DNA of 64,000 bases from Deltaproteobacteria bacterium (GTDB taxonomy: Bacteria > Desulfobacterota > Desulfobacteria > Desulfobacterales > C00003060): assembly GCA_019307135.1 (NCBI GenBank), contig JAFDKF010000002.1:13998-77997 (forward strand). Direction: 5' to 3'. A model generated the notes under the pieces. That model had not been told where the DNA came from. It did not search any database and was given only the letters and a program-made list of their open reading frames with translations. The translations under genes and the position numbers were made by a program. Of this stretch, positions 1-64,000 are shown piece after piece. How positions within the stretch are numbered: position 1 is the stretch's first letter; each line of letters starts with the position of its first letter.

Positions 1-1793
1 AGATCGATATCTACATAGGCACACGTCTGACCATCATAGGTGATATGGAGTTTGCCGGAGTCCGTATAGTGACCGATGACTGTTGATTCCACTGCGTGTT
101 TTTCGGAAAGGGCCATGAATCGTTCTCCGTGCTCTGGCTTAATGGCAACCGTCATGCGCTCCTGGGATTCAGAAACCCAGATCTCCCACTGGTCCAGACC
201 CTCATACTTTAGAGGGACTTTTTCCAGCTCAACCACACACCCGTTGCTAAAGCAGGCTGATTCCCCGATAGATGAGGAGAGTCCGCCGCCGCCATTGTCC
301 GTGATAAAGGCAATGAGCCCCTCATCACGCGCCTCCAGGAGAAAATCGTGCATTTTCTTTTGTGTGTAAGGATCTCCAATCTGGACATGACCTGCAGGGG
401 TATGGGCAGAGAAGCTCTCGGATGCCGCGGTCACGCCGTGGATACCGTCCTTTCCCACACGGCCCCCACACATGATGATCAGGTCGCCAGGGGAGGTCGT
501 CTTCTCCTCAGCAGGCTCTCCTTTGATCTGCGATGGCATCAGGCCGATGGCAGTGACAAAGACCAAGCACTTGCCCAGGTATCCCTCGTGAAACCAGACC
601 TGTCCGTAGGGCGTGGGGATGCCGCTCTTGTTCCCTCCGTCGCGCACCCCTTCGATGACGCCATCCAAGAGGCGTTTGGGGTGAAGATGGGGTTTGAGTT
701 CCCCCTGATAGTCCCGGGGCCCCACACAGTATCCGTACATCCCCATGATCAGCTTTGAGCCCTTGCCCGTTCCCATGGGGTCGCGGTAGACCCCGACGAT
801 CCCGGTGATGGCACCGCCGTAGGCCTCCATATTGGACGGGGAGTTGTGGGTTTCGCCGGTGATCACATAGTGGTAGTCATCATTAAAGCGGCCAATGCCC
901 GCATTGTCCCAAAGGACCGAGATCACCCAGGGCTTTTGCTTTTGAATGGCCAGGGTGGGGGCTTCGATACAGGTTGCAAAGAGGTTGTCCACAACCTCGC
1001 TTTTGCCAGCGGCAAGGTCGCAGTAGTGGAACAGGCCCTTAAAGGTGTTGTGGTTGCAATGATCGCTTCTGGCCTGGGAGATGTATTCCAGTTCAACATC
1101 GGTGGGGACTGAAAGACCGAAGGCCCGGCGCTCTGCCAGCACATTGTCTCTGAGAAAATAGGCCCGAATCGTAGAGACGTCATTTGGGTTCAGGGCCAGG
1201 CCGCGTTCCTTGCTGACGCGCATGAGGGCTTCGTCGCTATGGATAGGGATCACAGTGACGGTCGGTTTATGATCCAGGCGCACCTTCGGGATGATGATCC
1301 CGATACCAGTCTCCGGGTCCCAGTCCTTTTTGGAAAAAACCTTATACTCCTGGATAATGTCATTGGCGAGAAGCTCCCGGGCGATGCGGTCTGCGTCGTC
1401 AAAGGAGAGGTTGCCTCCCTTCAGACAATACCTTTTTGAGGTATAGATCGCCTCGTGCGGTTTCAAACGGATGTGAAGAAGGTCCTCCACCGCCTCTGCG
1501 GCTGTGCTTCCGGGATTATCCCGCACCCCGGGCCGGTAGCCCACCCACAGAACCGAGTCGAAATCGATGGATAGGGATTTGTAAGAGGAAATCTGGGTGA
1601 CGGGATTGGTAAAGATCTCCGTTCGGATGCGTTCAAGCTGATCCGCGCTGAGGTCAATATCGATGGTAAGAATAGAAACCGTGCGAACCGACTCAAGATC
1701 CAATCCAAAATAGTCGTTCGCCTTCCTGCAAATAGCAGCCCCTTCGGCATCAAAAAGATCGGGATTCAGGGTGATTTCCAGGCGGGCAGGCAT
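1..1793 (-). CDS. purL: Phosphoribosylformylglycinamidine (FGAM) synthase PurL, N-terminal ~597 aa; gene runs off the left edge
   Basis: Absent from the ORF track because it is open at the window edge. My reverse-strand translation from ATG at 1793 reads MPARLEITLNPDLFDAEG...SQARSDHCNHNTFKG...ITGETHNSPSNMEAYGGAITG...FITDNGGGGLSSSIGE with no stop down to position 1. Plus-strand ORFs 76-1439 are antisense shadows. Confidence 0.85.
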   Translation of the reverse strand, partial: MPARLEITLNPDLFDAEGAAICRKANDYFGLDLESVRTVSILTIDIDLSADQLERIRTEIFTNPVTQISSYKSLSIDFDSVLWVGYRPGVRDNPGSTAAEAVEDLLHIRLKPHEAIYTSKRYCLKGGNLSFDDADRIARELLANDIIQEYKVFSKKDWDPETGIGIIIPKVRLDHKPTVTVIPIHSDEALMRVSKERGLALNPNDVSTIRAYFLRDNVLAERRAFGLSVPTDVELEYISQARSDHCNHNTFKGLFHYCDLAAGKSEVVDNLFATCIEAPTLAIQKQKPWVISVLWDNAGIGRFNDDYHYVITGETHNSPSNMEAYGGAITGIVGVYRDPMGTGKGSKLIMGMYGYCVGPRDYQGELKPHLHPKRLLDGVIEGVRDGGNKSGIPTPYGQVWFHEGYLGKCLVFVTAIGLMPSQIKGEPAEEKTTSPGDLIIMCGGRVGKDGIHGVTAASESFSAHTPAGHVQIGDPYTQKKMHDFLLEARDEGLIAFITDNGGGGLSSSIGESACFSNGCVVELEKVPLKYEGLDQWEIWVSESQERMTVAIKPEHGERFMALSEKHAVESTVIGHYTDSGKLHITYDGQTCAYVDID

Positions 1794-1803
1794 AAGAAAT
1801 GTC

Positions 1804-2199
1804 GGCATCCTTCATTTTTGCCATAAAGTAGTTTACACCTATTGACCAGTGTTCAGGTTTCAGTGTTCAGGTTTCAGATCTTGCTTTTTCAGTTTCTGAC
1901 ACCTGACACCTGACACCTGACACCTGACACCTGACACCTGACACCTGACACCTGACACCTGACACCTGACACCTGACACCTGACACCTGACACCTGGTGC
2001 CTGGTTTCAGTGTTCAGGTTTCAGACCCGCCTGCCAACGCCTGCGTCACAGCGAGGTTACAATGCCCGCATACACGGCAATGGCGGGCAGGTCTTGCGTT
2101 TGTCGCTCCTGACACCTGACACCAAAAAGTAGGAACAAAAGAACTTATCTCTTGGCGCACGCATCCTTGATAAGTGTAAACCGAGGAATGAAGGATGCC
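1804..2199. mobile_element. MITE-like non-autonomous element, family A, copy 1 (~396 bp)
   Basis: Terminal inverted repeats GGCATCCTTCATT (1804) and AATGAAGGATGCC (2199), with subterminal GTAGTTTACAC / GTGTAAAC. Flanked by direct GAAATGTC at 1796-1803 and 2200-2207. Second copy at 29127-29343. No ORF inside. Confidence 0.7.
1896..1996. repeat. Heptanucleotide tandem array (CTGACAC)n, about 14 units
   Basis: Read directly. Uninterrupted 7-bp periodicity, flanked on both sides by GTGTTCAGGTTTCAG units that are near-complements of the repeat. Confidence 0.9.
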
Positions 2200-2222
2200 G
2201 AAATGTCTATCAGAAAACCCTA

Positions 2223-3218
2223 CTAGAAGGACCAGTTCACTACAGATGCCCCCCAGGTTAAGCCTGCTCCGAAGGTTACCAACAGCACATAGTCGCCTGC
2301 CTTTAGTAGACCTTCCCTGTTGGCTTCGTCAAGGGCAATAGGGATAGTGGCTGATGAAGTGTTTCCGTACTTTTGGATGTTGGTGTAGACCCTGTCCATC
2401 GGTATAGACAGCTTTTCTGCCACGGCCTTGATGATCCTGATGTTGGCCTGATGGGGGATCATTAATTTTACGTCCGCGCTTGAAAGGCTATGATGTTTAA
2501 GGGCCGCCTCGGCAATGTTGGTCAGACAGGAGACTGCCTTTTTGAAGAGCCGGCTTCCTTCCATCTTCAGATGAAAAGGCTTTCCTTCGACAGTATCAAG
2601 GATTTCAGGAATCTTGGAACCTCCGTCGGAAGAATAGAGGAGGTTCCAGAAATTTCCATCAGACCCCAGGTGGGTTGACAGAATGCCATCACGGTCTGCT
2701 GTGGGGGTTACCACTACTGCACCAGCACCATCGCCTAACAACACGCAGGTAGATCGGTCTTCCCAGTTTGTGACGGAGGAAAGACGTTCGACACCAATGA
2801 CCAGGGCGTTCTTACAGCTCCCCGTTGCAATGGCGTTACATGCAACAGACAGGGAATAAAGAAAACCTGAGCATCCGGCAGAGACGTCAAACGCGACTGC
2901 CTTGCTGGCCTTGAGCGCCTTTTGCACAAAGCAGGCCACCGAAGGAAACTGACGATCCGGTGTCACCGTGCCCACTATGATCATATCCAGGGTCTCGGCC
3001 AAAATACCTGCCATCTTTAGGGCCCTCAAAGATGCCCTTGCGGCCATATCCGAGGTGTTTTCGCTTTGGCCGTCTGAAGAGATGCGGCGTTCTTTGATCC
3101 CGGTTCGCCGCGTGATCCATTCATCGGTCGTATCTACTATGGTTTCAAGCTCCTTGTTCGTCAGGATCCTCTTAGGTGTTGTAGAACCCGTTCCGACGAT
3201 GCGTCCCTTTATCATCAC
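2223..3218 (-). CDS. fabH: 3-oxoacyl-ACP synthase III (KAS III)
   Basis: 331-aa ORF. N-terminus IVGTGSTTPKRILTNKELETIVDTTDEWITRRTGIKERR, active-site Cys context DVSAGCSGFLYSL, and HQANIRII and GNTSSATIP blocks. Confidence 0.9.
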   Translation of the reverse strand: MMIKGRIVGTGSTTPKRILTNKELETIVDTTDEWITRRTGIKERRISSDGQSENTSDMAARASLRALKMAGILAETLDMIIVGTVTPDRQFPSVACFVQKALKASKAVAFDVSAGCSGFLYSLSVACNAIATGSCKNALVIGVERLSSVTNWEDRSTCVLLGDGAGAVVVTPTADRDGILSTHLGSDGNFWNLLYSSDGGSKIPEILDTVEGKPFHLKMEGSRLFKKAVSCLTNIAEAALKHHSLSSADVKLMIPHQANIRIIKAVAEKLSIPMDRVYTNIQKYGNTSSATIPIALDEANREGLLKAGDYVLLVTFGAGLTWGASVVNWSF

Positions 3219-3334
3219 TGGTTATTTGGCTACTCCTTTGATTGAAAGATTTTAGAAAGGCAAAATAACACATAAAATAACCCCCGTCATCTTTTTTTTG
3301 TAACCGTTCAGGGGTGACGGCGAACCCAGTCCAC

Positions 3335-3865
3335 TCAAAGCTCAACGCCCACCCGGGCGGCCTCCCCTTGGTCGAAATAGTGTTTGGTGCATTCCATCGT
3401 GGTCACCAGATGAGCCTTTTCCATAAACGATGCTGGTGCGTTGCGCCCTGTGAGAATCAATTCCATATCGCGGGGCTTGCCATCCATGAGTCTCAGCACC
3501 GCATCTTCGGTAACAAGCCCCAGCGAAACAGCCACATTGACTTCGTCCAGGATGAGTAAATCGCACGCCTTTTCATCTGATATCCGCTGGGCCTCTCTGA
3601 GGGCTGCCTGTGCCAGGCTGATATCCTGGGCACTTGGGTTGGCACGATCCACAAAGCCGTTTCTTCCCATGGGTTTTATCACAAAGTTTGGGGAAAGGCG
3701 CCGGGCCATGTTTAGCTCTCCTGTTTCTCGGTCTCCCTTTAAGAACTGGATCATCACAACGTTTAAGCCACGGCCCAAAGCGCGCAGGGCCAAACCGAGC
3801 GCTGCCGTGGTCTTTCCTTTGCCGTCGCCTGTGTAGACTTGAATAAGGCCTTTTTCGAGTCCCAT
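3335..3865 (-). CDS. cobO: ATP:cob(I)yrinic acid a,c-diamide adenosyltransferase (CobO/BtuR family)
   Basis: 176-aa ORF. GLIQVYTGDGKGKTTAALGLALRALG P-loop, MIQFLKG, LLILDEVN. Confidence 0.85.
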   Translation of the reverse strand: MGLEKGLIQVYTGDGKGKTTAALGLALRALGRGLNVVMIQFLKGDRETGELNMARRLSPNFVIKPMGRNGFVDRANPSAQDISLAQAALREAQRISDEKACDLLILDEVNVAVSLGLVTEDAVLRLMDGKPRDMELILTGRNAPASFMEKAHLVTTMECTKHYFDQGEAARVGVEL

Positions 3866-3901
3866 TTATTTCCCTTTATTCCTCCCCTTAATATTGACGG
3901 C

Positions 3902-4007
3902 TTCGTAAAAAGTCCAACTTCTGCGTTGCGCTGCATCCCTCGTCACTGCGGCGTACCATAAGTACGCCTCATTCCTCAGGATTTGCGCGCCTTGAATTTG
4001 GAGCTTT
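3902..4007. mobile_element. MITE-like element family B, right-truncated copy
   Basis: About 106 bp nearly identical to 39762-39867 (TTCGTAAAAAGTCCAACTTCTGCGTTGCGCTGCA...TTGAATTTGGAGCTTTT) but lacking the right inverted terminus. Overlaps the last 10 codons and the stop of ORF 3976-4605. Confidence 0.65.
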
Positions 4008-4605
4008 TGTCTATGGTTCCCACTCTGTACCGCTTTCGTTTCTTTCTTTCGACTGCATAGGCGTCCAAGAATAGCTTGGACTGCACAAAACAGAGCGCAA
4101 ATGGGTCCAGTGCGGTTCGGCTCCCGGGAGCACCATGCCGAAAGTGCACCAGGATACGCCTCTTTTCGTCAACCGCGCGCATGATGTCTTCAAGGATGTC
4201 GGGCCTGCAGTCAAAGCCGTCTTTGATGATAACATCCTGGATGACAGACCTCAAAAGCTGTTTCTGGGATTCGGGGAGGTGATCAATGATGTTGCAAAGC
4301 CCTTTAAGGGCGCGCCGGACGACCGAAAAATCCCTGGTGGCAAACAGATGGCGAGTAGCCAAGACAAGTGCCAGGAGTTCGCTGAGGGGGAGCTTCCCAA
4401 TGGTGACCACAGGATCGCTAAGGATAGTGAAGCGGCCCTTTTCACGTGAAAACCGAAACCCCATTTGTGCAAGCTGATTTCGGTCATAGTAGAATTGTCT
4501 AGTTGATATTCCAAGGTTCTTCGCGATTTGATCAGGCAGCCTGTCGGGCTGTGTTCTGACCTCAACAATGATTCGCAGAAGACGCGCAAGTCGGTGACTT
4601 TGCAT
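3976..4605 (-). CDS. HTH + WYL-domain transcriptional regulator, C-terminus supplied by a repeat element
   Basis: 209-aa ORF. N-terminal wHTH (RLARLLRIIVEVRTQPDRLPDQIAKNLGISTRQFYYDRNQL) and a WYL-like segment (LDPFALCFVQSKLFLDAYAVERKKRKRYRVGTIDK). The tail SSKFKARKS lies inside MITE B. Confidence 0.6.
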   Translation of the reverse strand: MQSHRLARLLRIIVEVRTQPDRLPDQIAKNLGISTRQFYYDRNQLAQMGFRFSREKGRFTILSDPVVTIGKLPLSELLALVLATRHLFATRDFSVVRRALKGLCNIIDHLPESQKQLLRSVIQDVIIKDGFDCRPDILEDIMRAVDEKRRILVHFRHGAPGSRTALDPFALCFVQSKLFLDAYAVERKKRKRYRVGTIDKSSKFKARKS

Positions 4606-4705
4606 GAAAAAATTTTAGATTCTAACAGGTTCAAAGTCAAGGCAAAAAAATCCCCAGCCTCTATTCCTATTGACAGGCTCAATACCTGCTGGTAGTCATT
4701 CATTC

Positions 4706-5500
4706 ATGGCTCACAAGACTCGTGTTGGTGTGCTGATCTCAGGAGGCGGAACCAATCTGCAGGCCATCATCGATGCCTCCAAGTCGAACCGAATAGATGC
4801 AAGGGTCGTCTTTGTGGGTTCGGACAATCCAAAGGCCTACGGTCTCAAGAGGGCACACAAGCATGGAATTCCCACCTTTGTAATCGATTACGAGACTATC
4901 ATGAAAGAGACCCGGGGAAGGCCGCTGGAAGATCTGGTTCCTGAAGGGTTTGATCTGGAAAGAGTATTGGCCGGACAAGATCTCTTGCATGCCTCTTCGA
5001 ACCGCATGAAGGCGCAGCGATACTTCTGCACCAGGGCTATTGCCGAGGCCGCCCTGCTTCGAGAAATGGCAACCTATCCGTTTGACCTTCTGGTCCTGGC
5101 AGGCTTCATGCGAATACTTACCCCCTACTTCATTGATCGCGTCAATACAGATCCGTCACAACCCCGGATTATGAACATCCACCCAGCTCTTCTCCCATCC
5201 TTTCCAGGCGTGGATGGCTATGGTGACACGTATCGCTATGGCTGCAAGGTGGGGGGCTGCACCGTACATTTTGTTGACTATGGAGAAGACACCGGACCTA
5301 TTATTAGACAGAAGGCTTTTGAGATCACCCCCGATGATACCATTGATACGGTCAGGGAGAAGGGACTCAAACTTGAATGGCATCTTTATCTGGAATGCAT
5401 TCAGCTATTTGCAGAAGGCCGTTTGAGGGTAGTTTCCAAGACCTACACGCTGGAAAACGGCACCGAGTTCAACAGAAAGGTCGTTGAAATCGCTACCTAA
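4706..5500 (+). CDS. purN: Phosphoribosylglycinamide formyltransferase
   Basis: MAHKTRVGVLISGGGTNLQAIIDA, LVLAGFMRIL, MNIHPALLPSFPG, GCTVHFV. Start moved to the ATG at 4706. Carries an insert of about 45 aa relative to my memory of E. coli PurN. Confidence 0.85.
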   Translation: MAHKTRVGVLISGGGTNLQAIIDASKSNRIDARVVFVGSDNPKAYGLKRAHKHGIPTFVIDYETIMKETRGRPLEDLVPEGFDLERVLAGQDLLHASSNRMKAQRYFCTRAIAEAALLREMATYPFDLLVLAGFMRILTPYFIDRVNTDPSQPRIMNIHPALLPSFPGVDGYGDTYRYGCKVGGCTVHFVDYGEDTGPIIRQKAFEITPDDTIDTVREKGLKLEWHLYLECIQLFAEGRLRVVSKTYTLENGTEFNRKVVEIAT

Positions 5501-5572
5501 CAAGAATGCGTCGTATCGATTCCATTATTCCATTATTCCAATCGTGAGCGAAGCGAACAAAATTTTACCAGA

Positions 5573-5602
5573 AAGGGGCAGCCTCGTGCGAGCCCCTTTT
5601 TT
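5573..5602 (+). terminator. Putative intrinsic terminator after purN
   Basis: AAGGGGCagcctcgtgcgaGCCCCTTTTTT: short GC stem followed by a T-run. Confidence 0.5.
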
Positions 5603-5646
5603 GCGCTTGACCCGATCCGGGGGACAGGTGATGGGGTAAGATCCTC

Positions 5647-6558
5647 GTGGAACGTCATCATCACAACCACAGTCACGGACTTCTTAGAGAAACAGGCAAA
5701 TCAAGACTTCGTGTAATCCTCGTCCTGACCTCTCTTTTCTTCGTGGTCGAGGTATTGGGGGGCCTTTGGACCAACAGCTTAGCGCTTCTTTCGGATGCTG
5801 GGCACATGCTCTCGGACATGTTTGCCCTGGGACTCAGCCTGTTTGCCTTTTGGCTTTCCTCTAAGAAACCTTCCCCAACCAAGACCTATGGATATTACCG
5901 TTTTGAAGTAGTCGCCGCCTTCATCAACGGCGTGTTGCTCATCCTGATTGCGCTTTGGATTTTCGGGGAGGCTTTCAGCCGTTTTCAGCATCCGGCCACG
6001 GTGAAAAGCATGCCCATGCTTTTTATCGCCATCTTGGGGTTGATGATAAACCTGTTGGGCATCTATTTATTGCATAAGGCCGGAACGGGGAACTTAAACA
6101 TCAGAGGCGCCCTGTTTCATCTTATAGGGGATGCCGCCGGATCCGCAGGGGCGATCACGGCAGCTATTGTGATAAGTCTGACTGGCTGGACGTTCTTTGA
6201 CGCGCTTGTCAGCGTTCTCATTGGGCTTTTGATCATCTACAGCGCATGGCGTCTTCTGTGGGATGTTGTGAACATACTCATGCAGGGAGTGCCGCCTCAT
6301 ATTGATCTGGACAACATCAAACAGGCAATGCTTTGTGTAGATGGTGTGACCGGGCTGTGCGATTTGCACATATGGAGCTTAACCTCGCAGGTGGACACGT
6401 TAAGTGCCCACGTGGTTGTTGAAGATATGGGACGAAATAAAGAGATCCTTGAGAAGTTGACCCGCCTGATAAACGATAAGTTCGGGATCAACCATGTGAC
6501 CCTCCAAATAGAGGATGAGGGGGTGGGGACATGCAAGCTATTCTTGTCGGAAAAATAA
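5647..6558 (+). CDS. Cation diffusion facilitator (CzcD/ZitB-type) metal efflux transporter
   Basis: 303-aa ORF. His-rich N-terminus, six hydrophobic segments, SLALLSDAGHMLSD and HLIGDAAGS motifs, cytoplasmic C-terminal domain. Confidence 0.85.
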   Translation: MERHHHNHSHGLLRETGKSRLRVILVLTSLFFVVEVLGGLWTNSLALLSDAGHMLSDMFALGLSLFAFWLSSKKPSPTKTYGYYRFEVVAAFINGVLLILIALWIFGEAFSRFQHPATVKSMPMLFIAILGLMINLLGIYLLHKAGTGNLNIRGALFHLIGDAAGSAGAITAAIVISLTGWTFFDALVSVLIGLLIIYSAWRLLWDVVNILMQGVPPHIDLDNIKQAMLCVDGVTGLCDLHIWSLTSQVDTLSAHVVVEDMGRNKEILEKLTRLINDKFGINHVTLQIEDEGVGTCKLFLSEK

Positions 6559-7466
6559 AGCCCACGGTTGCCATAGTCGGTTGTGGGACTGTGGGCACGG
6601 CCATAGGTAAACTTCTCAGCGATGCGGGCTATCGCATATCAGGGGTCGCCACGAGCAACCTTGAGACAGCCCGCAGGGCGGCCGAGGTGACAGGTGCCGA
6701 GCGATTCTCCGGTTGTCCCTGGGAGGTCACGCGAGGGGCAGACGTTGTGTTCATCACCACGCCTGATGATTTGATTGAAGCCACGTGCATGAGCATTTCC
6801 GAACATGGGGGCTTTGAAAAGAATGCGGTGGTGATTCACTGCAGCGGCACCCTTTCGTCAGACATCCTTTCGTCAGCCAGAGACTGTGGAGCCGTGGTTG
6901 CAACCCTTCATCCCCTCCAGAGCTTTGCCTCAGTAGATCAGGCCGTCAGCCTGGTGCCCGGTTCTTATTGCACCATTGAAGGTGATAAGAGTGCCCTTCC
7001 AATCGTCCGCCAAATCGTAGAAAACCTGGGGGGTATCCTCTTGGAAATCACAGCAGAGAAAAAGACCCTGTACCATGCAGCAGCCGTAACAGCGTCCAAC
7101 TATCTCGTAACTCTAATGCATCTTGCCCTTAAGTTAGATGAAGCAGCAGGATTGCCCGGTGACATCTCTTTCAATGCTCTCCTTCCCCTGATCAAAGGCA
7201 CCCTGAGTAATATTGGAACAAGAGGGATACCCGACGCCCTAACTGGGCCCATTGCCCGGGGAGACGTGGCAACCGTAGCGGTCCATCTTCAGGCCATAGA
7301 AAAGGATGCTCCAGAGCTTCTCTTACTTTACAGGTGCCTGGGCCTTTACACGGTTGATCTCGCCAAGGCCAAAGGGTCATTAAACAAAGAGGCCTCTGAC
7401 AAACTGATTGCCATGCTTGGGCCACAAAAACTTGACCCCGACAGGTCGGAACCAAACAAGTTGTGA
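6531..7466 (+). CDS. Rossmann-fold oxidoreductase-like protein (DUF2520-type C-terminus)
   Basis: 311-aa ORF. VAIVGCGTVGTAIGKLL dinucleotide-binding motif. Function not assignable from sequence alone. Confidence 0.55.
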   Translation: MQAILVGKIKPTVAIVGCGTVGTAIGKLLSDAGYRISGVATSNLETARRAAEVTGAERFSGCPWEVTRGADVVFITTPDDLIEATCMSISEHGGFEKNAVVIHCSGTLSSDILSSARDCGAVVATLHPLQSFASVDQAVSLVPGSYCTIEGDKSALPIVRQIVENLGGILLEITAEKKTLYHAAAVTASNYLVTLMHLALKLDEAAGLPGDISFNALLPLIKGTLSNIGTRGIPDALTGPIARGDVATVAVHLQAIEKDAPELLLLYRCLGLYTVDLAKAKGSLNKEASDKLIAMLGPQKLDPDRSEPNKL

Positions 7467-7631
7467 GGGCCTATTCGGATGTATTACCCGGTATCCTTAA
7501 ATTCGAAATACGAAGCACGAAATCCGGATTTCGGATTTATTTGATCTTGTTTCCAAATGGAAAGAATTTTCTGCCGGAAAAACACGAATTTCACAACTAA
7601 GCGCCTAACGGTGAACGAAAGGTACTGATCG

Positions 7632-8903
7632 ATGGTGCTGGATAGACTGATAAGCTTGTTGGGCCTTTTTGTCTTGATGTTTCTGGCGTGGGTGGCTTCA
7701 AGGGACAGGAAAAACATCAATGTCAGATTGATACTCACTGGCCTCCTGTTTCAGTGTGTGTTCGCATTCATTGTCTTTAAGCTCTCGGCTGGCGTGGTCA
7801 TCTTCTCCTGGTTGAACGATGCAGCATTAAAGGTGATTTCCTTTGCCAAAGAGGGCATCTACTTTGTTTTTGGACCCCTGTCGGTCTCTCCTGGAGAAAC
7901 CGGCCCCATGGGAGAAACCTCCCCCGGCTTCATTCTTGCCTTCCAGGTGCTCCCTTCGATCATCTTTTTTTCGTCCCTGGTCTCTCTTCTCTACTACCTA
8001 AACATCATCCCGGCCATCATCAAGGTGTTTGCCCGGATATTTACCTACTTGATGCGAATCAGCGGGGCAGAGGCATTGTGCGCCTCGAGCAACATATTTG
8101 TGGGTATTGAATCCGCCGTGACCATCAGACCCTATATCCAGGAAATGACCAGGTCAGAACTCTGCACGGTACTTACAGTAGGTATGGGTACTATCGCTTC
8201 TACGGTGCTCGCCCTGTATGTGGGATTCTTGCACAGGGAATTTCCATCCATAGCCGGCCACTTGATCTCGGCATCTGTCATCAGCGCACCAGCCGCCATT
8301 ATCATGTCAAAGCTCGTTGTCCCTGAGATCGAAAGACCAAAGACACTGGGTATAAGCGTTCATGTAGAAAAAGATCGTCGTTCCAGCACGTGGATCGAGT
8401 CGATCATCATGGGGGCCAATGATGGCGTGAAACTCTGTGTCGGTATCATCACACTTCTGTTGGCATTCCTGGGGTTGCTCTCCATGTTCAACTGGCTCCT
8501 GGGGTTTGTTGGCACCAAGGTTTTCGGAACCGGTCTTTCCTTGCAAATGATTCTGAAATACCTCTACTATCCTATCACACTCATCATGGGGGTACCGTTC
8601 CAGGACGCGGAACAGATCGCCACCCTTCTAGGGGAAAGAACCATTGTCACCGAGGTAGTTTCCTACCAGCACCTACACCAGTTGATCAAGGACGGCGTGA
8701 TTACGGACACGAGAAGCATTACGATTGCCTCGTATGCCCTTTGCGGGTTTGCACACATTGCCTCTCTGGCAATTTTTGTGGGTGGATTTTCGGCCTTAGC
8801 ACCAAGCCGGGCAAAAGATCTCGCCCAGTTAGGTTTCCGGGCACTTTACGCCGCCACACTGGCCTGCCTGATGACAGGCTGTGTGGCAGGTCTGTTTGTA
8901 TAG
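7632..8903 (+). CDS. NupC/CNT-family concentrative nucleoside transporter
   Basis: 423-aa polytopic ORF. N-terminus LGLFVLMFLAWVASRDRKNINVRLILTGLLFQ and the overall layout are typical of the NupC family. Confidence 0.8.
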   Translation: MVLDRLISLLGLFVLMFLAWVASRDRKNINVRLILTGLLFQCVFAFIVFKLSAGVVIFSWLNDAALKVISFAKEGIYFVFGPLSVSPGETGPMGETSPGFILAFQVLPSIIFFSSLVSLLYYLNIIPAIIKVFARIFTYLMRISGAEALCASSNIFVGIESAVTIRPYIQEMTRSELCTVLTVGMGTIASTVLALYVGFLHREFPSIAGHLISASVISAPAAIIMSKLVVPEIERPKTLGISVHVEKDRRSSTWIESIIMGANDGVKLCVGIITLLLAFLGLLSMFNWLLGFVGTKVFGTGLSLQMILKYLYYPITLIMGVPFQDAEQIATLLGERTIVTEVVSYQHLHQLIKDGVITDTRSITIASYALCGFAHIASLAIFVGGFSALAPSRAKDLAQLGFRALYAATLACLMTGCVAGLFV

Positions 8904-9386
8904 CAGGAGACTACGGACAACGGTAATACGAGTGATGGTACCAGGGGTAGTGCCAGTCGTAAAGGTAAGGATCATAAGGCGGTGCACCATTGGGGACGTT
9001 ATATATTAAAACATCAAAGGGTTATACCCCCAAGGGCAACCACGGGTAAGCGCCAAAGAATAGGTGGTCCCTTCGAGCTTGTGAACATTATTGAGTGAGA
9101 AGAGATATCACGTGGGAAAAGGCCTTTGGATCTCCCAAGTTCCCGAGCTACCCCTTTGAGCACATGCCCCCGGATCAAGTCCGGGGCAGGCTCTGGTCTC
9201 AGACTCCCCCGCCTGCCTCGCCTGAGCGCGCCTGCCACCGCGAGGCACGAGCGGGCAGGCGAGAGCGATGGCGGGCAGGTTTTTCGGAGCTCAATATCCC
9301 GCCTTGCGGGACACCCTTGATCCATCCAGCTTCGTACTCCCGTTACTGGGCTTACCCGTGGATTTCACTACTGACCTGCTGGCTAA

Positions 9387-9564
9387 GGGCTCACGCAAGA
9401 ATAACTTACCATTTTGGCATCTCAGCTTCAGGCCGTCTTCGACCGATACTCATTCGCAAAATCCGCGAAATAGCCAGCTATTCCTGTGGCTTTGCTCAAT
9501 CGGATCGGCCAAATCCGACCCAAATCTAAGCGCCAACTCTGCCAAGTTATTCTTGCGTGAGCCC
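9387..9564. repeat. Long inverted repeat (21-bp perfect arms, ~136-bp spacer)
   Basis: GGGCTCACGCAAGAATAACTT at 9387-9407 and its exact reverse complement at 9544-9564. No ORF inside. Confidence 0.8.
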
Positions 9565-9598
9565 TAAGCTTTAGTCAGGTGGGACTTTCCTTCAATTT

Positions 9599-9829
9599 TC
9601 AGTGCCAGAGCGAGCCCTGCAAAGAAGATATGTGACCATACCTCGTCACACGATCACCCACTGGGTAACAATAGCAAATTTCATCCCGCTTTAACGGGAA
9701 TTCCAATGCCTCGGATTTACCTTGGCACGAGCAACGCTTTGTTAGGCCGCCATTTGTGACGGTTTCAATTGTCTCTTCTAGTAACTGGCACACAACTTCC
9801 GTGCTTGACTTAAGGTCACCGGGCAGCAC
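9599..9829 (-). CDS. Hypothetical small protein (possible cassette ORF), GTG start
   Basis: Only open frame in this stretch. No recognisable motif and a weak start context. Confidence 0.25.
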   Translation of the reverse strand: MLPGDLKSSTEVVCQLLEETIETVTNGGLTKRCSCQGKSEALEFPLKRDEICYCYPVGDRVTRYGHISSLQGSLWH

Positions 9830-9836
9830 TGGGCAT

Positions 9837-9941
9837 TTATTTCTTCTTTTCCTTTTTCAATTTTCGTTTTTCCTTTGGATTAAGCTGGGCCTTTTTCTGT
9901 TGTTCCCTTTTGCCTTTATCTTTTTTCCCCTTATCACCCAT
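9837..9941 (-). CDS. Lys-rich 34-aa small protein
   Basis: Below the ORF-track cutoff. Own translation MGDKGKKDKGKREQQKKAQLNPKEKRKLKKEKKK, preceded by AAGGAG 7 nt upstream of the ATG at 9941. Confidence 0.4.
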   Translation of the reverse strand: MGDKGKKDKGKREQQKKAQLNPKEKRKLKKEKKK

Positions 9942-10051
9942 ATCTATTTCTCCTTGCTTGAAAATGACTTGCGCCGGACTGTGGCGCCGAAAACCCATCT
10001 TCGGTCGTAGAGGTTAGCAGATGAGATCGTTTGGCATCACCGCCAGATGAA

Positions 10052-10261
10052 TCATGCATATTCGTAGACGGGAGTCTCGATAAACTTCGCAGGCTTCCGA
10101 TTACCCTTGATGAGCGCTTGAATGTGCTCCACGGTTTCCGGAGAGAAATACTGCTCTCCCGTTTCCTTGCACACCCTTGCCGGAACATGTTCAATAATAT
10201 AAAACTTACCTTCATGCTCAATGGTATAGTTAACCTGTGCATCTAACATGGTCTCTTTCAT
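10052..10261 (-). CDS. MqsA/YgiT-like antitoxin-type protein with degenerate zinc ribbon
   Basis: MKETMLDAQVNYTIEHEGKFYIIEHVPARVCKETGEQYFSPETVEHIQALI resembles the VPaxvCxxCGExYfs core of YgiT-type antitoxins, but most Cys are lost. The ATG at 10261 overlaps an upstream TGA as ATGA. Confidence 0.5.
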   Translation of the reverse strand: MKETMLDAQVNYTIEHEGKFYIIEHVPARVCKETGEQYFSPETVEHIQALIKGNRKPAKFIETPVYEYA

Positions 10262-10441
10262 TTCTCCCTCCTTATTCGGTAATTGACCCATAGTGCTGGA
10301 TCAGGCTCGTACAGCGTAATGATCTTGATCAATAACTTCCATTACGCTGATCTCACGAACAATGGTCTGATCGACAGCATGCTTGGAGAACTCGTACTGA
10401 CGCCGACCAACCTTCTCTTTAATACCCTCAAGCGTATACAT
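10258..10441 (-). pseudogene. Decayed DUF4258-type toxin gene
   Basis: Own translation from the ATG at 10441: MYTLEGIKEKVGRRQYEFSKHAVDQTIVREISVMEVIDQ, then a stop at 10301. A +1 frame continues KIITLYEPDPALWVNYRIRREK and ends in the ATGA overlap with the antitoxin. This looks like an internal deletion or frameshift. Confidence 0.4.
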
Positions 10442-10488
10442 ATCTAAAATACTCTACTGACCTCAACACTCTCCGTCAATCCTCAAAT

Positions 10489-10570
10489 GCCCAACATATA
10501 TTGTCTGGAAACTAAAAATAGTGAGTATTCTGGAAATCTGTATTTGACAATAAAGATGCATTCTGTATAT
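10489..10570 (-). promoter_or_regulatory. Candidate attI region
   Basis: GTTGGGC (fits GTTRRRY) on the minus strand at 10495-10489. Direct repeats TCTGGAAA at 10504 and 10529, and TCTGTAT at 10537 and 10562, each pair 25 bp apart. Lies between intI and the first small minus-strand ORFs. Confidence 0.35.
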
Positions 10571-10571
10571 T
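10544..10571 (+). promoter_or_regulatory. Putative sigma70-type promoter of intI
   Basis: TTGACA (10544-10549), 16-nt spacer, TATATT (10566-10571), 24 nt upstream of the first start codon. Confidence 0.5.
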
Positions 10572-10594
10572 ACAATAAAACTTGATCAGTCACG

Positions 10595-11956
10595 ATGAAA
10601 TTGGGGGGCATTATGGATCAAAAACCAAATAACGTCAATAAATTTTGGCTGTCATACCGTGATGCTGCTGTCAGCTCGGGGATAGCCGAGAAGACTGCCG
10701 AATGGTATGTGCACTGGGCACAAAAATTCGCGGTTTCGATAAAAGGTAAAGGACTTCGATCGCGTTCATCAAAGGATGTTCAAAGCTTTCTTAACCAGCT
10801 CAAACGCCAAAATGGGATAGAGCAGTGGCAGGTGCAACAGGCTCGCGAGGCACTCGTTTTCCTATACCGTGACTTTCTCAAGCTCAACCTCAGATCTCAA
10901 AAATCAACTGCCAAGAAAAAAGGGCAAAAAGTTGAGGAAAACAAGGGAGAGTCCCATTTTCTGGACAATATTGTTTCAAAAACTGAGCTGTATGGAAAAC
11001 ATGCACAGCTTTTCAAACGACTGCAAACCGAGCTGAGGACACGGCATTATTCACCTCGCACAGAGCAAGCATACAAGGGCTGGGTAGGACGATTTTTATC
11101 CTTCCACGGGCTGAAGCAACCGGATCAGATTGGTCCTGAAGACATAAAGGATTTTCTGGATTATCTGGCACAGGTCCGGAATGTTTCAGCTTCTACGCAG
11201 AACCAGGCCCTGAATGCCATTGTTTTTCTCTACAGTCAGGTATTTAAAGCTGATCCCGGTCGTTTTGAAGATTTTGTCCGGGCCAAACACCGAAAGAGGC
11301 TGCCGGAAGTCTTGACGCAAAGTGAGGTCCAGCGGCTCTTGGGGTGCATGAACGGTCGTTCCCATTTAATGGCCGGGCTTTTATATGGCAGTGGATTGAG
11401 GTTGATGGAATGTGTCAGGCTGAGGGTAAAAGACATTGACTTTAAGGGGCAGCAGATCTTGGTACGTGATGGAAAAGGGCAGAAAGACCGTGTGACCATT
11501 CTACCGGAAAAATTTGCTCCCCTTTTAAAAAATCAACTGAAACATGTGAAAGGACTTTACAAGCAGGATATAGAAGCAGGTTCTGCAGGGGTTTATATAT
11601 GGCCTGCATTAGAGCGAAAATATCCCAATGCGGCCCGGCAATGGATCTGGCAGTATGTGTTTCCTGCTTCCAAGCTGTCCATGGATCCGCAAAGTCGAAA
11701 AGTGCGGCGGCATCACATTCACGAAAGTTCCCTTCAAAAGGCGGTAAAAGCTGCCACAAAAAAGGCGGAGCTGACGAAGCGAGCGACCTGCCACACCTTC
11801 CGACATTCCTTTGCCACGCATCTTCTGGAAGGCGGATACGATATCCGCACTGTACAGAAGCTTTTGGGACATTCGGATGTTTCAGCGACAATGATTTATA
11901 TGCACGTCTTAAATAAGCCCGGGTTGGCGGTAAAAAGCCCGTTGGATGTGTTGTAG
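10595..11956 (+). CDS. intI: Integron integrase (IntI) with duplicated N-terminal SAM-like domain
   Basis: [22 protein letters not shown], the IntI-specific block [87 protein letters not shown]. Alternative start at 10613. Confidence 0.85.
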
Positions 11957-12007
11957 GCCAAAGATACTTATTATAACCACACAAGTCGGAGCTTTTTGAG
12001 AACTTAC

Positions 12008-12469
12008 TCACTTCTTATAACTAAACAGACAGTTAGGGGTTAGACGATAGCCCTCTTCAGTTGCATCCGCATCCATTGGCAACGCGTGTCTTGTTGTCTC
12101 CAATGTCAACCCTCTACAGATTTCAGGCTTGTTGTCAGGATGGCCAGCACAAAGATTATCCTTTGTCAAAAGCTCACACCTCATATGGACGGTGACAAGC
12201 CGTGGCAAGAACTCACAACGCTCATCAGGAATGTTAAGTACGTTACCCTCCACCTTGACACCGTGCAGTTCGAAATACCATTTCTTGTCAGGGTTCATCG
12301 GTACAGGGATCTTAAACACGCCATCTTTGATTGTTATGTCAGTGTTCGATCCAACAGGGCATTGGAACCCCTTACAACATTCAGCGTCACAATACTTCAA
12401 CCAGCATAGACAATTATCACAGCCTTTAGCCTTCTCAATCATCGTCATCTTAAGCTTTTCTGTTTTCAT
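12008..12469 (-). CDS. Cys-rich protein, YkgJ-like cysteine-cluster family (tentative)
   Basis: 153-aa ORF with CDNCLCWLKYCDAECC and further Cys pairs. Convergent with intI. Confidence 0.5.
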   Translation of the reverse strand: MKTEKLKMTMIEKAKGCDNCLCWLKYCDAECCKGFQCPVGSNTDITIKDGVFKIPVPMNPDKKWYFELHGVKVEGNVLNIPDERCEFLPRLVTVHMRCELLTKDNLCAGHPDNKPEICRGLTLETTRHALPMDADATEEGYRLTPNCLFSYKK

Positions 12470-12761
12470 TGGGAATCGTTATACTATCTCTCAACACTTA
12501 TAGTCTCAGACGTGCGCTGTATGGCTCGCCAAAGAAACCGTGAGGCATGAATGACACCAGCCCCACCAGTATACAGCAATGACACAGCCTATACAACACG
12601 GACAAAAGGGTGTTTCAACATTCATATGTGTATGCAACCATCCTTGAATTGACACAAGTTCACGGCTCGGTTATATTTTAGTCCGCCTGAGGCGGAACAA
12701 CTGACTCACAAAAAAAGGCAATTTATGACCGTGCAGAGTATAAGAAACAGGAAACAGTGGC

Positions 12762-13661
12762 TTGATGAAAAAAAAGGCTCAACATAAATCCGGATTTGTT
12801 GCCATTGTGGGTGCGCCCAATGTGGGCAAATCCACCCTGCTGAACCAGCTTCTCGGGCAAAAGATCGCCATTACATCGGAAAAGCCACAGACCACCCGCC
12901 ACCGCATCCTGGGCGTGGCCCATCTGCCCGGGGCCCAGCTTATCTTTCTGGATACCCCTGGTATTCATCGGGCGAGGGGGCCGTTGAATGTGCGCATGGT
13001 GGAGGTGGCCCTGAAGGTTCTGGGGGATGTAGATTTGGTCGTGTTCATTACAGATGCGACCTATCCGGATAATCCATCAGATGAAATCATCCTTGACTCT
13101 TTGAAAAAGAGAAACCTACCGGTCATTCTTGCCATTAACAAGGTTGACCTTGTAAACAAGGAAACACTCCTTCCCCTCATAGAACAGTGGCATGAGGCCT
13201 ATCCTTTCCGCGCCATCGTTCCCATCTCGGCTCTTGAGCGTATCCAGATTGATGACCTTTTGTCAGAGATGGTTGCCGTGCTACCCGAGGGGCCACAGTA
13301 TTATCCGGAAGACAGCGTCACGGATTTGCCGGAACGCTTTATCGCGGCAGAGATGATACGGGAAAAAGTATTCCGCCTGACCGGCCAGGAGATTCCTTAC
13401 GGTGTGGCCGTTACGGTGGAGTCCTTCAAGGATCGGCCCGGGAAAAATCTCATTGACATCCAGGCCACAATACACGTGGAGCGCGAGTCTCAAAAACCGA
13501 TCATCATTGGCAAGTCAGGGAGAATGCTCAAACGGATCGGGGAGCAGGCCAGACAGGACATCGAGCTCATGGTGGGGTGCAAAGTCTTCTTAAAGTTATG
13601 GGTTCGGGTTCAGAAGAACTGGACCCGGGATGAAAAGGCTATCAGGAGGTTTGGATACTGA
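12762..13661 (+). CDS. era: GTPase Era
   Basis: SGFVAIVGAPNVGKSTLLN (G1), DTPGIH (G3), NKVD (G4), C-terminal KH domain (KPIIIGKSGRMLKRIG). Confidence 0.9.
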   Translation: MMKKKAQHKSGFVAIVGAPNVGKSTLLNQLLGQKIAITSEKPQTTRHRILGVAHLPGAQLIFLDTPGIHRARGPLNVRMVEVALKVLGDVDLVVFITDATYPDNPSDEIILDSLKKRNLPVILAINKVDLVNKETLLPLIEQWHEAYPFRAIVPISALERIQIDDLLSEMVAVLPEGPQYYPEDSVTDLPERFIAAEMIREKVFRLTGQEIPYGVAVTVESFKDRPGKNLIDIQATIHVERESQKPIIIGKSGRMLKRIGEQARQDIELMVGCKVFLKLWVRVQKNWTRDEKAIRRFGY

Positions 13662-13662
13662 C

Positions 13663-14505
13663 ATGATCCTCTCGTTTCATCCGAACATAGTGGCCGACAA
13701 GAACATCCTTTGCGCTGGCCGGCTGCCAAATGATGACGATCGAGCCGCTATCTGCCAGGCCCAGGCCGTTATTCTCCCTCAGGGGTGCAGTGAAGCCCTT
13801 TACAGGATGTGCCGCAAGCACTGCGCCCATGTCTTTCCCAACTATGATGCCCGCTTTGATTTCCCGGGCAAACTCGGCCAGGCCCGGCTGTTTCAAAAGG
13901 TGGTGGCGCCGTTTCCCCGCACCTATCCCTTTGAGACGGTTTCTTTGTACTATGATCATTTCGGTAAAAACGCTCACAAGGCGCCTCTGGGTTTTCCCTC
14001 TGTTTTTAAGTCCGACTGGGGCGGTGAAGGGGAGGGGGTTTTTTTGCTCAAGGTGCCCGAGGCCCTGAAAGAGGCCCTGGAACGGGCACGACGCATAGAG
14101 CAAAGCGGACAGAAAGGTTTTTTGCTTCAGGAATATGTTGCTTGCGGTGGTCGGAGTCTCCGTGTTGTGGTGATCGGAGACGAATTTTTCAGCTACTGGC
14201 GCGTGCAGCAAGATCCATCACGGTTTCTGACCAATCTGAAGGCTGGGGCTATCATTGATCATGAGTCAGGCCCCGAGCTTCAGGAAGCAGGGGTGGCTGT
14301 AGTGTCTGATTTTTGTTCGAAGACCGGGATCAACCTCGCAGGTTTTGACCTTCTCTTTCCAGAAAATGATAAGGAGGCTTCCCCCTTTTTCCTGGAGATC
14401 AACTATTTTTTTGGCAGGCGAGGCCTGGGAGGGTCTCTTAAGTACTATGACCTGGTGGACAGAGCGGTCAGGGGCTGGTTAAACACCCTTGGGTTAGGCC
14501 TTTGA
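13663..14505 (+). CDS. ATP-grasp (RimK-like) family protein
   Basis: Start moved to the ATG at 13663, 1 nt after the era stop. VFKSDWGGEGEGVFLL and LLQEYV blocks and a FLEINYFFG C-terminus fit an ATP-grasp fold. Confidence 0.65.
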   Translation: MILSFHPNIVADKNILCAGRLPNDDDRAAICQAQAVILPQGCSEALYRMCRKHCAHVFPNYDARFDFPGKLGQARLFQKVVAPFPRTYPFETVSLYYDHFGKNAHKAPLGFPSVFKSDWGGEGEGVFLLKVPEALKEALERARRIEQSGQKGFLLQEYVACGGRSLRVVVIGDEFFSYWRVQQDPSRFLTNLKAGAIIDHESGPELQEAGVAVVSDFCSKTGINLAGFDLLFPENDKEASPFFLEINYFFGRRGLGGSLKYYDLVDRAVRGWLNTLGLGL

Positions 14506-14645
14506 ACCTCTATCGAAGCTTCGCCTCAAACCCTGGCCCAGACCTGACATGAAAGGACCGAGTTCTACAGCTTCCTCTTGCTTATTGTTACAGTGACAAC
14601 AGCTTGTTACAATCGCGTCGCACCAGGGCAGGCTTGACATAAATT

Positions 14646-15914
14646 TTAGGATTTTAACTTATGTAGACGGCTGGAGCGAGGGAATGGCCTCGAAGGACGT
14701 GATGCGGCCCTCCCCCGCCCTGGGCGATACGGCCTGGATCGGTCTTTCTCGTACCAATCGTCTTCAGCCCATTCTACTTTTATCTTTTCCCCGATAAATT
14801 TCTCCACAGCCTCCAGATGGTACACGTAAGTTTCACAGGCAAGCATGATTGCCTTTCCGCTTTTGCCTACACGACCGGTGCGTCCGATACGGTGGACGTA
14901 ATCTTCAGGATCCTGGGGGATGTCATAATTGATGACAAGGTCGATGTCTTCCACGTGGATGCCACGCGATGCCACGTCCGTGGCGACCAGGATCTTGACT
15001 TCGCCTGCCTTGAACTGCTGCATGATTTTCAAGCGCTTCTTCTGGTCAACCGTGCCGGTGATGCCAAGGACTGCATAGCCGTTGTCTCGTAGCCTGCGCG
15101 CGAGCATCTCAACACCGGTTCGGGTATTGGCAAAGACGAGGAGGCGGTTCCATGTCTCGCGCTTCAAAAGACCGAGCAAAAGGTTTGGCTTCACATTATT
15201 GCCAACGTGGTAAAGGACCTGGTCGATCTCTTCCACTGTGATTTTTTCGGGATCTGCAGAGACGCCTTGCGGGTTGTTCATGTACTCATAGGCCAATTCC
15301 ATCACACCATATGAAAGGGTGGCGGAAAAAAGCATGGATTGCCGCCTGGTATAACGAGGCAATCGTCTAAGGATATAGCGGAGGTCTTTTATAAAGCCCA
15401 TGTCAAAGAGCCGGTCCGCTTCATCGATGACCAGGATGCTCACATTTTTGGGGTTGAAGATCTTTTGCTTCATGTAGTCAATAAGACGGCCCGGTGTGGC
15501 GACTACAATGTCCGTGCCTCTGCGAAGGGCCTTTTCCTGTTTGACGTAGTCAATACCGCCGAAGACTGGCAGCACCCTAAAATCGGTATGAGTTCCCAGA
15601 AGCTTGGCCTCCTCGCAAATTTGAACCGTTAGCTCCCGGGTGGGTGCAATGATCAGGGCGCGGGGCCCTGCATCTTTTGGTTTGGGCTTCCTGATGAGAC
15701 AATCGAGGATCGTAATCAGAAAGACGGCCGTCTTGCCCGTGCCGGTTTGGGCCTGGGCAGCAATATCGTCTCCTTTTAGTGTGATAGGCAGGGCAAGGGC
15801 CTGAATCGGCGTGCAGTGTGTAAAGCCTGCGGACTCTATCCCCTTCAAGACCTCTTGCGGAAGGTCAAATTCGGTAAACAAGACATCTTTAGTTTCTATA
15901 TTCGACGATTTCAT
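14646..15914 (-). CDS. DEAD-box ATP-dependent RNA helicase (RhlE/DeaD-like)
   Basis: AQAQTGTGKTAVF (motif I), PTRELT, VIDEADRLFDMGF (DEAD), SAT, HRIGRTGRVGKSG (motif VI), basic tail. Confidence 0.9.
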   Translation of the reverse strand: MKSSNIETKDVLFTEFDLPQEVLKGIESAGFTHCTPIQALALPITLKGDDIAAQAQTGTGKTAVFLITILDCLIRKPKPKDAGPRALIIAPTRELTVQICEEAKLLGTHTDFRVLPVFGGIDYVKQEKALRRGTDIVVATPGRLIDYMKQKIFNPKNVSILVIDEADRLFDMGFIKDLRYILRRLPRYTRRQSMLFSATLSYGVMELAYEYMNNPQGVSADPEKITVEEIDQVLYHVGNNVKPNLLLGLLKRETWNRLLVFANTRTGVEMLARRLRDNGYAVLGITGTVDQKKRLKIMQQFKAGEVKILVATDVASRGIHVEDIDLVINYDIPQDPEDYVHRIGRTGRVGKSGKAIMLACETYVYHLEAVEKFIGEKIKVEWAEDDWYEKDRSRPYRPGRGRAASRPSRPFPRSSRLHKLKS

Positions 15915-16204
15915 ATTGTTATACTATACAAATATAGACTACATTTATGGTATTTGCAAGCCAAACAGTGAGCTGCGTCGCTACTCCATTTTTGCTTGAA
16001 ATCGAAAGGGCGCTTTATTAGGCTTTCATCGTGACATAGTTGGTTGTCCGGTTTGCCCCTGGTCCAGAACGGGTTTACACAAAGAGGCGCTTCTATCTCT
16101 CATGTCGCGCCATGGCGGGCCCTGGCCCAGAACAAACGGGCGGGATAAACCCGCCCCTACCCGTCCAGCTTCGCCGATTGGCGGATGGGCGTAGGGTCGG
16201 CTTT

Positions 16205-16534
16205 ATGCCGACCGCTCGGGCTGAAACCTTGAATCATTTTACGATTGAAATAGACGATGTCTTTCTCAGCCGGGAGCGGCAAAGGGCCAGGGAGTTGAGA
16301 GGGTCGCAATGGTGGAAGCGCCAACTGGCCCGGGGCCGATGCCACTACTGTGGCAGATCTTTTTCTCCTGAAGCCCTCACCATGGATCACATCGTGCCCC
16401 TGGCAAGAGGCGGCAAATCCACCAAAGGGAATGTGGTGCCTGCGTGCAAGGCATGCAACAATAAGAAAAAATACATGCTGCCGATTGAGTGGGAAGAATA
16501 TTTGCAGTCCCTTACTGAAAATGGTATTGAATGA
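16205..16534 (+). CDS. Small HNH endonuclease
   Basis: CHYCGRSFSPEALTMDHIVPLARGGKSTKGNVVPACKACNNKK. The N-terminal 55 codons of track ORF 16040 are built from a repeat element, so the start is uncertain (ATG at 16205 or later). Confidence 0.6.
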   Translation: MPTARAETLNHFTIEIDDVFLSRERQRARELRGSQWWKRQLARGRCHYCGRSFSPEALTMDHIVPLARGGKSTKGNVVPACKACNNKKKYMLPIEWEEYLQSLTENGIE

Positions 16535-17855
16535 CATCCAGGCGGACTCTGGATGAGTAAGGGATAAAGGCAAGGCTAACCCTCCCCTCGGCGTTGATCC
16601 GCCGAAAGATCTCATCGGCTTCAACGGCGGGAATCTGTTTGCCGGTATTCCAGTCCTCCAACTGGACTTTCATTAAGATCTTGTTGGGGTCATCAATTAG
16701 TCTGAGAATGTTTGCTGTCATATTGGAGATTTTTTCATATGTTCCTGCATCGGTAAGGTTGAGTTCGTTCTTGATCTGTCTGTGGTAGGCCATGATGGCA
16801 TAGAAATCGATAGGGAGCCTGATCGATTCCGCAAGGCTCTGAGACAACCATCCCAGTGCATTTTTGGGGTCAGTGACCGACTCGTACATGAAATTCATAG
16901 CGAACTCGATTTGAGGATTGGCTGCCCTGGATGCCTGAATCAATTTACGGGCAATTTTCAATAGCTTCTGGTTCTTCCAACGTGACCATTCCCAGAAGGT
17001 GTCTGTATACTCTGACACGTACCAGCGACCATCTGAATCCTTGAACGGGCCCTTATAGAGGGTTTCGGGGTTGAGAACTTTTCCGGTTTCTTCTTCAAAC
17101 AGGGCCACCGCCTTTGGGCTGAAATCCTCGCAGTGGTACATAATCAGGTCATCCTGAATCAGAATCCCGTCGATTCCGGATCGGACTACATCCCCGTATA
17201 GAGCGACAATCCCCTGCTCGACTGTTTCATCAAAGATACTCCACATTCCAATGGGCTCGAGAGCGCGTTTTTCAAAACAATACCCCACGGCCTTCGAGCC
17301 TTCAGGATCGGTAAGTCTGAGCGGCATCTTGCGGGTTTCCATCCAGGCAAACACCTTAAGGCCGTGACGGTGGCCGATCGAAACAAGCCTGGGCAGCAAG
17401 GGGTCCACAACGGGAGCATGCTCGGTTTCAAAATACACCCCCTCGCTGCATCGGGGTCTGGAAAACCGATACACCCTGTCACCCCGGTTCTGAAAAGCGC
17501 GAACGATGAGCGTATTGACGCCCACGCGCCTAAGTTTCTTGATAGAGTCTTCCACTTCCCCGTAGTCTTTGCAGCCGAATATGAGAACCTGGGCTGCCAG
17601 CATACGCCGCGTGAATGAGGAGCCCCTTTCTTGAGGGGGAATCTCTGGCCCTTTTTCAATAGAGGTTTCCGGCTCTTTTTGGGAGGGAGTCTGAAGCCCT
17701 GTTTCAGGTGAGAACGCCTCCCTGGAAACCGAGGCCTCGGCCCACTCTTCTAGAGGATCATGGAGCCCAACGTACCCTAAATGCCAGAGCAGGATCCCTG
17801 AAACCGCCAGTGTAGCCACCAAGAGATACAAGCCTTTTTTCTGAAACCGAAACAC
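16512..17855 (-). CDS. Membrane-anchored barrel-type hydrolase-like protein (PgaB C-terminal/GHL-like), function uncertain
   Basis: 447-aa ORF. N-terminal TM helix, NTLIVRAF...GLKVFAWMETR...DGILIQDD blocks reminiscent of polysaccharide hydrolase-like domains. From memory only. Confidence 0.4.
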   Translation of the reverse strand: MFRFQKKGLYLLVATLAVSGILLWHLGYVGLHDPLEEWAEASVSREAFSPETGLQTPSQKEPETSIEKGPEIPPQERGSSFTRRMLAAQVLIFGCKDYGEVEDSIKKLRRVGVNTLIVRAFQNRGDRVYRFSRPRCSEGVYFETEHAPVVDPLLPRLVSIGHRHGLKVFAWMETRKMPLRLTDPEGSKAVGYCFEKRALEPIGMWSIFDETVEQGIVALYGDVVRSGIDGILIQDDLIMYHCEDFSPKAVALFEEETGKVLNPETLYKGPFKDSDGRWYVSEYTDTFWEWSRWKNQKLLKIARKLIQASRAANPQIEFAMNFMYESVTDPKNALGWLSQSLAESIRLPIDFYAIMAYHRQIKNELNLTDAGTYEKISNMTANILRLIDDPNKILMKVQLEDWNTGKQIPAVEADEIFRRINAEGRVSLAFIPYSSRVRLDVIQYHFQ

Positions 17856-18140
17856 GATGATATCCTTTCTCCAGGAGAAGAAATTGGAGTTGTCACTTTT
17901 GCAGAAAGCTCAAGAGTGAGAGCCTCAGTACAAACAGATACTGGATGCTGGATACCGGATGAAAAATCAAGAACCAAAAATCCAGTATCCAGTATCCGGT
18001 AGTTTGTGCCGAGAAGATTTCTTTCAAACCTGCCCGCCATTGCCATGTATGCTGGCATTGCAGTTACCCGGAGAGCATGGCGCTGGCAGGCGGGGATACA
18101 CGGTCATCTGCCCCAAAAACATTATCTTTAAATCTATGGC

Positions 18141-19880
18141 TCAGACAAGAAGCTGCCACAAACCAGAAACCATTGCTGTGAAGACAAAAAGGGTTTCCAC
18201 TAAAAACTCAAACCTGAAACCAGGGACAACCCAGTGTTGTTCAAAGGCCATAAGGACTGCGGCTATATAGAATACGGAAAGGATCATGCCATAGGCCAGG
18301 GTGGTGGTAAGATGCATCATAGGCGCAAAAATGAGCGCTGCCAGAAAGATCACCAGAAGCTGTTTGAGTATACGAACGGTCTTTTTTTCACCCAGTACAA
18401 TGGGTAGGCTTTCCTGCCCCACGATCCGGTCTCCCTGCATATCAAGAATGTCAAAGAAAGCAGTTCGGACAAATGCTATGACCGATGCCCATAAGGAGAC
18501 GAAAATCATCGTAGTCGTAATTTGTAAAGAGACTGAAAGGTGAGGGAGGCCCCCTGTCACAACGCCCCATGCAAGGGCGATCAGCACGGTCTTTGAGCCC
18601 GGCACGTCACTAATCCGCTGGATTTTTTTTCCCCCTATCCTGAATAGCTCCGGGATGATCTTGACCTTGTAAAACAAACCCAGGAGACTAATGATACAAA
18701 GCACAAGAAACGGGACAGATCCCAGGGCAAATGCCATAAAGAGCCCTACTGCACCCGAAACTATGGCCAGAGTCAAAAGGATCGGGCGATTGTGGTCATA
18801 GAAGCTGGCCCGGTCCGGATCATTATAACGGACCGCCTCCCTTCCGATGAAATTGTTCAATATGTGCATGGAGAGGACATAACACGTAGCCATCAAGGCC
18901 GATGCAAAGTCTGGCCTGATTCCCGATAGCAGCGCACACGTGTAACTCAGACACCCGGCGCCCACTGCAAGATAGAGATTGCTTAAAAGCAACCAGCGCT
19001 GTATCCTGAAGACCGTGAGATCCCGTCGCCCTCTTGCCTGATAGGGAAGGGCCTCGATGGTCCTATAGACATTCTTGATAACCCAATTGGGCGTGGAAGC
19101 CCCGGCTGTAATCCCTATGGAAGCTAACGTTTCGATGGCTTTGCAGTCGAGTTCCGCCTCACTCTCGATGTGGAAGGCCGGAACCCCTTCTTGTTCAACC
19201 ACCTGTGCCAACCGTTGGGTATTGCCACTGTTGCGGCCGCCCACCACCACCACCGCATCCACGTTCTTGGCCATCTCCCTGACCTCAGCCTGGCGTTTAA
19301 GTGTTGAATCACAGATAGTGTTGAATACCTTGAAGTAAGGAAAGCGTGCAGCGATAGTACGGGTAATACTATCAAAGAGGTGACCGTCCTGGGTAGTCTG
19401 GGCCACTACAATGGCACGTTCGAGAGATGGGAGTTTGTCAAGATCCTCCGGGTGGCTGATGACGTAGCCCATGCCTTTGGCATATCCAAGGAGGCCTACA
19501 ACCTCTGGGTGATCCTTGTCGCCCACGATGATGACGGCACAACCCTGCCTGGCATACTTGCTGATAATGGTCTGGACCTTGATGACCCTGGGACAGGTCG
19601 CGTCGATTATGGTAAATCCTGCATCAACAAGGGCCTGCTTGGCCCGGGGTGGCACCCCATGGGCTCGTATGACAACGCTTCCGGGTTTGGCGCCAGAGAT
19701 ATCATCCAGGACAGTTACGCCTTTTTCTGCCAGAATCTCCAGCACCTGGGGATTGTGAATGAGCGGGCCATAGGTATAAATGGGGCCCTGTTGCCTGTTG
19801 GCAGCATCCAGGACGATCTCGACCGCTCTGCGGACTCCCATGCAAAAACCTGACGTTTTGGCGAGCTTGAGCTTCATCAT
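18141..19880 (-). CDS. ispH: IspH (HMBPP reductase) fused to a UbiA-family polytopic prenyltransferase domain
   Basis: N-terminal ~300 aa: KLAKTSGFCMGVRRAV, ATCPRVIKVQ, VVVVGGRNSGNTQRL, GASTP. C-terminal ~290 aa: 8-9 hydrophobic helices with FFDILDMQGDRIVGQESLPIVLG (second Asp-rich UbiA motif) and a degenerate first motif (NNFIGREAVRYNDPD). Confidence 0.8.
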   Translation of the reverse strand: MMKLKLAKTSGFCMGVRRAVEIVLDAANRQQGPIYTYGPLIHNPQVLEILAEKGVTVLDDISGAKPGSVVIRAHGVPPRAKQALVDAGFTIIDATCPRVIKVQTIISKYARQGCAVIIVGDKDHPEVVGLLGYAKGMGYVISHPEDLDKLPSLERAIVVAQTTQDGHLFDSITRTIAARFPYFKVFNTICDSTLKRQAEVREMAKNVDAVVVVGGRNSGNTQRLAQVVEQEGVPAFHIESEAELDCKAIETLASIGITAGASTPNWVIKNVYRTIEALPYQARGRRDLTVFRIQRWLLLSNLYLAVGAGCLSYTCALLSGIRPDFASALMATCYVLSMHILNNFIGREAVRYNDPDRASFYDHNRPILLTLAIVSGAVGLFMAFALGSVPFLVLCIISLLGLFYKVKIIPELFRIGGKKIQRISDVPGSKTVLIALAWGVVTGGLPHLSVSLQITTTMIFVSLWASVIAFVRTAFFDILDMQGDRIVGQESLPIVLGEKKTVRILKQLLVIFLAALIFAPMMHLTTTLAYGMILSVFYIAAVLMAFEQHWVVPGFRFEFLVETLFVFTAMVSGLWQLLV

Positions 19881-19985
19881 TCGTCGAGTCTTCGAGTCGT
19901 TAACCATTTGACGATCTTTCCACTCGACCACTTGACTAAAGTCACAGGAATTCCACGCCGTAAGCGGATAGAAATCCGGAGACGT

Positions 19986-20171
19986 CTATTCTTTTAGGAC
20001 AATCTTGTGATTGACAAGGAAGAGGGCGTGAATACGGGCGCGCATGAACTTCTGGTCGCCAAAGATATTCACCAGCCGGAGCCCGTCATTTTCCGGCTCA
20101 ACCTTGTCTACTGCCTCCATCACAAGTTCTTCCTCACCATCGCTGATTATGTAGGCATTGGCTTCACACAT
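19986..20171 (-). CDS. CooT-family small protein (putative nickel-binding)
   Basis: 61 aa. MCEANAYIISDGEEELVMEAV, with the N-terminal Met-Cys typical of the CooT family. Confidence 0.6.
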   Translation of the reverse strand: MCEANAYIISDGEEELVMEAVDKVEPENDGLRLVNIFGDQKFMRARIHALFLVNHKIVLKE

Positions 20172-20586
20172 CTTCAGATATCAGCTCCTTTAAGTATTTT
20201 TCGATTAAAGTTTCGATGAGTGGAGGGAGTGGAGTGGGCGGCATCCCGACAATTTCCACTCTTTCCTGGGTGAGTGGGATGAGGAACTTTTTGGCCAGGC
20301 ACGCGGCCACGGCCTCGGCAATCCTTGGTGTGACCTCGCCCATCATAGCATGAGCCATCACGATCCCTATGGGAGCCACAATAAGATCGGTCTGTGAAAC
20401 CATACGGACAATGGCATTTTCTCCGGAAGCCCCCCGGTTTGCCCTCGCCTTGAGCATTTGGGCTGTGGCAATGGCGTTTGTCCCGAGGGCAATAATCTCC
20501 ACTGATTCGTCAAAGGCTTCCCTGAGTTTTTTGATGATGGCGCTTCCTATACCTCCACCCTGGCCGTCAATTACACAGATGCGCAT
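20164..20586 (-). CDS. DUF3842-like protein
   Basis: 140 aa. MRICVIDGQGGGIGSAIIKKL N-terminus. Overlaps the CooT start by 8 nt. Confidence 0.5.
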   Translation of the reverse strand: MRICVIDGQGGGIGSAIIKKLREAFDESVEIIALGTNAIATAQMLKARANRGASGENAIVRMVSQTDLIVAPIGIVMAHAMMGEVTPRIAEAVAACLAKKFLIPLTQERVEIVGMPPTPLPPLIETLIEKYLKELISEDV

Positions 20587-20589
20587 TTT

Positions 20590-21720
20590 CTAGACGACAT
20601 CCTCCTCTTTGATTTTCGTAAAGACCTTTGTCTCCAGGTACTCCAGGCATTCTTGCATGTGGCGGCGGCATTTCTCCTGCCAGGGACTTTCATGTTCAGG
20701 GTCTCGGAGTTCTTGACCACGAACGCCCCGAGCAGACAGAGGTTTCATCATAGACTCGGGAAGGTCATCAGGCAGATCCACTCCGTTCATGATGGCCCAC
20801 GCTAATGTCCATGCACGCGCTACATTGGAAGGGTTGTAGCCGCCGCCTCCCAGGGCCACCCAGGGGAGTCCTTGCTCGGTCAGGTAGGCGATGGCCCTGC
20901 AGAATCCGTTGGTGGTGAGTTCGAGTGCGGCCAGCGGATCATCCAGGAATGTGTCTACTCCAAGCTGAGAGACCACCACATCCGGGTTGAACAGTTCCAT
21001 GAGCACGGGGACGACCGACTTAAAACCTTCCCAGAATACTTGGTCATCTGTCCCGGGGAGCATGGGTATGTTCACGGCATAACCCAAACCCTTTCCACGA
21101 CCTATCTCGCTGGGCCCACCGGTGCCGGGAAACAGGGTACGCCCATCCTGATGAAACGAGACCGTCAACACCCTGGGATCTTCATAGAATGCCCATTGGA
21201 CCCCGTCGCCGTGGTGGGCATCTATGTCCAGATAGAGGACGCGCTTTCCCCTGTCAACAAAGTGGTAGATCGCCAGGACGGGGTCGTTGACATAGCAAAA
21301 GCCCGATGCCTGTCTGGCGCCAGCATGGTGGAGGCCGCCTGCGATGTTAAAGGCAATCCGGGCCTTGCCGCCGGAGACCAGTTCAGCACACTGAAGGGAT
21401 GCGCCCGTATGAAGCTGGGACCACTCCCACAGCCCCGGAAAGACAGGGTTGTCCCCTGGCCCGAGGCCGTATGAAAAATCCCCGCTGATCTGGCCCCAAC
21501 CGGCCCTCTTCAAGACTTCAATATATTCGGGTGTATGAAAACGGAGGAGCTCGGATTCAGATGCAGGTCTGGTTTCAATCAGGCCTGTATCAGGAAGGCT
21601 AAAAAGGTCGTACGCTATGCAAAGGTCATAGGTGAGACGCAACCGTTCAATCTTAAGGGGATGACTCGCCCCGTAGTCATATGCAAAATATTTTTCGGAA
21701 TAAAGAAAGGCGGTCTTCAT
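20590..21720 (-). CDS. Histone deacetylase-family enzyme (AcuC/acetoin-utilisation type)
   Basis: YGASHPLKIERL, GGLHHAG, YLDIDAHHGDGVQ, GGGGYN blocks. Confidence 0.8.
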   Translation of the reverse strand: MKTAFLYSEKYFAYDYGASHPLKIERLRLTYDLCIAYDLFSLPDTGLIETRPASESELLRFHTPEYIEVLKRAGWGQISGDFSYGLGPGDNPVFPGLWEWSQLHTGASLQCAELVSGGKARIAFNIAGGLHHAGARQASGFCYVNDPVLAIYHFVDRGKRVLYLDIDAHHGDGVQWAFYEDPRVLTVSFHQDGRTLFPGTGGPSEIGRGKGLGYAVNIPMLPGTDDQVFWEGFKSVVPVLMELFNPDVVVSQLGVDTFLDDPLAALELTTNGFCRAIAYLTEQGLPWVALGGGGYNPSNVARAWTLAWAIMNGVDLPDDLPESMMKPLSARGVRGQELRDPEHESPWQEKCRRHMQECLEYLETKVFTKIKEEDVV

Positions 21721-21992
21721 AGGGAGTCCCGGCCTTTGTGGCTTTGAGTTTCCTCATATATCATAATGGTGAATAGCTTTACAACGTCATTTAGTGACAC
21801 CATATATCGTATGTTTTGATTATGTCAAGCACTATATGTAGCTCAAAACTTACAAATGACGTTGCAGGGGCAGTCTGGCAACATTGAGGCGCTTATGTGC
21901 TTTTTCAGATAATCTTTTTGGGGTTACGAATACTTCTTGTAACTTCTCAATAAGTTCGGGTAATAGGTACTGGATGTAAAGGAGGATAAACT

Positions 21993-22922
21993 ATGGATAA
22001 GAAGATCTTGTTGGTTGTTGATGGTTCGATCCATTCAACCCATGCGGTCACATATGCTGTCAGAATGTCTTCGGTTGTACAAGACCTTACCTATATGCTC
22101 TTCTATGTGCAGCCGACCATCTCGCAGTTTCTTTTGGATGAGGCTGAAACCGATCTTAAGGTCAGGGCCGAGCTAAAAAGGGTCATCCGAAAAAATGCTG
22201 AATTTGCCCGGGATGTCCTGGAGAAGCACAAAACCCGGATGGTCGACATGGGGATCGCCGAGCAGCGCATTGAGACTGCCACCCAACAAAAGGTGATGGG
22301 GATTTGTAAGGATATTTTGGACTGTGCCCAGCAGGGCCTCTATGATGCGATTCTTGTCGGACAAAGGGGGCTTTCGCGGATCCAGAAGGCCATTATGGGG
22401 AGCACGACTGCCAAGCTGGTGGAGCATTCCAGAGTGATCCCCGTGTGGGTAGTGGACGGAGATGTCACGTCTATGAAGGTAATGCTGACCGTGGACGGTT
22501 CTGAGGCCTCACTTCGCGCTGTGGATCACCTTTGCTTTATGCTTGGAGGAAACGAGAAGATCAAGGTTGCCTTGTTTCATGTAATGCCAACGCTCAGAGA
22601 TTACTGCGTCATCAATTTTGATGAAAAGGAAAGTGATGTCAGGCAAGTAATTGCTCAAGGTGCCAAGCGATGCATTGACCATTTTTATGCCTACGCCCAG
22701 CACAGATTTGAGGAAGCAGGCCTCCAAGACAATCAAATAGAACTCAAGGTGATCAAACGGGCCATGGAGGTCGGCAAAGCGATTCTGGATCAGGCCAGGA
22801 AGGGAAACTACGGTACAGTAGTCATTGGCAGGCGTGGCGCCGGCAAGGCCTTCTTTATGGGAAGCGTCTCGAGATATGTGCTGAACAAAATCTCTGGCCG
22901 GGCCCTGTGGGTGGTTTCCTGA
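21993..22922 (+). CDS. Tandem universal stress protein (2 x UspA domain)
   Basis: Two repeats, each ending in G.RG....MGS(T/V) (LVGQRGLSRIQKAIMGSTTAKL; VIGRRGAGKAFFMGSVSRYV). Confidence 0.8.
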   Translation: MDKKILLVVDGSIHSTHAVTYAVRMSSVVQDLTYMLFYVQPTISQFLLDEAETDLKVRAELKRVIRKNAEFARDVLEKHKTRMVDMGIAEQRIETATQQKVMGICKDILDCAQQGLYDAILVGQRGLSRIQKAIMGSTTAKLVEHSRVIPVWVVDGDVTSMKVMLTVDGSEASLRAVDHLCFMLGGNEKIKVALFHVMPTLRDYCVINFDEKESDVRQVIAQGAKRCIDHFYAYAQHRFEEAGLQDNQIELKVIKRAMEVGKAILDQARKGNYGTVVIGRRGAGKAFFMGSVSRYVLNKISGRALWVVS

Positions 22923-22945
22923 ATTTAGGGATTGGAGAGCAGACC

Positions 22946-23434
22946 ATGCCTATTTATGAGTTTTATTGCGAGGAGTGTAATACTATATTCAACTTCTTCT
23001 CGCGCTCCGTGAACACCACCAAACGGCCTCTCTGCCCCAGGTGCAAACAAAAAAAGCTGAAAAGGCAGATGTCCACTTTTGCCAGACTCACGGGGGCAAA
23101 GGAGGGAGGCGATCTGGATGATCTGCCCATGGATGAGGCCAAGATGGAAAAGGCCATGAATCTATTGGCCCGGGAGGCCGACATAATCAACGAGGATGAT
23201 CCGCGTCAGGCTGTCAGTTTGATGCGCAAGCTCTCAGATGTAGCAGGTATTGGTCTTGGGCCGGGCATGGAAGAAGCCCTCAAACGCATGGAGGCAGGCG
23301 AGGACCCGGAACAGGTTGAGGCTGAGATGGGGGACCTGCTTGAACAGGAGGAACCTTTCGTAATCGGGGAGAAAAAGGGACGGAGGGTCAAACGGGCTGC
23401 ACCACACCGTGATGAGACCCTTTACGATCTTTGA
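22946..23434 (+). CDS. FmdB-family zinc-ribbon protein with acidic tail
   Basis: MPIYEFYCEECNTIFNFF...CPRCK. Start moved to 22946. Confidence 0.7.
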   Translation: MPIYEFYCEECNTIFNFFSRSVNTTKRPLCPRCKQKKLKRQMSTFARLTGAKEGGDLDDLPMDEAKMEKAMNLLAREADIINEDDPRQAVSLMRKLSDVAGIGLGPGMEEALKRMEAGEDPEQVEAEMGDLLEQEEPFVIGEKKGRRVKRAAPHRDETLYDL

Positions 23435-23501
23435 CAACCCGCTACCTCATAGGAACTGTGCAGAAGTTGGCTCTAATCCGACGTTCTTCTTTATTTTCGT
23501 A

Positions 23502-23530
23502 TTGACAAATGACGTTTTTTCATATATGAG
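23502..23530 (+). promoter_or_regulatory. Putative promoter of dsrC
   Basis: TTGACA (23502-23507), 17-nt spacer, TATGAG (23525-23530). The -35 region overlaps an AAATGACGTT motif also present twice upstream of the usp gene. Confidence 0.4.
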
Positions 23531-23612
23531 CATCTTATATTACGGGTTGCTAATAGGATCAGGCATAACGAGATAATATAATTAACATTAACAGAGAAAG
23601 GAGGGTGTTGGC

Positions 23613-23930
23613 ATGCCAACTGTTGAGTATGGAGGTAAAACATTTACTGTGGATGAGGACGGTTTCATTGATGACTATGCGAACTGGTGTCCGGAGTGGG
23701 TCGGATATGTGAAGTCGACTGAGGGGATTGATGAACTAACCGATGAGCATAAGAAGTGCGTGGATTTCTTGCGGGATTACTACGAGAAGAACGGGATCGC
23801 ACCGATGGTCAGGATCTTTTCCAAGGTCACCGGTTACAAGCTGAAGCACATCTATGAGCTGTTTCCATCCGGCCCTGGTAAAGGCGCGTGCAAGATGGCC
23901 GGTCTGCCTAAACCGACCGGATGCGTCTAA
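23613..23930 (+). CDS. dsrC: DsrC (TusE/DsrC-family sulfur carrier of dissimilatory sulfite reduction)
   Basis: 105 aa. FTVDEDGF, WCPEW, C-terminal GACKMAGLPKPTGCV with both conserved Cys, one of them penultimate. Confidence 0.9.
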   Translation: MPTVEYGGKTFTVDEDGFIDDYANWCPEWVGYVKSTEGIDELTDEHKKCVDFLRDYYEKNGIAPMVRIFSKVTGYKLKHIYELFPSGPGKGACKMAGLPKPTGCV

Positions 23931-23972
23931 GGCACCAAGTTTGAGTTTGTGAGACAGTTCGGACGTCCGAAA

Positions 23973-24007
23973 AAGAGGCTTTACTGTGTCGTGAAGCCTC
24001 TTTTTTT
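23973..24007 (+). terminator. Intrinsic terminator after dsrC
   Basis: AAGAGGCTTtactgtgtcgtgAAGCCTCTTTTTTT. Confidence 0.7.
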
Positions 24008-24021
24008 GTCCTGGAGGGGCC

Positions 24022-24414
24022 ATGAAAAGGACGCTAACGGTTACGACTGGCTCTAAGACCGAATTCATAGACATTACCAAGGATATCGAAGAGGCAATCC
24101 GATCAGAGGGGATCGATGATGGGGTTTGCATGCTCTTTGTTCCGCATACCACGGCGGCTATTACCATCAATGAGAGTGCTGACCCCAGCGTCAAATCGGA
24201 CATCTTGATGGTTTTGAACAAGATCATTCCCTGGAAGGAAGCATATGGCCACCTGGAAGGGAATTCGCCAGCCCACATCAAGTCGAGCATTATCGGGACC
24301 TCAGAGATCATTGCGGTGGAGGGCGGCCGCTTGAAGTTAGGGACGTGGCAGGGGGTGTTTTTCTGTGAGTTTGATGGCCCTCGTAGTAGAAAGGTTCACA
24401 TTCGGTTGCTATGA
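24022..24414 (+). CDS. yjbQ: YjbQ/UPF0047 family protein (secondary thiamine-phosphate synthase-like)
   Basis: 130 aa. FIDITKDIEEAI, CMLFVPHTTAAITINE, GHLEGNSPAHIKSS. Confidence 0.8.
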   Translation: MKRTLTVTTGSKTEFIDITKDIEEAIRSEGIDDGVCMLFVPHTTAAITINESADPSVKSDILMVLNKIIPWKEAYGHLEGNSPAHIKSSIIGTSEIIAVEGGRLKLGTWQGVFFCEFDGPRSRKVHIRLL

Positions 24415-24562
24415 AAAGTCGAAAGGGTGGTGGCACTCCGTACACTATGTTAAGCGTGGCTTTGACGTTATGGTAAAAAAGTGATAGATTTGCTTGACAT
24501 GAGAACCCATAAGGTGATAGGAAAAAGAAAGTTGTAATGTGCAACAGTTTCATTGTTTTTTG

Positions 24563-24673
24563 GTAACTTCTCAAAGAGTGGGGGTATTTGTTGATTCCCT
24601 CTCACCCAAACCCTTCCCCCCGTGGGGGAGAGGGCAGGGTGAGGGGGCAAGTCCCAGGTTATTGAGAAGTTAC
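24563..24673. mobile_element. MITE-like element family C (111 bp)
   Basis: Perfect 12-bp inverted termini GTAACTTCTCAA / TTGAGAAGTTAC. Identical 8-bp GTTTTTTG on both flanks (24555-24562 and 24674-24681). The core carries the GGGGAGAGGGCAGGGTGAGGGGG-type box also seen at 47105-47150. Confidence 0.75.
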
Positions 24674-24837
24674 GTTTTTTGAGCCCAACACCTTCGGGTG
24701 AGGCTAAGTATTGGTTTGGGATTTGAGTTTTGCGAAGTAAAGGAAGATGCCAGCAGGGCCCGCAGGGCTTGTTGGCTTTTTTTTTCTGTCAGACCCATAT
24801 CCCAGCTAAATCACATTTTGAAAGGAGGGATATGGTC

Positions 24838-25038
24838 ATGGCAGAAGGCATTGTAAAGTGGTTTAACGAAAAAAAGGGCTATGGTTTCATCAGCACCGAC
24901 GAAGGCCAGGACGTCTTTGTCCACTATAGCTCAATTACCGGCAGTGGCTTCAAGACTCTATACGAAGGCCAGCGAGTTCGCTTTGAAGTCGAGCAGGGAC
25001 AAAAGGGCCCGCAGGCGGTAAACGTTGAAGCTGCATAA
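24838..25038 (+). CDS. Cold-shock protein (CspA family)
   Basis: [33 protein letters not shown] (RNP1/RNP2). AGGAGG 9 nt upstream of the ATG at 24838. Confidence 0.9.
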
Positions 25039-25064
25039 CGTGGCAGGTTAGCTGAAACCCCGGT

Positions 25065-25103
25065 CAAGAACCCCGTCTCCTTAGATGACGGGGTTTCTTG
25101 ATT
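25065..25103 (+). terminator. Intrinsic terminator after csp
   Basis: CAAGAACCCCGTCtccttagatGACGGGGTTTCTTGATTT. Confidence 0.6.
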
Positions 25104-25140
25104 TGGGCGTTGTGATAAACTCCCCCCAAAATCATATAGC

Positions 25141-25845
25141 ATGGTCCAGGCCAATCATATCATACCTGAGAGGGAAGAGGCCCCTCGCACCCACTGTATT
25201 CGCTGTGGAACCTGTTGTATGAAAGGGGGGCCCACCTTACACGAGGAGGACGCTATCCTGTTTACGAAAGGAATTCTGAAAAGGTCCGATGTTTATACCT
25301 TGAGAAAGGGTGAAGTCGTCCGCAATATTGATGACACTCTGTTGGTGCTGGAACAGGAAATTATCAAGATTAAAGGGCAGGGTGAAGCCTGGTCATGCAT
25401 GTTCTACGATGATGATCAGGGCGCGTGCAGGATTTATGACCACAGACCACTTGAGTGCCGGGCATTGAAATGCTGGGACCTGCGAGGATTTAAGGAAGTC
25501 ATGGAAAGACCGTGTCTTCAACGAAGGGATCTTATCAAGCGAGATGATGGCATTCTTGAGATCATAAGCGCCCATGAACAGAGGTGCGCTTATGAGACCT
25601 TAGAATCAGCCGTAAGTGGGCTGCGGGGACCGGATTCCGACAAGGCAGTGGAAAATATTCTTGCCCTTTTACAGTACGACCACTACATGAGGCCCCTTTT
25701 AACAGAAAAGCTCAAGGTGGACCCGAATGCGATGGATTTCTTCTTCGGCAGACCTCTTACCACCACGATTCGCATGTTTGGGCTTTGCGTCAAGCAAGAA
25801 GGCGATACCTTCCTTCTGGTGCCGGTGGAATCTCATACATCTTGA
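25141..25845 (+). CDS. YkgJ-family cysteine-cluster protein
   Basis: CIRCGTCCMKGGPTL, then CMFYD...CRIYDHRPLECR. Confidence 0.6.
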   Translation: MVQANHIIPEREEAPRTHCIRCGTCCMKGGPTLHEEDAILFTKGILKRSDVYTLRKGEVVRNIDDTLLVLEQEIIKIKGQGEAWSCMFYDDDQGACRIYDHRPLECRALKCWDLRGFKEVMERPCLQRRDLIKRDDGILEIISAHEQRCAYETLESAVSGLRGPDSDKAVENILALLQYDHYMRPLLTEKLKVDPNAMDFFFGRPLTTTIRMFGLCVKQEGDTFLLVPVESHTS

Positions 25846-25908
25846 GCGGAACAAACCGGAATTGAACAGGAAGAGAATTAATCACGAATCGTGTTTTCGT
25901 GATAGCCC

Positions 25909-26442
25909 TTACAGTCTCTGTGACGAAGAGTCCCTCTCTTTTAACAACTTTTTTTTCAACCTTCTTTTGTAAAGCTCTCGCCTGAGCTTGCTAATATGAT
26001 CAATAAATAGAGTGCCGTTCAGGTGATCAATCTCGTGCTGTAATACGATGGCAGCAAGCCCTTCCTTTTGGAGAGTGATCGCATTCCCCTCTCTATCTAT
26101 ACCCTTGACGGTAACACGTTCAGAGCGTTTAACGTCCGCCCTGTAGTCAATAACGCTCAGGCACCCTTCTTCATTGACGATTACCCCGTCGGCCTCAATA
26201 ATTTCCGGGTTGAGGAGCACAACGAGATCATTCGGTTCGTCCTTGGCTGAGGTGTCGAACATGATGATGCGACACGGTTCTCCCACCTGGTTGCTTGCCA
26301 GCCCAATGGCGTTTTGTGCGTGGTACATGGTGTCGGCCATATCATCGATGAGCTGCTGGATCTTTCCGTCGATGTCGGTGATGGGCTCAGCCCGCTCACG
26401 TAGAACCGTATCCGGATACGTGACTATCCTTCTTACACCCAT
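25909..26442 (-). CDS. def: Peptide deformylase
   Basis: GLASNQVG, EGCLSV, QHEIDHLNG. Confidence 0.9.
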   Translation of the reverse strand: MGVRRIVTYPDTVLRERAEPITDIDGKIQQLIDDMADTMYHAQNAIGLASNQVGEPCRIIMFDTSAKDEPNDLVVLLNPEIIEADGVIVNEEGCLSVIDYRADVKRSERVTVKGIDREGNAITLQKEGLAAIVLQHEIDHLNGTLFIDHISKLRRELYKRRLKKKLLKERDSSSQRL

Positions 26443-26451
26443 TCCTGTCCT

Positions 26452-27690
26452 TTAATGGTCACACACGTTTTCTCCCGCGACCAGGGTATTGGTGAGGTAT
26501 TGCTGGACCAGTTCCTCAGGGGTAAGGCCGGGGGCCCCAGTGACGACCCTGATGCTGTTTTCTCCAAAAAGGCTCAGGGCCCGCTGGCCCATGCCCCCCG
26601 CGAGGATCACCTCAACTCCGAGTTCATGGAGCCATCGCGGGAGCACTCCCGGCTCGTGGGTGGGGGGGTTCAATAGTTCCTTTTTTCTTATTTCCTGGTT
26701 TTCCACGTGGACAATGGCAAATTCCGCAGCATGGCCGAAATGGGCTGTCAGCCGTCCTTCGGCCACTGGGATCGCAATTTTCATAACCGTTTTCTCCTTT
26801 TCATCTTTTTCTTCCCTTTGGACCGATTCAGTTCCAGGTGTTTTTGTCCGGTCCTGTTCCATGATTGTTGCGACAACCTGGTTGTAGGCCTGCGTGACTT
26901 CTGTGTCCGGATATTTCTCCAGGTAGGATTCCCCTGCGTCAGCGCACTCCACCATTTTTGGATCAAAGGGGATTCGACCCAGGAAGGGGACATTCATTGC
27001 CAGGGCTGTCTTAAACCCGCCTCCGGCGCCAAACAGGTCCATAGGCTTGCCGCAGTGGGGGCACACAAAACCGCTCATGTTTTCTATCAATCCAAAGGTT
27101 GGCATTTTGACGGTTCTGCAAAAATTGATCGATTTCCTGATGTCGGCCAAAGAGATCTCCTGAGGCGTGGTCACGATAATCGCCTTGGCACCAGGGATCG
27201 TTTGCGCCACAGAAAGCGGTTCATCTCCCGTTCCGGGGGGTGAATCGAGAATCAGGTAATCAAGTCGTCCCCAGTGCACATCCGAGATGAACTGGCGGAT
27301 GACATGCATCTTCAAGGGCCCCCGCCAAATGACGGCGTCGTCCGTATCCTGAGTCAACGATTCGATGGAGACTACTTTCAGATTTTCCGAATAAGGTTTG
27401 GGTATCATTCGATTATCTGCGCTGATGTCAAGAAGTCCCTTCAGTCCTAGCATTCTCGGAATGTCAGGGCCGTGAAGGTCCACATCCATCAGACCGACTT
27501 TAGCCCCCTTTTTTGAAAGGGCCACCGCCAGGTTGACAGCAACGCTTGTTTTACCCACCCCTCCTTTGCCGCTCATGACAAGGAACTTGTTTTTGATTAG
27601 CCCCAGGGATTCCTGGATTGCCTGGTCTTGTGCAGCCGTACCAGGGTCCTGTTGAGGACCACTAGATTTACGCTTTTCGGAATGACTCAT
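26452..27690 (-). CDS. Mrp/NBP35-family Fe-S cluster carrier ATPase fused to a C-terminal NifX/MTH1175-like domain
   Basis: VMSGKGGVGKTSVAVNLA, DSPPGTGDE, CPHCG. C-terminal ~110 aa MKIAIPVAEGRLTAHFGHAAEFAIV...ILAGGMGQRA. Confidence 0.8.
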   Translation of the reverse strand: MSHSEKRKSSGPQQDPGTAAQDQAIQESLGLIKNKFLVMSGKGGVGKTSVAVNLAVALSKKGAKVGLMDVDLHGPDIPRMLGLKGLLDISADNRMIPKPYSENLKVVSIESLTQDTDDAVIWRGPLKMHVIRQFISDVHWGRLDYLILDSPPGTGDEPLSVAQTIPGAKAIIVTTPQEISLADIRKSINFCRTVKMPTFGLIENMSGFVCPHCGKPMDLFGAGGGFKTALAMNVPFLGRIPFDPKMVECADAGESYLEKYPDTEVTQAYNQVVATIMEQDRTKTPGTESVQREEKDEKEKTVMKIAIPVAEGRLTAHFGHAAEFAIVHVENQEIRKKELLNPPTHEPGVLPRWLHELGVEVILAGGMGQRALSLFGENSIRVVTGAPGLTPEELVQQYLTNTLVAGENVCDH

Positions 27691-27869
27691 AAAAAAACCT
27701 CCTCTATTATTATGATTTAGGGATTTAGGGATTCAGAAATTTGAGAATTGAAATCAGTACAACACCTTCAATTCCTGAATTCCTGAATTCCTGAATTATC
27801 CGTTGATTAATTCTTAGGTTTCTTTCATAGCAGAATGATCGCGAACCCCAAAGAGATTATCGCAATAGT

Positions 27870-28232
27870 TCAAACCCAATGCCCCTCCACATTGGGCCCC
27901 TCTACTGCCTGCAACTGCCCGCTCTTATACTGAGTAACGGCGTCTATAACACGCCCTTTGGCGCCTGTCACGACCTTGATACCTGCAGCATTCAAAACCT
28001 GAAAGGCCTTCGGGCCACAGTTGCCAGAGATCAATACATCAGCCTTTTGATCCACGATGGTCTTTCCCGCCTGGATACCTGCCCCTTGTGGCAAATTAAG
28101 ATTCTGCTTGTTTTCTGCAACCTCGTACTCCAGTGTTGCCGGGTCTACGATAATGAAGTATTTGGCCCTTCCAAAGCGGGGGTCCATGTCTGAAATCAAT
28201 TCATCTCCGGTAGACGTAACAGCTATCTTCAT
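27870..28232 (-). CDS. NifX/NifB-C-terminal (MTH1175)-like cofactor-binding protein, orange-protein (ORP)-like
   Basis: 120 aa. MKIAVTSTGDELISDMDPRFGRAKYFIIVD...QGAGIQAGKTIVDQKADVLISGNCGPKAFQVLNAAGIKV. Confidence 0.65.
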   Translation of the reverse strand: MKIAVTSTGDELISDMDPRFGRAKYFIIVDPATLEYEVAENKQNLNLPQGAGIQAGKTIVDQKADVLISGNCGPKAFQVLNAAGIKVVTGAKGRVIDAVTQYKSGQLQAVEGPNVEGHWV

Positions 28233-28321
28233 TGTTGGCTATGCCTCCTTAGATAAAATCGCGGAGCGATTTTACTCATTCAGAAATTTGGAAACTGTTT
28301 ATCTTGAACTTTTCCCCCATA

Positions 28322-28405
28322 AAACCCCACTTTGGTAAAGGGGGACTTTTCCGCCGAAGGCGGATTCCCCCCTTTGGTAAAGGGGGGTTAGGGGGAATTA
28401 ATTGA
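28322..28405. repeat. Palindromic C/G-run element, family D
   Basis: CCCCACTTTGGTAAAGGGGG...CCCCCCTTTGGTAAAGGGGGGTTAGGGGGAATT. Related copy inside dsrN at 48221-48306. Confidence 0.5.
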
Positions 28406-28425
28406 GTTTCCAAATTTCCGTTTTA

Positions 28426-28674
28426 TTATTTCGTACAGCATTGCTTAGGGTTCTCACAGGGTGAGGATTGTCCGCAGCACGCACCCCCGTCTTGTGCCCA
28501 GCGGCCACCACCCGGATTGTTGGCTCCCTTCATGATGTAACCCACAGACGCGCTCATTACCTTTTCGACCGGCTTTCCACATTCCGGACAGTCGGCAACC
28601 GGTTTTTCTTGAAGGGACTGCAACCTATCGAAGGTGTGGCCACAGTCCAAGCATCGGTATTCATAGATAGGCAT
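28426..28674 (-). CDS. FmdB-family zinc-ribbon protein with Cys-rich tail
   Basis: MPIYEYRCLDCGHTFDRL...CPECG. Tail GGACCGQSSPCENPKQCCTK. Start moved to 28674. Confidence 0.7.
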   Translation of the reverse strand: MPIYEYRCLDCGHTFDRLQSLQEKPVADCPECGKPVEKVMSASVGYIMKGANNPGGGRWAQDGGACCGQSSPCENPKQCCTK

Positions 28675-28828
28675 AATGCAACCTCCTAATTGAACGTCTC
28701 GGAATTCCTGCAACCTATTGCAATTCCTACAACTTAGGTCGAGTGGTTAAGTGGTCGAGTAGTTGAGTGGTTAACAACTCGACTACTCAACGACTCGACT
28801 AATCGACTAATTTCGGAGCGAAGCGGAG

Positions 28829-29116
28829 CTAACCTGCCTGTTTCAATACTTCCATGAGCTCATCGGCCCTATTGTATCCCGAAACCTTGACTTCGACCTC
28901 CTTAACGCCTTGTGTCTGTTGAACGGCCTTTTTAATATCATAGGCCAGCTTGAACGCCATGGGACAGACCGGAGAAGAGGGGCGAAATGTCAAGCTGACC
29001 CCCCCATCCCGGCTGATCGAAAGATCCCTGACCAGTTTCATACGCATGATGTCAAGATTGGTGCCAGGGTCGATGACTCCCCTCAAGGCATCTTCTATTT
29101 TTTGTTTGAGTGTCAT
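28829..29116 (-). CDS. DUF59 (SufT/MIP18-like) Fe-S assembly domain protein
   Basis: IEDALRGVIDPGTNLDIMRMKLVRDL...TFRPSSPVCPMA. The ATG at 29116 was chosen because the track GTG start lies inside MITE A. Confidence 0.7.
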   Translation of the reverse strand: MTLKQKIEDALRGVIDPGTNLDIMRMKLVRDLSISRDGGVSLTFRPSSPVCPMAFKLAYDIKKAVQQTQGVKEVEVKVSGYNRADELMEVLKQAG

Positions 29117-29126
29117 TGGAAATCCT

Positions 29127-29343
29127 GGCACCCTTCATTTTCGCCATAAAGTAGTTTACACTTCTTTTCATCACTCCAGGTTTGGGGTTTCAGGTTTCAG
29201 TGTTCAGGTGTCAGGTGTCAGTGTTTCTTGCACCTGACACCTGACACCAAAAAGTACACCTGACACCAAAAAGTACGAACAAAACAATTTATCTCTTGGC
29301 GCCCGCATTCTTGAAAAGTGTAAACCGAGGAATGAAGGATGCC
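29127..29343. mobile_element. MITE-like element family A, copy 2 (~217 bp)
   Basis: Same termini as 1804-2199 (GGCACCCTTCATTTTCGCCATAAAGTAGTTTACAC ... GTGTAAACCGAGGAATGAAGGATGCC), with a shorter interior of GGTKTCAG / CTGACACC units. Confidence 0.65.
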
Positions 29344-29367
29344 GAATCAAGTATCCAGAATCAAGTA

Positions 29368-30321
29368 TCAGATCTTCTTGTTCCGCTTGTCTGGCCCGCG
29401 TTGATAATAGACAAGAGAGTCCTTCTTTACCATCTCAATCGTATGGTTCTTAACCAACGCCCCAATGTATTTCAAGATTTCATTCTTATGTACACTCAGC
29501 CCGGAGGAAATGTCATCCAGCGTACACGGACGCCTTGCAAGGAGGTCCAAAAGGTCCTCCTCAACGTCGGCCCTTCTCTCATGCTTTTCCAGATCCTTAT
29601 ACGGCGCAATCACTTCGGCCTTTTCACCCAGGATTTTGCAAAACCTGGACATCTTTTCCGGGGAGACTTGCCGTGCGTACGTCTCTGCTGAAGGACGAAC
29701 CGCTGTATTGATGTGAATCTTTTGAGGATTCACCCTTTCAATCCAGTGTTTGAACTGTATCGCGTCGGCTTCAGTGGCATTGATACCGTCCAGGATAAAG
29801 ACCTCAAGCCATATCTCACCCGGATATTTCTTTCGGAAATCAATCAGGCCCTCCACCATGGTTTCAAACTTGATCTCAGGATGTGGGCGATTGATGGTTT
29901 CAAATCCCTCTTGATCGTGGGCGTCAAGAGAGGGCAACACCACGTCAGCTTCCATTATCGATTCACGGACCTCACTGTCCCCCAAGAGGGAACCATTGGT
30001 CAACACAGCCACTGGAATCTCCGTGTGTTTCTTGATATCGTGAATCAATGCTCCTGTTTGACTGTTCAAGGTCGGTTCTCCTGAACCTGCCACTGTGATG
30101 TAGTCCGCTCTGGCCCCCTCTTTCAGCTTTTGACATAACTGCTCCAGGATTCTCTCCACCGCTATGTACGGCTTTCGCTCGATTGTTTTTTCTTTGGTTC
30201 GCCCGAGCTGGCAGTAAATACAGTCGTATGAACAGACCTTGTATGGCACCAGATCGACGCCCAGGGATCGGCCTAACCTTCGTGAAGGAACCGGGCCGTA
30301 AACAAAATGCTTCATCATCAT
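29368..30321 (-). CDS. Radical SAM protein with C-terminal winged-helix-like domain
   Basis: YGPVPSRRLGRSLGVDLVPYKVCSYDCIYCQLG (CxxxCxxC), GSGEPTL. Confidence 0.8.
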   Translation of the reverse strand: MMMKHFVYGPVPSRRLGRSLGVDLVPYKVCSYDCIYCQLGRTKEKTIERKPYIAVERILEQLCQKLKEGARADYITVAGSGEPTLNSQTGALIHDIKKHTEIPVAVLTNGSLLGDSEVRESIMEADVVLPSLDAHDQEGFETINRPHPEIKFETMVEGLIDFRKKYPGEIWLEVFILDGINATEADAIQFKHWIERVNPQKIHINTAVRPSAETYARQVSPEKMSRFCKILGEKAEVIAPYKDLEKHERRADVEEDLLDLLARRPCTLDDISSGLSVHKNEILKYIGALVKNHTIEMVKKDSLVYYQRGPDKRNKKI

Positions 30322-30325
30322 TACC

Positions 30326-31189
30326 TTAATCTTTTAGAAAGCCCTCAACCTTACGCCATATCTCTTTGATAGCATCAGATACCTTGCCGTCTGAAAATTC
30401 GACAATACTCTTGCCTGCCACCATGGCATAGGTGACTGCTGTATCATAAGGGATACGACCCACCAACTCAATGTGGTTTCTTGCACAGTAGTCTGCGATC
30501 CGATCCGATATCTCCTCGTTCAGGTCGAATTTGTTGACACAGGCAAGCGTCGGTATCTTAAAATGAGCAGCCAGTCCTCCAACGCGCTCAAGGTCGTGCA
30601 AACCTGACAAGGTCGGTTCGGTCACGATCAGGACGGCACTGGTGCCGGTTATGGAGGCGATGACCGGACATCCTATCCCGGGGGGACCGTCCACAACAAT
30701 GGTATCAAGCCCTCGGTCTTCCGCCAATACCCTGGCCTGGTTTCTCACCAGACTTACCAGCAGGCCGGAGTTTTCCTCTGCGATGCCCAGCCTGGCATGG
30801 ACCATGGGCCCGAACCGCGTGTCCGAGATATACCACTTGCCGCATATATTCTGCGGAAAGTCGATGGCCTCAACCGGGCAAAAATGGACGCACACGCCAC
30901 AACCTTCACAGTCGATTCTGTTCACTACAAAGTCCGGACTTATGGCATTGAACTGACAGCGCTCCAGGCATTCCCCGCATTCAGTGCAGGTTTCCAGGTC
31001 TATCTGGGCGGTTCGGCCCCCCTTGAAATCTTCTTCGTGCTTTATTTCAGGGGCGAGTATCAGGTGGAGGTCGGCCGCATCCACATCAGCATCAGCCAGG
31101 ACTATATTTTCGGCAAGGGCCGCAAAAGAAGCGACCACGCTCGTCTTTCCCGTGCCGCCTTTGCCACTTATGATTGTTAGCTCTTTCAT
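30326..31189 (-). CDS. MinD/ParA-superfamily P-loop ATPase with inserted 2x[4Fe-4S] ferredoxin domain (copy 2)
   Basis: ISGKGGTGKTSV deviant Walker A. CTECGECLERCQFNAI and CEGCGVCVHFCPVEAI. Confidence 0.8.
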   Translation of the reverse strand: MKELTIISGKGGTGKTSVVASFAALAENIVLADADVDAADLHLILAPEIKHEEDFKGGRTAQIDLETCTECGECLERCQFNAISPDFVVNRIDCEGCGVCVHFCPVEAIDFPQNICGKWYISDTRFGPMVHARLGIAEENSGLLVSLVRNQARVLAEDRGLDTIVVDGPPGIGCPVIASITGTSAVLIVTEPTLSGLHDLERVGGLAAHFKIPTLACVNKFDLNEEISDRIADYCARNHIELVGRIPYDTAVTYAMVAGKSIVEFSDGKVSDAIKEIWRKVEGFLKD

Positions 31190-31204
31190 GAAAACAACTT
31201 ATAC

Positions 31205-31607
31205 CTTACTCATCGTTCGCTTAATAAATTCGTACTTACATTAATTCTTGTTTCAGGTTTCAGGTTTCAGGGCACATGTAGGTTTCAGGTGTCAGTGTTC
31301 AGGTGTCAGGAAAGTAAAACGGCAGTGCTGAAACCTGATTGTCCCTGACACCTTTATATGTCCTGACACCTCAATCCTCGGGTATGGGCCGGCCTTGAGG
31401 GAGGGGTTCCTCGTTGTCACTGCGTTCTCCCCTGAAACCTGAAACCTGAAACCTGAAACCTGAAACCTGAAACCTGAAACCTGAAACCTGAAACCTGAAA
31501 CCTGAAACCTGAAACCTGAAACCTGAAACCTGAAACCTGACTTATATATATCTTTTTAAAGATTCTCAAAATTGACAAAAGTCTATCCCTATTAAGCGAA
31601 TGATAAG
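31205..31607. mobile_element. Repeat-rich intergenic insert with inverted termini (family E, tentative MITE)
   Basis: Imperfect inverted ends sharing an 11-bp perfect core TTCGCTTAATA (31216-31226) with its complement at 31590-31600. The interior is GGTTTCAG/GGTGTCAG units opposed by a CCTGAAA array. No ORF. Confidence 0.4.
31431..31538. repeat. Heptanucleotide tandem array (CCTGAAA)n, about 15 units
   Basis: Read directly. Perfect 7-bp periodicity. Confidence 0.9.
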
Positions 31608-31610
31608 TTG

Positions 31611-32444
31611 TTACAACAATTCTCTTATCTTATCATACATGACCCGGAATTTATCTTTCATCTCAGGCATGACGTCTACCATCATAATACCGCGGGAATA
31701 TGCCTCGGCAATCTTACGGTCATCCGGAATTTCCATGAGGATTGGAATCTTTTCATCTCTGGCATATATGGCAACTCGATCGTCTCCTACGTCACAACGG
31801 TTTATAATGATGCCAAGGGGAATCTCCAGAATACGGACAGCCGCAACTGCAAGCTTCAGGTCGTTTAACCCGAAGGGGGTAGGCTCGGTGACCAGGATCG
31901 CAAAGTCCGAACCTTTCAGGGCTACAATGACCGGGCAGGATGTCCCGGGAGGGGCATCGATGATGCTAGTCTTTTTCGGATCGATGTGCTCCTTAACCCG
32001 GTTGATAAGGGGCGGAGACATAGCCTCGCCAATCCGCAAACGGCCATGAATAAACTCCACCGAGCCGGACGACCCTGCTTCCAATACGCCAAGCGCCCGG
32101 CCTTTCTCGCTTATAGCCTCCCTCGGGCAGACCATCATGCACCCCTTGCAACTGTGGCAGAGTTCCGGGAAGGTCAGGACGTTCTCCCCAATGACGGTAA
32201 TGGCACTGAACTGGCAGATCTCGCCACACTTTCCGCAGAAATCGCACTTGTCGAGATCGACTTCCGGGACGGGTGTCGTCACCCTCTCGGTGTAGTTGAT
32301 TTCAGGTTTCATAAAAAGGTGGGCATTGGGTTCTTCCACATCGCAATCCAACAACTGCACGCTCCCATTTAATGAAACGGCCATGTTGGTCGCAATCGTA
32401 GTTTTGCCCGTGCCCCCTTTTCCGCTCGCAATACAAATAATCAT
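31611..32444 (-). CDS. MinD/ParA-superfamily P-loop ATPase with inserted 2x[4Fe-4S] ferredoxin domain (copy 1)
   Basis: IASGKGGTGKTTIA. CDFCGKCGEICQFSAI and CHSCKGCMMVCPREAI. Confidence 0.8.
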   Translation of the reverse strand: MIICIASGKGGTGKTTIATNMAVSLNGSVQLLDCDVEEPNAHLFMKPEINYTERVTTPVPEVDLDKCDFCGKCGEICQFSAITVIGENVLTFPELCHSCKGCMMVCPREAISEKGRALGVLEAGSSGSVEFIHGRLRIGEAMSPPLINRVKEHIDPKKTSIIDAPPGTSCPVIVALKGSDFAILVTEPTPFGLNDLKLAVAAVRILEIPLGIIINRCDVGDDRVAIYARDEKIPILMEIPDDRKIAEAYSRGIMMVDVMPEMKDKFRVMYDKIRELL

Positions 32445-32595
32445 AATAACCTATCACCGGGATTTCTCGCCCGCTCCCTTCGGTCGCTGGAGCCCACAGA
32501 GATCGCTGAGATGACAATTTCTCAGCTTACAAACTCTGTGAGCCTCTGTGCGCTCTGTGAGAGACAAAAGTATCCTGTGACCACTTACATGGAAC

Positions 32596-32817
32596 TTATT
32601 CCCGTGTCATTGCGGTCCCGCACTTGGGGCATTTTTCCTCAAAGCACGGCTTTCCCAACTGGTGGGGCACCTTTTCACCGCAGCTCGGACAAACGCAGTT
32701 TCCACCAGGGCCGAGGGCACGGCCACCACCTCGACCGCGGCCACCGCCGCCCCCTCCCATGCCTCTACCTGTTCCCGGGCCTTGGCCCCTGGGGCCTGTT
32801 CTGTCTCCTTGTGGCAT
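32596..32817 (-). CDS. DUF5320-type Gly/Arg-rich protein with C-terminal zinc ribbon
   Basis: MPQGDRTGPRGQGPGTGRGMGGGGGGRGRGGG, then CVCPSCG...CPKCG. Confidence 0.65.
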   Translation of the reverse strand: MPQGDRTGPRGQGPGTGRGMGGGGGGRGRGGGRALGPGGNCVCPSCGEKVPHQLGKPCFEEKCPKCGTAMTRE

Positions 32818-32863
32818 TGTCGCCTCCCTAAATAAAATTGTAATAGTTCACCGCAAAGCGATT

Positions 32864-33514
32864 TTATTTTTCAAGCTCTTTGATCCGCCTCTGGATTTCC
32901 TCCATCTGCTCGCGTAACGTCCGGGCGTCTTCCTTGAGATGGGCAAGCTCGTCTTCCCTTGTGACCTGAGCTTGAGATGGCATGGGCGGTGTGCCATACA
33001 GACCACCTCCCATACCTCGGCCCATGCCACGACCCATGCCGCGACCACAACCACCTCCCATGCCGCGACCGCCTCCCATACCGCGACCCATGCCAAAGCC
33101 GGTACCAGGTGCTTGCTGGAGCCAGGGGCCCTGGCGTTGTTTGGTAATGGCCTGCAAGCCCGAATGGTTCTGAGCGTTGGGTTCTTCGCTTGGTTTTAAT
33201 CGTCCGTTTTTGTATCGCTGGACCGCCTGACGCACCGTCCCGGATAGACCAGTCATGACGTCAAGCCCTGCGGCCGAAAGCACCTGGTGGGCATTAGGGC
33301 CAACGTTTCCTGTGAGAACTGCCTTTGCTCCCTTGTCAGCAACCACCTTGGCCGATTGGATCCCCACACCACTTCCTTGAGCGAGGTTTGTATTGGGCAC
33401 TGCCTCGAAAGTCATGTCGTCTAAATCCACAACCATAAAATATTGACATCTCCCGAATCGGGGATCGACCTCTGACTCCAGGTCAGGTCCCGTTGATGAA
33501 ATAGCTATCTTCAT
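32864..33514 (-). CDS. NifX/MTH1175-like domain fused to a Gly/Met/Arg-rich low-complexity segment and coiled-coil tail (DUF5320-like C-terminus)
   Basis: MKIAISSTGPDLESEVDPRFGRCQYFMVVD...TGNVGPNAHQVL, then GFGMGRGMGGGRGMGGGCGRGMGRGMGRGMGGG, then EDELAHLKEDARTLREQMEEIQRRIKELEK. Confidence 0.7.
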   Translation of the reverse strand: MKIAISSTGPDLESEVDPRFGRCQYFMVVDLDDMTFEAVPNTNLAQGSGVGIQSAKVVADKGAKAVLTGNVGPNAHQVLSAAGLDVMTGLSGTVRQAVQRYKNGRLKPSEEPNAQNHSGLQAITKQRQGPWLQQAPGTGFGMGRGMGGGRGMGGGCGRGMGRGMGRGMGGGLYGTPPMPSQAQVTREDELAHLKEDARTLREQMEEIQRRIKELEK

Positions 33515-33651
33515 AAATAAATCTCTCCTTTGAACCCTTCTAACTAGACGTCCTACACGTCGCGGAATGTCTACAACTTATGGAAATCCCCACGACTGTA
33601 GGGTCGGCTTTATGCCGACCGCCACAGGGCGGGGTAAACCCGCCCCTACCT

Positions 33652-34071
33652 CTAACTGATCTCTTCCACATTCTTGCCAGCATTTGGCCCGGGACTGGTC
33701 ACGAAGATATCCGTAATCTTTACGACAATGGCCGACTTGGCTGTGAGATCAGGTTTTTCTGCCTTGACCCACTCAACGGCCATATCGTAGATCTTGCCAG
33801 ATGTTTCAATCCTGGGTGTCCCTTTGAACTGATACCCCTTGCGGGGTTTCACATCCCAATCCCATGCAGAGATGGCCATGACCGGGTTTTCCTTAACGTT
33901 TTCGAGGGTCTTACTCATAAAGATATCGGCCATCATGATCTCATCGTCCGAAATGGCCTTAACGTGATGAATCGGGACCACGTTGGGAACGCCCTCCTTG
34001 GTACAGGTAGCTACGGCATAACCTCTGGTTTTTTCCATGACATCCTTCATGTCCTGCGTTAATTTTGCCAT
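33652..34071 (-). CDS. Pyridoxamine 5'-phosphate oxidase-like FMN-binding split-barrel protein
   Basis: 139 aa. GYAVATCTKEGVPNVVPIHHVK...MMADIFMSKTLENVKENP. Confidence 0.65.
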   Translation of the reverse strand: MAKLTQDMKDVMEKTRGYAVATCTKEGVPNVVPIHHVKAISDDEIMMADIFMSKTLENVKENPVMAISAWDWDVKPRKGYQFKGTPRIETSGKIYDMAVEWVKAEKPDLTAKSAIVVKITDIFVTSPGPNAGKNVEEIS

Positions 34072-34364
34072 TTGTTGCCCCCTTTCTTTTTTTGTAATAG
34101 TTCCCCCTGTCTTGTCATTTCGAGCGAAGCGCCCGCCCTGGCGCGACAGCCCGCCCTGGCGCGACAGAAGCCGGAGAATGCCCCGCAGAAAAAAAACCGG
34201 TCTGGGCCAGGGAAGTTGGACAATGTCCAGGGGAGAAAAACCCGGCCCGCCCTGGCGCGACAGAAGCTGGACAATGCCACGGAGAGAAAAACCCGGTCTG
34301 GGCCAGGGTCTGGGCCAGGGAGAAATCTGTGTTATGCGCCCTGCTGGAAGCCCAAGATTTCTCC

Positions 34365-34790
34365 CTACCCCTTTTCTGCTATTCTGTGAAACTCCCGACC
34401 TTCACATGAAGGACATTTCTTGGGTCGCCCGGTGCCAGGATGCTCTTCCCAGCGGCCCTGGCAGTGGTCGCACAAAAAGAGACGGATGGCCCTCGGGTTG
34501 ACCCTTTTGTAATTTCCCCCGTCCACAGAAATAGCCTTGCCGTGGATTAGCGCGTCTGCCACGGTCTTCCTCGCCTGTTCAATAATGCGCCCAAAGGTCG
34601 CCCTGGACACGTCCATCTGCTTGCCTGCTTCTTCGTGGGACAGCCCCAAGAAATCAGCAAGCCTTAATGCTTCAAGCTCATCTAGGGTGAGTTGGACCTG
34701 TTCTAGATCCATCATGGGGACTCCCCTGGGCTTAAAGTAGCTTGTCTTCGGGTCGATTTCCACAAGGCGACTTTTTTGGGGGCGTACCAT
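34365..34790 (-). CDS. DUF134 (UPF0251) family putative DNA-binding regulator with C-terminal zinc-ribbon tail
   Basis: MVRPQKSRLVEIDPKTSYFKPRGVP...LTLDELEALRLADFLGLSHEEAGKQMDVSRATFGRIIEQARKTVADAL. Tail CDHC...CPSC. Confidence 0.75.
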   Translation of the reverse strand: MVRPQKSRLVEIDPKTSYFKPRGVPMMDLEQVQLTLDELEALRLADFLGLSHEEAGKQMDVSRATFGRIIEQARKTVADALIHGKAISVDGGNYKRVNPRAIRLFLCDHCQGRWEEHPGTGRPKKCPSCEGREFHRIAEKG

Positions 34791-34800
34791 GGTGCCTCCG

Positions 34801-34820
34801 TTATAAGCATATGCTTATAA
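34801..34820. promoter_or_regulatory. Perfect 20-bp palindrome (candidate operator) in the DUF134 leader
   Basis: TTATAAGCATATGCTTATAA, located between the predicted -10 box and the ribosome-binding site of ORF 34365-34790. Confidence 0.45.
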
Positions 34821-34823
34821 TGT

Positions 34824-34852
34824 ACTATAGGGAGTGCCCCCTGACTTGTCAA
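34824..34852 (-). promoter_or_regulatory. Sigma70-type promoter of the DUF134 gene
   Basis: Minus strand TTGACA (34852-34847), 17-nt spacer, TATAGT (34829-34824). Confidence 0.6.
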
Positions 34853-34898
34853 GCTGTTTTCTTGAATGCCCTCCAACTACATGGTGACTGATTGGTCG

Positions 34899-34927
34899 TT
34901 GACAGTTATTGCTTTTCTCTGTTAATA
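34899..34927 (+). promoter_or_regulatory. Putative divergent promoter for the 35023 operon
   Basis: TTGACA (34899-34904), 17-nt spacer, TTAATA (34922-34927). Confidence 0.45.
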
Positions 34928-35022
34928 GTTCATCATCAAAAGCATTGGACAGGGATTTCCTGTTTGAAGCGGCGCAGCCGCGTTACATAAAATCGTGCAA
35001 CGATTTTATCTGGAGACGAATC

Positions 35023-35667
35023 ATGTTGGACTTTTCAAAGACGTTTGAGAAATACGAGACTCTGGTTTCTGAAGTTGACAAAATCTTCGCAGCCGTACAG
35101 GAGGCCCACAAGAATTGTGTTCGCTGCAAGATCCATTGCTGTGACTGCTGCTACGCCGTGTTTGATGTCACCCTGATCGAATCGGTCTATATGAACTATC
35201 ATTTCAACAAATCGCTCACCAGGAAGGAGCGCAGACAGATCCTCAGGCGGGCGGAAAAGGCTGATCGCAAATTTTATCAGATTAAACAAAAGCTTCAGAA
35301 AATGTACATAGACCGGGGAAAGCCTCCTGAGGAGGTGTTCCACCAGTTGGCCCACGAGCGAGTATCATGTCCACTCCTCAATGACGAGGACCTGTGTGAT
35401 CTGTACGTCCGGAGGCCCATTACATGTAGAGTCTACGGTATTCCCACCTCGATAGGGGGAACTGCTCACATCTGCGGAAAATCCGGCTTCAAAGAGGGAA
35501 CCGCCTATCCCACGGTGAACCTAGATAAGATGAATGATCGCCTCTTTGAGCTCTCCGGGGACCTCCTTAAAGAGATTGGCTCAAAGCGTTCAAAGATCCA
35601 TATGAGCCTTGTACCCGTTTCATCGGCCTTGATGACCACCTATGACGAAGAATACTTTTTGGCTTGA
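35023..35667 (+). CDS. YkgJ-like cysteine-cluster protein
   Basis: Start moved to the ATG at 35023 (GGAGA upstream). CVRCKIHCCDCCYAVF, CPLL...CDLYVRRPITCRVYG. Confidence 0.55.
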   Translation: MLDFSKTFEKYETLVSEVDKIFAAVQEAHKNCVRCKIHCCDCCYAVFDVTLIESVYMNYHFNKSLTRKERRQILRRAEKADRKFYQIKQKLQKMYIDRGKPPEEVFHQLAHERVSCPLLNDEDLCDLYVRRPITCRVYGIPTSIGGTAHICGKSGFKEGTAYPTVNLDKMNDRLFELSGDLLKEIGSKRSKIHMSLVPVSSALMTTYDEEYFLA

Positions 35668-35683
35668 CGCAGGAGGTACCTAG

Positions 35684-36031
35684 ATGCGCAAACTATCGCC
35701 TGAAGATGAAGAGAGGAAGAAATTCATTTTTGACAGCATGTCCCCCAGGCGGCAAAAGCACATCCTTAAGAAAGAGGGCTACGACAAGTGGGACCCCTTC
35801 ATTGAGCCAAAAGAGCCCATTGATATGCGAGAGGATAAATCGAAGCGCACAGCCATTGAGTTGGCCCGAGAATTCCTTGCCACGTGGAATGTGGAAGAGT
35901 ATAGCAACGCCTTTGGCGAAGGGGCCTGGGAAATCTGTCTTGGAATCATTAACAATGACGACCGGTATAAGGGGATGTACGAATTTTCCTGTTGGTACCG
36001 GGAGTTCCTAAAGAAACAGGGCCTGGCGTGA
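35684..36031 (+). CDS. Hypothetical protein (115 aa)
   Basis: AGGAGG 7 nt upstream of the ATG at 35684. Preferred over the overlapping frame 35664-36011. No recognisable motif. Confidence 0.5.
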   Translation: MRKLSPEDEERKKFIFDSMSPRRQKHILKKEGYDKWDPFIEPKEPIDMREDKSKRTAIELAREFLATWNVEEYSNAFGEGAWEICLGIINNDDRYKGMYEFSCWYREFLKKQGLA

Positions 36032-36178
36032 CCGGGGAAGGGGTTTATAGGGTTCGTTGGGTTTATGGTGTTCCTTGAGTTGAAACTTAACAAACCATGT
36101 AACCCCAACGAATTCAACAAACACACAATGCAGTTTTCATTAAATCCGCAATCCGCATTCTAAAATCCGAAATCGTTT

Positions 36179-38503
36179 ATGCCGGCCCATTTCCTCTTCA
36201 TTCATGTCAACTTGTTAGCCCCCCTCAACTCCCCGGACACCATCCCCATATCTGAAGCCACGATCCTGGCCCATTTGAAGAGTCATGGATTCACCGGGCA
36301 AATTTTGGGGGATTTTGCCGATAGTCCTCTCAAGCCCGGCGTTTTGGCAAAGGCCATTCAGACGACCCAACCGCTTGCCATCGGCTTTACCGCATACCAG
36401 GAAAACATAGAGCAGATAAGGCTCTGGGCACGGTTCGCCAAGAAGTTGTCCCCGGCCGTCAAAATCATCATAGGAGGGCCCCAGGTGACCTTTATGCCTG
36501 CTGAGGGCTTGAGACACATGCCGGAGGTCGATTTTCTGTGCCGTGGGGAAGGAGAGGATGTAATGTTGGGTCTTGCCCGGGCCCTGAGCCAGATAACAGA
36601 CATTGCCTCTGTCCCAGGCCTCTGTTTTCTGCGTGAGGGTGAGGTCATAGAGACCGGTCCGGCACACGGTGCGAAAGATCTGGACACTTACGCCTCTCCT
36701 TACCTGATGGATCTGGTCGATTTGACCTGTAAGGACCGGGCCGTGATGCTGACATCCCGGGGATGCTCCTACGATTGTGCCTTTTGTTACACCCCAAGGG
36801 CGAGTCGCAGGAGCGTTAGATTCTACTCCACAGAGCGGATTATAGATGAGATGAAATATCTCAAGTCAAAGGGTATAAGGGCATTTTGGTTTGCTGATAC
36901 CAATTTCTCCTTTTCTCGAAAGCGCCTGGTCACTCTCGTTGAGGCCATCATCAGAGAGGTCCCTGGCATTACCTTCTGGTGCCAGACCCGCTATGATTTG
37001 GTTAACCGCGAAGCGCTATCCTTGCTCAGGCGGGCTGGTGCAGATAACGTGGCTTACGGACTTGAGTCGGCAAATTCCTCAGTACTTAAAAGGATCAATA
37101 AACCGATTGACTTGGAGCGCCTTTCAGAGGTGATCCGCCTGACCCAGGAGGCGGGTATCAATGTGGAGATCTTCAGCATGTTTGGTCTTCCCGGGGAAAC
37201 GTTTGACCAGGCACTGGGTACTCTGGCGTTTGTGAAGAAAAACCGTGTTGCCATACAAGGCAACTCCATATCGCAGCAGGCCCATCTTTTTTTTGGCACC
37301 CCGATGAATGACAATCCCGTAGCTTACGGTATCCGTCCCTTTCAACATTCGCGGCCTGCTTACCTGAGTGTATGCAGGGATTACGAGACCGATACGATGT
37401 CGGCAGATGAAATCCGGCGTATGAGTTTGATCTGGCGATTGAACCGTAACGACTTTGCCGAAGATGTGAGCGCTGAAAGAAACCTCTTTCACAGGGCTGC
37501 ATTCATCATCCAAAACCGCAGTGCCCTGACTCACCGGGCGGAGGCCACCTGTTTGCTGGCCCGCATATACCTTGCCCTTGAAGAGTATGGCGCGGCTTTA
37601 GATTGTATGAACCTGTTGAGCAAAGAGTTCCCCGGAAATCCGGGGGTGCAAGGGCTTCTACAGGGCCCTTTTTTGTGCTTCAAGGTGAGTCAGCAGAGAG
37701 CACGCCCTGGCTCCAAGGTGATTTATGACTGCCAGGGCTCTATTAACGACAAGGTGGTGCCTGCCACATGCGGCAGGTTCCAGGAGGCGATTCTTGGCAA
37801 GGGAGTGCTCTTACCAGAATTCGAAAGACATCTGAAGGAAATAAGTCCAGCAGAATACGCCCGGTTTGAGATAACCTTTCCTGCCGGCTATGGACAGAAG
37901 GACCTGGCGGGGAAGGTGGTCACGTTTCGGGTTCACGTGCACCACACCATGGAGCCGGCGAGAGTGAAAAACTATGAGAACCTCGATGATCATGCGTTGC
38001 GCAACGAATACGAGCTGGAGGATACAGAAGGGTTGCGGGAGCACAATATCAACCTTTATTATAAGGTGCTTCACAGGGCTAATATGCGGGGGCTGGTCCG
38101 GGAGATGACAGACTATCTTGTGCTCATGAATCTTTATCTTAAGCTGGGATTTGTGGATCTGGCGACCGCTCTTATCGGGAAGCTTCCGGAGAACCCCATG
38201 ATCGTGACTCGTGGAGCCCATATATTTCGCATGAACGGCCAACCCGAGAAGGCTTTAGAGCTTCTGAACAGGATCGGTAAAGACGGGACAAGGGAGCGGT
38301 TGATCCAGGCACAGGCCCTCTTTGATTTGAACAGGCTCGAAGAATCCGAGGCAACTGTCAACGACCTGAAGCTGCAAAATAATATCCAGCTTGCAGATCT
38401 TCGGGTTCAGCTTGCTGCCGAACTGGCCTTACCTATAGAGACTTATCTTAAAAGGGAAGAGGCGCTGCTCGACGCCAAGATGCAGGGGATGCTCAGTGGA
38501 TAA
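36179..38503 (+). CDS. B12-binding-domain radical SAM enzyme fused to helical/TPR repeats and a trigger-factor-type FKBP/PPIase-like domain
   Basis: N-terminal B12-binding-like Rossmann region, then SRGCSYDCAFCYTP (CxxxCxxC). Residues ~520-600, VIYDCQGSINDKVV...LGKGVLLPEFERHLKEISPAEYARFEITFPAGYGQKDLAGKVVTFRVHV, match the trigger-factor PPIase pattern. TPR-like helices follow. Confidence 0.8.
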   Translation: MPAHFLFIHVNLLAPLNSPDTIPISEATILAHLKSHGFTGQILGDFADSPLKPGVLAKAIQTTQPLAIGFTAYQENIEQIRLWARFAKKLSPAVKIIIGGPQVTFMPAEGLRHMPEVDFLCRGEGEDVMLGLARALSQITDIASVPGLCFLREGEVIETGPAHGAKDLDTYASPYLMDLVDLTCKDRAVMLTSRGCSYDCAFCYTPRASRRSVRFYSTERIIDEMKYLKSKGIRAFWFADTNFSFSRKRLVTLVEAIIREVPGITFWCQTRYDLVNREALSLLRRAGADNVAYGLESANSSVLKRINKPIDLERLSEVIRLTQEAGINVEIFSMFGLPGETFDQALGTLAFVKKNRVAIQGNSISQQAHLFFGTPMNDNPVAYGIRPFQHSRPAYLSVCRDYETDTMSADEIRRMSLIWRLNRNDFAEDVSAERNLFHRAAFIIQNRSALTHRAEATCLLARIYLALEEYGAALDCMNLLSKEFPGNPGVQGLLQGPFLCFKVSQQRARPGSKVIYDCQGSINDKVVPATCGRFQEAILGKGVLLPEFERHLKEISPAEYARFEITFPAGYGQKDLAGKVVTFRVHVHHTMEPARVKNYENLDDHALRNEYELEDTEGLREHNINLYYKVLHRANMRGLVREMTDYLVLMNLYLKLGFVDLATALIGKLPENPMIVTRGAHIFRMNGQPEKALELLNRIGKDGTRERLIQAQALFDLNRLEESEATVNDLKLQNNIQLADLRVQLAAELALPIETYLKREEALLDAKMQGMLSG

Positions 38504-38876
38504 CTCTGAGAGCCTTGACTTTAACAAAAACGAAGGCGCCTAAGCCGGATTTGTAGGTCTTGCCACCCCCTAAAACCCTGTGTTCCCCGGCACGATAGCC
38601 GTCGAGGTATCTTATTTCGTAGTCTTTATCGGGTTCCATGGCCAAGGCTTTTTCCAAATCGTCGTCATAGGCAAAGGCAATGGCTTCCATTAAGGCGTCC
38701 CCGAGATTGTGTCCGGTGGTGTCATAGGCGCCAATAGCCCCGCAGGGACAGAGCCACTTGTAGAAGTCCCCTTCGCGTTTGGGGTCTACTTCAGGGGGCC
38801 TTCCAAAAGGTTGTCCGCAAAAAGGGCAGCGTGGCCTTTCCGATTCTCTATAGGCTGGAAACAGTACGGACTTCAT
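38493..38876 (-). CDS. Hypothetical zinc-ribbon-containing protein (127 aa)
   Basis: CPFCG...CPCG. No strong ribosome-binding site. Convergent with, and overlapping, the end of the radical SAM gene. Confidence 0.4.
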   Translation of the reverse strand: MKSVLFPAYRESERPRCPFCGQPFGRPPEVDPKREGDFYKWLCPCGAIGAYDTTGHNLGDALMEAIAFAYDDDLEKALAMEPDKDYEIRYLDGYRAGEHRVLGGGKTYKSGLGAFVFVKVKALRVIH

Positions 38877-38941
38877 TACAATACGGCATTTGTTTGTTAG
38901 GTCCTGTGATCTTTTTGCAGTATAAGCCCTTAGGTAAACCT

Positions 38942-39757
38942 GTGCAAGAATTAAAGCATATAATATCTAACACCATCATTGAGGCCAATAGAAAGATGAC
39001 CCCTGGCGAGGTGGAAAAGGCTATTGCCAGGGCCACTGGGCTTGACAGAAAAACCGTCAAGCTTGCCATTAGAGATCTGGTTAGTCTGGGAGAACTGAGC
39101 TACACGTATGTCTACGGCACGAGCTTTTTGGAAAAGTCCTTTGACCGCCCGGTTCAGCTTTCCAAAAGGATTGTGATTAAGCCTCCCGATAAGGCGTACA
39201 AACCACAACCCGGCGAGGTGTCGGTCAATATTGCTGCGGGAGCAGCCTTCGGAAATGGTGCCCACCCAACCACCTGCCTGGTCCTGAGGGCCTTGGATTC
39301 TGTCCTGGGTGATTGTGATTACCTAAAACGAAGGACGTCTTTAACGGGGTTGGATGTTGGCACCGGTACAGGTATCCTGGCCATTGCGCTGGCAAGGCTC
39401 GGTGTTCAGAAAATCATCGCCACTGACATAGACCCGTGTGCTGTATCCGAGGCCACCTATAATGTCACATTGAATGGGCTTGCTGATCAAGTCACGATTA
39501 CGAATGCCCTTTTGGAGGAGCTTGCTACATATTTTTCTGTAATTGTGGCCAATCTGGCTTACCCAACGCTCAGGAGGCTGTCAGCCGTTCTATCAGAAAA
39601 GTTGGAACAAGGTGGCGTTCTGGTCCTTTCAGGTTTCAAGGAGCCCTTATCGAAAGATCTTGGAAAAACCTATACAGAACAAGGCCTCAGGTTGATCCAG
39701 GAAGAAACAGACCGCGAATGGGTCTGTCTTGTGTTACGCAAACCAGGACAGCCCTGA
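38942..39757 (+). CDS. PrmA-like class I SAM-dependent methyltransferase with N-terminal winged-helix segment
   Basis: FGNGAHPTTCLVLRAL, LDVGTGTGILAIALARLG, VIVANL. Start uncertain: GTG at 38942 or ATG at 38996. The track start at 38831 overlaps the opposite-strand ORF. Confidence 0.65.
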   Translation: MQELKHIISNTIIEANRKMTPGEVEKAIARATGLDRKTVKLAIRDLVSLGELSYTYVYGTSFLEKSFDRPVQLSKRIVIKPPDKAYKPQPGEVSVNIAAGAAFGNGAHPTTCLVLRALDSVLGDCDYLKRRTSLTGLDVGTGTGILAIALARLGVQKIIATDIDPCAVSEATYNVTLNGLADQVTITNALLEELATYFSVIVANLAYPTLRRLSAVLSEKLEQGGVLVLSGFKEPLSKDLGKTYTEQGLRLIQEETDREWVCLVLRKPGQP

Positions 39758-39761
39758 CGGC

Positions 39762-39900
39762 TTCGTAAAAAGTCCAACTTCTGCGTTGCGCTGCACCCTT
39801 CGTCACTGCGGCGTACCATAAGTACGCCTCATTTCTCAGGATTTGCGCGCCTTGAATTTGGAGCTTTTTACTTTGCCGTCTAATTTGGACTTTTTACGAA
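39762..39900. mobile_element. MITE-like element family B, full copy (139 bp)
   Basis: 16-bp perfect inverted termini TTCGTAAAAAGTCCAA / TTGGACTTTTTACGAA. Left ~106 bp nearly identical to 3902-4007. Confidence 0.7.
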
Positions 39901-39913
39901 ACCATCAAGTCCA

Positions 39914-41308
39914 TCAAGCAAAAAAACTCTGCATTACCTTACTAAATTCTTCTCCACGCCACGCAGTGGAAGGTCTTGTGGCTTCAGATACGAGAGTGTC
40001 TTGTCTTAAGAAAGGTAGAAAATCAGAAACCCGTGGGATAATTACTCTTACCACCGGGAAATTCAATACCGGATGGGTGTGGTCTAATATTATACAATCG
40101 GTATCGAACAGTTTACATATCCTTTTGAGTTCCTCAATCTCGCCAAGAACATCTTTGATCTTTGTGTTCTTGTAAGTTCTAATCTCTCCTTGCTCAAGAA
40201 ATGAGGTATCTTTTAGACAAACACTGCATTTCATCAACATGTAAAAATCATTAACTTGGGATCTATGGACAACCGGTCTATCCAACTGTGGACGGCAATC
40301 CAATAGAGTTTCCCTGCCTTGCATGCTTTCTGTAAAGCACCTTGTCAGACCTTCGTCTAGATTAAAAGATACGCCCGGTATCAATATTCTATATTCCAGG
40401 CGATCAGGACGCAAGTTGTTGTTGATGAACAGAGCGCCCACAGCAGGCAACAATCCATCAAGAGAAAGATCCTTGACTATTACTTCAACATTCTTTCCCT
40501 GATAAAACCTAATCATATCCCTTATGACTGCATTGTCCACAGAATCCAAATCAATTGAGGGGACTATTTTTTCAGGTTTAATTATTTGTATTTGGGCATG
40601 ACGTTCAAATATCTCGCATGAGGCCTGAATCATCGCCTCTTCGATAGTATTTCCTGCTGCCATTCCGTTAGACCCGTGAATATATGCAATGAAATTGGCC
40701 GGAACTTTTACTGTCTCTTCGCGAATTATTGAGAAACCGTCAACCCAGTGTCTGGCCATTCTGCTGTTCTTGATATCCTCAATATCCTTATCTGTCAGAT
40801 GGGTTTCGTTCGCCAGCAGGTCTTCTATTTTCAGAGGATTTTCCAAATCATCCTGGTGGGCATGTACATATCCCTCCATCCATTCATAATTCAGAAACCT
40901 ATTGGTTTCCTCATTGTAAAGGGCGGGAGCATTAAACCTCACCTGTTCTTCAAAAACCGGATAGAACAGCCCAGCGCTGAGGCGTTCAGCCAGTTCTGCG
41001 TATGCACTGGCCTCCGCAAGCTCCGGGGTAATGCCTTTCCCAACACAGACTATCCTTATTGAATCAATCCATACCCGCCCCCAATAAATGTTGTCCGACA
41101 CTTGAAAGGTGACGTATCCAACGTCAAGATCCAATTTTCGTAACCCGTCCTTTATTCTGTTAATTGTATTGGGCGGAAGATCACACTTGCCATACTCATT
41201 TCTGACGCAATTCTGAAATTTCATTGAACCTGTTACTCCGGAGGAAAGAATGATAGAGAATTCATTTTTTGGTGGGCGAGTATAGGAAGAAATGGCCTTG
41301 TATGTCAA
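39914..41308 (-). CDS. YcaO-domain protein
   Basis: GKGITPELAEASAYAELAERLSAG (YcaO ATP/Mg-binding core pattern). 464-aa frame with a TTG start. A more likely start is the ATG at 41224 (MKFQNCV). Confidence 0.75.
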   Translation of the reverse strand: MTYKAISSYTRPPKNEFSIILSSGVTGSMKFQNCVRNEYGKCDLPPNTINRIKDGLRKLDLDVGYVTFQVSDNIYWGRVWIDSIRIVCVGKGITPELAEASAYAELAERLSAGLFYPVFEEQVRFNAPALYNEETNRFLNYEWMEGYVHAHQDDLENPLKIEDLLANETHLTDKDIEDIKNSRMARHWVDGFSIIREETVKVPANFIAYIHGSNGMAAGNTIEEAMIQASCEIFERHAQIQIIKPEKIVPSIDLDSVDNAVIRDMIRFYQGKNVEVIVKDLSLDGLLPAVGALFINNNLRPDRLEYRILIPGVSFNLDEGLTRCFTESMQGRETLLDCRPQLDRPVVHRSQVNDFYMLMKCSVCLKDTSFLEQGEIRTYKNTKIKDVLGEIEELKRICKLFDTDCIILDHTHPVLNFPVVRVIIPRVSDFLPFLRQDTLVSEATRPSTAWRGEEFSKVMQSFFA

Positions 41309-41575
41309 GGTTGATGACGACCACGCACTGCATGGCGCAGAGTGCCAAGAGCCTTGGGACTTCTCAATAAACCTGGGTTGCTGTCATTGCGAGCGAGCCG
41401 ACTTCGCCATAGTAGCTTCGGCTACGACGGCTGAAAGCGAAGCAATCTCTTTCATGGCAACGACATTGCGGAGCTTGTTCCGGTGAGCTGAAACCCCGAG
41501 TGCAACGAGGGGGAAGCGAAGCAATCTCAAGAGGTTACAGATTCACCGAAAGTGGTTGATGCGTCAGGACTGCTC

Positions 41576-41604
41576 TTGACAGGAAATTCTAATTATAGTA
41601 TAGA
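41576..41604 (+). promoter_or_regulatory. Putative promoter upstream of ORF 41808
   Basis: TTGACA (41576-41581), 17-nt spacer, TATAGA (41599-41604). Confidence 0.45.
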
Positions 41605-41807
41605 GAACCGAATTTTTCAAGGCAGGATACTAACTGTGCAAACAACCAATTTTTACGAACGAAAGGGGGGTTGCGCGCTCTGGCCAGAAAGCATATCGTA
41701 TAAAGAGGACATAACTTGACAACGCAAGAATTTCCTTTTTTGAGTCCAGCTTGTAGCGGGACGTTATATAAAATCGTAAAGCGATTTTATCAACAGGAGG
41801 TGTTTAT

Positions 41808-42140
41808 ATGGCTGACTATTACATCAATGTATTTTTGGATGATGCGAAACTAAAACAGATTGAAGATGCTGGCCTAGCCGATCAAGTTCAGGAAATAGAT
41901 GGGAAAAAGGCAGTTCAGGTGGGTGTCAACAAGAAAGAACAAAAGAAGCTTGTGAAGGGCTTCCCGGATTTGACCTTCGATGCTTCCAATGCCGGCGTGC
42001 TTCCTGAAGAGGGAGAGAAGACCCTGATGGGTTTTATAACGGATAATAAGAGCCTGGACATCATGAAGTATGCAATTATACAGCTTTACAAGCCTCTTGC
42101 TGGAAGGGATATATCCGGAAGGGGCACAGGGGCGCGCTAG
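41808..42140 (+). CDS. Hypothetical protein (110 aa)
   Basis: Strong AGGAGG 8 nt upstream of the ATG. No recognisable motif. Confidence 0.55.
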   Translation: MADYYINVFLDDAKLKQIEDAGLADQVQEIDGKKAVQVGVNKKEQKKLVKGFPDLTFDASNAGVLPEEGEKTLMGFITDNKSLDIMKYAIIQLYKPLAGRDISGRGTGAR

Positions 42141-42271
42141 TGACGCAAATGAAATGCCATTCAAGGAGGGAATGGGTCCTTGGACCTATTCCCTCTTTTG
42201 TTCGAATGCTCCCTGGCTCGGAAAGGTTGGCGGTTGACAATGGGGAGATAGATTTGCTATAGACGAACATC

Positions 42272-42892
42272 ATGAAAAAGCCAAAGACAACCAGAGAATA
42301 TATTGAAGACCAGGTGGCGACCCTGGTCAAGAGCCCCCAGTGCGGCACGACGCATTACAACCTTGCCGTAGGCCTGATTGCGGAAGGTAGGTGGGATGAG
42401 GCTGTGGAGGAACTTATGGCTGCCGTAAATGAATGCCCAACCCTGGGTGAGGCATATGTGGCCCTGGGTGGCATCCAACTGCATAAGGGAGATTTGGACG
42501 CCTGTATCCATTTTAATCAGCGGGCGATTGCGGTCAGGCCGAAATTTGCCCAGCCTTATGGAAATCTGGGTTTTGCCTATGTGCAGAGAGGCGATCCCGA
42601 GACGGCCATTCGTTTCCTTGAGAAGGCGGTTTCCATTAACCCGGAGTTCATCCAGGCCCACAGCACCCTTGCCAGTGCCTATTTTATGCAGGGCCGACTG
42701 GACGAGTCGATTGCTGCTGCCAACAAGGCCCTGGAGCTTGACCCTACCTTTCCTGTAGCCCACAACAACCTTGCCCTGGCCTATTTTGAGAAGAGGACCT
42801 ACAAGGAGGCTGTAGAGCATTGCGATAAGGCTCTGGCACACGGATTTGAGGTCGAGCCAGAGTTCTTGAAAGAGTTGGAGCGCTATCGTTGA
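42272..42892 (+). CDS. TPR-repeat protein
   Basis: Four to five 34-aa repeats (e.g. AYVALGGIQLHKGDLDACIHFNQRAIAVRPKFAQ, PYGNLGFAYVQRGDPETAIRFLEKAVSINPEFIQ). Preferred over the antisense ORF 42257-42997. Confidence 0.75.
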   Translation: MKKPKTTREYIEDQVATLVKSPQCGTTHYNLAVGLIAEGRWDEAVEELMAAVNECPTLGEAYVALGGIQLHKGDLDACIHFNQRAIAVRPKFAQPYGNLGFAYVQRGDPETAIRFLEKAVSINPEFIQAHSTLASAYFMQGRLDESIAAANKALELDPTFPVAHNNLALAYFEKRTYKEAVEHCDKALAHGFEVEPEFLKELERYR

Positions 42893-43090
42893 GGCAGCCT
42901 TGGGCTTGATCACATTGTCGGCCACTTTCGGAGATTTTGTGTTGTGGGGAATATGTTCAGATGCTGGATACTGGATTCTTGATACTGGATGATCCATGTT
43001 GATTCCGCCAATCCAGCATCCAGCATCCAGTAACCAGCATCCGCTCCTGGTCCCCCAGTTCTTATATAAATGTCATAGTCAAGCGGTTTC

Positions 43091-44257
43091 ATGACAGTTC
43101 CCAAAGTCAAGTACCTCTCCCCATCCCCTCACGGCTATGTCCCGCTCAATGACATTACTTCCCAGACCCCCATGCGTCTGACGCGTTCCGGGGCCGACAC
43201 ACCTCATGGTCCTGCCTTAACTTACGGACTGTATTTTAAGGGCATCACAGATATCATATCGAAAGATGGCTACAAGCTGCTAGTCGATGCCACAGCCAGG
43301 CAACTGGCAGAAGACATCTCTCTGTCCGACATTGAAGAGATCCTGATCCATGCTGAAAAGCATGGGAGCGACTACCACCCGGCCAGGATTGAGGTGATGG
43401 TTGGTGATGTTTGTGCCGCCTTTGTTATGAACGTGGCGGTTACGGCAAGGGGAAAGGATAGGCTGTCTCGCGAGTTTGAAGTCTTGCAGCATCTGAATAC
43501 AAAACATGATTTCCCATTCTTGCTGCGGACTTACTTTCAGGGCGAGGCCTTCTATGGTTCAGGGCGGGGTGGGGACGCCATGCTGATGTTTTTGGCAGAT
43601 TGGTTTCAGGGATACCACGAATTCCACCTTTCACTTGACAATAGAGACGGTTCCCAGAAACTGGTCCTTTGGGATACCGAGAAAAACCCCTGCCACCTTT
43701 CTCGGCCACAGGCATGGCAGATATACAGCCAGGCCGCCAGAATCCTGACCCTGTATTATGACCTTGAGACCTTTGAACAAATCTTTCCCTGGCACCATGC
43801 AGCCGGCGACTTTGTCGTGAAGACACAGGAGAAATCCATAGACGTCAGACTGGTGACTGCAAGACAATATGCTCCTATGCTGGAACGCTCCGAGGGGGTT
43901 TCGGTGCATGAGGGTTTGCTCTTTTTCCTGTTGAACCTGTCCGTAAGGATGCGGCTAGACCGCCTGGATGGTGTGGGCGCTGTTGCGTGGGCAGATGATC
44001 GTTGCGTGGATGCGACCCTAAAGGGGTTTGTGGAGGGAGTCAGGATAAAGCAGGACAAGGGGTTTGTCGATGCAGGTTTTGTGAATGGATTCCTGCAATA
44101 TCTGTGTTCTCTTGGCAAAGAAGATCTATCATACAGATTCCACATCCTTATTGATGCCTGTGACCAGGCTGCCCCGGACATACCTGTGATTAGGAGCCAT
44201 CTCGAAAGGCATATCTCGAACTTCCATTTAGCCCTTCAAGACCTGAGAGATTCGTGA
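43091..44257 (+). CDS. Hypothetical protein, possibly a kinase-like (APH/ChoK-type) fold
   Basis: 388 aa. HAEKHGSDYHPARIEV and PWHHAAGDFVV are loosely reminiscent of HGDxxxxN-type catalytic loops. Weak inference. Confidence 0.5.
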   Translation: MTVPKVKYLSPSPHGYVPLNDITSQTPMRLTRSGADTPHGPALTYGLYFKGITDIISKDGYKLLVDATARQLAEDISLSDIEEILIHAEKHGSDYHPARIEVMVGDVCAAFVMNVAVTARGKDRLSREFEVLQHLNTKHDFPFLLRTYFQGEAFYGSGRGGDAMLMFLADWFQGYHEFHLSLDNRDGSQKLVLWDTEKNPCHLSRPQAWQIYSQAARILTLYYDLETFEQIFPWHHAAGDFVVKTQEKSIDVRLVTARQYAPMLERSEGVSVHEGLLFFLLNLSVRMRLDRLDGVGAVAWADDRCVDATLKGFVEGVRIKQDKGFVDAGFVNGFLQYLCSLGKEDLSYRFHILIDACDQAAPDIPVIRSHLERHISNFHLALQDLRDS

Positions 44258-44310
44258 TTGTTTACCCCAGAGGCACGGGAAAACAACCCTGTAATACAAG
44301 GTTTTTTCTA

Positions 44311-44339
44311 TTGACAAATTGGGCAAATGAGTCTATAGG
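44311..44339 (+). promoter_or_regulatory. Putative promoter of dsrAB
   Basis: TTGACA (44311-44316), 17-nt spacer, TATAGG (44334-44339). Implies a leader of about 190 nt. Confidence 0.55.
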
Positions 44340-44533
44340 ACAGCCTTGTGTAAGTATGTGTTCATCTTGTTTAAGGAATCAGCGTCACTTTTTTTGTTCT
44401 ACCGTTAAATCCAGCAAGAGTATTATCAAGTATTGAGAGGAGGTGAGGTGAGACATTTTCTAACGGCAACTAAGTGCAGAGTTTAATATGACGTAAGATT
44501 ACAGATTCCATAAGAATGGAGGGAGGTAGAATA

Positions 44534-45856
44534 ATGGCGGAATTCAAACACAAAACGCCTCTGATCGATCAACTGGAAACAGGGCCCTGGACGAGCTTTG
44601 TTTCGGACATCAAGCGCGAACATGAGTCCAGGATGGATAACCCAAAAGGGATCGATTTCCAGTTTACCCAGAATTGCTGTGAAGACCTTTTGGGTGTGCT
44701 GGAATTATCGTATGAGCACGGCAGGACCCACTGGAAGCACGGCGGCATTGTCGGCGTGTTCGGATACGGCGGTGGCGTTATCGGCCGGTACTGTGACCAG
44801 CCTGAGATGTTTCCTGGTGTGGCGCACTTTCACACGATGCGTGTGAACCAACCCATGGGGCACTATTACACCACTAAGTACTTGGAGCAACTTATGGACC
44901 TGTGGGAAAGACGCGGCAGCGGCCTCACCAACATGCACGGTGCCACAGGTGACATCATCTTTCTGGGGACTAGCACACCCCAGTTGGAAGAGGTCTTCTA
45001 TGAATTGACCCACAACATAAACCAGGACCTGGGTGGTTCAGGGTCGAATCTGCGCACCCCGTCTGATTGCATGGGTCAGTCCATGTGTGAGTTCGCGTGT
45101 TACGACACCCAGGAGTTCTGTTACCAGATGACCATGGAGTATCAGGACGAGTTGCATCGACCCGCGTTCCCGTATAAATTCAAGTTCAAGTTTGACGGCT
45201 GCCCTAACTGCTGCGTGGCCGCGATTGCCCGATCTGACCTCTCCTTTATCGGCACCTGGCGTGACGACATCCGCATCGACCAGGAGGCGGTCAAGGCTTA
45301 TGTGGGCGGCGAATTAAAGCCGAACGGTGGCGCCCATGCAGGTCGTGACTGGGGCGCATTCGACATCCAGAAAGAGGTGATCGATCTTTGCCCCACCGAG
45401 TGCATGCGATGGGATGGCAGCAAGCTAGAGATTAACACCCCCGAGTGCACCAGGTGCATGCACTGCATCAATGTCATGCCCAGGGCGCTTCGAGTAGGCC
45501 TTGATACGGGTTGTTCTGTCCTGGCCGGCGCCAAGGCCCCGATCCTGGATGGCGCCCAGATGGGTACACTGATTGTGCCCTTTATCAAGGTAGAACCGCC
45601 CTATGATGAGGTCAAGGAAACAGTAGTCGAGCCCATCTGGGATTGGTGGATGGAAGAGGGCAAGAACCGCGAGCGCCTTGGCGAGCTGATCAAGCGGCAG
45701 GGCATGCAGAAGCTACTCGATGTGACAGGGTTCAAGGCGATTCCCCAGATGATTCAGGAGCCTCGATCCAATCCGTACGTTTTCTGGAAGGAAGATGAGG
45801 TGCCTGGCGGGTGGAAACGCGACATCAACGAATTCAGAAAATATCATCAAAGATAG
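44534..45856 (+). CDS. dsrA: Dissimilatory sulfite reductase alpha subunit
   Basis: MAEFKHKTPLIDQLETGPWTSFVSDIKRE N-terminus, siroheme/Fe-S Cys clusters, ferredoxin-like insert (CPTECMRW...CTRCMHCINVMP). GGAGG upstream of the ATG at 44534. Confidence 0.92.
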   Translation: MAEFKHKTPLIDQLETGPWTSFVSDIKREHESRMDNPKGIDFQFTQNCCEDLLGVLELSYEHGRTHWKHGGIVGVFGYGGGVIGRYCDQPEMFPGVAHFHTMRVNQPMGHYYTTKYLEQLMDLWERRGSGLTNMHGATGDIIFLGTSTPQLEEVFYELTHNINQDLGGSGSNLRTPSDCMGQSMCEFACYDTQEFCYQMTMEYQDELHRPAFPYKFKFKFDGCPNCCVAAIARSDLSFIGTWRDDIRIDQEAVKAYVGGELKPNGGAHAGRDWGAFDIQKEVIDLCPTECMRWDGSKLEINTPECTRCMHCINVMPRALRVGLDTGCSVLAGAKAPILDGAQMGTLIVPFIKVEPPYDEVKETVVEPIWDWWMEEGKNRERLGELIKRQGMQKLLDVTGFKAIPQMIQEPRSNPYVFWKEDEVPGGWKRDINEFRKYHQR

Positions 45857-45869
45857 GGGGTGAGCAATT

Positions 45870-47018
45870 ATGGCGTTTATATCTTCAGGATACAATCCAG
45901 ATAAACCGATGCAGGACAGAATTACGGATATTGGACCAAGATACTATGAAGAGTTCTATCCACCGGTCATCAAGAAAAACAAAGCCAAGTGGCTGTATCA
46001 CGAAATCATCGAACCGGGCATTGTGGTTCATGTTGCTGAAAGCGGAGACGAACTCTATACGATCCGATGTGGCGGTTGCCGCCTGATGAGTGTGTCGCAC
46101 ATCCGCGAGATAATGGAGATTGCGGACAAGCACTGTGACGGCTATGTCCGGTGGACTACCAGAAACAACGTAGAGTTCATGACGGACAGCAAGGATAAGG
46201 CCATGACCTTGAAAGACGACCTGCTGGGCCGGAAGCAACCGGGCGGATGCTACAAGTTTCCCATAGGGGGAACAGGTGCTTCGATTACCAATATCGTACA
46301 CACCCAGGGCTGGATTCATTGCCACACGCCGGCAACCGATGCCTCTGGTACGGTCAAGTCCACCATGGACGTGCTGTTCGACCAATGGGAAAGCATGAAG
46401 CTTCCTGCCAAGCTCAGGGTTTCCATGGCCTGCTGCCTGAACATGTGCGGCGCGGTCCATTGCTCGGACATTGCCATCCTCGGATACCACCGCAAACCGC
46501 CCATGGTTGACACTGAATACATTGACAAACTGTGCGAGATTCCCCTTGCCATTGCGGCGTGTCCCACAGCAGCCATCAAGCCTGCCAAGGCGGAAGTCGG
46601 GGGCAAAAAGGTGAACAGTGTGTCTGTGAACGAGGCGCGGTGCATGTTTTGCGGCAACTGCTATACCATGTGTCCGTCCATGCCCCTGGCCGATACGGAA
46701 GGTGACGGTATCGTGCTCATGGCGGGCGGTAAGATATCAAACAGGATAGACGCACCTAAGTTTTCCAAGGTCGTCGTGGCCTTTATTCCGAACGAACCGC
46801 CTCGTTGGCCGACCATGACCGCAACAATTAAGAGGATGGTTGACGCCTATTCAGCGGATGCAAGAAAATACGAGCGGCTGGGCCAATGGGCCGAAAGGAT
46901 CGGCTGGGAAAAGTTCTTTGAGAAGTGCGAGCTTGAGTTTACCCACCATCTCATTGACGATTTCCGTGACCCGGCCTACTACACCTGGCGTCAAACCACC
47001 AATTTTAAGTTTACCTAA
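45870..47018 (+). CDS. dsrB: Dissimilatory sulfite reductase beta subunit
   Basis: [59 protein letters not shown]. Follows dsrA directly. Confidence 0.92.
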
Positions 47019-47196
47019 ACCGAAAAGAGGTAACAGCTCCCCTTGCCCTAACCACCGGGCTTGACAATGCTAAATTTAATGGTAATATTTGATTAATTGT
47101 TCAAGTTCATTCTTTCCCTCTCCCCGTGGGGGGGAGAGGGAAGGGGTGAGGGGGTAAAAAGCCAAGATACTCAACACATTCGAAAAGAGGCAAGAA

Positions 47197-47439
47197 ATGG
47201 ACGAAGAAGCAGCCAAAAAACTCATTGTAGAAACACTGACGAAAAAGAAGGGTAAGTCCAAGTTCTACCTTAAGGACTTTTACAAGATGTTGCCCGATGA
47301 GAAGGCCAGAGCGGTAAAGAACCTGGTTAACAAGATGGTCGGGGACGGAACCCTTGAGTACTGGTCCAGCGGGAGCACTACCCTGATCGGTCTTAAGGGT
47401 GCCGGCAAACAGGCTGGGGCAGAAGAAGAAGAAGATTAG
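47197..47439 (+). CDS. dsrD: DsrD
   Basis: 80 aa. KSKFYLKDFYKMLPDEKARAVKNLVNKMVGDGTLEYWSSGSTT. Confidence 0.85.
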   Translation: MDEEAAKKLIVETLTKKKGKSKFYLKDFYKMLPDEKARAVKNLVNKMVGDGTLEYWSSGSTTLIGLKGAGKQAGAEEEED

Positions 47440-47512
47440 CCTCGTCATTGAAGTGGCTTGTCCCATATTCAAAGAAACCGTGGTTCTTTCCCAGTAACAA
47501 GAAACCAAATAC

Positions 47513-48982
47513 ATGGCTCTTCCCCGAATTCTGATTGCTGCTCTGCGCGGGGGTTCGGGGAAGACGATTGTCTCTCTTGGGTTGATCGCATCCTGGCGCA
47601 AGCGCGGGATGGCCATTACCCCATTCAAGAAGGGACCGGATTTTATTGATGCGGGCTGGCTGGCCCTTGCGGCGGGCCAGCCTTGTTATAATCTGGACAC
47701 CTTCTTGATGCCTGCCGACCAGATTCACCTTTCCTTTTCACATCGCACGCTGGCCAGCGATATTGCAGTTATCGAAGGAAACCGGGGGCTTTACGACGGC
47801 ATAGACCTTGAAGGGTCCACCAGCACATCGGAACTCGCCAAGCTCCTTAAAGTTCCCGTCATCCTGCTCATAGATTGTACCAAAAGCACCCGCACGGTGG
47901 CTGCCATGGTCTCGGGGTGTCTACAGTTTGACCCTGAGGTGAACATTGCCGGCGTTATCCTGAACCGGGTGGCAGGCGCCCGCCACGAGTCGATCCTCCG
48001 AAAAAGTGTTGGGCATTACTGCGCCCTTCCTGTCCTGGGGGCCATACCAAAGATCAAAGCAGAAGCCTTTCCGGAAAGACACATGGGGCTGGTCCCCACG
48101 CCCGAGCATACCTGGGCCGACGAGTCGATCGAAAAAGCGGCTGAGATGGCAGAGCATTATCTCGATCTTGACAGGCTTCTATCTATTGCCAGGCAGGCGC
48201 CACCTCTGATACCCACATACAAAATCCCCCCTAACCCCCCTAAATCCCCCCTTGCTCCCCCCTTTGAAAAAGGGGGGCGGGGGGGATTTAGGGGAATTTC
48301 TGGGGAACCACCACCTCGCATTGGAGTCGTCAGGGATGCTGCTTTCCAGTTTTACTATCCCGAAAACCTGGAAGCCCTTGAAGCTGCCGGGGCCGAGGTA
48401 GTCGCGCTGAGCGCCCTGGCAGACCCAGGGCTTCCGAGTCTGGACGGGCTCTACATTGGAGGCGGCTTTCCGGAAACCCATGCACAGGCCCTGGCAGAAA
48501 ACAAGGGGTTTCGGCACGATGTACGCCGGTTGGCCGAGAAGGGACTCCCCATATATGCCGAATGCGGCGGGCTTATGTATTTAGGCGAGAGCCTGGTCCT
48601 GGACGGCGTGACCTATCCCATGGCGGGGGTCTTTCCGGTTGTCTTCGGGGTTTCCAAGAGGCCGGAGGGACACGGGTATACAGTCTTTGAGGTGGAAAAG
48701 CCCAACCCTTATTTCAGACCTGGCACGCAGGTTAGGGGCCATGAATTTCATTACTCAAATGTGTTGAGTTGGGGAGGGAAAGCAGAAGACCTGGCGTTTC
48801 GGATGACACGGGGGATTGGGTTCGCAGACAAACGCGATGGCCTTTGCTACAAGAATACCCTGGCCACGTATACCCATGTCCATGCCCTTGGAACGCCCTC
48901 CTGGGCCGAGGCGATGGTTGAGGCATGTGCTTTGTATCAAGGACTGTTGTCGTTCTCTCGCCCACTCCCTTCGGTCGTTTGA
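47513..48982 (+). CDS. dsrN: Cobyrinate a,c-diamide synthase homologue in the dsr context (DsrN, putative siroheme amidase)
   Basis: RILIAALRGGSGKTIVSLGL, C-terminal GATase (YAECGGLMYL, GHEFHYS). Position after dsrABD. Contains an in-frame repeat-derived insert, and its tail is encoded by another repeat. Confidence 0.75.
   Translation: MALPRILIAALRGGSGKTIVSLGLIASWRKRGMAITPFKKGPDFIDAGWLALAAGQPCYNLDTFLMPADQIHLSFSHRTLASDIAVIEGNRGLYDGIDLEGSTSTSELAKLLKVPVILLIDCTKSTRTVAAMVSGCLQFDPEVNIAGVILNRVAGARHESILRKSVGHYCALPVLGAIPKIKAEAFPERHMGLVPTPEHTWADESIEKAAEMAEHYLDLDRLLSIARQAPPLIPTYKIPPNPPKSPLAPPFEKGGRGGFRGISGEPPPRIGVVRDAAFQFYYPENLEALEAAGAEVVALSALADPGLPSLDGLYIGGGFPETHAQALAENKGFRHDVRRLAEKGLPIYAECGGLMYLGESLVLDGVTYPMAGVFPVVFGVSKRPEGHGYTVFEVEKPNPYFRPGTQVRGHEFHYSNVLSWGGKAEDLAFRMTRGIGFADKRDGLCYKNTLATYTHVHALGTPSWAEAMVEACALYQGLLSFSRPLPSVV
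48221..48306. repeat. Family D palindromic C/G-run element embedded in frame in dsrN
   Basis: CCTAAATCCCCCC...CCCCCCTTTGAAAAAGGGGGG...GGGGGGATTTAGG, translated as KIPPNPPKSPLAPPFEKGGRGGFRGISGE. Related to 28322-28405. Confidence 0.6.
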
Positions 48983-49261
48983 GTCCACAGAGATCTCAGA
49001 GATGAATAGTTTGTTTGATTTTTTGAGAGGAAAAATCAAACAAAAGCCTCAGCCACTGCCGTGGCAAGCGAAACGTGGTGCATGGCGACATTGATGATCG
49101 ACATAAACACTTGGGTCAGTGAGCATTTTCCCGCGATAGCGGGATGGCCGTTTGAGTTGAATCCTCCTCTCAAGGATTCAACTCAAAAACTCTGAGCCTC
49201 TGCGAGCTCTGTGAGAGAGAAAAAAAGCTCCTGTGGTCAGTTGCAAAATAGCCAACACCCC

Positions 49262-49303
49262 CAAAAAAATAGGGCAAGCCCTCTCCGGACTTACCCTATT
49301 TTT
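49262..49303 (-). terminator. Intrinsic (bidirectional-looking) terminator after the cytochrome gene
   Basis: AAAAAAATAGGGCAAGccctctccggaCTTACCCTATTTTTT. Stem flanked by an A-run and a T-run. Confidence 0.6.
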
Positions 49304-49322
49304 TCATTTTTGTCTCTATCCG

Positions 49323-49784
49323 TTACTTTTTCTTCTTAGGATGGCACTGGGCGCATTTTGTAGGGGCAGCCTTGCCCTCCTTTTTGGCAGCCTTATGGCA
49401 CCCCACACAGTTCTCGTGAACGGCCGAATAGTGGTAGCCCTGCGAGGCCTTTTCCTTTCGGCTTAGCTTTTTTTCGCCTTCCTTTGCCTTTGGGGCCTTG
49501 GCCTTGCTGTGACATCCTTCTGCATCACATTTTTCGACCTCATCGCCTTCTTTCCACACGTTCTTGCCATCCTTGTATACATGGTGGCACTCAGTGCACG
49601 AAATCTTGTAATCCACGTTATGCTTCTTGTGGCTCAACGTGACTAAGGCCTTTTTGTGCTTTTTGTATACCTTTGACTCCATGGTGACGTTATCAGGCGC
49701 CTGCTGAGCCGCATAAACGACTGCAAAGAGAAACACCACACTCAAGGCAGCAACCCCCAACACCAGCAACGATTTTTTCTTCAT
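49323..49784 (-). CDS. Periplasmic tetraheme cytochrome c3-type protein
   Basis: Signal peptide MKKKSLLVLGVAALSVVFLFAVVYA. Heme sites CTECH, CDAEGCH (CxxxxCH), CVGCH, CAQCH. Confidence 0.8.
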   Translation of the reverse strand: MKKKSLLVLGVAALSVVFLFAVVYAAQQAPDNVTMESKVYKKHKKALVTLSHKKHNVDYKISCTECHHVYKDGKNVWKEGDEVEKCDAEGCHSKAKAPKAKEGEKKLSRKEKASQGYHYSAVHENCVGCHKAAKKEGKAAPTKCAQCHPKKKK

Positions 49785-49902
49785 AAGCCGCTTTCACCCC
49801 CTTTCTCTAAAAAAGTTATGAATAAGACCAGTGATATTTGTACACAAAAAATATGACATTCCGCGTACCAAAATTTCGAGTCGGTGTCAAGGAGAAAACC
49901 CT

Positions 49903-50664
49903 CTATCCAGCGGTTTCTTGCGTTTCCGCCGCATCTGCCTTTTCCTCCTTTTTCCCAAACACCCTGGCACCCAGAATGCCCACCTCATAAAGCAGGATCA
50001 AGGGTCCTGCCATCAGGATCTGTGTGATGACATCCGGCGGGGTCAGGATGGACGCAAAGACAAAGAAAAGCAGGATGGCATATTTGCGCTTGGCCTTGAG
50101 GAACTTGACGTTCACAATGCCAAGCTTTGCCAGAAAGGTCACAAAAAGCGGCATCTCAAAGACGATGCCAAAGGCAAAGAGGAGCTTAGAAGAAAAGCCC
50201 AAGTATTCCTTCATTGCCGGGAGGGGCTTGACATAGTCTGATGCAAACCCCATGAAAAACTTGAACCCAAAAGGAAAGACAATAAAGTAGCCAAAAAGGG
50301 CGCCGCCTAAAAAAAACAGCGAGGAGAGGAACACGATGGGCAAAACCAAACGCTTCTCCTTGTCGTAGAGCCCGGGTGCAATAAACATCCACAACTGGTA
50401 CACGATGACGGGCACAGATAGAAGGACCCCTGCAAGGAAGGCGACTTTCAGGTAGGTGAAAAATGCCTCCGGCAGCCCCGTGTAAATGAGCTTTTCTTCC
50501 GCGGGCATTGCGGCGAGCAAGGGCTGCATGAGGATCTCAAAGAGTCTTTTTGAAAAGATGTAACTGATGACAAAGCCGATACCGACTGCACAAAAGCAGA
50601 TGATCAGTCGCCTGCGGAGTTCCTCAAGGTGGACGGTCAGGGGGAGCTTCTCATCCTCAGGCAT
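49903..50664 (-). CDS. tatC: Twin-arginine translocase subunit TatC
   Basis: MPEDEKLPLTVHLEELRRRLI start region and six TM segments. Start moved to the ATG at 50664, overlapping the tatA stop by 8 nt. Confidence 0.85.
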   Translation of the reverse strand: MPEDEKLPLTVHLEELRRRLIICFCAVGIGFVISYIFSKRLFEILMQPLLAAMPAEEKLIYTGLPEAFFTYLKVAFLAGVLLSVPVIVYQLWMFIAPGLYDKEKRLVLPIVFLSSLFFLGGALFGYFIVFPFGFKFFMGFASDYVKPLPAMKEYLGFSSKLLFAFGIVFEMPLFVTFLAKLGIVNVKFLKAKRKYAILLFFVFASILTPPDVITQILMAGPLILLYEVGILGARVFGKKEEKADAAETQETAG

Positions 50665-51043
50665 CTTTGACAGGCTCCTTCGACCCGGTTTCTTGCCGGG
50701 GCCTGTCTTCGACAGAGTCTTCCGAAGCTCCGGTCGCATCCTCTTCAAAAGTATGATCAAGCTCGTCTTCCGGCACAGTATCGGTCTCCTGAGGGCCGGT
50801 GCTTTCGGTCATGGATTCCCGTACTGTCTCCTCAAGGTCCTCCTTGATCTCCCTCACGGTGTCACGGGCCTCCTTCAGCTCGTTGTCCACATGAAGGTTT
50901 TCCTTGAACTCCTGCGTGGCTTTCTTGAACTCGGAAATACCCCGCCCCAGGGACTTGGCGATTTCGGGAAGCTTCTTGGGGCCAAGCACGATCAAGGCGA
51001 TAGCCAGAATCAAGATAATTTCCGGCATCCCCATACCAAACAT
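50657..51043 (-). CDS. tatA: TatA/TatE-family (TatB-length) translocase subunit
   Basis: MFGMGMPEIILILAIALIVLGPKKLPEIAKSLGRGISEFKKA, then an acidic tail. Start moved to 51043. Confidence 0.8.
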   Translation of the reverse strand: MFGMGMPEIILILAIALIVLGPKKLPEIAKSLGRGISEFKKATQEFKENLHVDNELKEARDTVREIKEDLEETVRESMTESTGPQETDTVPEDELDHTFEEDATGASEDSVEDRPRQETGSKEPVKDA

Positions 51044-51216
51044 AGACGACTCCTTCACGTTTTTAATTTTTAAGACCATAGCGATATCTTCGTTCACTGT
51101 CAAGCGTATCGGAATTGCCAGACAATAATTGTAGACGTTCAGAGGTTCAGGGTTCACCGTTCAGATTTTCGGTTAACCCTGAACCTCTGAACCCGTGAAC
51201 GGTACCAATAATTCGG

Positions 51217-51245
51217 TTGACAACAAACCGCCCCCCTTTTATATT
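51217..51245 (+). promoter_or_regulatory. Promoter of tRNA-Leu
   Basis: TTGACA (51217-51222), 17-nt spacer, TATATT (51240-51245). The predicted start site lies just before the leader hairpin at 51251-51277. Confidence 0.6.
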
Positions 51246-51281
51246 TGGAGCCACAAAATCGCGGAGCGATTTTGTGGCCTG

Positions 51282-51369
51282 GCCGGAGTGGTGAAACTGG
51301 TAGACGCAGAGGACTCAAAATCCTCCGGGCCTTGCGCCCGTGTCGGTTCGATTCCGACCTCCGGCACCA
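51282..51369 (+). tRNA. tRNA-Leu (anticodon CAA) with encoded CCA
   Basis: Acceptor stem GCCGGAG/CTCCGGC, anticodon loop CT-CAA-AA, long variable arm (CGGGCCTTGCGCCCG), T-arm GGTTCGATTCC, discriminator A plus CCA. Confidence 0.9.
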
Positions 51370-51560
51370 ACTTGACCCACACGACTTTCTAATATACCCC
51401 AAGTGGCTTCGGTTGAACAACGCTTTGTCGGTCTGCGAGATCATCCAAGGCAAGGGCGACCTTGCACTTTTCCCCAGTTTCTGAAAAATCTCGCCCAATA
51501 AAATCAAATACTTGCATGCCAGAGTAAAATGTGCTATTTGGTTTTTTTGTGGGTCTTTTC

Positions 51561-51848
51561 CTAGGAGGCTGTCCGAGAATACGTGTTCATGTCATTTCGA
51601 CCGTGTTCATGTCATTTCGACCGAAGGGAGAAATCTAAAGCTTATGTATTTTCAATAGAATAAGATTTCTCCCTGGCCCAGACCTGGCCCCATAAGGCTA
51701 GCGGGCTCATTGTAACACGTGTCGCGCCCCTAGCCCAGACCGGGATGACACGAACGACACGTCTGTCCAAGGCTGTCGCGCCAGGGCGGGCAGGGCGGGC
51801 GCTACGCTCGAAATGACAACTCTGGTCAGTTCTCGGACAGCCTCCTAG
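51561..51848. mobile_element. MITE-like element family F (288 bp)
   Basis: 19-bp perfect inverted termini CTAGGAGGCTGTCCGAGAA / TTCTCGGACAGCCTCCTAG. Internal 20-bp tandem duplication GTGTTCATGTCATTTCGACC x2 (51583-51622). The interior shares the CGCGCCAGGGCGGGC / CTCGAAATGACA box with 34090-34160. Confidence 0.6.
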
Positions 51849-51866
51849 TCTGAATGGTGGCTGAAA

Positions 51867-52331
51867 TTGTGTACAGAAAAGGACACTTATATTGACCGGA
51901 TAAGTTGTTCAACGTTTGAAACAGGCCGCCGCATGCTGGGAAGACTGCCGTACGGCAAGGATTTTGTTAAGATCATAGAGGATTTCTGTGTGCAAAACTC
52001 GATTCAGACCGGGGTTTTTTCTGTGATAGGATCCGTAATGTCAGTCACGTTGGGGTTCTACGACCAGAATCAGCAGGTGTACGTCACTTTCAAAAAAGAG
52101 GAGCCGCTCGAAATCGTCCTTTGCACGGGCAATGTATCGCTCAAAGATGGCAGGGTTGCTGTGCATGCCCATGGGGTGTTTGCTGATATGAACGGCCAGA
52201 CCACAGGGGGGCACATTTTTTCAGAAACCGTGGTCTATGCAGGAGAGATATACATCCAGGAACTTTTGGGTACCCCTCTGGAAAGAGAGTACGACGACAG
52301 AACAGGACTTTCATTGTGGAAGGAATGCTAA
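51867..52331 (+). CDS. PPC/DUF296-domain protein
   Basis: 154 aa. GRLPYGKDFVKIIEDFCVQNSIQTGVFSVIGSV...VAVHAHGVFADMNGQTTGGHI. Non-ATG start in the track. Confidence 0.55.
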   Translation: MCTEKDTYIDRISCSTFETGRRMLGRLPYGKDFVKIIEDFCVQNSIQTGVFSVIGSVMSVTLGFYDQNQQVYVTFKKEEPLEIVLCTGNVSLKDGRVAVHAHGVFADMNGQTTGGHIFSETVVYAGEIYIQELLGTPLEREYDDRTGLSLWKEC

Positions 52332-52332
52332 A

Positions 52333-53403
52333 ATGGACGTCAAGATCATCGAGACCAAAACGCCTAAGGAGCTTCCGGATGATTCGAAATTGGGATTTGG
52401 ACGACTGTTCAGCGATCACATGTTCAACATGGACTACAACCCGGAGCAGGACTGGCATAATGCCCGCATAGAATCCTATGCCCCGATCATCATGGATCCA
52501 GCTACCATGGTGCTCCACTATGGTCAGACCATCTTTGAAGGGCTGAAGGCATACCGCACCAGCAATGAAAAGATTCAGTTGTTCCGACCTGACGAAAACA
52601 TGGCACGCTTTAACCGGTCGGCAAGGCTTATGTGCATCCCGCAAATCGATGAAGCCTTTGTCCTGCACGCTCTGAAAAAGCTCGTCTCCATTGATAAGGA
52701 ATGGGTCCCGAGGGCACCTGAGACCTCTTTGTATGTTCGCCCTACCATTATTGCCATGGATCATTATTTAGGTGTGCGCCCTTCCAACACCTATCGTCTC
52801 TTCATTATTCTGTCGCCGGTTGGTGCCTACTATCCGGAGGGGTTCAATCCGGTGACAATCTGGGTTACGGATAAGTACGTCCGGACTGTGCGCGGCGGTT
52901 TGGGCGAAGCCAAGACAGCAGCCAACTATGCAGCCAGCCTGTATGGAGCCGAGGTGGCAAAGAAGGCGGGCTACACCCAGGTGCTCTGGCTCGACGCCAT
53001 TGAGCAGCGCTACATCGAAGAGGTGGGCACCATGAATATCCTGTTTGTTATCAACGGAGAGTTAGTTACGCCACCTTTGGGGGGAAACATACTGGCTGGT
53101 ATTACACGCGATTCCGTCCTGACCCTTGCCAGAGACTGGAACATCCCGGCAGCCGAACGTCCTATCACAATCGACGAGGTGATGGCGGCACATAAAGATG
53201 GCTCTCTTCAGGAGATCTTTGGGTCTGGTACGGCCGCGGTCATTTCCCCTGTAAGTCATCTGGCCTGGCAAGATCAAGTGTTGACTGTAGGAGACGGCGG
53301 GGTTGGTCCCATGGCCCAGAGGTTTTATGAGGCCATAACAGATATCCAATACGGGAGAGCCGAAGATCCCTTTGGCTGGATCGTGCCGGTTGATGAGGCA
53401 TAG
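52333..53403 (+). CDS. ilvE: Branched-chain amino acid aminotransferase (class IV)
   Basis: GFGRLFSDHMF, VLHYGQTIFEGLKAYR, GGLGEAKTAANYA, GTMNILFV, GITRDSV. Start moved to the ATG at 52333. Confidence 0.88.
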   Translation: MDVKIIETKTPKELPDDSKLGFGRLFSDHMFNMDYNPEQDWHNARIESYAPIIMDPATMVLHYGQTIFEGLKAYRTSNEKIQLFRPDENMARFNRSARLMCIPQIDEAFVLHALKKLVSIDKEWVPRAPETSLYVRPTIIAMDHYLGVRPSNTYRLFIILSPVGAYYPEGFNPVTIWVTDKYVRTVRGGLGEAKTAANYAASLYGAEVAKKAGYTQVLWLDAIEQRYIEEVGTMNILFVINGELVTPPLGGNILAGITRDSVLTLARDWNIPAAERPITIDEVMAAHKDGSLQEIFGSGTAAVISPVSHLAWQDQVLTVGDGGVGPMAQRFYEAITDIQYGRAEDPFGWIVPVDEA

Positions 53404-53407
53404 CAAG

Positions 53408-54055
53408 ATGATTATCAAGCAGATGAGGATCGGCCCAATGGACGTGTTTTGCTATATCCTGGGATGCGAAGATACGCTCAAGGGGCTGGTGATCGATCCG
53501 GCAGGTGAGGAAGAACGCATCCTTGAAACTGCCCGGGCCCTGGGCATTACCATTGAATCCGTGGTAAACACCCACGGCCATCCTGATCACACCTGCGGAA
53601 ACCGCAAGATCGCGGAGCAGACCGGGGCAAAGATATATATGCACGCCCTGGATGATCGTTTCTTCAACACGCCCGAAGGCCACTCCATGGCAATACAGAT
53701 GGGCTTTACCCCATCTCCTTCAGCGGATGTGCTCTTAAATGACGGGGATATCATCCCCTTTGGAGACATAGGATTGACCGTGCTCCACACCCCGGGCCAT
53801 AGCCCCGGTGGCATCTGCCTTTATGTGGAAAACAACCTTTTCACTGGAGATACGCTCTTTGTAGGTGCAGTCGGGAGAACCGATCTGCCAGGCGGCTCTA
53901 TGGAGACCCTGCTTAGATCTATTAAAGACAGGATACTTTCTCTTCCTGATGAGACAATTATCTGGCCCGGCCACGACTATGGAGGTAGCCCCACTTCGAC
54001 GATTGCCCTTGAAAAAAGAGATAACCCTTACATCACTGACTTTCAACTCGTATAA
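53408..54055 (+). CDS. MBL-fold metallo-hydrolase (glyoxalase II-like)
   Basis: VVNTHGHPDHTCGN, HTPGHSPGG, GDTLFVGAVGRTD. Start moved to 53408. Confidence 0.8.
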   Translation: MIIKQMRIGPMDVFCYILGCEDTLKGLVIDPAGEEERILETARALGITIESVVNTHGHPDHTCGNRKIAEQTGAKIYMHALDDRFFNTPEGHSMAIQMGFTPSPSADVLLNDGDIIPFGDIGLTVLHTPGHSPGGICLYVENNLFTGDTLFVGAVGRTDLPGGSMETLLRSIKDRILSLPDETIIWPGHDYGGSPTSTIALEKRDNPYITDFQLV

Positions 54056-54068
54056 TGAGGCAGGTCCC

Positions 54069-54629
54069 ATGATATCTCCGGAGCAGGACGTCCCAACTGA
54101 CTTTACACCCGACAATTTCCTGAGCAGTTTTTTTCGCACGGCAAAGGCCGTTTTGCTTGTTCCCGGGTTTTTCTATGAGAGGATGAAAACCAACGGTGGA
54201 TTGCGAAATCCGTTCATCTTCCTCATTTCCTGTATCCTTATCCATACCCTGATTGTCAGCCTATTTGCCAGGAATCAAGCCATCATAGCCTTTCATGTGA
54301 TCAACGAGTTCTTGTTCCCTTTTGCGGCAGCAGGCATCCTCTTTTTCATCGTCACAAGGCTTTTTAAGGCATCGGGGACTTATGAGGTGGCCTTCCGGGT
54401 AAATGCCTATGCAGCAGCCACGATTCTGTTTTCGTGGATTCCCTTGATAGGCCTTCTCGTGCAGTTTTATCGCTTTTACCTGATTGCCGTGGGTCTTAGT
54501 CGTGCCTTTTCTATCAGAGGCTCCCAGGCTCTGTTAGCTATCGTCATAACCGTCATTATATATATATTCGCCTTAGGGCCTATCATGACCCAAATCCTGG
54601 GTGGCCAGTGGCTAACCGCTACTCCCTGA
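54069..54629 (+). CDS. Yip1-like integral membrane protein
   Basis: Start at the ATG at 54069. Five hydrophobic segments. N-terminal FFRTAKAVLLVPGFFYERM is typical of YIP1-type proteins (from memory). Confidence 0.5.
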   Translation: MISPEQDVPTDFTPDNFLSSFFRTAKAVLLVPGFFYERMKTNGGLRNPFIFLISCILIHTLIVSLFARNQAIIAFHVINEFLFPFAAAGILFFIVTRLFKASGTYEVAFRVNAYAAATILFSWIPLIGLLVQFYRFYLIAVGLSRAFSIRGSQALLAIVITVIIYIFALGPIMTQILGGQWLTATP

Positions 54630-54648
54630 GACAAAGGAGCGTAATCCA

Positions 54649-56070
54649 TTGGAAACAAAAATAGCCGTGCAATTCCAGCCCTTTGCTGAAAAGATGGAGA
54701 AAAGCGGCCTTGCTCCCACGGTTATTGATATCTTCAGGCATTACTACGGCCTGTTGGTGCGAGGTGAAACCGGCCTGATCACAAAGGGAGACATCGATCC
54801 GGTGAGGGAAGGCGAGATCGCTGACGCAGAAAAGCTTACCGGGCTGACGGAAGCAGGACGAAGCGCCCTGGAAAAACTGGTGGTTATCAAGCTAAACGGT
54901 GGCCTTGGGACCAGCATGGGCCTGTCCCGAACCAAGTCGCTTCTGGAGGTCATGAATGGGCTGAGCTTTCTCGATATTATTTCCAGGCAGATTCTGAGTT
55001 ACAGACACAAACATGGGGTCAGACTCCCTGTTATTTTTATGAACAGTTTTAACACCGATACCGACACCCTTGAAGCCCTCGCGCCTTATGACGACCTGCC
55101 GGTCGAAGGCATCCCTCTGAGTTTCCTGCAGCACAAATTTCCGAAAGTGTTTCAAGACGGGCTAGCACCGGCCACGTGGCCCACGGATGCTGACCTGGAG
55201 TGGAATCCCCCGGGCCATGGTGACATTTACACGGCCCTGGTAACCTCAGGGATGCTTCAAAAGCTTTTGGATGCAGGCATTCGTTATGCCTTTGTCGCAA
55301 ATTCGGATAACCTGGGTGCGGTCATGGACGAGACCATCCTGGGGTATTTTGCTGAGAACAATTTTCCTTTCATGATGGAGGTAACGGATCGAACCGAGGC
55401 AGACAGCAAAGGAGGACATCTTGCGCGCCTTAAGAATGGTCGATTAACACTGCGGGAGATCGCTCAGTGCCCCGAAGATGAGGTGGAGGAGTTCCAGGAC
55501 ATCCATGTGTACAGCTATTTTAATACCAACACGATCTGGGTAAACCTGTTGGCATTGAAAGCGTTGCTTGATGCCCATCACAATGTGATCCACCTTCCAA
55601 TGATCAGAAACCCCAAGACGGTTGACCCCAAGGATGATTCAACCCCTCATGTTTATCAACTGGAGACTGCGATGGGATCGGCCATTTCCATATTTGACGG
55701 GGCCACGGCTATTCGCGTGCCAAGAACGCGGTTCGCCCCTGTGAAGAAATGCCAGGACCTTCTTGCCCTCTGGTCCGACTGCTATGTGCTTACGGAGGAC
55801 TACTATGTGATCCAAAATCCCAGAAGAAGGCCGGACCCACTGGTAACAAGGCTTGACAGCAAGTACTATAAAAAAATCGACCAGCTTAAGGCCCGCTTCC
55901 CACACGGGGCCCCATCTTTGCTTGACTGTGCATCCTTTGAAGTTCAAGGGGATGTGGTATTTGGAAAAGGTGTTGTAGTCAGGGGCAAGGTGGTGATTGC
56001 CAATCGCTCTGACAGCCAGGTTGCCATTGCTGACGGAAACGTTATTGAAAAGGATCTGGCCTTCACGTAG
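54649..56070 (+). CDS. UTP-glucose-1-phosphate uridylyltransferase, UDPGP (eukaryotic-type) family
   Basis: VVIKLNGGLGTSMGLSRTKSLLEV, NSFNT, PPGHGDIY, NSDNLGA. TTG start in the track. Confidence 0.75.
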   Translation: METKIAVQFQPFAEKMEKSGLAPTVIDIFRHYYGLLVRGETGLITKGDIDPVREGEIADAEKLTGLTEAGRSALEKLVVIKLNGGLGTSMGLSRTKSLLEVMNGLSFLDIISRQILSYRHKHGVRLPVIFMNSFNTDTDTLEALAPYDDLPVEGIPLSFLQHKFPKVFQDGLAPATWPTDADLEWNPPGHGDIYTALVTSGMLQKLLDAGIRYAFVANSDNLGAVMDETILGYFAENNFPFMMEVTDRTEADSKGGHLARLKNGRLTLREIAQCPEDEVEEFQDIHVYSYFNTNTIWVNLLALKALLDAHHNVIHLPMIRNPKTVDPKDDSTPHVYQLETAMGSAISIFDGATAIRVPRTRFAPVKKCQDLLALWSDCYVLTEDYYVIQNPRRRPDPLVTRLDSKYYKKIDQLKARFPHGAPSLLDCASFEVQGDVVFGKGVVVRGKVVIANRSDSQVAIADGNVIEKDLAFT

Positions 56071-57298
56071 AATGCAAAGGGAATCCTGGCAGCAAGGCAA
56101 GACAGCCCTGACGAAGTTCCTTTGTTACAGCGATAGTCCGACACATCTTCTCCCATTTGCTTTGGAGATCCACATAGTGCTCAAACACGTTGTACTGAGG
56201 TACTGCATCGGTCCCCATTAAGACAACGTTATTAAGAAACTCCCTTGCAGATTTCTCGTCATCCGCTTGCTGTGCCAGCATGGCACACGCCCGTGAGATT
56301 TTGTCCTCCAGATCTTTGCCAAGAAAACCTCCTGGATAGGGCATCAATTCCTCGATAGAGACATAATCCATGTCTTCCATAAGGATTTGCTGGCTGAGCT
56401 TTGCCCTTTCATAGATAAAGCGGTATATATCCTGCCGTAGCCTTTTCCACAGGGGATGGGGTGGTGGAGGGGGATCATGCACGATGTACAATTGATTGTC
56501 AAAAAAGATAGAGAATCTGAACATCCTGGCATTGATGACATAGTCCATGTCTTCGCCCCGTGGAATATGGACATCAAAAGGGATAGCAGCAAAAAGGGGG
56601 CGTGTAAGCACAAGGCATCCGCCAAGTACCATGGAAGTTAATTTGATGCGGGGTTGTGTCTCCACAAGGCGACAAAGCGCCTCATTCAACAAGCGTTCCA
56701 AATCCCAGAAGGCCTTCCATGGTTCGGGCTTTATGATCCTGCGGTAGGCCTTTTGCGGGTCAACGTAATAACCACCGACACCAGCAACGATCTTCCCCCC
56801 TACGGTTTTCCCCAGATACTCCCTCGCCTTGTGCAGAAAAAGAGGATCATCAACATATTCGTCGTCATCGACAAAAACAACTTCTTTGGCACCCAGAATT
56901 TGCGCCATGATCAGCCCGGTATTTCTGATATTTGCATAGCCATCCACACACAGGAAATCGAGGGCATCCTGGTCGCAAAAATCCCGGAAGGTCTCTCGCA
57001 CCCTTGCCACCAGCGTATTGGGGAAAAGGAGGATCTTTATCCCGGTTTTCTCGGCTACATGTTCAACGATCCCCATCACCTTTTGGTTCATTTCAGCATG
57101 ACTTTCCGGGGAATCAGTACCTGTAATCACCAGCACCTGAAAGTCCTTTTCTTTGAGAATCTTCAAACTCGTCAACACCTTTTCAAGACACGGCCCTTTG
57201 TGACCAAATTGCTGGTCAAAGGATCTCTGATTCATGGCTTGTGATTCCATGGGAGCCACTTTTGTCCAGTAAGAGGGAATGACAATTAATGTGTTCAT
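56063..57298 (-). CDS. Putative GT-A-fold glycosyltransferase (unclassified)
   Basis: MNTLIVIPSYW, VVFVDDDEYVDD (DxD-like), PRGEDMDYV. The 3' end overlaps the convergent UGPase gene by 8 nt. Confidence 0.55.
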   Translation of the reverse strand: MNTLIVIPSYWTKVAPMESQAMNQRSFDQQFGHKGPCLEKVLTSLKILKEKDFQVLVITGTDSPESHAEMNQKVMGIVEHVAEKTGIKILLFPNTLVARVRETFRDFCDQDALDFLCVDGYANIRNTGLIMAQILGAKEVVFVDDDEYVDDPLFLHKAREYLGKTVGGKIVAGVGGYYVDPQKAYRRIIKPEPWKAFWDLERLLNEALCRLVETQPRIKLTSMVLGGCLVLTRPLFAAIPFDVHIPRGEDMDYVINARMFRFSIFFDNQLYIVHDPPPPPHPLWKRLRQDIYRFIYERAKLSQQILMEDMDYVSIEELMPYPGGFLGKDLEDKISRACAMLAQQADDEKSAREFLNNVVLMGTDAVPQYNVFEHYVDLQSKWEKMCRTIAVTKELRQGCLALLPGFPLHST

Positions 57299-57535
57299 GG
57301 TAACAGTGTGCTCATGGTGACAGCCTCCAAACTAGATCGGGTGTAAATCACAGCTGTTGGCAATGAGAAAATCCATGTCCGTCTGCTACGTATTTAGCTT
57401 TGGGGAAAAGGTGTCAGGTTTCGGGTTTCAGGTGTCAGGATCGAAAAACTTGAAGAGCTGAAACCTGAAACCTGAACACTGACACCTCACAATTGAACTC
57501 AATAACCAACAATCTTGATTTACACCCAACTAGAT

Positions 57536-59671
57536 CTATTGGATCAATTTACAATTGTTATTAATTTCAATCGCCTTTCTCTTAAGCGCCAGGGCGAAGG
57601 GGTCCCCTTTTTTTGCACTCTCTCGAAGCCTTATCATCAGATCATAATAAAAACGCCAGGCCTTTATCTGTTTGGCTACCCTGGTTCTAGTCTCTCGATA
57701 ATATCGGTCTTGAGAAAATGCTATCTTACTTAACCGTTTTAGCCCCTCTTTTTGGTAGATAATGTCTTCCCTGTTTCTTCCCCCTCTCCCTGCCACAGAT
57801 AAGACAAAACGTGTGAGGGCTAACAGCCCCGGGAAAGGGTGAATAAATGAGGCAGTAAAAAAGTTAAGGCTCCTCTTCACATCTTCAAAAGCCCACCCCT
57901 TAATTTCACAAAGCGCTCGGGCTAAGAAAGAAAAATTCCATATTCTCTCCAGGTCATATATCTTCTTATAAGGCTCTGCAATCTTGATCGACTCGGCAGC
58001 AAATGACTCTTTTTCGTGAATCATGTGCAGCCCGGGGAAATAAAGGTATCTAAGGAGGTTACCATTGTATTCGTCAAAAAGAACTGACAGGAGAAAAGCC
58101 TGGTCCTCGGCCCGGTGAACATGGGCGTCTACAAAAGGGGCGTACCGTTCCAGCGCCTCTATCAAGAACCCGGTGGTGCCGCCAGTGACAAAGGTGCGCA
58201 TGTACGGATATTCGTTGAGTATCTTTAGTGCTCTCCACTGAACCTCGGGAGGAAATGCCTCTCCCCGAGTAATCAGGGACTGCAGCAGCCCTTGATAGAA
58301 CACGCCGGCTTCCCCTTCGGGAATACTCTCAGGGACATCAGGAATGGAAATGTCAGGAAGGAATAGGTCATCTTTGTCAATCAATTCATCCCGATTGGTT
58401 AGACTCCCTGCAAAACAACCCAGATATATGTTACGTTCGTTCTGGTCCCGTGCAAGGCCACCCAGGGCCTGCAGCGTAAACGATTCCAGCCAGCACGACC
58501 CGGTTTCTCGGTAAAATCGCTTGGCTGGAAAGCTTTGGTCTGTGTCGATCTTTATCACGGCTTTGACGCGGGGATTCATGAACTTGGCCAACGACCCAAA
58601 AGCCTTGAGAAAATTGTAATGCATCGCATAGTATCCCTCGAGACCAAAAAAAGAGAGATAGCCTTCTATTTCCTTGTCTGGTATTTCTGGAAAATAGCGT
58701 TTAGCAGCAGGCCTCAGTACATCATTTATAAGATGTTTCACATCGGCCTGGCTGTAAAGGTACGGCTCCACAATTTTGAGTTCTTGAAGGATGCCGCTCT
58801 TGACGGCAGCAGTATATTGACATTTTAGCACTTCTCTGGCAGCAGTGCCAAGGTTTACCTGCCCATGAGTCGGGCTTATGGAAATATATAGAGGAACCTT
58901 GTCTCCCTCTCTTATATGATCCTTCCACGCAGTTTTCTCTATCTCAATCTCTGAGTGGAATGTCTCCTCCAGCTTTCTCAAGCAAAAAATAAACTCGCTG
59001 GCATGCAGGGCATCCTCGGTCGTCGCCATCTCCATAGGGTGGTCAAAGTACCAGTCAACTGGCAATCCTATGACTGACTTAAGGCTCTTTTCCGCCCATC
59101 CTGTAAGGCCCCCCGGAATAAGCGATTCACTTCTTGGTGCTGTGACCAGCACGTTCGTAGTAAAGATGACTTCCTCTATAGGGTTGGCGATAAAATTTTC
59201 ATTACTTGCGATCAATCTTAACCGATTCTGTTTCTGAATATCGTTTACTATCTGCCCCGCATCAAACCGGGACAGAGTCTTGGCAGCCAGGGGGTTGAAT
59301 ATCTCCAATCTGGCCGCTTTCAGCCGATCCGGGTCTCCGGCTCGGATCGCATCTCGTAATACTTTCACCAGGGCAGCATCTGACTCGATCCGTTTTACGA
59401 TTTCTTCCTGGATGATTTCATAGAATTTCAGATAGGTCTTTTTTTGCTCGCCATAAACCGCATCTGGCACACTCAAGTAATCCCAGGCCCTTTGAAACAA
59501 AGGGTGCTTTTCCCCACAAAGGCATATCAGCACAGCAGCATTGATTTTGACTAACTCGCCAGAAGGGGCTTCAAATTGCTGTGTCAGGTCGATCCTGTCT
59601 ATTGAGTCCTTGTGGCCCAAAAAAGCAGACCAAAACCTGGCGACCAGTTCTTTCAAATCAGTATCCGACAT
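57536..59671 (-). CDS. Large hypothetical protein with a GT-A-like central region (711 aa)
   Basis: VPLYISISPTHG, AVIKIDTDQSFP (DxD-like), FVTGGTTGF...HRAEDQAFLLSV. Start taken at the ATG at 59671 (alternative 59695) because the track start overlaps the upstream gene. Visibly AT-richer than its neighbours. Confidence 0.5.
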   Translation of the reverse strand: MSDTDLKELVARFWSAFLGHKDSIDRIDLTQQFEAPSGELVKINAAVLICLCGEKHPLFQRAWDYLSVPDAVYGEQKKTYLKFYEIIQEEIVKRIESDAALVKVLRDAIRAGDPDRLKAARLEIFNPLAAKTLSRFDAGQIVNDIQKQNRLRLIASNENFIANPIEEVIFTTNVLVTAPRSESLIPGGLTGWAEKSLKSVIGLPVDWYFDHPMEMATTEDALHASEFIFCLRKLEETFHSEIEIEKTAWKDHIREGDKVPLYISISPTHGQVNLGTAAREVLKCQYTAAVKSGILQELKIVEPYLYSQADVKHLINDVLRPAAKRYFPEIPDKEIEGYLSFFGLEGYYAMHYNFLKAFGSLAKFMNPRVKAVIKIDTDQSFPAKRFYRETGSCWLESFTLQALGGLARDQNERNIYLGCFAGSLTNRDELIDKDDLFLPDISIPDVPESIPEGEAGVFYQGLLQSLITRGEAFPPEVQWRALKILNEYPYMRTFVTGGTTGFLIEALERYAPFVDAHVHRAEDQAFLLSVLFDEYNGNLLRYLYFPGLHMIHEKESFAAESIKIAEPYKKIYDLERIWNFSFLARALCEIKGWAFEDVKRSLNFFTASFIHPFPGLLALTRFVLSVAGRGGRNREDIIYQKEGLKRLSKIAFSQDRYYRETRTRVAKQIKAWRFYYDLMIRLRESAKKGDPFALALKRKAIEINNNCKLIQ

Positions 59672-59681
59672 AGTATACTTT

Positions 59682-61142
59682 TTATTTGAAATCATCTTCA
59701 CCGAACACCTCGGCTTCGTATACCTCAACCCTGGTCTCCGGGTCCTGCCAGGCCTTTGGCGACATGCCACCTTTTAGACAGAGGTGCTCAAGGAACTGGT
59801 CTTTCTCCGGGAGCTGCTTCCAGACCTGAGGAAGGAAAGTTGAGCGGTGTGTACCGCGAGAGAGGATGACCCCATGGAGATTTCGTTCAAGCTTGCGCTT
59901 GAGATCCTCGCCGTCATTGAAGCTAAGGGGTTCAGGCACCGAAAGAACGCTGATTTCGATGTCTATCTCCTTGAGTTCGTCTGCGTTCAGGGTTGCAAAC
60001 CTCGGATCATTAAATGCGGCGCTTTGGGCATTTCTCTCCACACATTCCAAAAGGGAGCATATAGGCTCAATCGTGCCGATGCAGCCGCGCAGTTGGCCGT
60101 GTTTATGAAGTGTGACAAAACAGCCCCTCAACTCATTTAAGACAGAAGAAACCTGGCGCGGCCTGTCCACCTTGGCCCCTTTCACAAGCCTGGCCTCAAT
60201 AGCGGAGCGGGCAAGCTTCAGAAGGGCGTCTCTATCCTGGGTAGAAAGAGTCTCTTTTATTGTCATTGTCATCTCCTTTTTATCCACAAATGCAATACTT
60301 GCGTAGCCTACGACACGGTTCTTGCCGCCCGCAGTGTCGCCGGAGTTTCTGTAGTCTATCAATATACCTTGCCAGCCCCTGATTTTAGCGATGTGCATCA
60401 GTGTCAGGACGGCTTGCTTACCACATGCCTCGCACAGGGGCATGTCAGAAAATTTGCAGTTAGAGATGGCTGTGGTACAAATTCGATCCAGGCCAATGGC
60501 TGTCTCATAAGAATAATAGTGAGAAAGATCTGAGCTTGCCACCACAAGGGTATCCTCGCCAATATATGGAGCAAGGGTTGTGGCAAGGGCTTTGGGGTCT
60601 GAGCTGTTCGTGAGGATCGGGACAATCTCAAATCCCTTGAGCATCACCTGGAGAAAGGGGAGTTGAACCTCAAGGGAATGCTCTGCACAATGGGCTTCAG
60701 GAACAGATTCAAAGCCGGGCGACCTGAGCAGAGTCGAGGCAAGTCTTGCCAGGCGAACGTCCCCCAAAGGGGTTCGGTAGGCCTGAACCTCGGGAATGGA
60801 AGTACCCCTCAGAGGGAACCGGTGACTCGGGCCGAGAAGGATGACAGTCCGGGTAGAGGGATCGATCTGTCTATATCCGGCCGCGGCCACAATACCCGAA
60901 TAGATGTATCCTGCATGGGGGGAGACAAGTCCTCTGATCTTCCCTGGAACCTTCACACCACGGGCATCTTTGAAAAAGGTGCGAACCATTTCACGAAGCT
61001 CATCAGGCGCACCCGGGTAGAACATACCGGCAACCGCCGCAGGCCGCACCTGGTCGCGACTCTCGTCCGCAGCGGACAAGTGAACCTTGACACAAGTAAA
61101 GATCAAGGTGATTGAAAGAGCTATCGGGTGTAATTTCTTCAT
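59682..61142 (-). CDS. Memo-like (AmmeMemoRadiSam protein B) fused to AMMECR1 (protein A), with N-terminal signal-peptide-like segment
   Basis: MKKLHPIALSITLIFTCVKVHLSAADE, then AGMFYPG...VSPHAGYIYSG...EHSLEVQLPFL (Memo), then CFVTLHKHGQLRGCIGT...ISVLS...STFLPQVW (AMMECR1). Start moved to 61142. Confidence 0.8.
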   Translation of the reverse strand: MKKLHPIALSITLIFTCVKVHLSAADESRDQVRPAAVAGMFYPGAPDELREMVRTFFKDARGVKVPGKIRGLVSPHAGYIYSGIVAAAGYRQIDPSTRTVILLGPSHRFPLRGTSIPEVQAYRTPLGDVRLARLASTLLRSPGFESVPEAHCAEHSLEVQLPFLQVMLKGFEIVPILTNSSDPKALATTLAPYIGEDTLVVASSDLSHYYSYETAIGLDRICTTAISNCKFSDMPLCEACGKQAVLTLMHIAKIRGWQGILIDYRNSGDTAGGKNRVVGYASIAFVDKKEMTMTIKETLSTQDRDALLKLARSAIEARLVKGAKVDRPRQVSSVLNELRGCFVTLHKHGQLRGCIGTIEPICSLLECVERNAQSAAFNDPRFATLNADELKEIDIEISVLSVPEPLSFNDGEDLKRKLERNLHGVILSRGTHRSTFLPQVWKQLPEKDQFLEHLCLKGGMSPKAWQDPETRVEVYEAEVFGEDDFK

Positions 61143-61311
61143 CTTTGATTTTCCTATTCCAGCCACCAGCAGTTGAAGCCAAGAAAGAATATTTTCGTTT
61201 GACAATTCATATGTCACTCCCCTCCTTTTGGTCTTTTTTGACATTTAAGGAATGTCCTGCTATACCTCAATGATTTGAAGATCATAGCCAAAGCAGGGCC
61301 GGTTTTGATCA

Positions 61312-61719
61312 TTACTTCTGATCTTTAAGAAAACTCTGACAAAGATCAGGCACTGGTGCGGCTAATTCTCGAAGGCGTTTTTCGTCCAGCATAAATCCAT
61401 AGCCATGTATATGCATGTGGCGAAAAAGTAGCAATTCAAGAAGTCCTTCAAACTGCGCATCTGAAATAATATCATTCTCTCTTGATTTCATTAGCAAATT
61501 CTTATGCCAGTTCTCATCCTTTTGCAATCTGACGCCCGTATTTTGCAATTGGTAACGTATGATACCTTCGATACCGGTATATATGTTTTGCAAAAGCGTG
61601 CCAAGTGCGATGACCTCGTATTCTGAAAGATCTGTCTTTTCCGTGAGATGCTCAATCATTATTACTGTTTTTTCAATGTTCTTTCGTTCATCTTCTAAAA
61701 ATGAATCTTTACCGCTCAT
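61312..61719 (-). CDS. HEPN-domain protein (HepT-like toxin candidate)
   Basis: ELLLFRHMHIHGYG fits the HEPN R-x(4-6)-H motif. Overlaps the upstream nucleotidyltransferase gene by 11 nt. Confidence 0.55.
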   Translation of the reverse strand: MSGKDSFLEDERKNIEKTVIMIEHLTEKTDLSEYEVIALGTLLQNIYTGIEGIIRYQLQNTGVRLQKDENWHKNLLMKSRENDIISDAQFEGLLELLLFRHMHIHGYGFMLDEKRLRELAAPVPDLCQSFLKDQK

Positions 61720-61981
61720 AAATATTGACCCCCTTGGCACGGATAATTGAAGCTATTGGAATGTCCTGCGACAGGTCTACAAGGTCAACAGGCTTAGGAA
61801 GAGCCATAAAGAGACGGGCATAGAATTTGAAAAACAGCTCTGGTGGAACTCCCTCAACGGCCAAATCAATATCACGCGCAACAGAATCATCTTCAAGCGA
61901 AGATCCAAAAATCCACACTGCCTTCACATCAAACTCACGTGCACATTCCATAATAGTTTTTCTTATATCAGGTGAAATCAT
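61709..61981 (-). CDS. Minimal nucleotidyltransferase (MNT-like antitoxin candidate)
   Basis: VWIFGSSLEDDSVARDIDLAVEG (GS...DxD pol-beta NTase motif). Start moved to the ATG at 61981. Confidence 0.65.
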   Translation of the reverse strand: MISPDIRKTIMECAREFDVKAVWIFGSSLEDDSVARDIDLAVEGVPPELFFKFYARLFMALPKPVDLVDLSQDIPIASIIRAKGVNIYER

Positions 61982-62052
61982 AAATATAGATCCTCCTTTC
62001 TTATCAACCGGGATTACTAATAATAAAATCATTTGAGGGTTGTCATGAACTC

Positions 62053-62427
62053 TTACTTATCTTTGATTATAAGCGGTTTGCTCTCATTGCCGTGCTTGTC
62101 AATGGCAACAACCGCGACGCTATCCGTCAAACCGGTTAAAACGATCTCGCCGTTTTCTCCAACGTCCCTGGCAAATACTGTTCTGTCCATATCAAAAATC
62201 TCGCCGTCATAATCAACATCGACCAACAGCATGGCAAGCCCGTCAAGTCCTTTCAAGCTTTTCCCCTGCTTATCCAGTATCTTTGTGCCAAACCGGGTGA
62301 TCTTCAAACCCTGCTTGGTTTTTTCAACCTTGATCTCAACATCATCATTAAAATAAAACCCGGTCGAATTGATGAGGTTATTGACATTTTCCTGTGAACT
62401 TGGCTGGTCCTGTATCATCAAGATCAA
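62053..62427 (-). CDS. Small protein resembling the C-terminal beta-rich tail of certain DNA methyltransferases (orphan fragment?)
   Basis: LLVDVDYDGEIFDMDRTVFARD...VAVVAIDKHGNESKPLII resembles, from memory, the W.VD.DYDG..F...IAVKV.DIFGNDT tail of COG1743/COG2189-type methylases. No catalytic methylase motifs are present. Confidence 0.4.
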   Translation of the reverse strand: MILMIQDQPSSQENVNNLINSTGFYFNDDVEIKVEKTKQGLKITRFGTKILDKQGKSLKGLDGLAMLLVDVDYDGEIFDMDRTVFARDVGENGEIVLTGLTDSVAVVAIDKHGNESKPLIIKDK

Positions 62428-62490
62428 TCTTTATAAAAAATAAGAAACAAAATTCCGGTTGAACCTGTATTTTACGCATTTCTATTTTTT

Positions 62491-64000
62491 TTAGTTTATC
62501 GCTTGGATACCAACGCACTTGTGTCGGACATTGATAACCCCATCATAGTCTGAACGGATCTTCGCTTCATGATTCCGGGTGAACATCTTCAATTTATCCT
62601 CAATCAAGGATAAAGGCACTGGCGACCCATTCCCTCTGAAATCCTCGCGGAGCAAAAAATCCAAATCCCCCAATTCTTTTTCTCCATCAATCAAAAAGCT
62701 TTGATACAGCTCACGCCTTGTTCCATCCTCAAATTCAATTGTAAAGAGATATCGAGCGATCAGAGAGGATGAAATGCCATCATGTTTTGCGTTCAACAAC
62801 TCTCCAGATACGGATTCGCTCCTATAATAGTCTATTAAGGCATCTATGAGTGGATGACCGATCCCAAGCAAATCAACATTTTTCTTTCGGGTAGCGGTCT
62901 TCCTGGAAAAGGTAACGTTGTCATATCGAGATGCCACGTCTGGATATTTCTTTAAGGTGGGAGGAACAGTTATTTGAATAATATCCCCAGATGGAATGAA
63001 GCCTCCGCCCAGGCGCAGAATCGCTTTTTCCACGAACAGTTTCAGATCTTCCAACGTAAACTTCCCTTCGAGTTCCCTATAATATTCCAAGTTGAAGGTT
63101 GAAAGGTCCTGAGTAAGTTGTCGGAGGGCCTCACTTGCATCTTTCGCTACCCGGATGGCCTCAGCGATCTCCTGTTCAGTTCTTTTGTAATTTCGATGCA
63201 GAAGGGCCTCCCTGTAGAGAGACGTGTAGTTGGCGCTCGATCCTAAAAATCCAAGTATCTCTGACCGGAAATCTTCACTTACGTCACCCGTTATAGGGTC
63301 CACTTTACCAATGGTCATTGCTATCTCAAAAAGCTTTTCCTCGAGGATTGCGTAAACCTTTTCTTCTATGGTTTCCTCTGCAACGAGGTGGTTGACCTGG
63401 ACGGTTTCCGTTTGGCCGTATCTATGAATCCGACCGATACGCTGTTCAACCGCCATAGGATTCCAAGGCAGATCATAGTTGAATAGAATTCGACAAACCT
63501 GAAGGTTGATTCCCTCACCACCCGCTGAGGTGGAGATGAGAAACTGGGCACCATCTTCATTCCAGAAAGATTCGCAAGATGCAATTTTATCCTCCAACGG
63601 GCCGCCCTTAATGATCGCTATCTTCTTAGGATCATAATATTTACCTATCTCATCTTGAAGAAAATAGAGGGTTTCCAGGTATTGGGTAAAGATGACCATC
63701 TTCTCATTCTTATTTTCCCTTCTGATCTGTTCAATGGCACGAATTAAAGTGTCAAATTTCCGGTCAGGCCCTTCATCCACAAGGTCTATAAGGTCTTTTA
63801 TCTTTTCCTCCTCATTAGGGATATTAGCCGCTGCTTCAATGATTCCGTTCCCCGACTCCATGGCATCCAAGGCCCAGTGGGTGACTTCTTCCTCAAACCG
63901 AGGCCTTTTCATAAGTCGCTGTTTTAGTCTGGTGATGTATGAATCAGCTTCCATATAATCAATGTTAGCCTTTCGATAGGAGAGTAACTCAGCAACTATC
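62491..64000 (-). CDS. SNF2-family helicase, C-terminal half; gene continues beyond the right edge
   Basis: LISTSAGGEGINLQ (motif V), DLPWNPMAVEQRIGRIHRYGQ (motif VI), then a ~290-aa C-terminal domain. The frame stays open upstream of the listed Met to position 64000 (...IVAELLSYRKANIDYMEAD). Confidence 0.8.
   Translation of the reverse strand, partial: IVAELLSYRKANIDYMEADSYITRLKQRLMKRPRFEEEVTHWALDAMESGNGIIEAAANIPNEEEKIKDLIDLVDEGPDRKFDTLIRAIEQIRRENKNEKMVIFTQYLETLYFLQDEIGKYYDPKKIAIIKGGPLEDKIASCESFWNEDGAQFLISTSAGGEGINLQVCRILFNYDLPWNPMAVEQRIGRIHRYGQTETVQVNHLVAEETIEEKVYAILEEKLFEIAMTIGKVDPITGDVSEDFRSEILGFLGSSANYTSLYREALLHRNYKRTEQEIAEAIRVAKDASEALRQLTQDLSTFNLEYYRELEGKFTLEDLKLFVEKAILRLGGGFIPSGDIIQITVPPTLKKYPDVASRYDNVTFSRKTATRKKNVDLLGIGHPLIDALIDYYRSESVSGELLNAKHDGISSSLIARYLFTIEFEDGTRRELYQSFLIDGEKELGDLDFLLREDFRGNGSPVPLSLIEDKLKMFTRNHEAKIRSDYDGVINVRHKCVGIQAIN

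Follow-up and report, generated by a model that had tools for sequence, protein, structure and literature searches.

Toxin–antitoxin (TA) cassettes are common in chromosomal integrons, and the attI site is unknown for most integrons. Platforms that comprise an integrase gene (intI) without a recognisable attC site are classed as In0 (Cury et al. 2016, PMC4889954). Group IIC-attC introns, such as S.ma.I2, are associated with integron attC sites; those described encode a reverse transcriptase and are inserted at TTGT/T in R'' of the bottom strand of attC, against the direction of cassette transcription (PMC3001079, PMC7923331). Truncated group IIC-attC introns within cassette arrays have already been described (PMC3001079, PMC7923331), and one report describes a group IIB intron that adjoins an attC site in the same orientation (PMC7923331).

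Our analysis of a 64-kb stretch of DNA (the window) indicates that region 8904-11956 is probably a small sedentary chromosomal integron in decay, in a Desulfobacterales-type genome of the sulfate-reducer type (Table 1). It belongs to a known system and is unremarkable within it, apart from a few instructive details. The intI–attI–cassettes geometry of the original prediction is supported by the assignment of the integrase to TIGR02249, by a comparatively mapped crossover and by a mobile TA cassette.

Table 1. Coordinates of the features in and around the integron (positions in the window; descending ranges are read on the minus strand).
Feature	Position	Strand	Evidence or remark
Remnant between intron fragment and nupC stop	8904..9109	-	8945-8932 weakly resembles the L046 3' exon
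Probable group II intron remnant, rest of domain 1	9110..9386	-	RF02005; BLASTN to L046
MITE-like insertion, 178 bp	9387..9564	-	21-bp perfect terminal inverted repeats, 9564-9544 and 9407-9387
Probable group II intron remnant, 5' end (GTGAT...) and start of domain 1	9565..9657	-	MAFFT against the L046 intron, insertion removed
attC remnant	9658..9747	-	R''-L'' half GCCTAACAAAGCGTTGC... at 9747-9723; runs to the intron junction ...CCCAGTGG/GTGA
34-aa Lys-rich ORF	9837..9941	-	ORF list; GGAG ribosome-binding site
YgiT/MqsA-type antitoxin-like gene, 69 aa from ATG 10261	10052..10261	-	TIGR03831 YgiT_finger
Truncated DUF4258 toxin gene, 46 aa	10301..10441	-	134-bp deletion, junction 10334/10333
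attI	10489..10536	-	Crossover core GTTGGGC, 10495-10489 (G/TT); comparative breakpoints
Two TTTCCAGA motifs in attI	10511-10504, 10536-10529	-	Both copies kept in L176
PintI candidate, TTGACA-16-TATATT	10544..10571	+	Promoter scan 11/12; consensus match only
Candidate Pc, TTGACG-17-CATAAT	10610..10638	-	Promoter scan 10/12; consensus match only; overlaps intI start, faces attI and cassette
intI, integron integrase, 447 aa	10613..11956	+	Counted from ATG 10613; TIGR02249
Extra N-terminal SAM-like (core-binding-like) four-helix domain	10631..10876	+	PF13495, BLASTP, AlphaFold2
Era-like GTPase gene	12762-13661		

The product of intI, a plus-strand frame present in the ORF list as 10595-11956, matches the integron-integrase-specific model TIGR02249 with 469.9 bits (cutoff 265). 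It aligns with VchIntIA (PDB 2A3V) over query residues 143-451 (E 4e-86), which spans the IntI-specific insert (ALERKYPNA...RRHH), and the catalytic residues R-K-HxxR-H-Y are all present in this alignment. The original prediction, which had recognized the tyrosine-recombinase catalytic set and the IntI extra domain and had staked its reading on a match to an IntI-specific model, is borne out by these data. Weaker matches to the XerA, XerC and XerD models, all under their cutoffs, could be taken to mean that the recombinase is Xer-like or phage-type and resembles integron integrases by coincidence. This reading is effectively refuted by the TIGR02249 score far over its cutoff, by the alignment of the insert with VchIntIA, by cassette exchange exactly at G/TT and by the attC arrays of relatives.

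Translation probably starts at ATG 10613, not at ATG 10595, as related integrases are 445-448 aa long and begin with MDQK or MDRK; the comparison locus L176 has one G fewer, which puts the ATG further upstream out of frame. The window integrase departs from the consensus at six columns conserved to at least 95%, four of them near the catalytic Tyr, and one of the six (T436M) adjoins that residue; these departures point to a possible loss of function. A rough neighbour-joining analysis of 134 IntI cores places the protein in a clade of 19, all of which have the extended N-terminus described below. Extended forms do not make up one clean clade across this tree (11 Fitch changes), in part because contigs with truncated N-termini obscure the distinction between extended and non-extended forms. 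Relatives with an extended integrase bear real arrays (L166, L167, L168, L169 and L022), and turnover of a BrnT cassette is seen among L166, L167 and L168.

The extension corresponds to the first of two PF13495 SAM-like domains (residues 22-98 and 139-219). The isolated N-terminus matches PF13495 with 50 bits, and the two domains match each other by BLASTP (E 3e-5). AlphaFold2 places N-terminal helices at residues 7-21, 26-42, 53-65 and 71-88 (pLDDT 85-93), mirrored by residues 131-210, and a disordered, Lys-rich and basic linker (residues 95-118, pLDDT below 50) between the two domains. The extra domain matches 637 representative clusters (E <= 1e-3). The second N-terminal SAM-like domain proposed for this protein of about 450 aa is therefore real, as judged by the two PF13495 matches, the BLASTP similarity and its retention across relatives; it is common to hundreds of them, some with cassette arrays. 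We found no description of a tandem N-terminal domain of IntI in the open literature searched, and this widespread arrangement is a candidate for biochemistry.

The attI crossover was mapped by comparing the window with L176 and L171. The intI-proximal DNA of the three loci is alike up to ...ATATGTT and divergent beyond, and the junction sequences are GTTGGGC (window), GTTATGT (L176) and GTTCTGC (L171). L176 positions 427-750 are 88% identical to window 10842-10493, with other cassettes beyond in L176. On the strength of these breakpoints, we regard the attI crossover at G/TT of GTTGGGC as confirmed by comparison, and the GTTGGGC core singled out in the original prediction is the actual crossover. 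This provides a clean, comparison-based attI and crossover for a little-studied group of integrases from sulfate-reducer lineages.

Read directly, the sequence holds TCTGGAAA at 10504 and 10529, TCTGTAT at 10537 and 10562, and GCCCAAC at 10489-10495; a repeat search recovers the TCTGTAT pair as well. We infer that the two TTTCCAGA motifs are IntI-binding sites. The two pairs of direct repeats spaced by 25 bp thus lie where they had been placed, and the TCTGTAT pair belongs to a 25-bp tandem duplication (10537-10561 and 10562-10586) that is present in two copies in the window, L170 and L171 and in a single copy in L176. The predicted TTGACA-16-TATATT sequence sits within this duplication, but it is not divergent from intI: it is on the plus strand and points into the gene. 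The putative Pc keeps both hexamers in L170 and L176, and L171 keeps the -35 hexamer with CATTAT as its -10; coding constraint confounds this conservation. The cassette itself contains a second promoter-like site (10479-10451). We dropped a LexA box in the promoter repeats since these form no CTGT-N8-ACAG palindrome.

The DUF4258/YgiT pair beside attI is a mobile cassette, as indicated by its occurrence in two contexts from the same GTTGGGC. L176 carries it further down its array, where the shared stretch begins at the R' GTTGGGC of the preceding attC. L176 2635-2796 corresponds to window 10495-10334 (99.4% identical) and L176 2931-3196 to window 10333-10068 (100% identical), and the intervening 134 bp of L176 (2797-2930) are absent from the window copy. 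The TA pair that had been predicted is therefore present and mobile, although its toxin turned out to be truncated: the window protein is not of family length (46 aa versus 73-81 aa for the homologs P0241-P0243, which carry PF14076). The antitoxin domain is present (34 bits to TIGR03831 YgiT_finger, cutoff 20.2), with 100% identity to L176 up to the contig end. L176 stops inside the antitoxin gene, so the cassette's intact 3' end was never observed. Zinc binding by the antitoxin may be absent because the domain has just one Cys. The 34-aa Lys-rich ORF, which has no Pfam or NCBIfam match, probably shares the cassette with the TA pair; no attC was detected between it and the antitoxin gene by either our covariance model or the half-site position weight matrix (PWM), both described below. 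TA cassettes are also found in the integrons of relatives (L166, L169 and L171). Cassette traffic appears recent, with a 99-100% identical cassette in two platforms whose intI/attI DNA is just 88% identical.

To search for attC sites, we used R1, our own covariance model, whose training set came from a two-bulge structural matcher that itself proved overly strict for arrays from close relatives. R1 recovered held-out and untrained attC sites in relatives at 16-50 bits. It is blind to sites longer than about 125 nt, a range covered only by the half-site PWM and by simpler scans that extend to 170 nt. R1 found no intact attC in the window, which agrees with the earlier failure to see canonical attC pairs by eye. 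Its best match (13.3 bits, E about 1; 7603-7664) was rejected, as it is unstructured and lies within nupC coding sequence that relatives devoid of an integron conserve. This match has the R'' GCCCAAC, which fits the cassette GTTGGGC.

A complete and fully functional integron, with a non-canonical or very long attC that escapes all detectors, would be consistent with the failure of R1 on genuine sites above about 125 nt in L166, L169 and L176, and with the atypical R' boxes of close relatives (for example GTTAGCA and GTTATGC). We consider it very improbable, since the other searches of the 1.6-kb tract on the cassette side of intI were negative as well. Regex-plus-folding scans in a strict and a relaxed form (RYYYAAC...GTTRRRY, 45-170 nt), which detected real arrays in L022, L029, L064 and L083, returned nothing attC-like in the tract, and the clade-specific motifs (CCAGTGGAGCTGAC / GGGCCGCAGCTCACTT) are absent from it. 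The best match in the tract to the PWM for the attC 3' half reaches 9.2 bits and falls within the antitoxin gene. Two candidates were rejected. The folding of a 230-nt segment (9585-9850) is no better than that of shuffles (z = -1.9). An 85-nt hairpin (9663-9747), when treated as a full attC, scores 9.4 bits; it is multi-branched, and its GTT is ATT in L046.

The foldable attC expected to close a cassette is probably represented by its 5' half alone, at 9747-9723. This is the top 5'-half PWM match in the 64-kb window (16.9 bits; runner-up 10.4, next in the tract 5.8), a statistically weak score, since 6 of 20 mononucleotide-shuffled versions of the entire window contained a match as high. What makes the half-site significant is its position, strand and homology to L046, not the score alone. 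Its R'' pairs with the cassette GTTGGGC at six of seven positions, plus a T-G wobble; as a control for this pairing logic, the first cassette of L176 starts with GTTATGT and its attC has the perfect complement, ACATAAC, as R''. The whole remnant (9658-9747) shares homology with the 5' part of an attC in the L046 integron, where a group II intron comes next.

The sequence that follows resembles this intron. RF02005 matches at 9404-9194 (23.7 bits, E 1.4e-4, below the gathering threshold of 49), and window 9128-9170 matches L046 by BLASTN just 3' of the latter's 88-bit RF02005 match, in colinear order. The intron identity thus rests on colinear similarity to one other locus. L046 has domains 5 and 6, whereas no match to RF00029 or a D5 family (E <= 10) was found in 8880-9850; the window probably holds an intron fragment, not an intron. 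Neither the L046 intron nor the window remnant has a reverse transcriptase ORF, and both are on the cassette strand. When the putative 5' and 3' exons were joined, an attC-like fold was restored in L046 but not in the window. The fragment is interrupted by a MITE-like element that has both terminal inverted repeats, seen as an inverted match in a self-BLAST, and a flanking target-site duplication (TTA or CTTAG). The Rfam consensus and the L046 intron run continuously across the insertion junction. No second copy was found in the window or the other fetched loci compared. The remnant at 8904-9109 matches no RNA family, attC 3' half or protein family.

These observations bear on a more modest reading, an In0-type platform in which intI, attI and the TA cassette are real but the sequence to the left of about 9830 (attC half-site, intron-like piece and hairpin) never belonged to the integron and is either unrelated junk or chromosomal DNA that was rearranged. 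The missing complete attC, the half-site that is not significant by itself across the whole window, the Rfam match under its threshold and a synteny breakpoint beside nupC would all fit. We nevertheless hold it to be unlikely, since the L046 integron has an attC 5' part followed by this type of intron, with order and strand as in the window, and the half-site R'' fits the cassette GTTGGGC and is by far the best 5'-half match on the tract's cassette strand. In IntegronFinder terms the locus would class as In0 (intI, no recognisable attC within 4 kb), a call that applies the published definition (PMC4889954) to the result of our own covariance model. In biological terms, it is a decaying integron with a single cassette at attI, not an empty platform.

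A nupC-like CNT transporter gene (Pfam domains matched) ends at 8903. In nupC-syntenic relatives without intI, whose nupC DNA is 87-89% identical, homology stops exactly at the nupC stop (ends 8908) and the tract is missing; the site directly after nupC is a synteny breakpoint. The outcome that had been named as fatal to the original prediction, absence of attC together with a tract conserved in relatives that lack the integrase, is thus found in its first half only. The flanking genes are those predicted, with a further 153-aa Cys-rich gene between intI and era; in tBLASTn of the small ORFs against the loci fetched by then, this gene gave the only match (L090). No tRNA or tmRNA was detected in 8000-13000, nor any other Rfam family. 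The tract had been described as AT-richer, which holds for 9650-10700 (GC 0.39-0.48) but not for 9050-9500 (0.58-0.60, above the flanks). Its small minus-strand ORFs are present in the ORF list. The 76-aa ORF (9599-9829) is probably not a gene because it overlies the attC half-site and the intron start. The 600 bp or so of structured, ORF-less DNA correspond to the intron remnant and the MITE-like insertion, and are not free of ORFs: there are mechanical ORFs of 103 and 144 aa, without family matches.

Our data suggest an order of events for the decaying integron. The TA cassette inserted at the attI crossover, G/TT of GTTGGGC (10495), and a later 134-bp deletion truncated the toxin gene and spared that of the antitoxin. 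The cassette presumably extended past the 34-aa Lys-rich ORF up to its own attC, of which the R''-L'' half alone would be left at 9747-9723. An ORF-less group II intron, with an intact equivalent in L046, may have entered this attC in cassette-sense orientation and subsequently been struck by the 178-bp MITE-like element, after which intron domains 2-6 and the attC 3' half would have been lost. Excision of the cassette would no longer be possible because a complete attC is absent, and, provided that the integrase is active, the platform (intI, PintI, attI and candidate Pc) could still take up new cassettes through recombination between attI and attC. The locus would thereby preserve a decay series within a small integron: deletion in the toxin with retention of the antitoxin, entry of an intron into the attC, a MITE-like insertion into that intron, and loss of the 3' part. 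More speculatively, and rather improbably, either the extra integrase domain might be an arm-type module that binds accessory repeats of attI (for example the TTTCCAGA pair, 25 bp apart), or the L046/window intron might represent an undescribed ORF-less group II lineage that homes to the cassette-sense strand of one attC family and spreads by cassette mobility. An arm-type module would imply a site architecture or layer of control absent from class 1 and Vibrio integrases.

As in other sedentary chromosomal integrons, the integrase has the IntI insert, attI lies beside its gene and has its crossover at GTT, and the cassette, here a TA cassette, is on the opposite strand to intI. It differs from In0 in having one cassette demonstrably at attI, its attC destroyed. 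Gene order, sizes and domain matches agree with those of DUF4258 (PF14076)/YgiT integron TA cassettes, whereas the window toxin gene lacks the C-terminal half found in intact pairs. Described IIC-attC introns lie opposite to cassette transcription and encode a reverse transcriptase, whereas the window/L046 intron is cassette-sense and has no ORF, and thus lacks the features of the IIC-attC lineage; in L046 it lies about 87 nt inside a long attC, and the window copy is a fragment. The window integrase resembles VchIntIA/IntI4 of Vibrio cholerae (2A3V) in its catalytic residues and in the additional helix region that serves attC recognition, and, compared with the solved 320-residue chain, carries about 130 additional N-terminal residues that comprise a second SAM-like domain and a basic linker.

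This locus carries an integron platform into which one toxin–antitoxin (TA) cassette has demonstrably been captured; the toxin gene and the attC of that cassette are destroyed, so that software would call the locus In0 (intI without recognisable attC). Our results support the original prediction of a chromosomal integron platform, with four corrections. The 453-codon open reading frame at 10595–11956 (plus strand) exists as claimed, and its product scores 469.9 bits against the NCBIfam integron integrase model TIGR02249 (cutoff 265), every Xer model in the same search scoring under its own cutoff. Alignment of residues 143–451 with the Vibrio integron integrase of known structure (2A3V; E 4e-86) runs through the catalytic Arg (GLRLMEC), Lys (GKGQK), HxxR (HTFRH), His (GHSD) and Tyr (MIYMH) and through the IntI-specific segment ALERKYPNA...RRHH, in agreement with the proposed catalytic set and IntI-specific block. 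Translation likely starts at ATG 10613, since the relatives are 445–448 residues long and begin with MDQK or MDRK, and a 1-nt difference in the related integron contig L176 shifts the upstream ATG out of frame. The protein differs from its family at six alignment columns conserved to 95% or more (Y187F, R366Q, L402F, E422K, T431A and T436M), ranking 4 of 118 for such departures; only Y187F is shared with the 93% identical integrase P0001. These substitutions may reflect relaxed constraint, without proving it.

The second SAM-like N-terminal domain that had been proposed is borne out by two PF13495 matches in Pfam, by the similarity of the two N-terminal halves to one another (E 3e-5) and by AlphaFold2, which, using a 115-sequence alignment, predicts confident four-helix bundles at residues 7–88 and 131–210 connected by a disordered basic linker. 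Across at least 120 clusters (55–93% identity), labelled mainly Desulfobacterales or Thermodesulfobacteriota, the extension is conserved and has invariant residues; it occurs also in Chromatiales, Nitrospira and Verrucomicrobiota genomes, and 637 representative clusters match it at E <= 1e-3. The window protein falls, in a rough tree built from 134 IntI cores, inside a clade of 19, every member of which is extended. Because the extension is conserved across clusters and extended integrases adjoin real arrays (L166, L167, L168, L169 and L022), the extra domain is a family trait of active integrons and no local accident; a BrnT cassette turns over between samples in L166, L167 and L168. Our full-text literature searches turned up no description of this tandem N-terminal domain; it is widespread and is one point of wider interest.

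Integrases under SOS control are known, which makes the neighbourhood of an extended-type intI in a complete 5.2-Mb genome (CP070762.1; L002, 10001–11959) noteworthy: the gene is directly followed by a lexA-like gene with LexA_DNA_bind and Peptidase_S24 domains. In the integron contig L171, a stop lies in the extra domain at about 355–375 (KF* versus KFW in relatives), so that the called protein begins later; a pseudogene or a sequencing error is possible.

Three relatives with 87–89% identical DNA (L172–L174) are colinear with window 4006–8908 and then completely different, and another (L175, 72–78% identical) is colinear to 8898; none of the four has intI. As colinearity ends at these points, the alignments indicate that the tract is not conserved housekeeping DNA and that the integron adjoins a synteny breakpoint. 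Retention of the tract in relatives without the integrase, which the original prediction held would, together with a lack of attC sites, count against an integron, was not seen, as they differ after 8908. On the other side, colinearity with L090 (96–98% identical) extends from within intI as far as 17870, and L090 keeps, at 97%, a Cys-rich gene whose product has no Pfam or NCBIfam match. Directly past the point matching 17870, L090 carries (6480–6599) a copy of an about 114-bp repeat found twice elsewhere in the window, which differs there; the repeat is possibly REP-like or a small mobile element.

Features of the integron locus and other elements in the window
Feature	Coordinates	Strand	Remark
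intI, likely coding region	10613–11956	+	
TTGACA-16-TATATT	10544–10571	+	
Best attC 5'-half match	9747–9723	cassette	GCCTAACAAAGCGTTGC
attC 5' part colinear with L046	9747–9658		
MITE-like insertion	9387–9564		178 bp
RF02005 match	9404–9194	cassette	below Rfam threshold
Cys-rich gene	12008–12469	-	153 aa; between intI and era
114-bp repeat, two copies	3895–4008; 39755–39868		97% identity
Hairpin of CCGGATACTGGATACTGGAT-type repeats	17929–18008		80 nt, near-perfect
G+C-rich element	28289–28412		124 nt; several hairpins; flanks TGGAAAC...GTTTCCA

The predicted sequence features, including the TTTCCAGA repeats, are all present at their expected positions. The TTGACA-16-TATATT candidate promoter had been described as divergent from intI; lying on the plus strand, it faces the gene. 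The tract is AT-rich at 9650–10700 only, 9050–9500 being GC-rich at 0.58–0.60, and the 76-aa open reading frame is probably spurious. The fourth correction is the Cys-rich gene separating intI from era.

The position of attI was defined by comparison. L176 has attI together with the 5' portion of this intI, 88% identical to window 10842–10493. The common attI reads ...TTTCCAGACAATATAT-GTT, after which L176 continues with ATGT and a Peptidase_S26 cassette and the window with GGGC; the attC of the Peptidase_S26 cassette (29.3 bits) has an R'' box, ACATAAC, that is the exact complement of GTTATGT. The same divergence, with GTTCTGC, is seen in L171, whose IntI is 80% identical. Further down the L176 array lies a copy of the window cassette (2635–2796 versus 10495–10334, 99.4% identical; 2931–3196 versus 10333–10068, 100%), starting exactly at GTTGGGC, the R' of the preceding attC. 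Such a pattern is the classic mark of a cassette that has moved by recombination at G|TT. Since the same cassette starts at GTTGGGC in L176 and divergence follows GTT, the alignments fix the attI crossover at 10495, in support of the predicted GTTGGGC core, and this comparison-defined attI is one point of wider interest. With the cassette 99–100% identical and the platforms only 88%, the sequences indicate a recent exchange of the TA cassette between platforms. In L176 itself, intI breaks off after codon 77 and unrelated G+C-rich sequence follows (1–430), and the array still has good attC sites; its decay route is the opposite of the window's.

The predicted TA pair is thus the captured cassette. 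Its 46-aa open reading frame corresponds to the N-terminal portion of a DUF4258 (PF14076) toxin with homologs of 73–81 aa, the window lacking 134 nt equivalent to L176 2797–2930, and a YgiT/MqsA-type antitoxin-like gene (TIGR03831, 34 bits) comes next. The 34-aa Lys-rich open reading frame probably belongs to the same cassette, since neither the R1 model nor half-site PWMs found an attC between it and the antitoxin-like gene.

R1, our attC covariance model, was built from 49 trimmed sites from 33 loci on the canonical attC fold (R box, spacer, two helices split by single-base bulges). It scored 20–50 bits on held-out arrays (L083, L121 and L053) and, among sites not used for training, found many in L029, L022, L166, L169, L007 and L009, with scores as low as about 16 bits. 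As R1 cannot see sites longer than about 125 nt, we relied on folding scans to 170 nt and half-site PWMs for the longer range. Canonical attC pairs had not been found by eye, and these searches detected none either: with filters off over 64 kb, the best R1 match (7603–7664, 13.3 bits) is unstructured, lies inside nupC, has E about 1 and was rejected; a further top match is at 9689–9747 (9.4 bits). The hairpin of repeats is a false candidate from the attC scan, and the G+C-rich element, at about -31 kcal/mol folded as DNA, is unrelated to attC.

The half-site PWMs gave no attC 3' half in the tract. The best 5' half in the entire window scored 16.9 bits; the runner-up reached 10.4 bits in the window as a whole and 5.8 bits inside the tract. 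The R'' box of this best half-site pairs with the GTTGGGC of the cassette, as the cassette's own attC should do, judging from the L176 control (GTTATGT/ACATAAC).

The DNA beyond this half-site, described as structured and ORF-less, is now read as a group II intron remnant with a MITE-like insertion. It gives a sub-threshold match to RF02005 (group II intron D1–D4), no D5/D6 match being found there with Rfam, and BLAST linked it to L046, another integron. There, an 88-bit RF02005 match is followed 450 nt downstream by a D5/D6 match on the cassette strand, no reverse-transcriptase ORF is present, and the intron splits a long attC (R'' GCCGAAC, R' GTTGGGC) whose exons, once joined, give a fold with paired R boxes (-33.7 kcal/mol). 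Colinearity of the window with L046 starts in the attC 5' part, crosses the junction, CCCAGTGG|GTGA, and carries on through domain 1 as far as about 9110; all intron sequence 3' of domain 1 is missing. A hairpin that is unbroken in both L046 and the Rfam consensus is split by the 178-bp element, whose 21-bp perfect inverted ends and TTA/CTTAG duplication identify it as MITE-like.

In L046 (7673–8631), the intron is ORF-less, apparently complete and about 790 nt long; it lies in the cassette sense and splits a 173-nt attC in its middle. D5 of this intron begins GAACCG, where an AGC-type triad would be expected.

A cassette-sense, ORF-less group II intron tied to attC is one point of wider interest. 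The locus as a whole belongs to an already known kind of system, the integron. Published IIC-attC introns code for a reverse transcriptase and are oriented opposite to the cassettes (PMC3001079, PMC7923331), whereas the intron of the window and L046 runs in the direction of the cassettes and lacks a reverse-transcriptase ORF, and it is therefore outside the IIC-attC lineage.

Follow-up and report, generated by a model that had tools for sequence, protein, structure and literature searches.

The genes analysed here raise the question of what NifX-like proteins, ferredoxin-bearing ATPases and a radical SAM enzyme do together behind a predicted DUF134 regulator, in one minus-strand group of a 64-kb stretch of DNA (the window). 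The initial annotation had found these genes and interpreted them as an ORP-like metallocofactor system; as a whole, its observation is confirmed in position and strand and its interpretation is supported. Its "twelve consecutive genes" between 26452 and 34852 need adjustment, as this range holds 11, the twelfth being a peptide deformylase gene that lies outside it (Table 1).

Table 1. Features of the ORP-type cluster, in order of transcription
Feature	Position	Strand	Basis or remark
ORP-type cluster with trailing peptide deformylase	25909-34852	minus	11 cluster genes + 1
σ70-type promoter, TTGACA-17 nt-TATAGT	34824-34852	minus	Upstream of DUF134; 11/12 consensus positions
Perfect 20-bp palindrome, candidate operator	34801-34820		TTATAAGCATATGCTTATAA; between -10 box and RBS of DUF134
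DUF134/UPF0251 DNA-binding protein, 141 aa, predicted regulator	34365-34790	minus	Pfam DUF134 90.9 bits, Sigma70_r4_2 26.3 bits
51-nt tandem repeat (x3) with 18-nt and 12-nt sub-repeats	34131-34320	minus	TRF; 293-nt gap after DUF134
PNPOx-fold split-barrel protein, 139 aa	33652-34071	minus	Pfam PNPOx_N 54.5 bits; cofactor FMN or haem
NifX-like domain + cationic tail + coiled coil (DUF5320)	32864-33514	minus	Nitro_FeMo-Co 83.7, DUF5320 37.4 bits
73-aa protein, orp5 position	32596-32817	minus	MPxGDxTGP/GRG-rich N-terminus; CxCxxC...H...CxxxxCxxC module
MinD-type P-loop ATPase, paralogue A, Orp3/Orp4-like	31611-32444	minus	Pfam CbiA, ParA, Fer4; inserted 2x[4Fe-4S] ferredoxin domain
(CAGGTTT)x16 array against inverted heptamer arrays, long hairpin	31190-31610	minus	421-nt gap
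MinD-type P-loop ATPase, paralogue B	30326-31189	minus	Pfam CbiA, Fer4, ParA; inserted 2x[4Fe-4S] ferredoxin domain
Radical SAM enzyme, 317 aa	29368-30321	minus	Pfam Radical_SAM 58.3 bits; CX3CX2C core, C-terminal winged helix
DUF59/FeS_assembly_P (SufT/CIA2-type) protein	28829-29131	minus	Pfam 63.5 bits
FmdB-type zinc ribbon, 5-Cys C-terminal tail	28426-28713	minus	Zn_ribbon_8 63.8, TIGR02605 70.4 bits
MITE-like insert	28283-28418		14-nt perfect terminal inverted repeats, 108 nt between, internal hairpins
Single-domain NifX/MTH1175-like protein, 120 aa	27870-28232	minus	Pfam Nitro_FeMo-Co 82.1 bits
MrpORP: Mrp/NBP35 P-loop (GKGGVGKT, CPHC) fused to NifX-like domain	26452-27690	minus	Pfam ParA (Mrp) and Nitro_FeMo-Co
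Peptide deformylase	25909-26442	minus	Pfam 176.9 bits; 9 nt downstream of MrpORP gene

Identity and conservation of the cluster

All 11 cluster genes have intact reading frames with conserved motifs and Shine-Dalgarno sites, nearly all domain assignments pass curated HMM cut-offs, and many environmental homologues of the proteins are found at 79-100% identity, those of MinD-ferredoxin paralogue B being plentiful in Desulfobacterales metagenomes. By its gene content, the cluster is very probably an operon of the orp (orange protein complex) type, from an uncultured member of the Desulfobacterales. First of all, MrpORP is recognized by the NCBIfam equivalog model NF041136 (538.6 bits against a cut-off of 450). 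Second, among solved structures the 120-aa protein is closest to D. gigas ORP (2WFB; E 1.3e-22, 113 residues), which makes it a candidate orthologue of the orange protein (Orp8). Third, two adjacent MinD-ferredoxin paralogues, 34% identical, carry all eight ferredoxin Cys; paralogue A also has the invariant PPGxxCP Cys. The correspondence to ORP drawn earlier is upheld by these matches.

The core co-occurs in 80 loci from Desulfobacterota, Planctomycetota, Omnitrophota, Chloroflexota, Bacillota, NC10, Nitrospirota and archaea; in most of them, across many anaerobic phyla, NifX-like genes flank the MinD-ferredoxin pair, and paralogue A lies upstream of paralogue B in 79. Mrp, DUF5320, the 73-aa Gly/Arg and six-Cys protein, FmdB, DUF134 and the radical SAM family recur in subsets of these loci. 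Gene order is kept in relatives, two of which (L002 and L095) have 4-nt overlaps, L095 holding 10 of the 11 genes in a tightly packed form. NifU_N genes terminate orp-like clusters in L004 and L101, and L101 also encodes a DUF59-Mrp fusion. The grouping exceeds chance, and the operon is a real, conserved variant of the poorly understood ORP type of strict anaerobes: a single operon headed by DUF134 and enlarged by lineage-specific accessories.

The ORP complex and orp operons of Desulfovibrio were reportedly treated by Fievet in 2011. They are documented in D. vulgaris Hildenborough, D. alaskensis G20 and D. gigas (Pardoux 2019, PMC6345978; OrpR 2021, PMC8359166), and share with the window the MrpORP fusion, two MinD-ferredoxin ATPases, a single-domain NifX-like ORP, confinement to anaerobes and, by position, a small Cys-rich protein encoded just upstream of the ATPase pair (the 73-aa protein here; Orp5, DVU2105). 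Desulfovibrio, on the other hand, uses two divergent σ54/OrpR/IHF operons, whereas here one operon has a σ70-type promoter and DUF134. The radical SAM, DUF59, FmdB, PNPOx-fold and tailed NifX proteins are extra here, and in MrpORP the Cys of the HFGHCE motif, a proposed ligand of the NifX-domain cluster, is replaced by Ala.

Promoter, candidate operator and regulator

The near-consensus promoter upstream of DUF134 is the top scorer of an 11.5-kb scan, and its -35/-10 layout recurs in L002, L032, L097 and L101. Neither a -24/-12 motif nor an EBP gene was found in the cluster, in agreement with the earlier view that it has a DUF134 regulator rather than a σ54 activator. The palindrome that follows the -10 box, a conserved candidate operator overlooked in the initial annotation, occurs once in the window and has the consensus TTATGAGCATATGCTCATAA across phyla. 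With up to three mismatches it stands at the start of an orp-like or DUF134 cluster in 18 further loci (shuffled versions: none). Among seven independently chosen DUF134-anchored loci, six have it at the promoter (1-5 mismatches, four at two or fewer) and six have NifX and/or Mrp/MinD-ferredoxin genes adjoining DUF134; of the 82 loci analysed, 15 bear DUF134, and 11 of these have a site within four mismatches. The palindrome is likely the DUF134 binding site, kept across distant phyla. Since it also occurs in several loci with no DUF134 gene within 10 kb (L004, L005 and L013), DUF134 is a candidate binder only.

The DUF134 protein ends in a CxxC...CxxC ribbon, whose Cys are kept in only some homologues. 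In its AF2 model, the HTH core aligns with sigma region 4 at 0.7-0.9 Å across ~50 residues, and the PDB contains no structure matching the protein as a whole; L055 encodes a DUF134-NifX fusion. A DUF134 dimer, with its sigma-region-4-like HTH and Cys4 ribbon, would sit on the 20-bp palindrome immediately after the -10 box and repress its own gene and the operon, until released by a redox or metal-sulfide signal.

The tailed NifX protein and the 73-aa Cys protein

The NifX+DUF5320 protein (216 aa; fusion also in 16 of the 80 loci) combines a NifX part, best matched by 2WFB (E 4e-22), with a Gly/Arg/Met-rich tail at residues 111-176 (pI 11.7; 24 Gly, 6 Arg, 1 Cys). As far as its sequence can tell, it has the architecture of IssA, a precedent not considered in the initial annotation. 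IssA of Pyrococcus furiosus, a thioferrate-storing protein that also rebuilds the clusters of ferredoxin, and the uncharacterised "IssX" clade likewise have an N-terminal IPR003731/NifX-like domain, a disordered Gly-rich cationic tail and a single Cys (Vaccaro 2017, PMC5524996). The likeness is one of architecture: the tail here is Met-rich rather than aromatic-rich, has no proline-rich linker and ends in the DUF5320 coiled coil. This protein is one of two first described as DUF5320-type; the other, the 73-aa protein, matched no Pfam family at curated cut-off, nor DUF5320 at E<0.01, and shares with that family only the N-terminal MPxGDxTGP...GRG motif, which is followed by a conserved six-Cys/one-His module. 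Its homologues are encoded in 27 of the 80 loci, most often immediately before the first MinD-ferredoxin gene.

A working model and its alternatives

The physiological role of ORP is still unclear, as both the initial annotation and the literature hold (PMC8359166). We lean, with modest confidence, towards DUF134-controlled storage and delivery of Fe-S (or metal-sulfide) clusters as the most likely job, given Fe-S transfer by MrpORP, thioferrate storage by IssA, the NifU_N and DUF59-Mrp context, the conserved gene order and the DUF134-palindrome loci. MrpORP of Desulfovibrio is an Fe-S binder and transfers clusters in vitro to aconitase and Orp3/Orp4 (PMC6345978). An Mrp/NBP35 P-loop scaffold or carrier with CXXC, together with a DUF59 protein, is also found in Nbp35/Cfd1 with CIA2/MIP18 and in bacterial ApbC/Mrp with SufT; here, on the other hand, NifX-like domains and MinD-ferredoxin ATPases are fused to Mrp or encoded around it, and further CIA or SUF components are missing from the cluster.

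With IssA as the analogue, the NifX+DUF5320 and 73-aa Cys proteins would use the NifX domain and cationic tails to retain anionic material, either iron-sulfide (thioferrate-like) or thiometallate, and the 120-aa ORP would carry a small, non-covalently bound metal-sulfide cluster. An MrpORP dimer would build a bridging [4Fe-4S] cluster on CPHC and pass it to the MinD-ferredoxin ATPases, as the Desulfovibrio orthologue does in vitro. The heterodimer of these ATPases, using ATP and low-potential clusters, would mobilise clusters or deliver them to client proteins, with the DUF59 (SufT/CIA2-like) protein as targeting factor and the co-translated radical SAM enzyme as a client or as modifier of one small protein. 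The Met-rich tail with its coiled-coil end, set against the aromatic-rich tail of IssA, and the Ala in HFGHCE are counterpoints to this model, as are the metal content of ORP itself and the one phenotype reported for orp genes, both described below.

In sulfidic cells, molybdate and tungstate give rise to thiometallates, which trap copper. NifX-like proteins and cationic tails might sequester, detoxify or supply such Mo/W-Cu-S clusters, with the ATPases serving the traffic, which we regard as possible but unlikely. Desulfovibrio ORP, to which the 120-aa protein is closest, is isolated with a non-covalent S2MoS2CuS2MoS2 cluster, thus Mo/Cu rather than Fe-S (PMC6345978), and the DUF134/NifX locus L100 adjoins MoeA and MobB. 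However, neither the cluster in the window nor its close relatives are accompanied by genes for Mo, W or Cu transport or cofactors, what MrpORP has been shown to do is transfer Fe-S, and it is NifU_N genes that join orp-like clusters elsewhere. Improbable, in our view, is a role in cell division or polar positioning, in which the MinD-like ATPases would, depending on redox state, bring a complex to the pole or septum and metal clusters would act as sensors only. The sole physiological phenotype reported for orp genes is of this kind, loss of expression altering morphology or division in D. vulgaris, where MrpORP is polar (PMC6345978, PMC8359166), and Orp3/Orp4 have MinD-like C-terminal amphipathic helices; the recurrent partners, however, bind metal-sulfur clusters or serve as Fe-S factors (NifX, Mrp, DUF59, NifU_N and radical SAM) and do not include division genes, and no division genes flank the cluster.

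Radical SAM enzyme and other accessory genes

The radical SAM gene starts 4 nt after MinD-ferredoxin paralogue B, as first described, and its orthologues (130-305 bits) are present in 11 orp-like loci of distant origin, including three from archaea. The enzyme matched no NCBIfam model at cut-off and no PDB sequence; its best NCBIfam matches (viperin-like, W-cofactor maturase, MoaA, TYW1) all fall well short of the cut-off, and AF2 with Foldseek gave generic fold matches only. These data bear on the proposal of a minimal nitrogenase-cofactor line, a split NifB-like system in which the radical SAM enzyme would build a complex (carbide-type or other) cluster on NifX-like carriers and the ATPases would be NifH-like. 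The domain logic fits, since FeMo-cofactor synthesis (NifB/NifX/NafY/NifH) likewise combines the NifX-like fold, which binds anionic metal-sulfur clusters non-covalently, with a radical SAM enzyme and SIMIBI Fe-S ATPases; NifB structures appear at Foldseek ranks 6, 8 and 15, and the enzyme recurs in distant loci. However, no NifB model matched at E<=1e-3, PFL activase and viperin are equally good or better fold matches, the two invariant Cys outside CX3CX2C are too few for NifB-type auxiliary clusters, and the enzyme is found in only 11 of the 80 orp-like loci. Furthermore, no nifEN or nifDK genes lie beside the cluster, and the ATPases have inserted ferredoxin domains instead of a NifH-type bridging cluster. 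The proposal is not borne out by sequence, and we rate it even less probable than a division role.

In both L002 and L095 there is a 4-nt overlap between the DUF59 gene and the radical SAM stop. Gene calls on an identical MAG contig (L093) give shorter products for DUF59 (95 aa) and FmdB (82 aa), and the true FmdB product is probably the 82-aa one (28426-28674); FmdB-like genes occur in 17 of the 80 loci and are absent from the L002 and L095 clusters. The PNPOx-fold protein, whose best solved relative is haem-binding HupZ (E 1e-10), is encoded in L093-L095 and in none of the 80 distant loci. Peptide deformylase, which lies alongside the cluster in L093 and L094 and is absent in L002 and L095, is probably a co-transcribed, lineage-specific addition, and its gene is followed by a terminator-like hairpin (25903-25881).

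Repeat-filled gaps

Eight of the ten gaps between cluster genes, 115-421 nt long, are packed with tandem or inverted repeats, and seven of these eight fold at z <= -2.6 on the transcribed strand (median gap z -3.96, against -0.94 in other gaps of the window), which agrees with the earlier remark on a hairpin or MITE insert in almost every gap. Such gaps are genuine, restricted to the lineage, and differ from MAG to MAG: the CAGGTTT array (TRF, 15.7 copies at 100%; gap z = -11.2) has five copies in the near-identical contig L094. In the gap after DUF134 there are three terminator-like hairpins (34307-34292, 34304-34290 and 34264-34246), and read-through into the rest of the operon is therefore only putative. 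That such inserts, strongly folded and differing between near-identical MAGs, have split a decaying operon into separately expressed or silent pieces is nevertheless very improbable, in view of the 11 intact frames with conserved motifs, the 79-100% identical homologues, and the single candidate operator and single strong promoter, both at the cluster head. The MITE-like insert (gap z = -7.0) is unique in the window, and an 18-mer of the 51-nt repeat recurs at 51774.

Gene content and relation to the ORP system

The cluster is a member of the known ORP (orange protein) system, as the initial annotation had proposed, and that reading was right in substance; in its DUF134-headed, enlarged form, the cluster is absent from the descriptions in the accessible literature. 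Its features are collected in the table below. In HMM searches the proposed domain assignments pass curated Pfam or NCBIfam cut-offs in every case but one, the 73-aa protein. The count of twelve consecutive minus-strand genes stands if the peptide deformylase is included, whereas the range first assigned to the cluster holds 11. The cluster is 100% identical to contig L093 of an NCBI MAG (GCA_019306295.1) and nearly identical to contig L094 of MAG GCA_019310695.1, and its close homologues carry the name Desulfobacterales.

Features of the cluster and its surroundings, with window coordinates
Feature	Place	Coordinates	Strand
Sigma70-type promoter	head of cluster	34852-34824 (whole cluster 34852-25881)	minus
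-10 box	promoter	34829-34824	
Candidate operator TTATAAGCATATGCTTATAA	between -10 box and DUF134 RBS	34820-34801	
DUF134 protein, 141 aa	first gene after promoter		minus
PNPOx-fold protein, 139 aa	second gene		minus
NifX+DUF5320 fusion, 216 aa	third gene	32864-33514	minus
Gly/Arg-rich Cys protein, 73 aa, without Pfam family	fourth gene	32596-32817	minus
MinD-ferredoxin ATPases A and B, 277 and 287 aa	fifth and sixth genes	31611-32444; 30326-31189	minus
Radical SAM enzyme, 317 aa	seventh gene		minus
DUF59	eighth gene		minus
FmdB zinc ribbon	ninth gene		minus
NifX-like protein, 120 aa	tenth gene	27870-28232	minus
Mrp-NifX fusion (MrpORP), 412 aa	eleventh gene	26452-27690	minus
Peptide deformylase	twelfth gene, 9 nt beyond Mrp-NifX fusion		minus
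Motif TGAACTATTAMA, 3 copies	cluster coding strand	32839-32850; 34093-34104; 34921-34932	minus
Divergent operon	beside DUF134 end	34909-38503	plus
CxxCxxCC-domain protein, 234 aa	other end of cluster	25141-25845	plus
Heptamer family arrays (CTGACAC x14.4, CAGGTTT variants)	elsewhere in window	1847-1996; 2109; 18210; 57290-57487	
103-nt indel against L094	heptamer array	31431-31540	
69-nt indel against L094	just upstream of -35 box	34853-34925	

First of all, the 412-aa fusion scores 538.6 bits with the NCBIfam equivalog model for MrpORP, NF041136 (cut-off 450; model positions 3-365 aligned); it contains the deviant Walker A GKGGVGKT and the CXXC motif CPHC, and its C-terminal end is the conserved NVCDH motif. 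Second, among PDB structures the 120-aa protein comes closest to D. gigas ORP (2WFB; E 1.3e-22 over 113 residues). Third, ATPases A and B are paralogues with 34% identity, a deviant Walker A and eight invariant ferredoxin cysteines each, and both match Pfam CbiA, ParA and Fer4; they were assigned to Orp3/Orp4 by Pfam domains and cysteine pattern, no curated model existing for either. Together these results sustain the ORP assignment: MrpORP, the ATPase pair and the 120-aa protein are core parts of the Desulfovibrio ORP complex. Desulfovibrio MrpORP binds Fe-S clusters and transfers them in vitro to aconitase and to Orp3/Orp4 (PMC6345978), and the physiological role of the complex is still called unclear (PMC8359166).

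Residues 318-324 of the window MrpORP read HFGHAAE, where most fusions have HFGHCE. The cysteine proposed as a [3Fe-4S] ligand (PMC6345978) is lost in the MrpORP of the window and of the relative L002, with NVCDH kept.

Conservation across anaerobes

A scan with a MinD-ferredoxin profile, using one genome per species, returned at least 80 loci from Desulfobacterota, Planctomycetota, Omnitrophota, Chloroflexota, Bacillota, NC10, Nitrospirota, Atribacterota and several archaea. Components were counted with HMMs built from the window proteins, within 7 kb and on the same strand, among the 80 loci listed. The A-then-B ATPase pair is present in 79 of these and an ORP-type NifX gene in 71, which upholds the expected co-occurrence across anaerobes; a second NifX type (68/80), Mrp (33/80), DUF5320 (31/80), the 73-aa family (27/80), FmdB (17/80), the NifX-DUF5320 fusion (16/80), DUF134 (12/80), the radical SAM enzyme and the Mrp-NifX fusion (11/80 each) and DUF59 (4/80) follow, and the PNPOx-fold protein is found in none of the 80. 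The enlarged gene set is a real unit, because close relatives keep the window order: L002 has DUF134, A, B, radical SAM, DUF59, NifX and MrpORP in succession, and L095 has 10 of the 11 cluster genes, separated by gaps of tens of bases, with A overlapping B by 4 nt and radical SAM overlapping DUF59 likewise. Lineage-level additions are the PNPOx-fold gene, the deformylase and, at its window position, FmdB.

Genes for NifU_N, an IscU-like scaffold, end some orp-like clusters (L004, 11284-11754; L101, 10984-12454), and L101 also encodes a DUF59-Mrp fusion protein.

The radical SAM enzyme

Eleven distant orp-like loci, including those of Methanocellaceae, Methanoperedens and Thermoplasmata, encode full-length orthologues (130-305 bits) of the radical SAM enzyme, which is therefore a recurrent accessory of the orp-type system. 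A metagenome scan with the enzyme gave only short contigs, and gene contexts were obtained from exact-protein look-ups instead. In one Desulfobacterales genome (L001), the enzyme occurs without orp genes, beside the divergent operon.

The cluster had also been likened to a minimal nitrogenase-cofactor line, a comparison that the sequence of the enzyme does not back, its NifB identity being rejected on profile models, cysteine count and fold. No NifB model is among its 16 NCBIfam matches at E<=1e-3, and no NCBIfam cut-off is reached; outside CX3CX2C, the only invariant cysteines are C228 and C266, too few to ligate auxiliary K-clusters as in NifB. The AF2 model (pLDDT 76) consists of a small radical SAM core and a C-terminal winged helix, and Foldseek matched PFL activase, viperin, NifB, TYW1, LIAS and MoaA about equally (TM about 0.5-0.56), the fold being no closer to NifB than to PFL activase or viperin. 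A PDB sequence search with the enzyme found no relative. TYW1 was likewise rejected, TIGR03972 scoring 36.3 bits against a cut-off of 318 and the TYW1 structure ranking 14th in the fold search. JGI gives homologues the name "wyosine synthetase".

Accessory proteins

The 216-aa protein carries an N-terminal IPR003731/NifX-like domain (Pfam Nitro_FeMo-Co, 83.7 bits, residues 13-102) that resembles ORP no less closely than does the 120-aa protein. Its tail (residues 111-176; pI 11.7) holds 24 Gly, 6 Arg, 1 Cys, 6 Met and only 3 aromatics, and is followed by a coiled coil. This arrangement of NifX-like domain and tail is the one described for IssA, and the protein is a putative member of the IssA or IssX clade; the IssA tail is disordered, cationic and rich in Gly, Arg and aromatics, with one Cys, whereas the 216-aa tail has few aromatics. 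The standalone DUF5320 proteins of related loci are Gly-, Arg-, Trp-, Tyr- and Phe-rich. IssA holds Fe and S as thioferrate and is able to rebuild ferredoxin clusters, and the same work notes a clade from mesophiles, as yet uncharacterised, whose members have Gly-rich tails (PMC5524996).

Two DUF5320-type proteins had been proposed, of which the NifX+DUF5320 fusion stands, whereas the 73-aa protein shares only the N-terminal motif. BLASTP of the latter against the fusion was uninformative owing to low complexity, and family alignments were used instead. They define a widespread, un-named family with an N-terminal MPxGDxTGP...GRG, common to DUF5320 proteins, followed by CxCxxC...H...CxxxxCxxC; in related loci its gene is usually the immediate upstream neighbour of the first ATPase gene. 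The six-cysteine protein occupies the orp5 position, in agreement with the dvu2105-2104-2103 order and its small size, and is a candidate homologue of Orp5; a small [2Fe-2S] protein is the reported homologue of the orp5 product. For the PNPOx-fold protein, the earlier label of flavoprotein is unsafe, because its closest solved relative, HupZ, binds haem.

DUF134 and a candidate operator

Regulation differs from that of the Desulfovibrio system, in which two divergent sigma54 operons are served by the enhancer-binding protein OrpR and IHF, a scheme absent in the window. The cluster coding strand has no sigma54 site of the form TGGCAC-N5-TTGC, no EBP gene was found in the cluster, and a single sigma70-type promoter with DUF134 stands at its head, all of which agrees with the initial proposal of DUF134 in place of a sigma54 activator. 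OrpR is reportedly confined to some deltaproteobacteria (PMC8359166). DUF134 itself matches Pfam PF02001 at 90.9 bits (cut-off 27) and Sigma70_r4_2 at 26.3 bits (cut-off 25.7). Its AF2 model has a sigma-region-4-like HTH, with a core fitting sigma region 4 to 0.7-0.9 A, and a Cys4 ribbon; no whole-protein PDB match was found for it. The accessible literature yielded no functional study of DUF134, UPF0251 or DUF5320, and no paper containing the operator sequence.

The candidate operator is a perfect palindrome in the window, with the consensus TTATGAGCATATGCTCATAA. At up to three mismatches it occurs in 14 MinD-ferredoxin-anchored loci (leaving aside L093 and L094, which duplicate the window), against 0 sites in three shuffles of all 1.37 Mb. 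Of 21 such sites, 14 lie in a DUF134/NifX divergent gap or precede an orp-like gene by no more than 200 nt; four of the remaining seven fall outside the gene table used and stand at the DUF134 or first-gene promoter. The palindrome again follows a TTGACA/TATAxT promoter in three loci (L032, L097 and L101). An independent test started from a DUF134 profile search, with seven DUF134 genes of different lineages looked up in their contigs. In six of these loci, NifX and/or Mrp/MinD-ferredoxin genes adjoin, and six have the palindrome at the DUF134 or first-gene promoter, with at most two mismatches in four and five mismatches in L099 and L101, the variant in L101 being perfectly palindromic in its own right. 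Both the palindrome and such neighbours are missing from the seventh locus, L104. These results suggest that DUF134 recognises the palindrome, a pairing that we word with caution because some loci carry the site with no DUF134 gene within 10 kb; no alternative local regulator was found near the sites in these loci. The cross-phylum palindrome tied to DUF134 is, we would argue, the most useful addition to the first reading.

At L055 (662-1459), one polypeptide combines a DUF134 domain with an ORP-type NifX domain, and a second, standalone DUF134 gene adjoins. At L100 (4445-9435) and L103 (6001-8930), an OrpR-like PAS/sigma54 activator shares its NifX/Mrp surroundings with DUF134 and the palindrome, and the regulatory schemes are therefore not mutually exclusive. 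L100 also adjoins MoeA and MobB.

Proposed function and alternatives

In the model that we propose, DUF134 would repress from the palindrome, and NifX-type proteins with cationic tails would hold anionic iron-sulfide or thiometallate material. MrpORP would assemble [4Fe-4S] clusters and load the MinD-ferredoxin ATPases, which might then mobilise or deliver them with ATP, DUF59 helping; the radical SAM enzyme could be a client or a modifier. Within this model, only the transfer from MrpORP to Orp3/4 has experimental backing, and that from another genus. A much broader reading, which we put forward tentatively and hold to be rather unlikely, is that DUF134 proteins are metal-sulfide/redox-sensing repressors acting on one 20-bp palindrome, TTATGRGCATATGCYCATAA, from Desulfobacterota to Chloroflexota and Nitrospirota. 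Their regulon would take in NifX-like carriers and IssA-like tailed proteins along with the MinD-ferredoxin and Mrp ATPases, DUF59 and a radical SAM enzyme dedicated to it, together forming an ancient anaerobe pathway of Fe-S storage and delivery, related to the eukaryotic Nbp35/CIA2 branch and standing beside ISC, SUF and NIF.

Thiometallate handling is a less likely alternative to Fe-S delivery: the Desulfovibrio system has a physical Orp3-4-5-8-9 complex with a Mo/Cu-sulfide cluster on ORP. A division or positioning role is a further, unlikely alternative. A NifB-like synthesis line has the NifX-like proteins on its side and the rejected NifB identity against it. A decaying operon, with the repeat-filled gaps in its favour, is the least likely alternative.

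If true, the reading of a DUF134/palindrome Fe-S pathway would give a function to the ORP complex, which has been without a physiological role since the orange protein was first described, in a field where Fe-S biogenesis in strict anaerobes is poorly mapped. Judging from the cluster and its relatives, the orp genes of Desulfovibrio represent a reduced version of a far broader gene set, into which a storage protein like IssA, a DUF59 factor and one specific family of radical SAM enzymes are also drawn. Furthermore, for DUF134, a family that has neither a known function nor a solved structure, the candidate operator supplies a directly testable DNA target and regulon, and it offers a handle toward the signal that switches the system on.

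Intergenic repeats and neighbouring genes

The repeat-filled gaps noted initially are borne out: eight gaps of 115-421 nt contain 7-9-nt tandem arrays, inverted arrays, a 51-nt tandem repeat and one MITE-like element, with units such as (CAGGTTT)x16, GGTGTCA, AATTCAGG and CTCACAGAG. Folding of the transcribed strand against shuffles gave a median z of -3.96 in the repeat gaps and -0.94 in the window's other gaps. Downstream of DUF134 come three terminator-like hairpins. The heptamer family and two other repeat units recur elsewhere in the window, and the repeats are thus genome-wide elements rather than cluster-specific signals; L095 has none of the window's intergenic repeats. An Rfam scan of 25500-36500 at E<=1 returned no riboswitch, only sub-threshold microRNA/sRNA noise on the repeats. 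L094, from a MAG of the same population, is 99.9-100% identical to the window across the cluster, and the differences are indels in arrays and upstream of the promoter: the heptamer array has 5 copies in L094 against 16 in the window, the -35 box is preceded by a second indel, and a third, of 37 nt, separates aligned blocks one and two and falls either within DUF134 or immediately behind it. These may reflect real hypervariability or assembly collapse.

The heptamer arrays resemble short tandem repeats of the same unit length that some filamentous bacteria are known to carry. Of the three TGAACTATTAMA sites, two precede the start codons of the 73-aa and PNPOx-fold genes by 20-25 nt and one is upstream of the DUF134 promoter; the chance expectation is 0.38, no shuffle reached 3, and the motif is absent from the compact relative L095.

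The divergent operon encodes a CxxCxxCC-domain protein (252 aa), a 115-aa family-less protein and a 774-aa B12-binding radical SAM protein with TPR and FKBP domains, and is followed further out by genes for a PrmA-like methyltransferase and YcaO. Since the 234-aa copy flanks its other end, the cluster is bracketed by two CxxCxxCC proteins of a putative metal-chelating family. The divergent operon is also beside the cluster in relatives (L001, L002 and L095), and in L001 it faces the small radical SAM gene directly, with no orp genes between.
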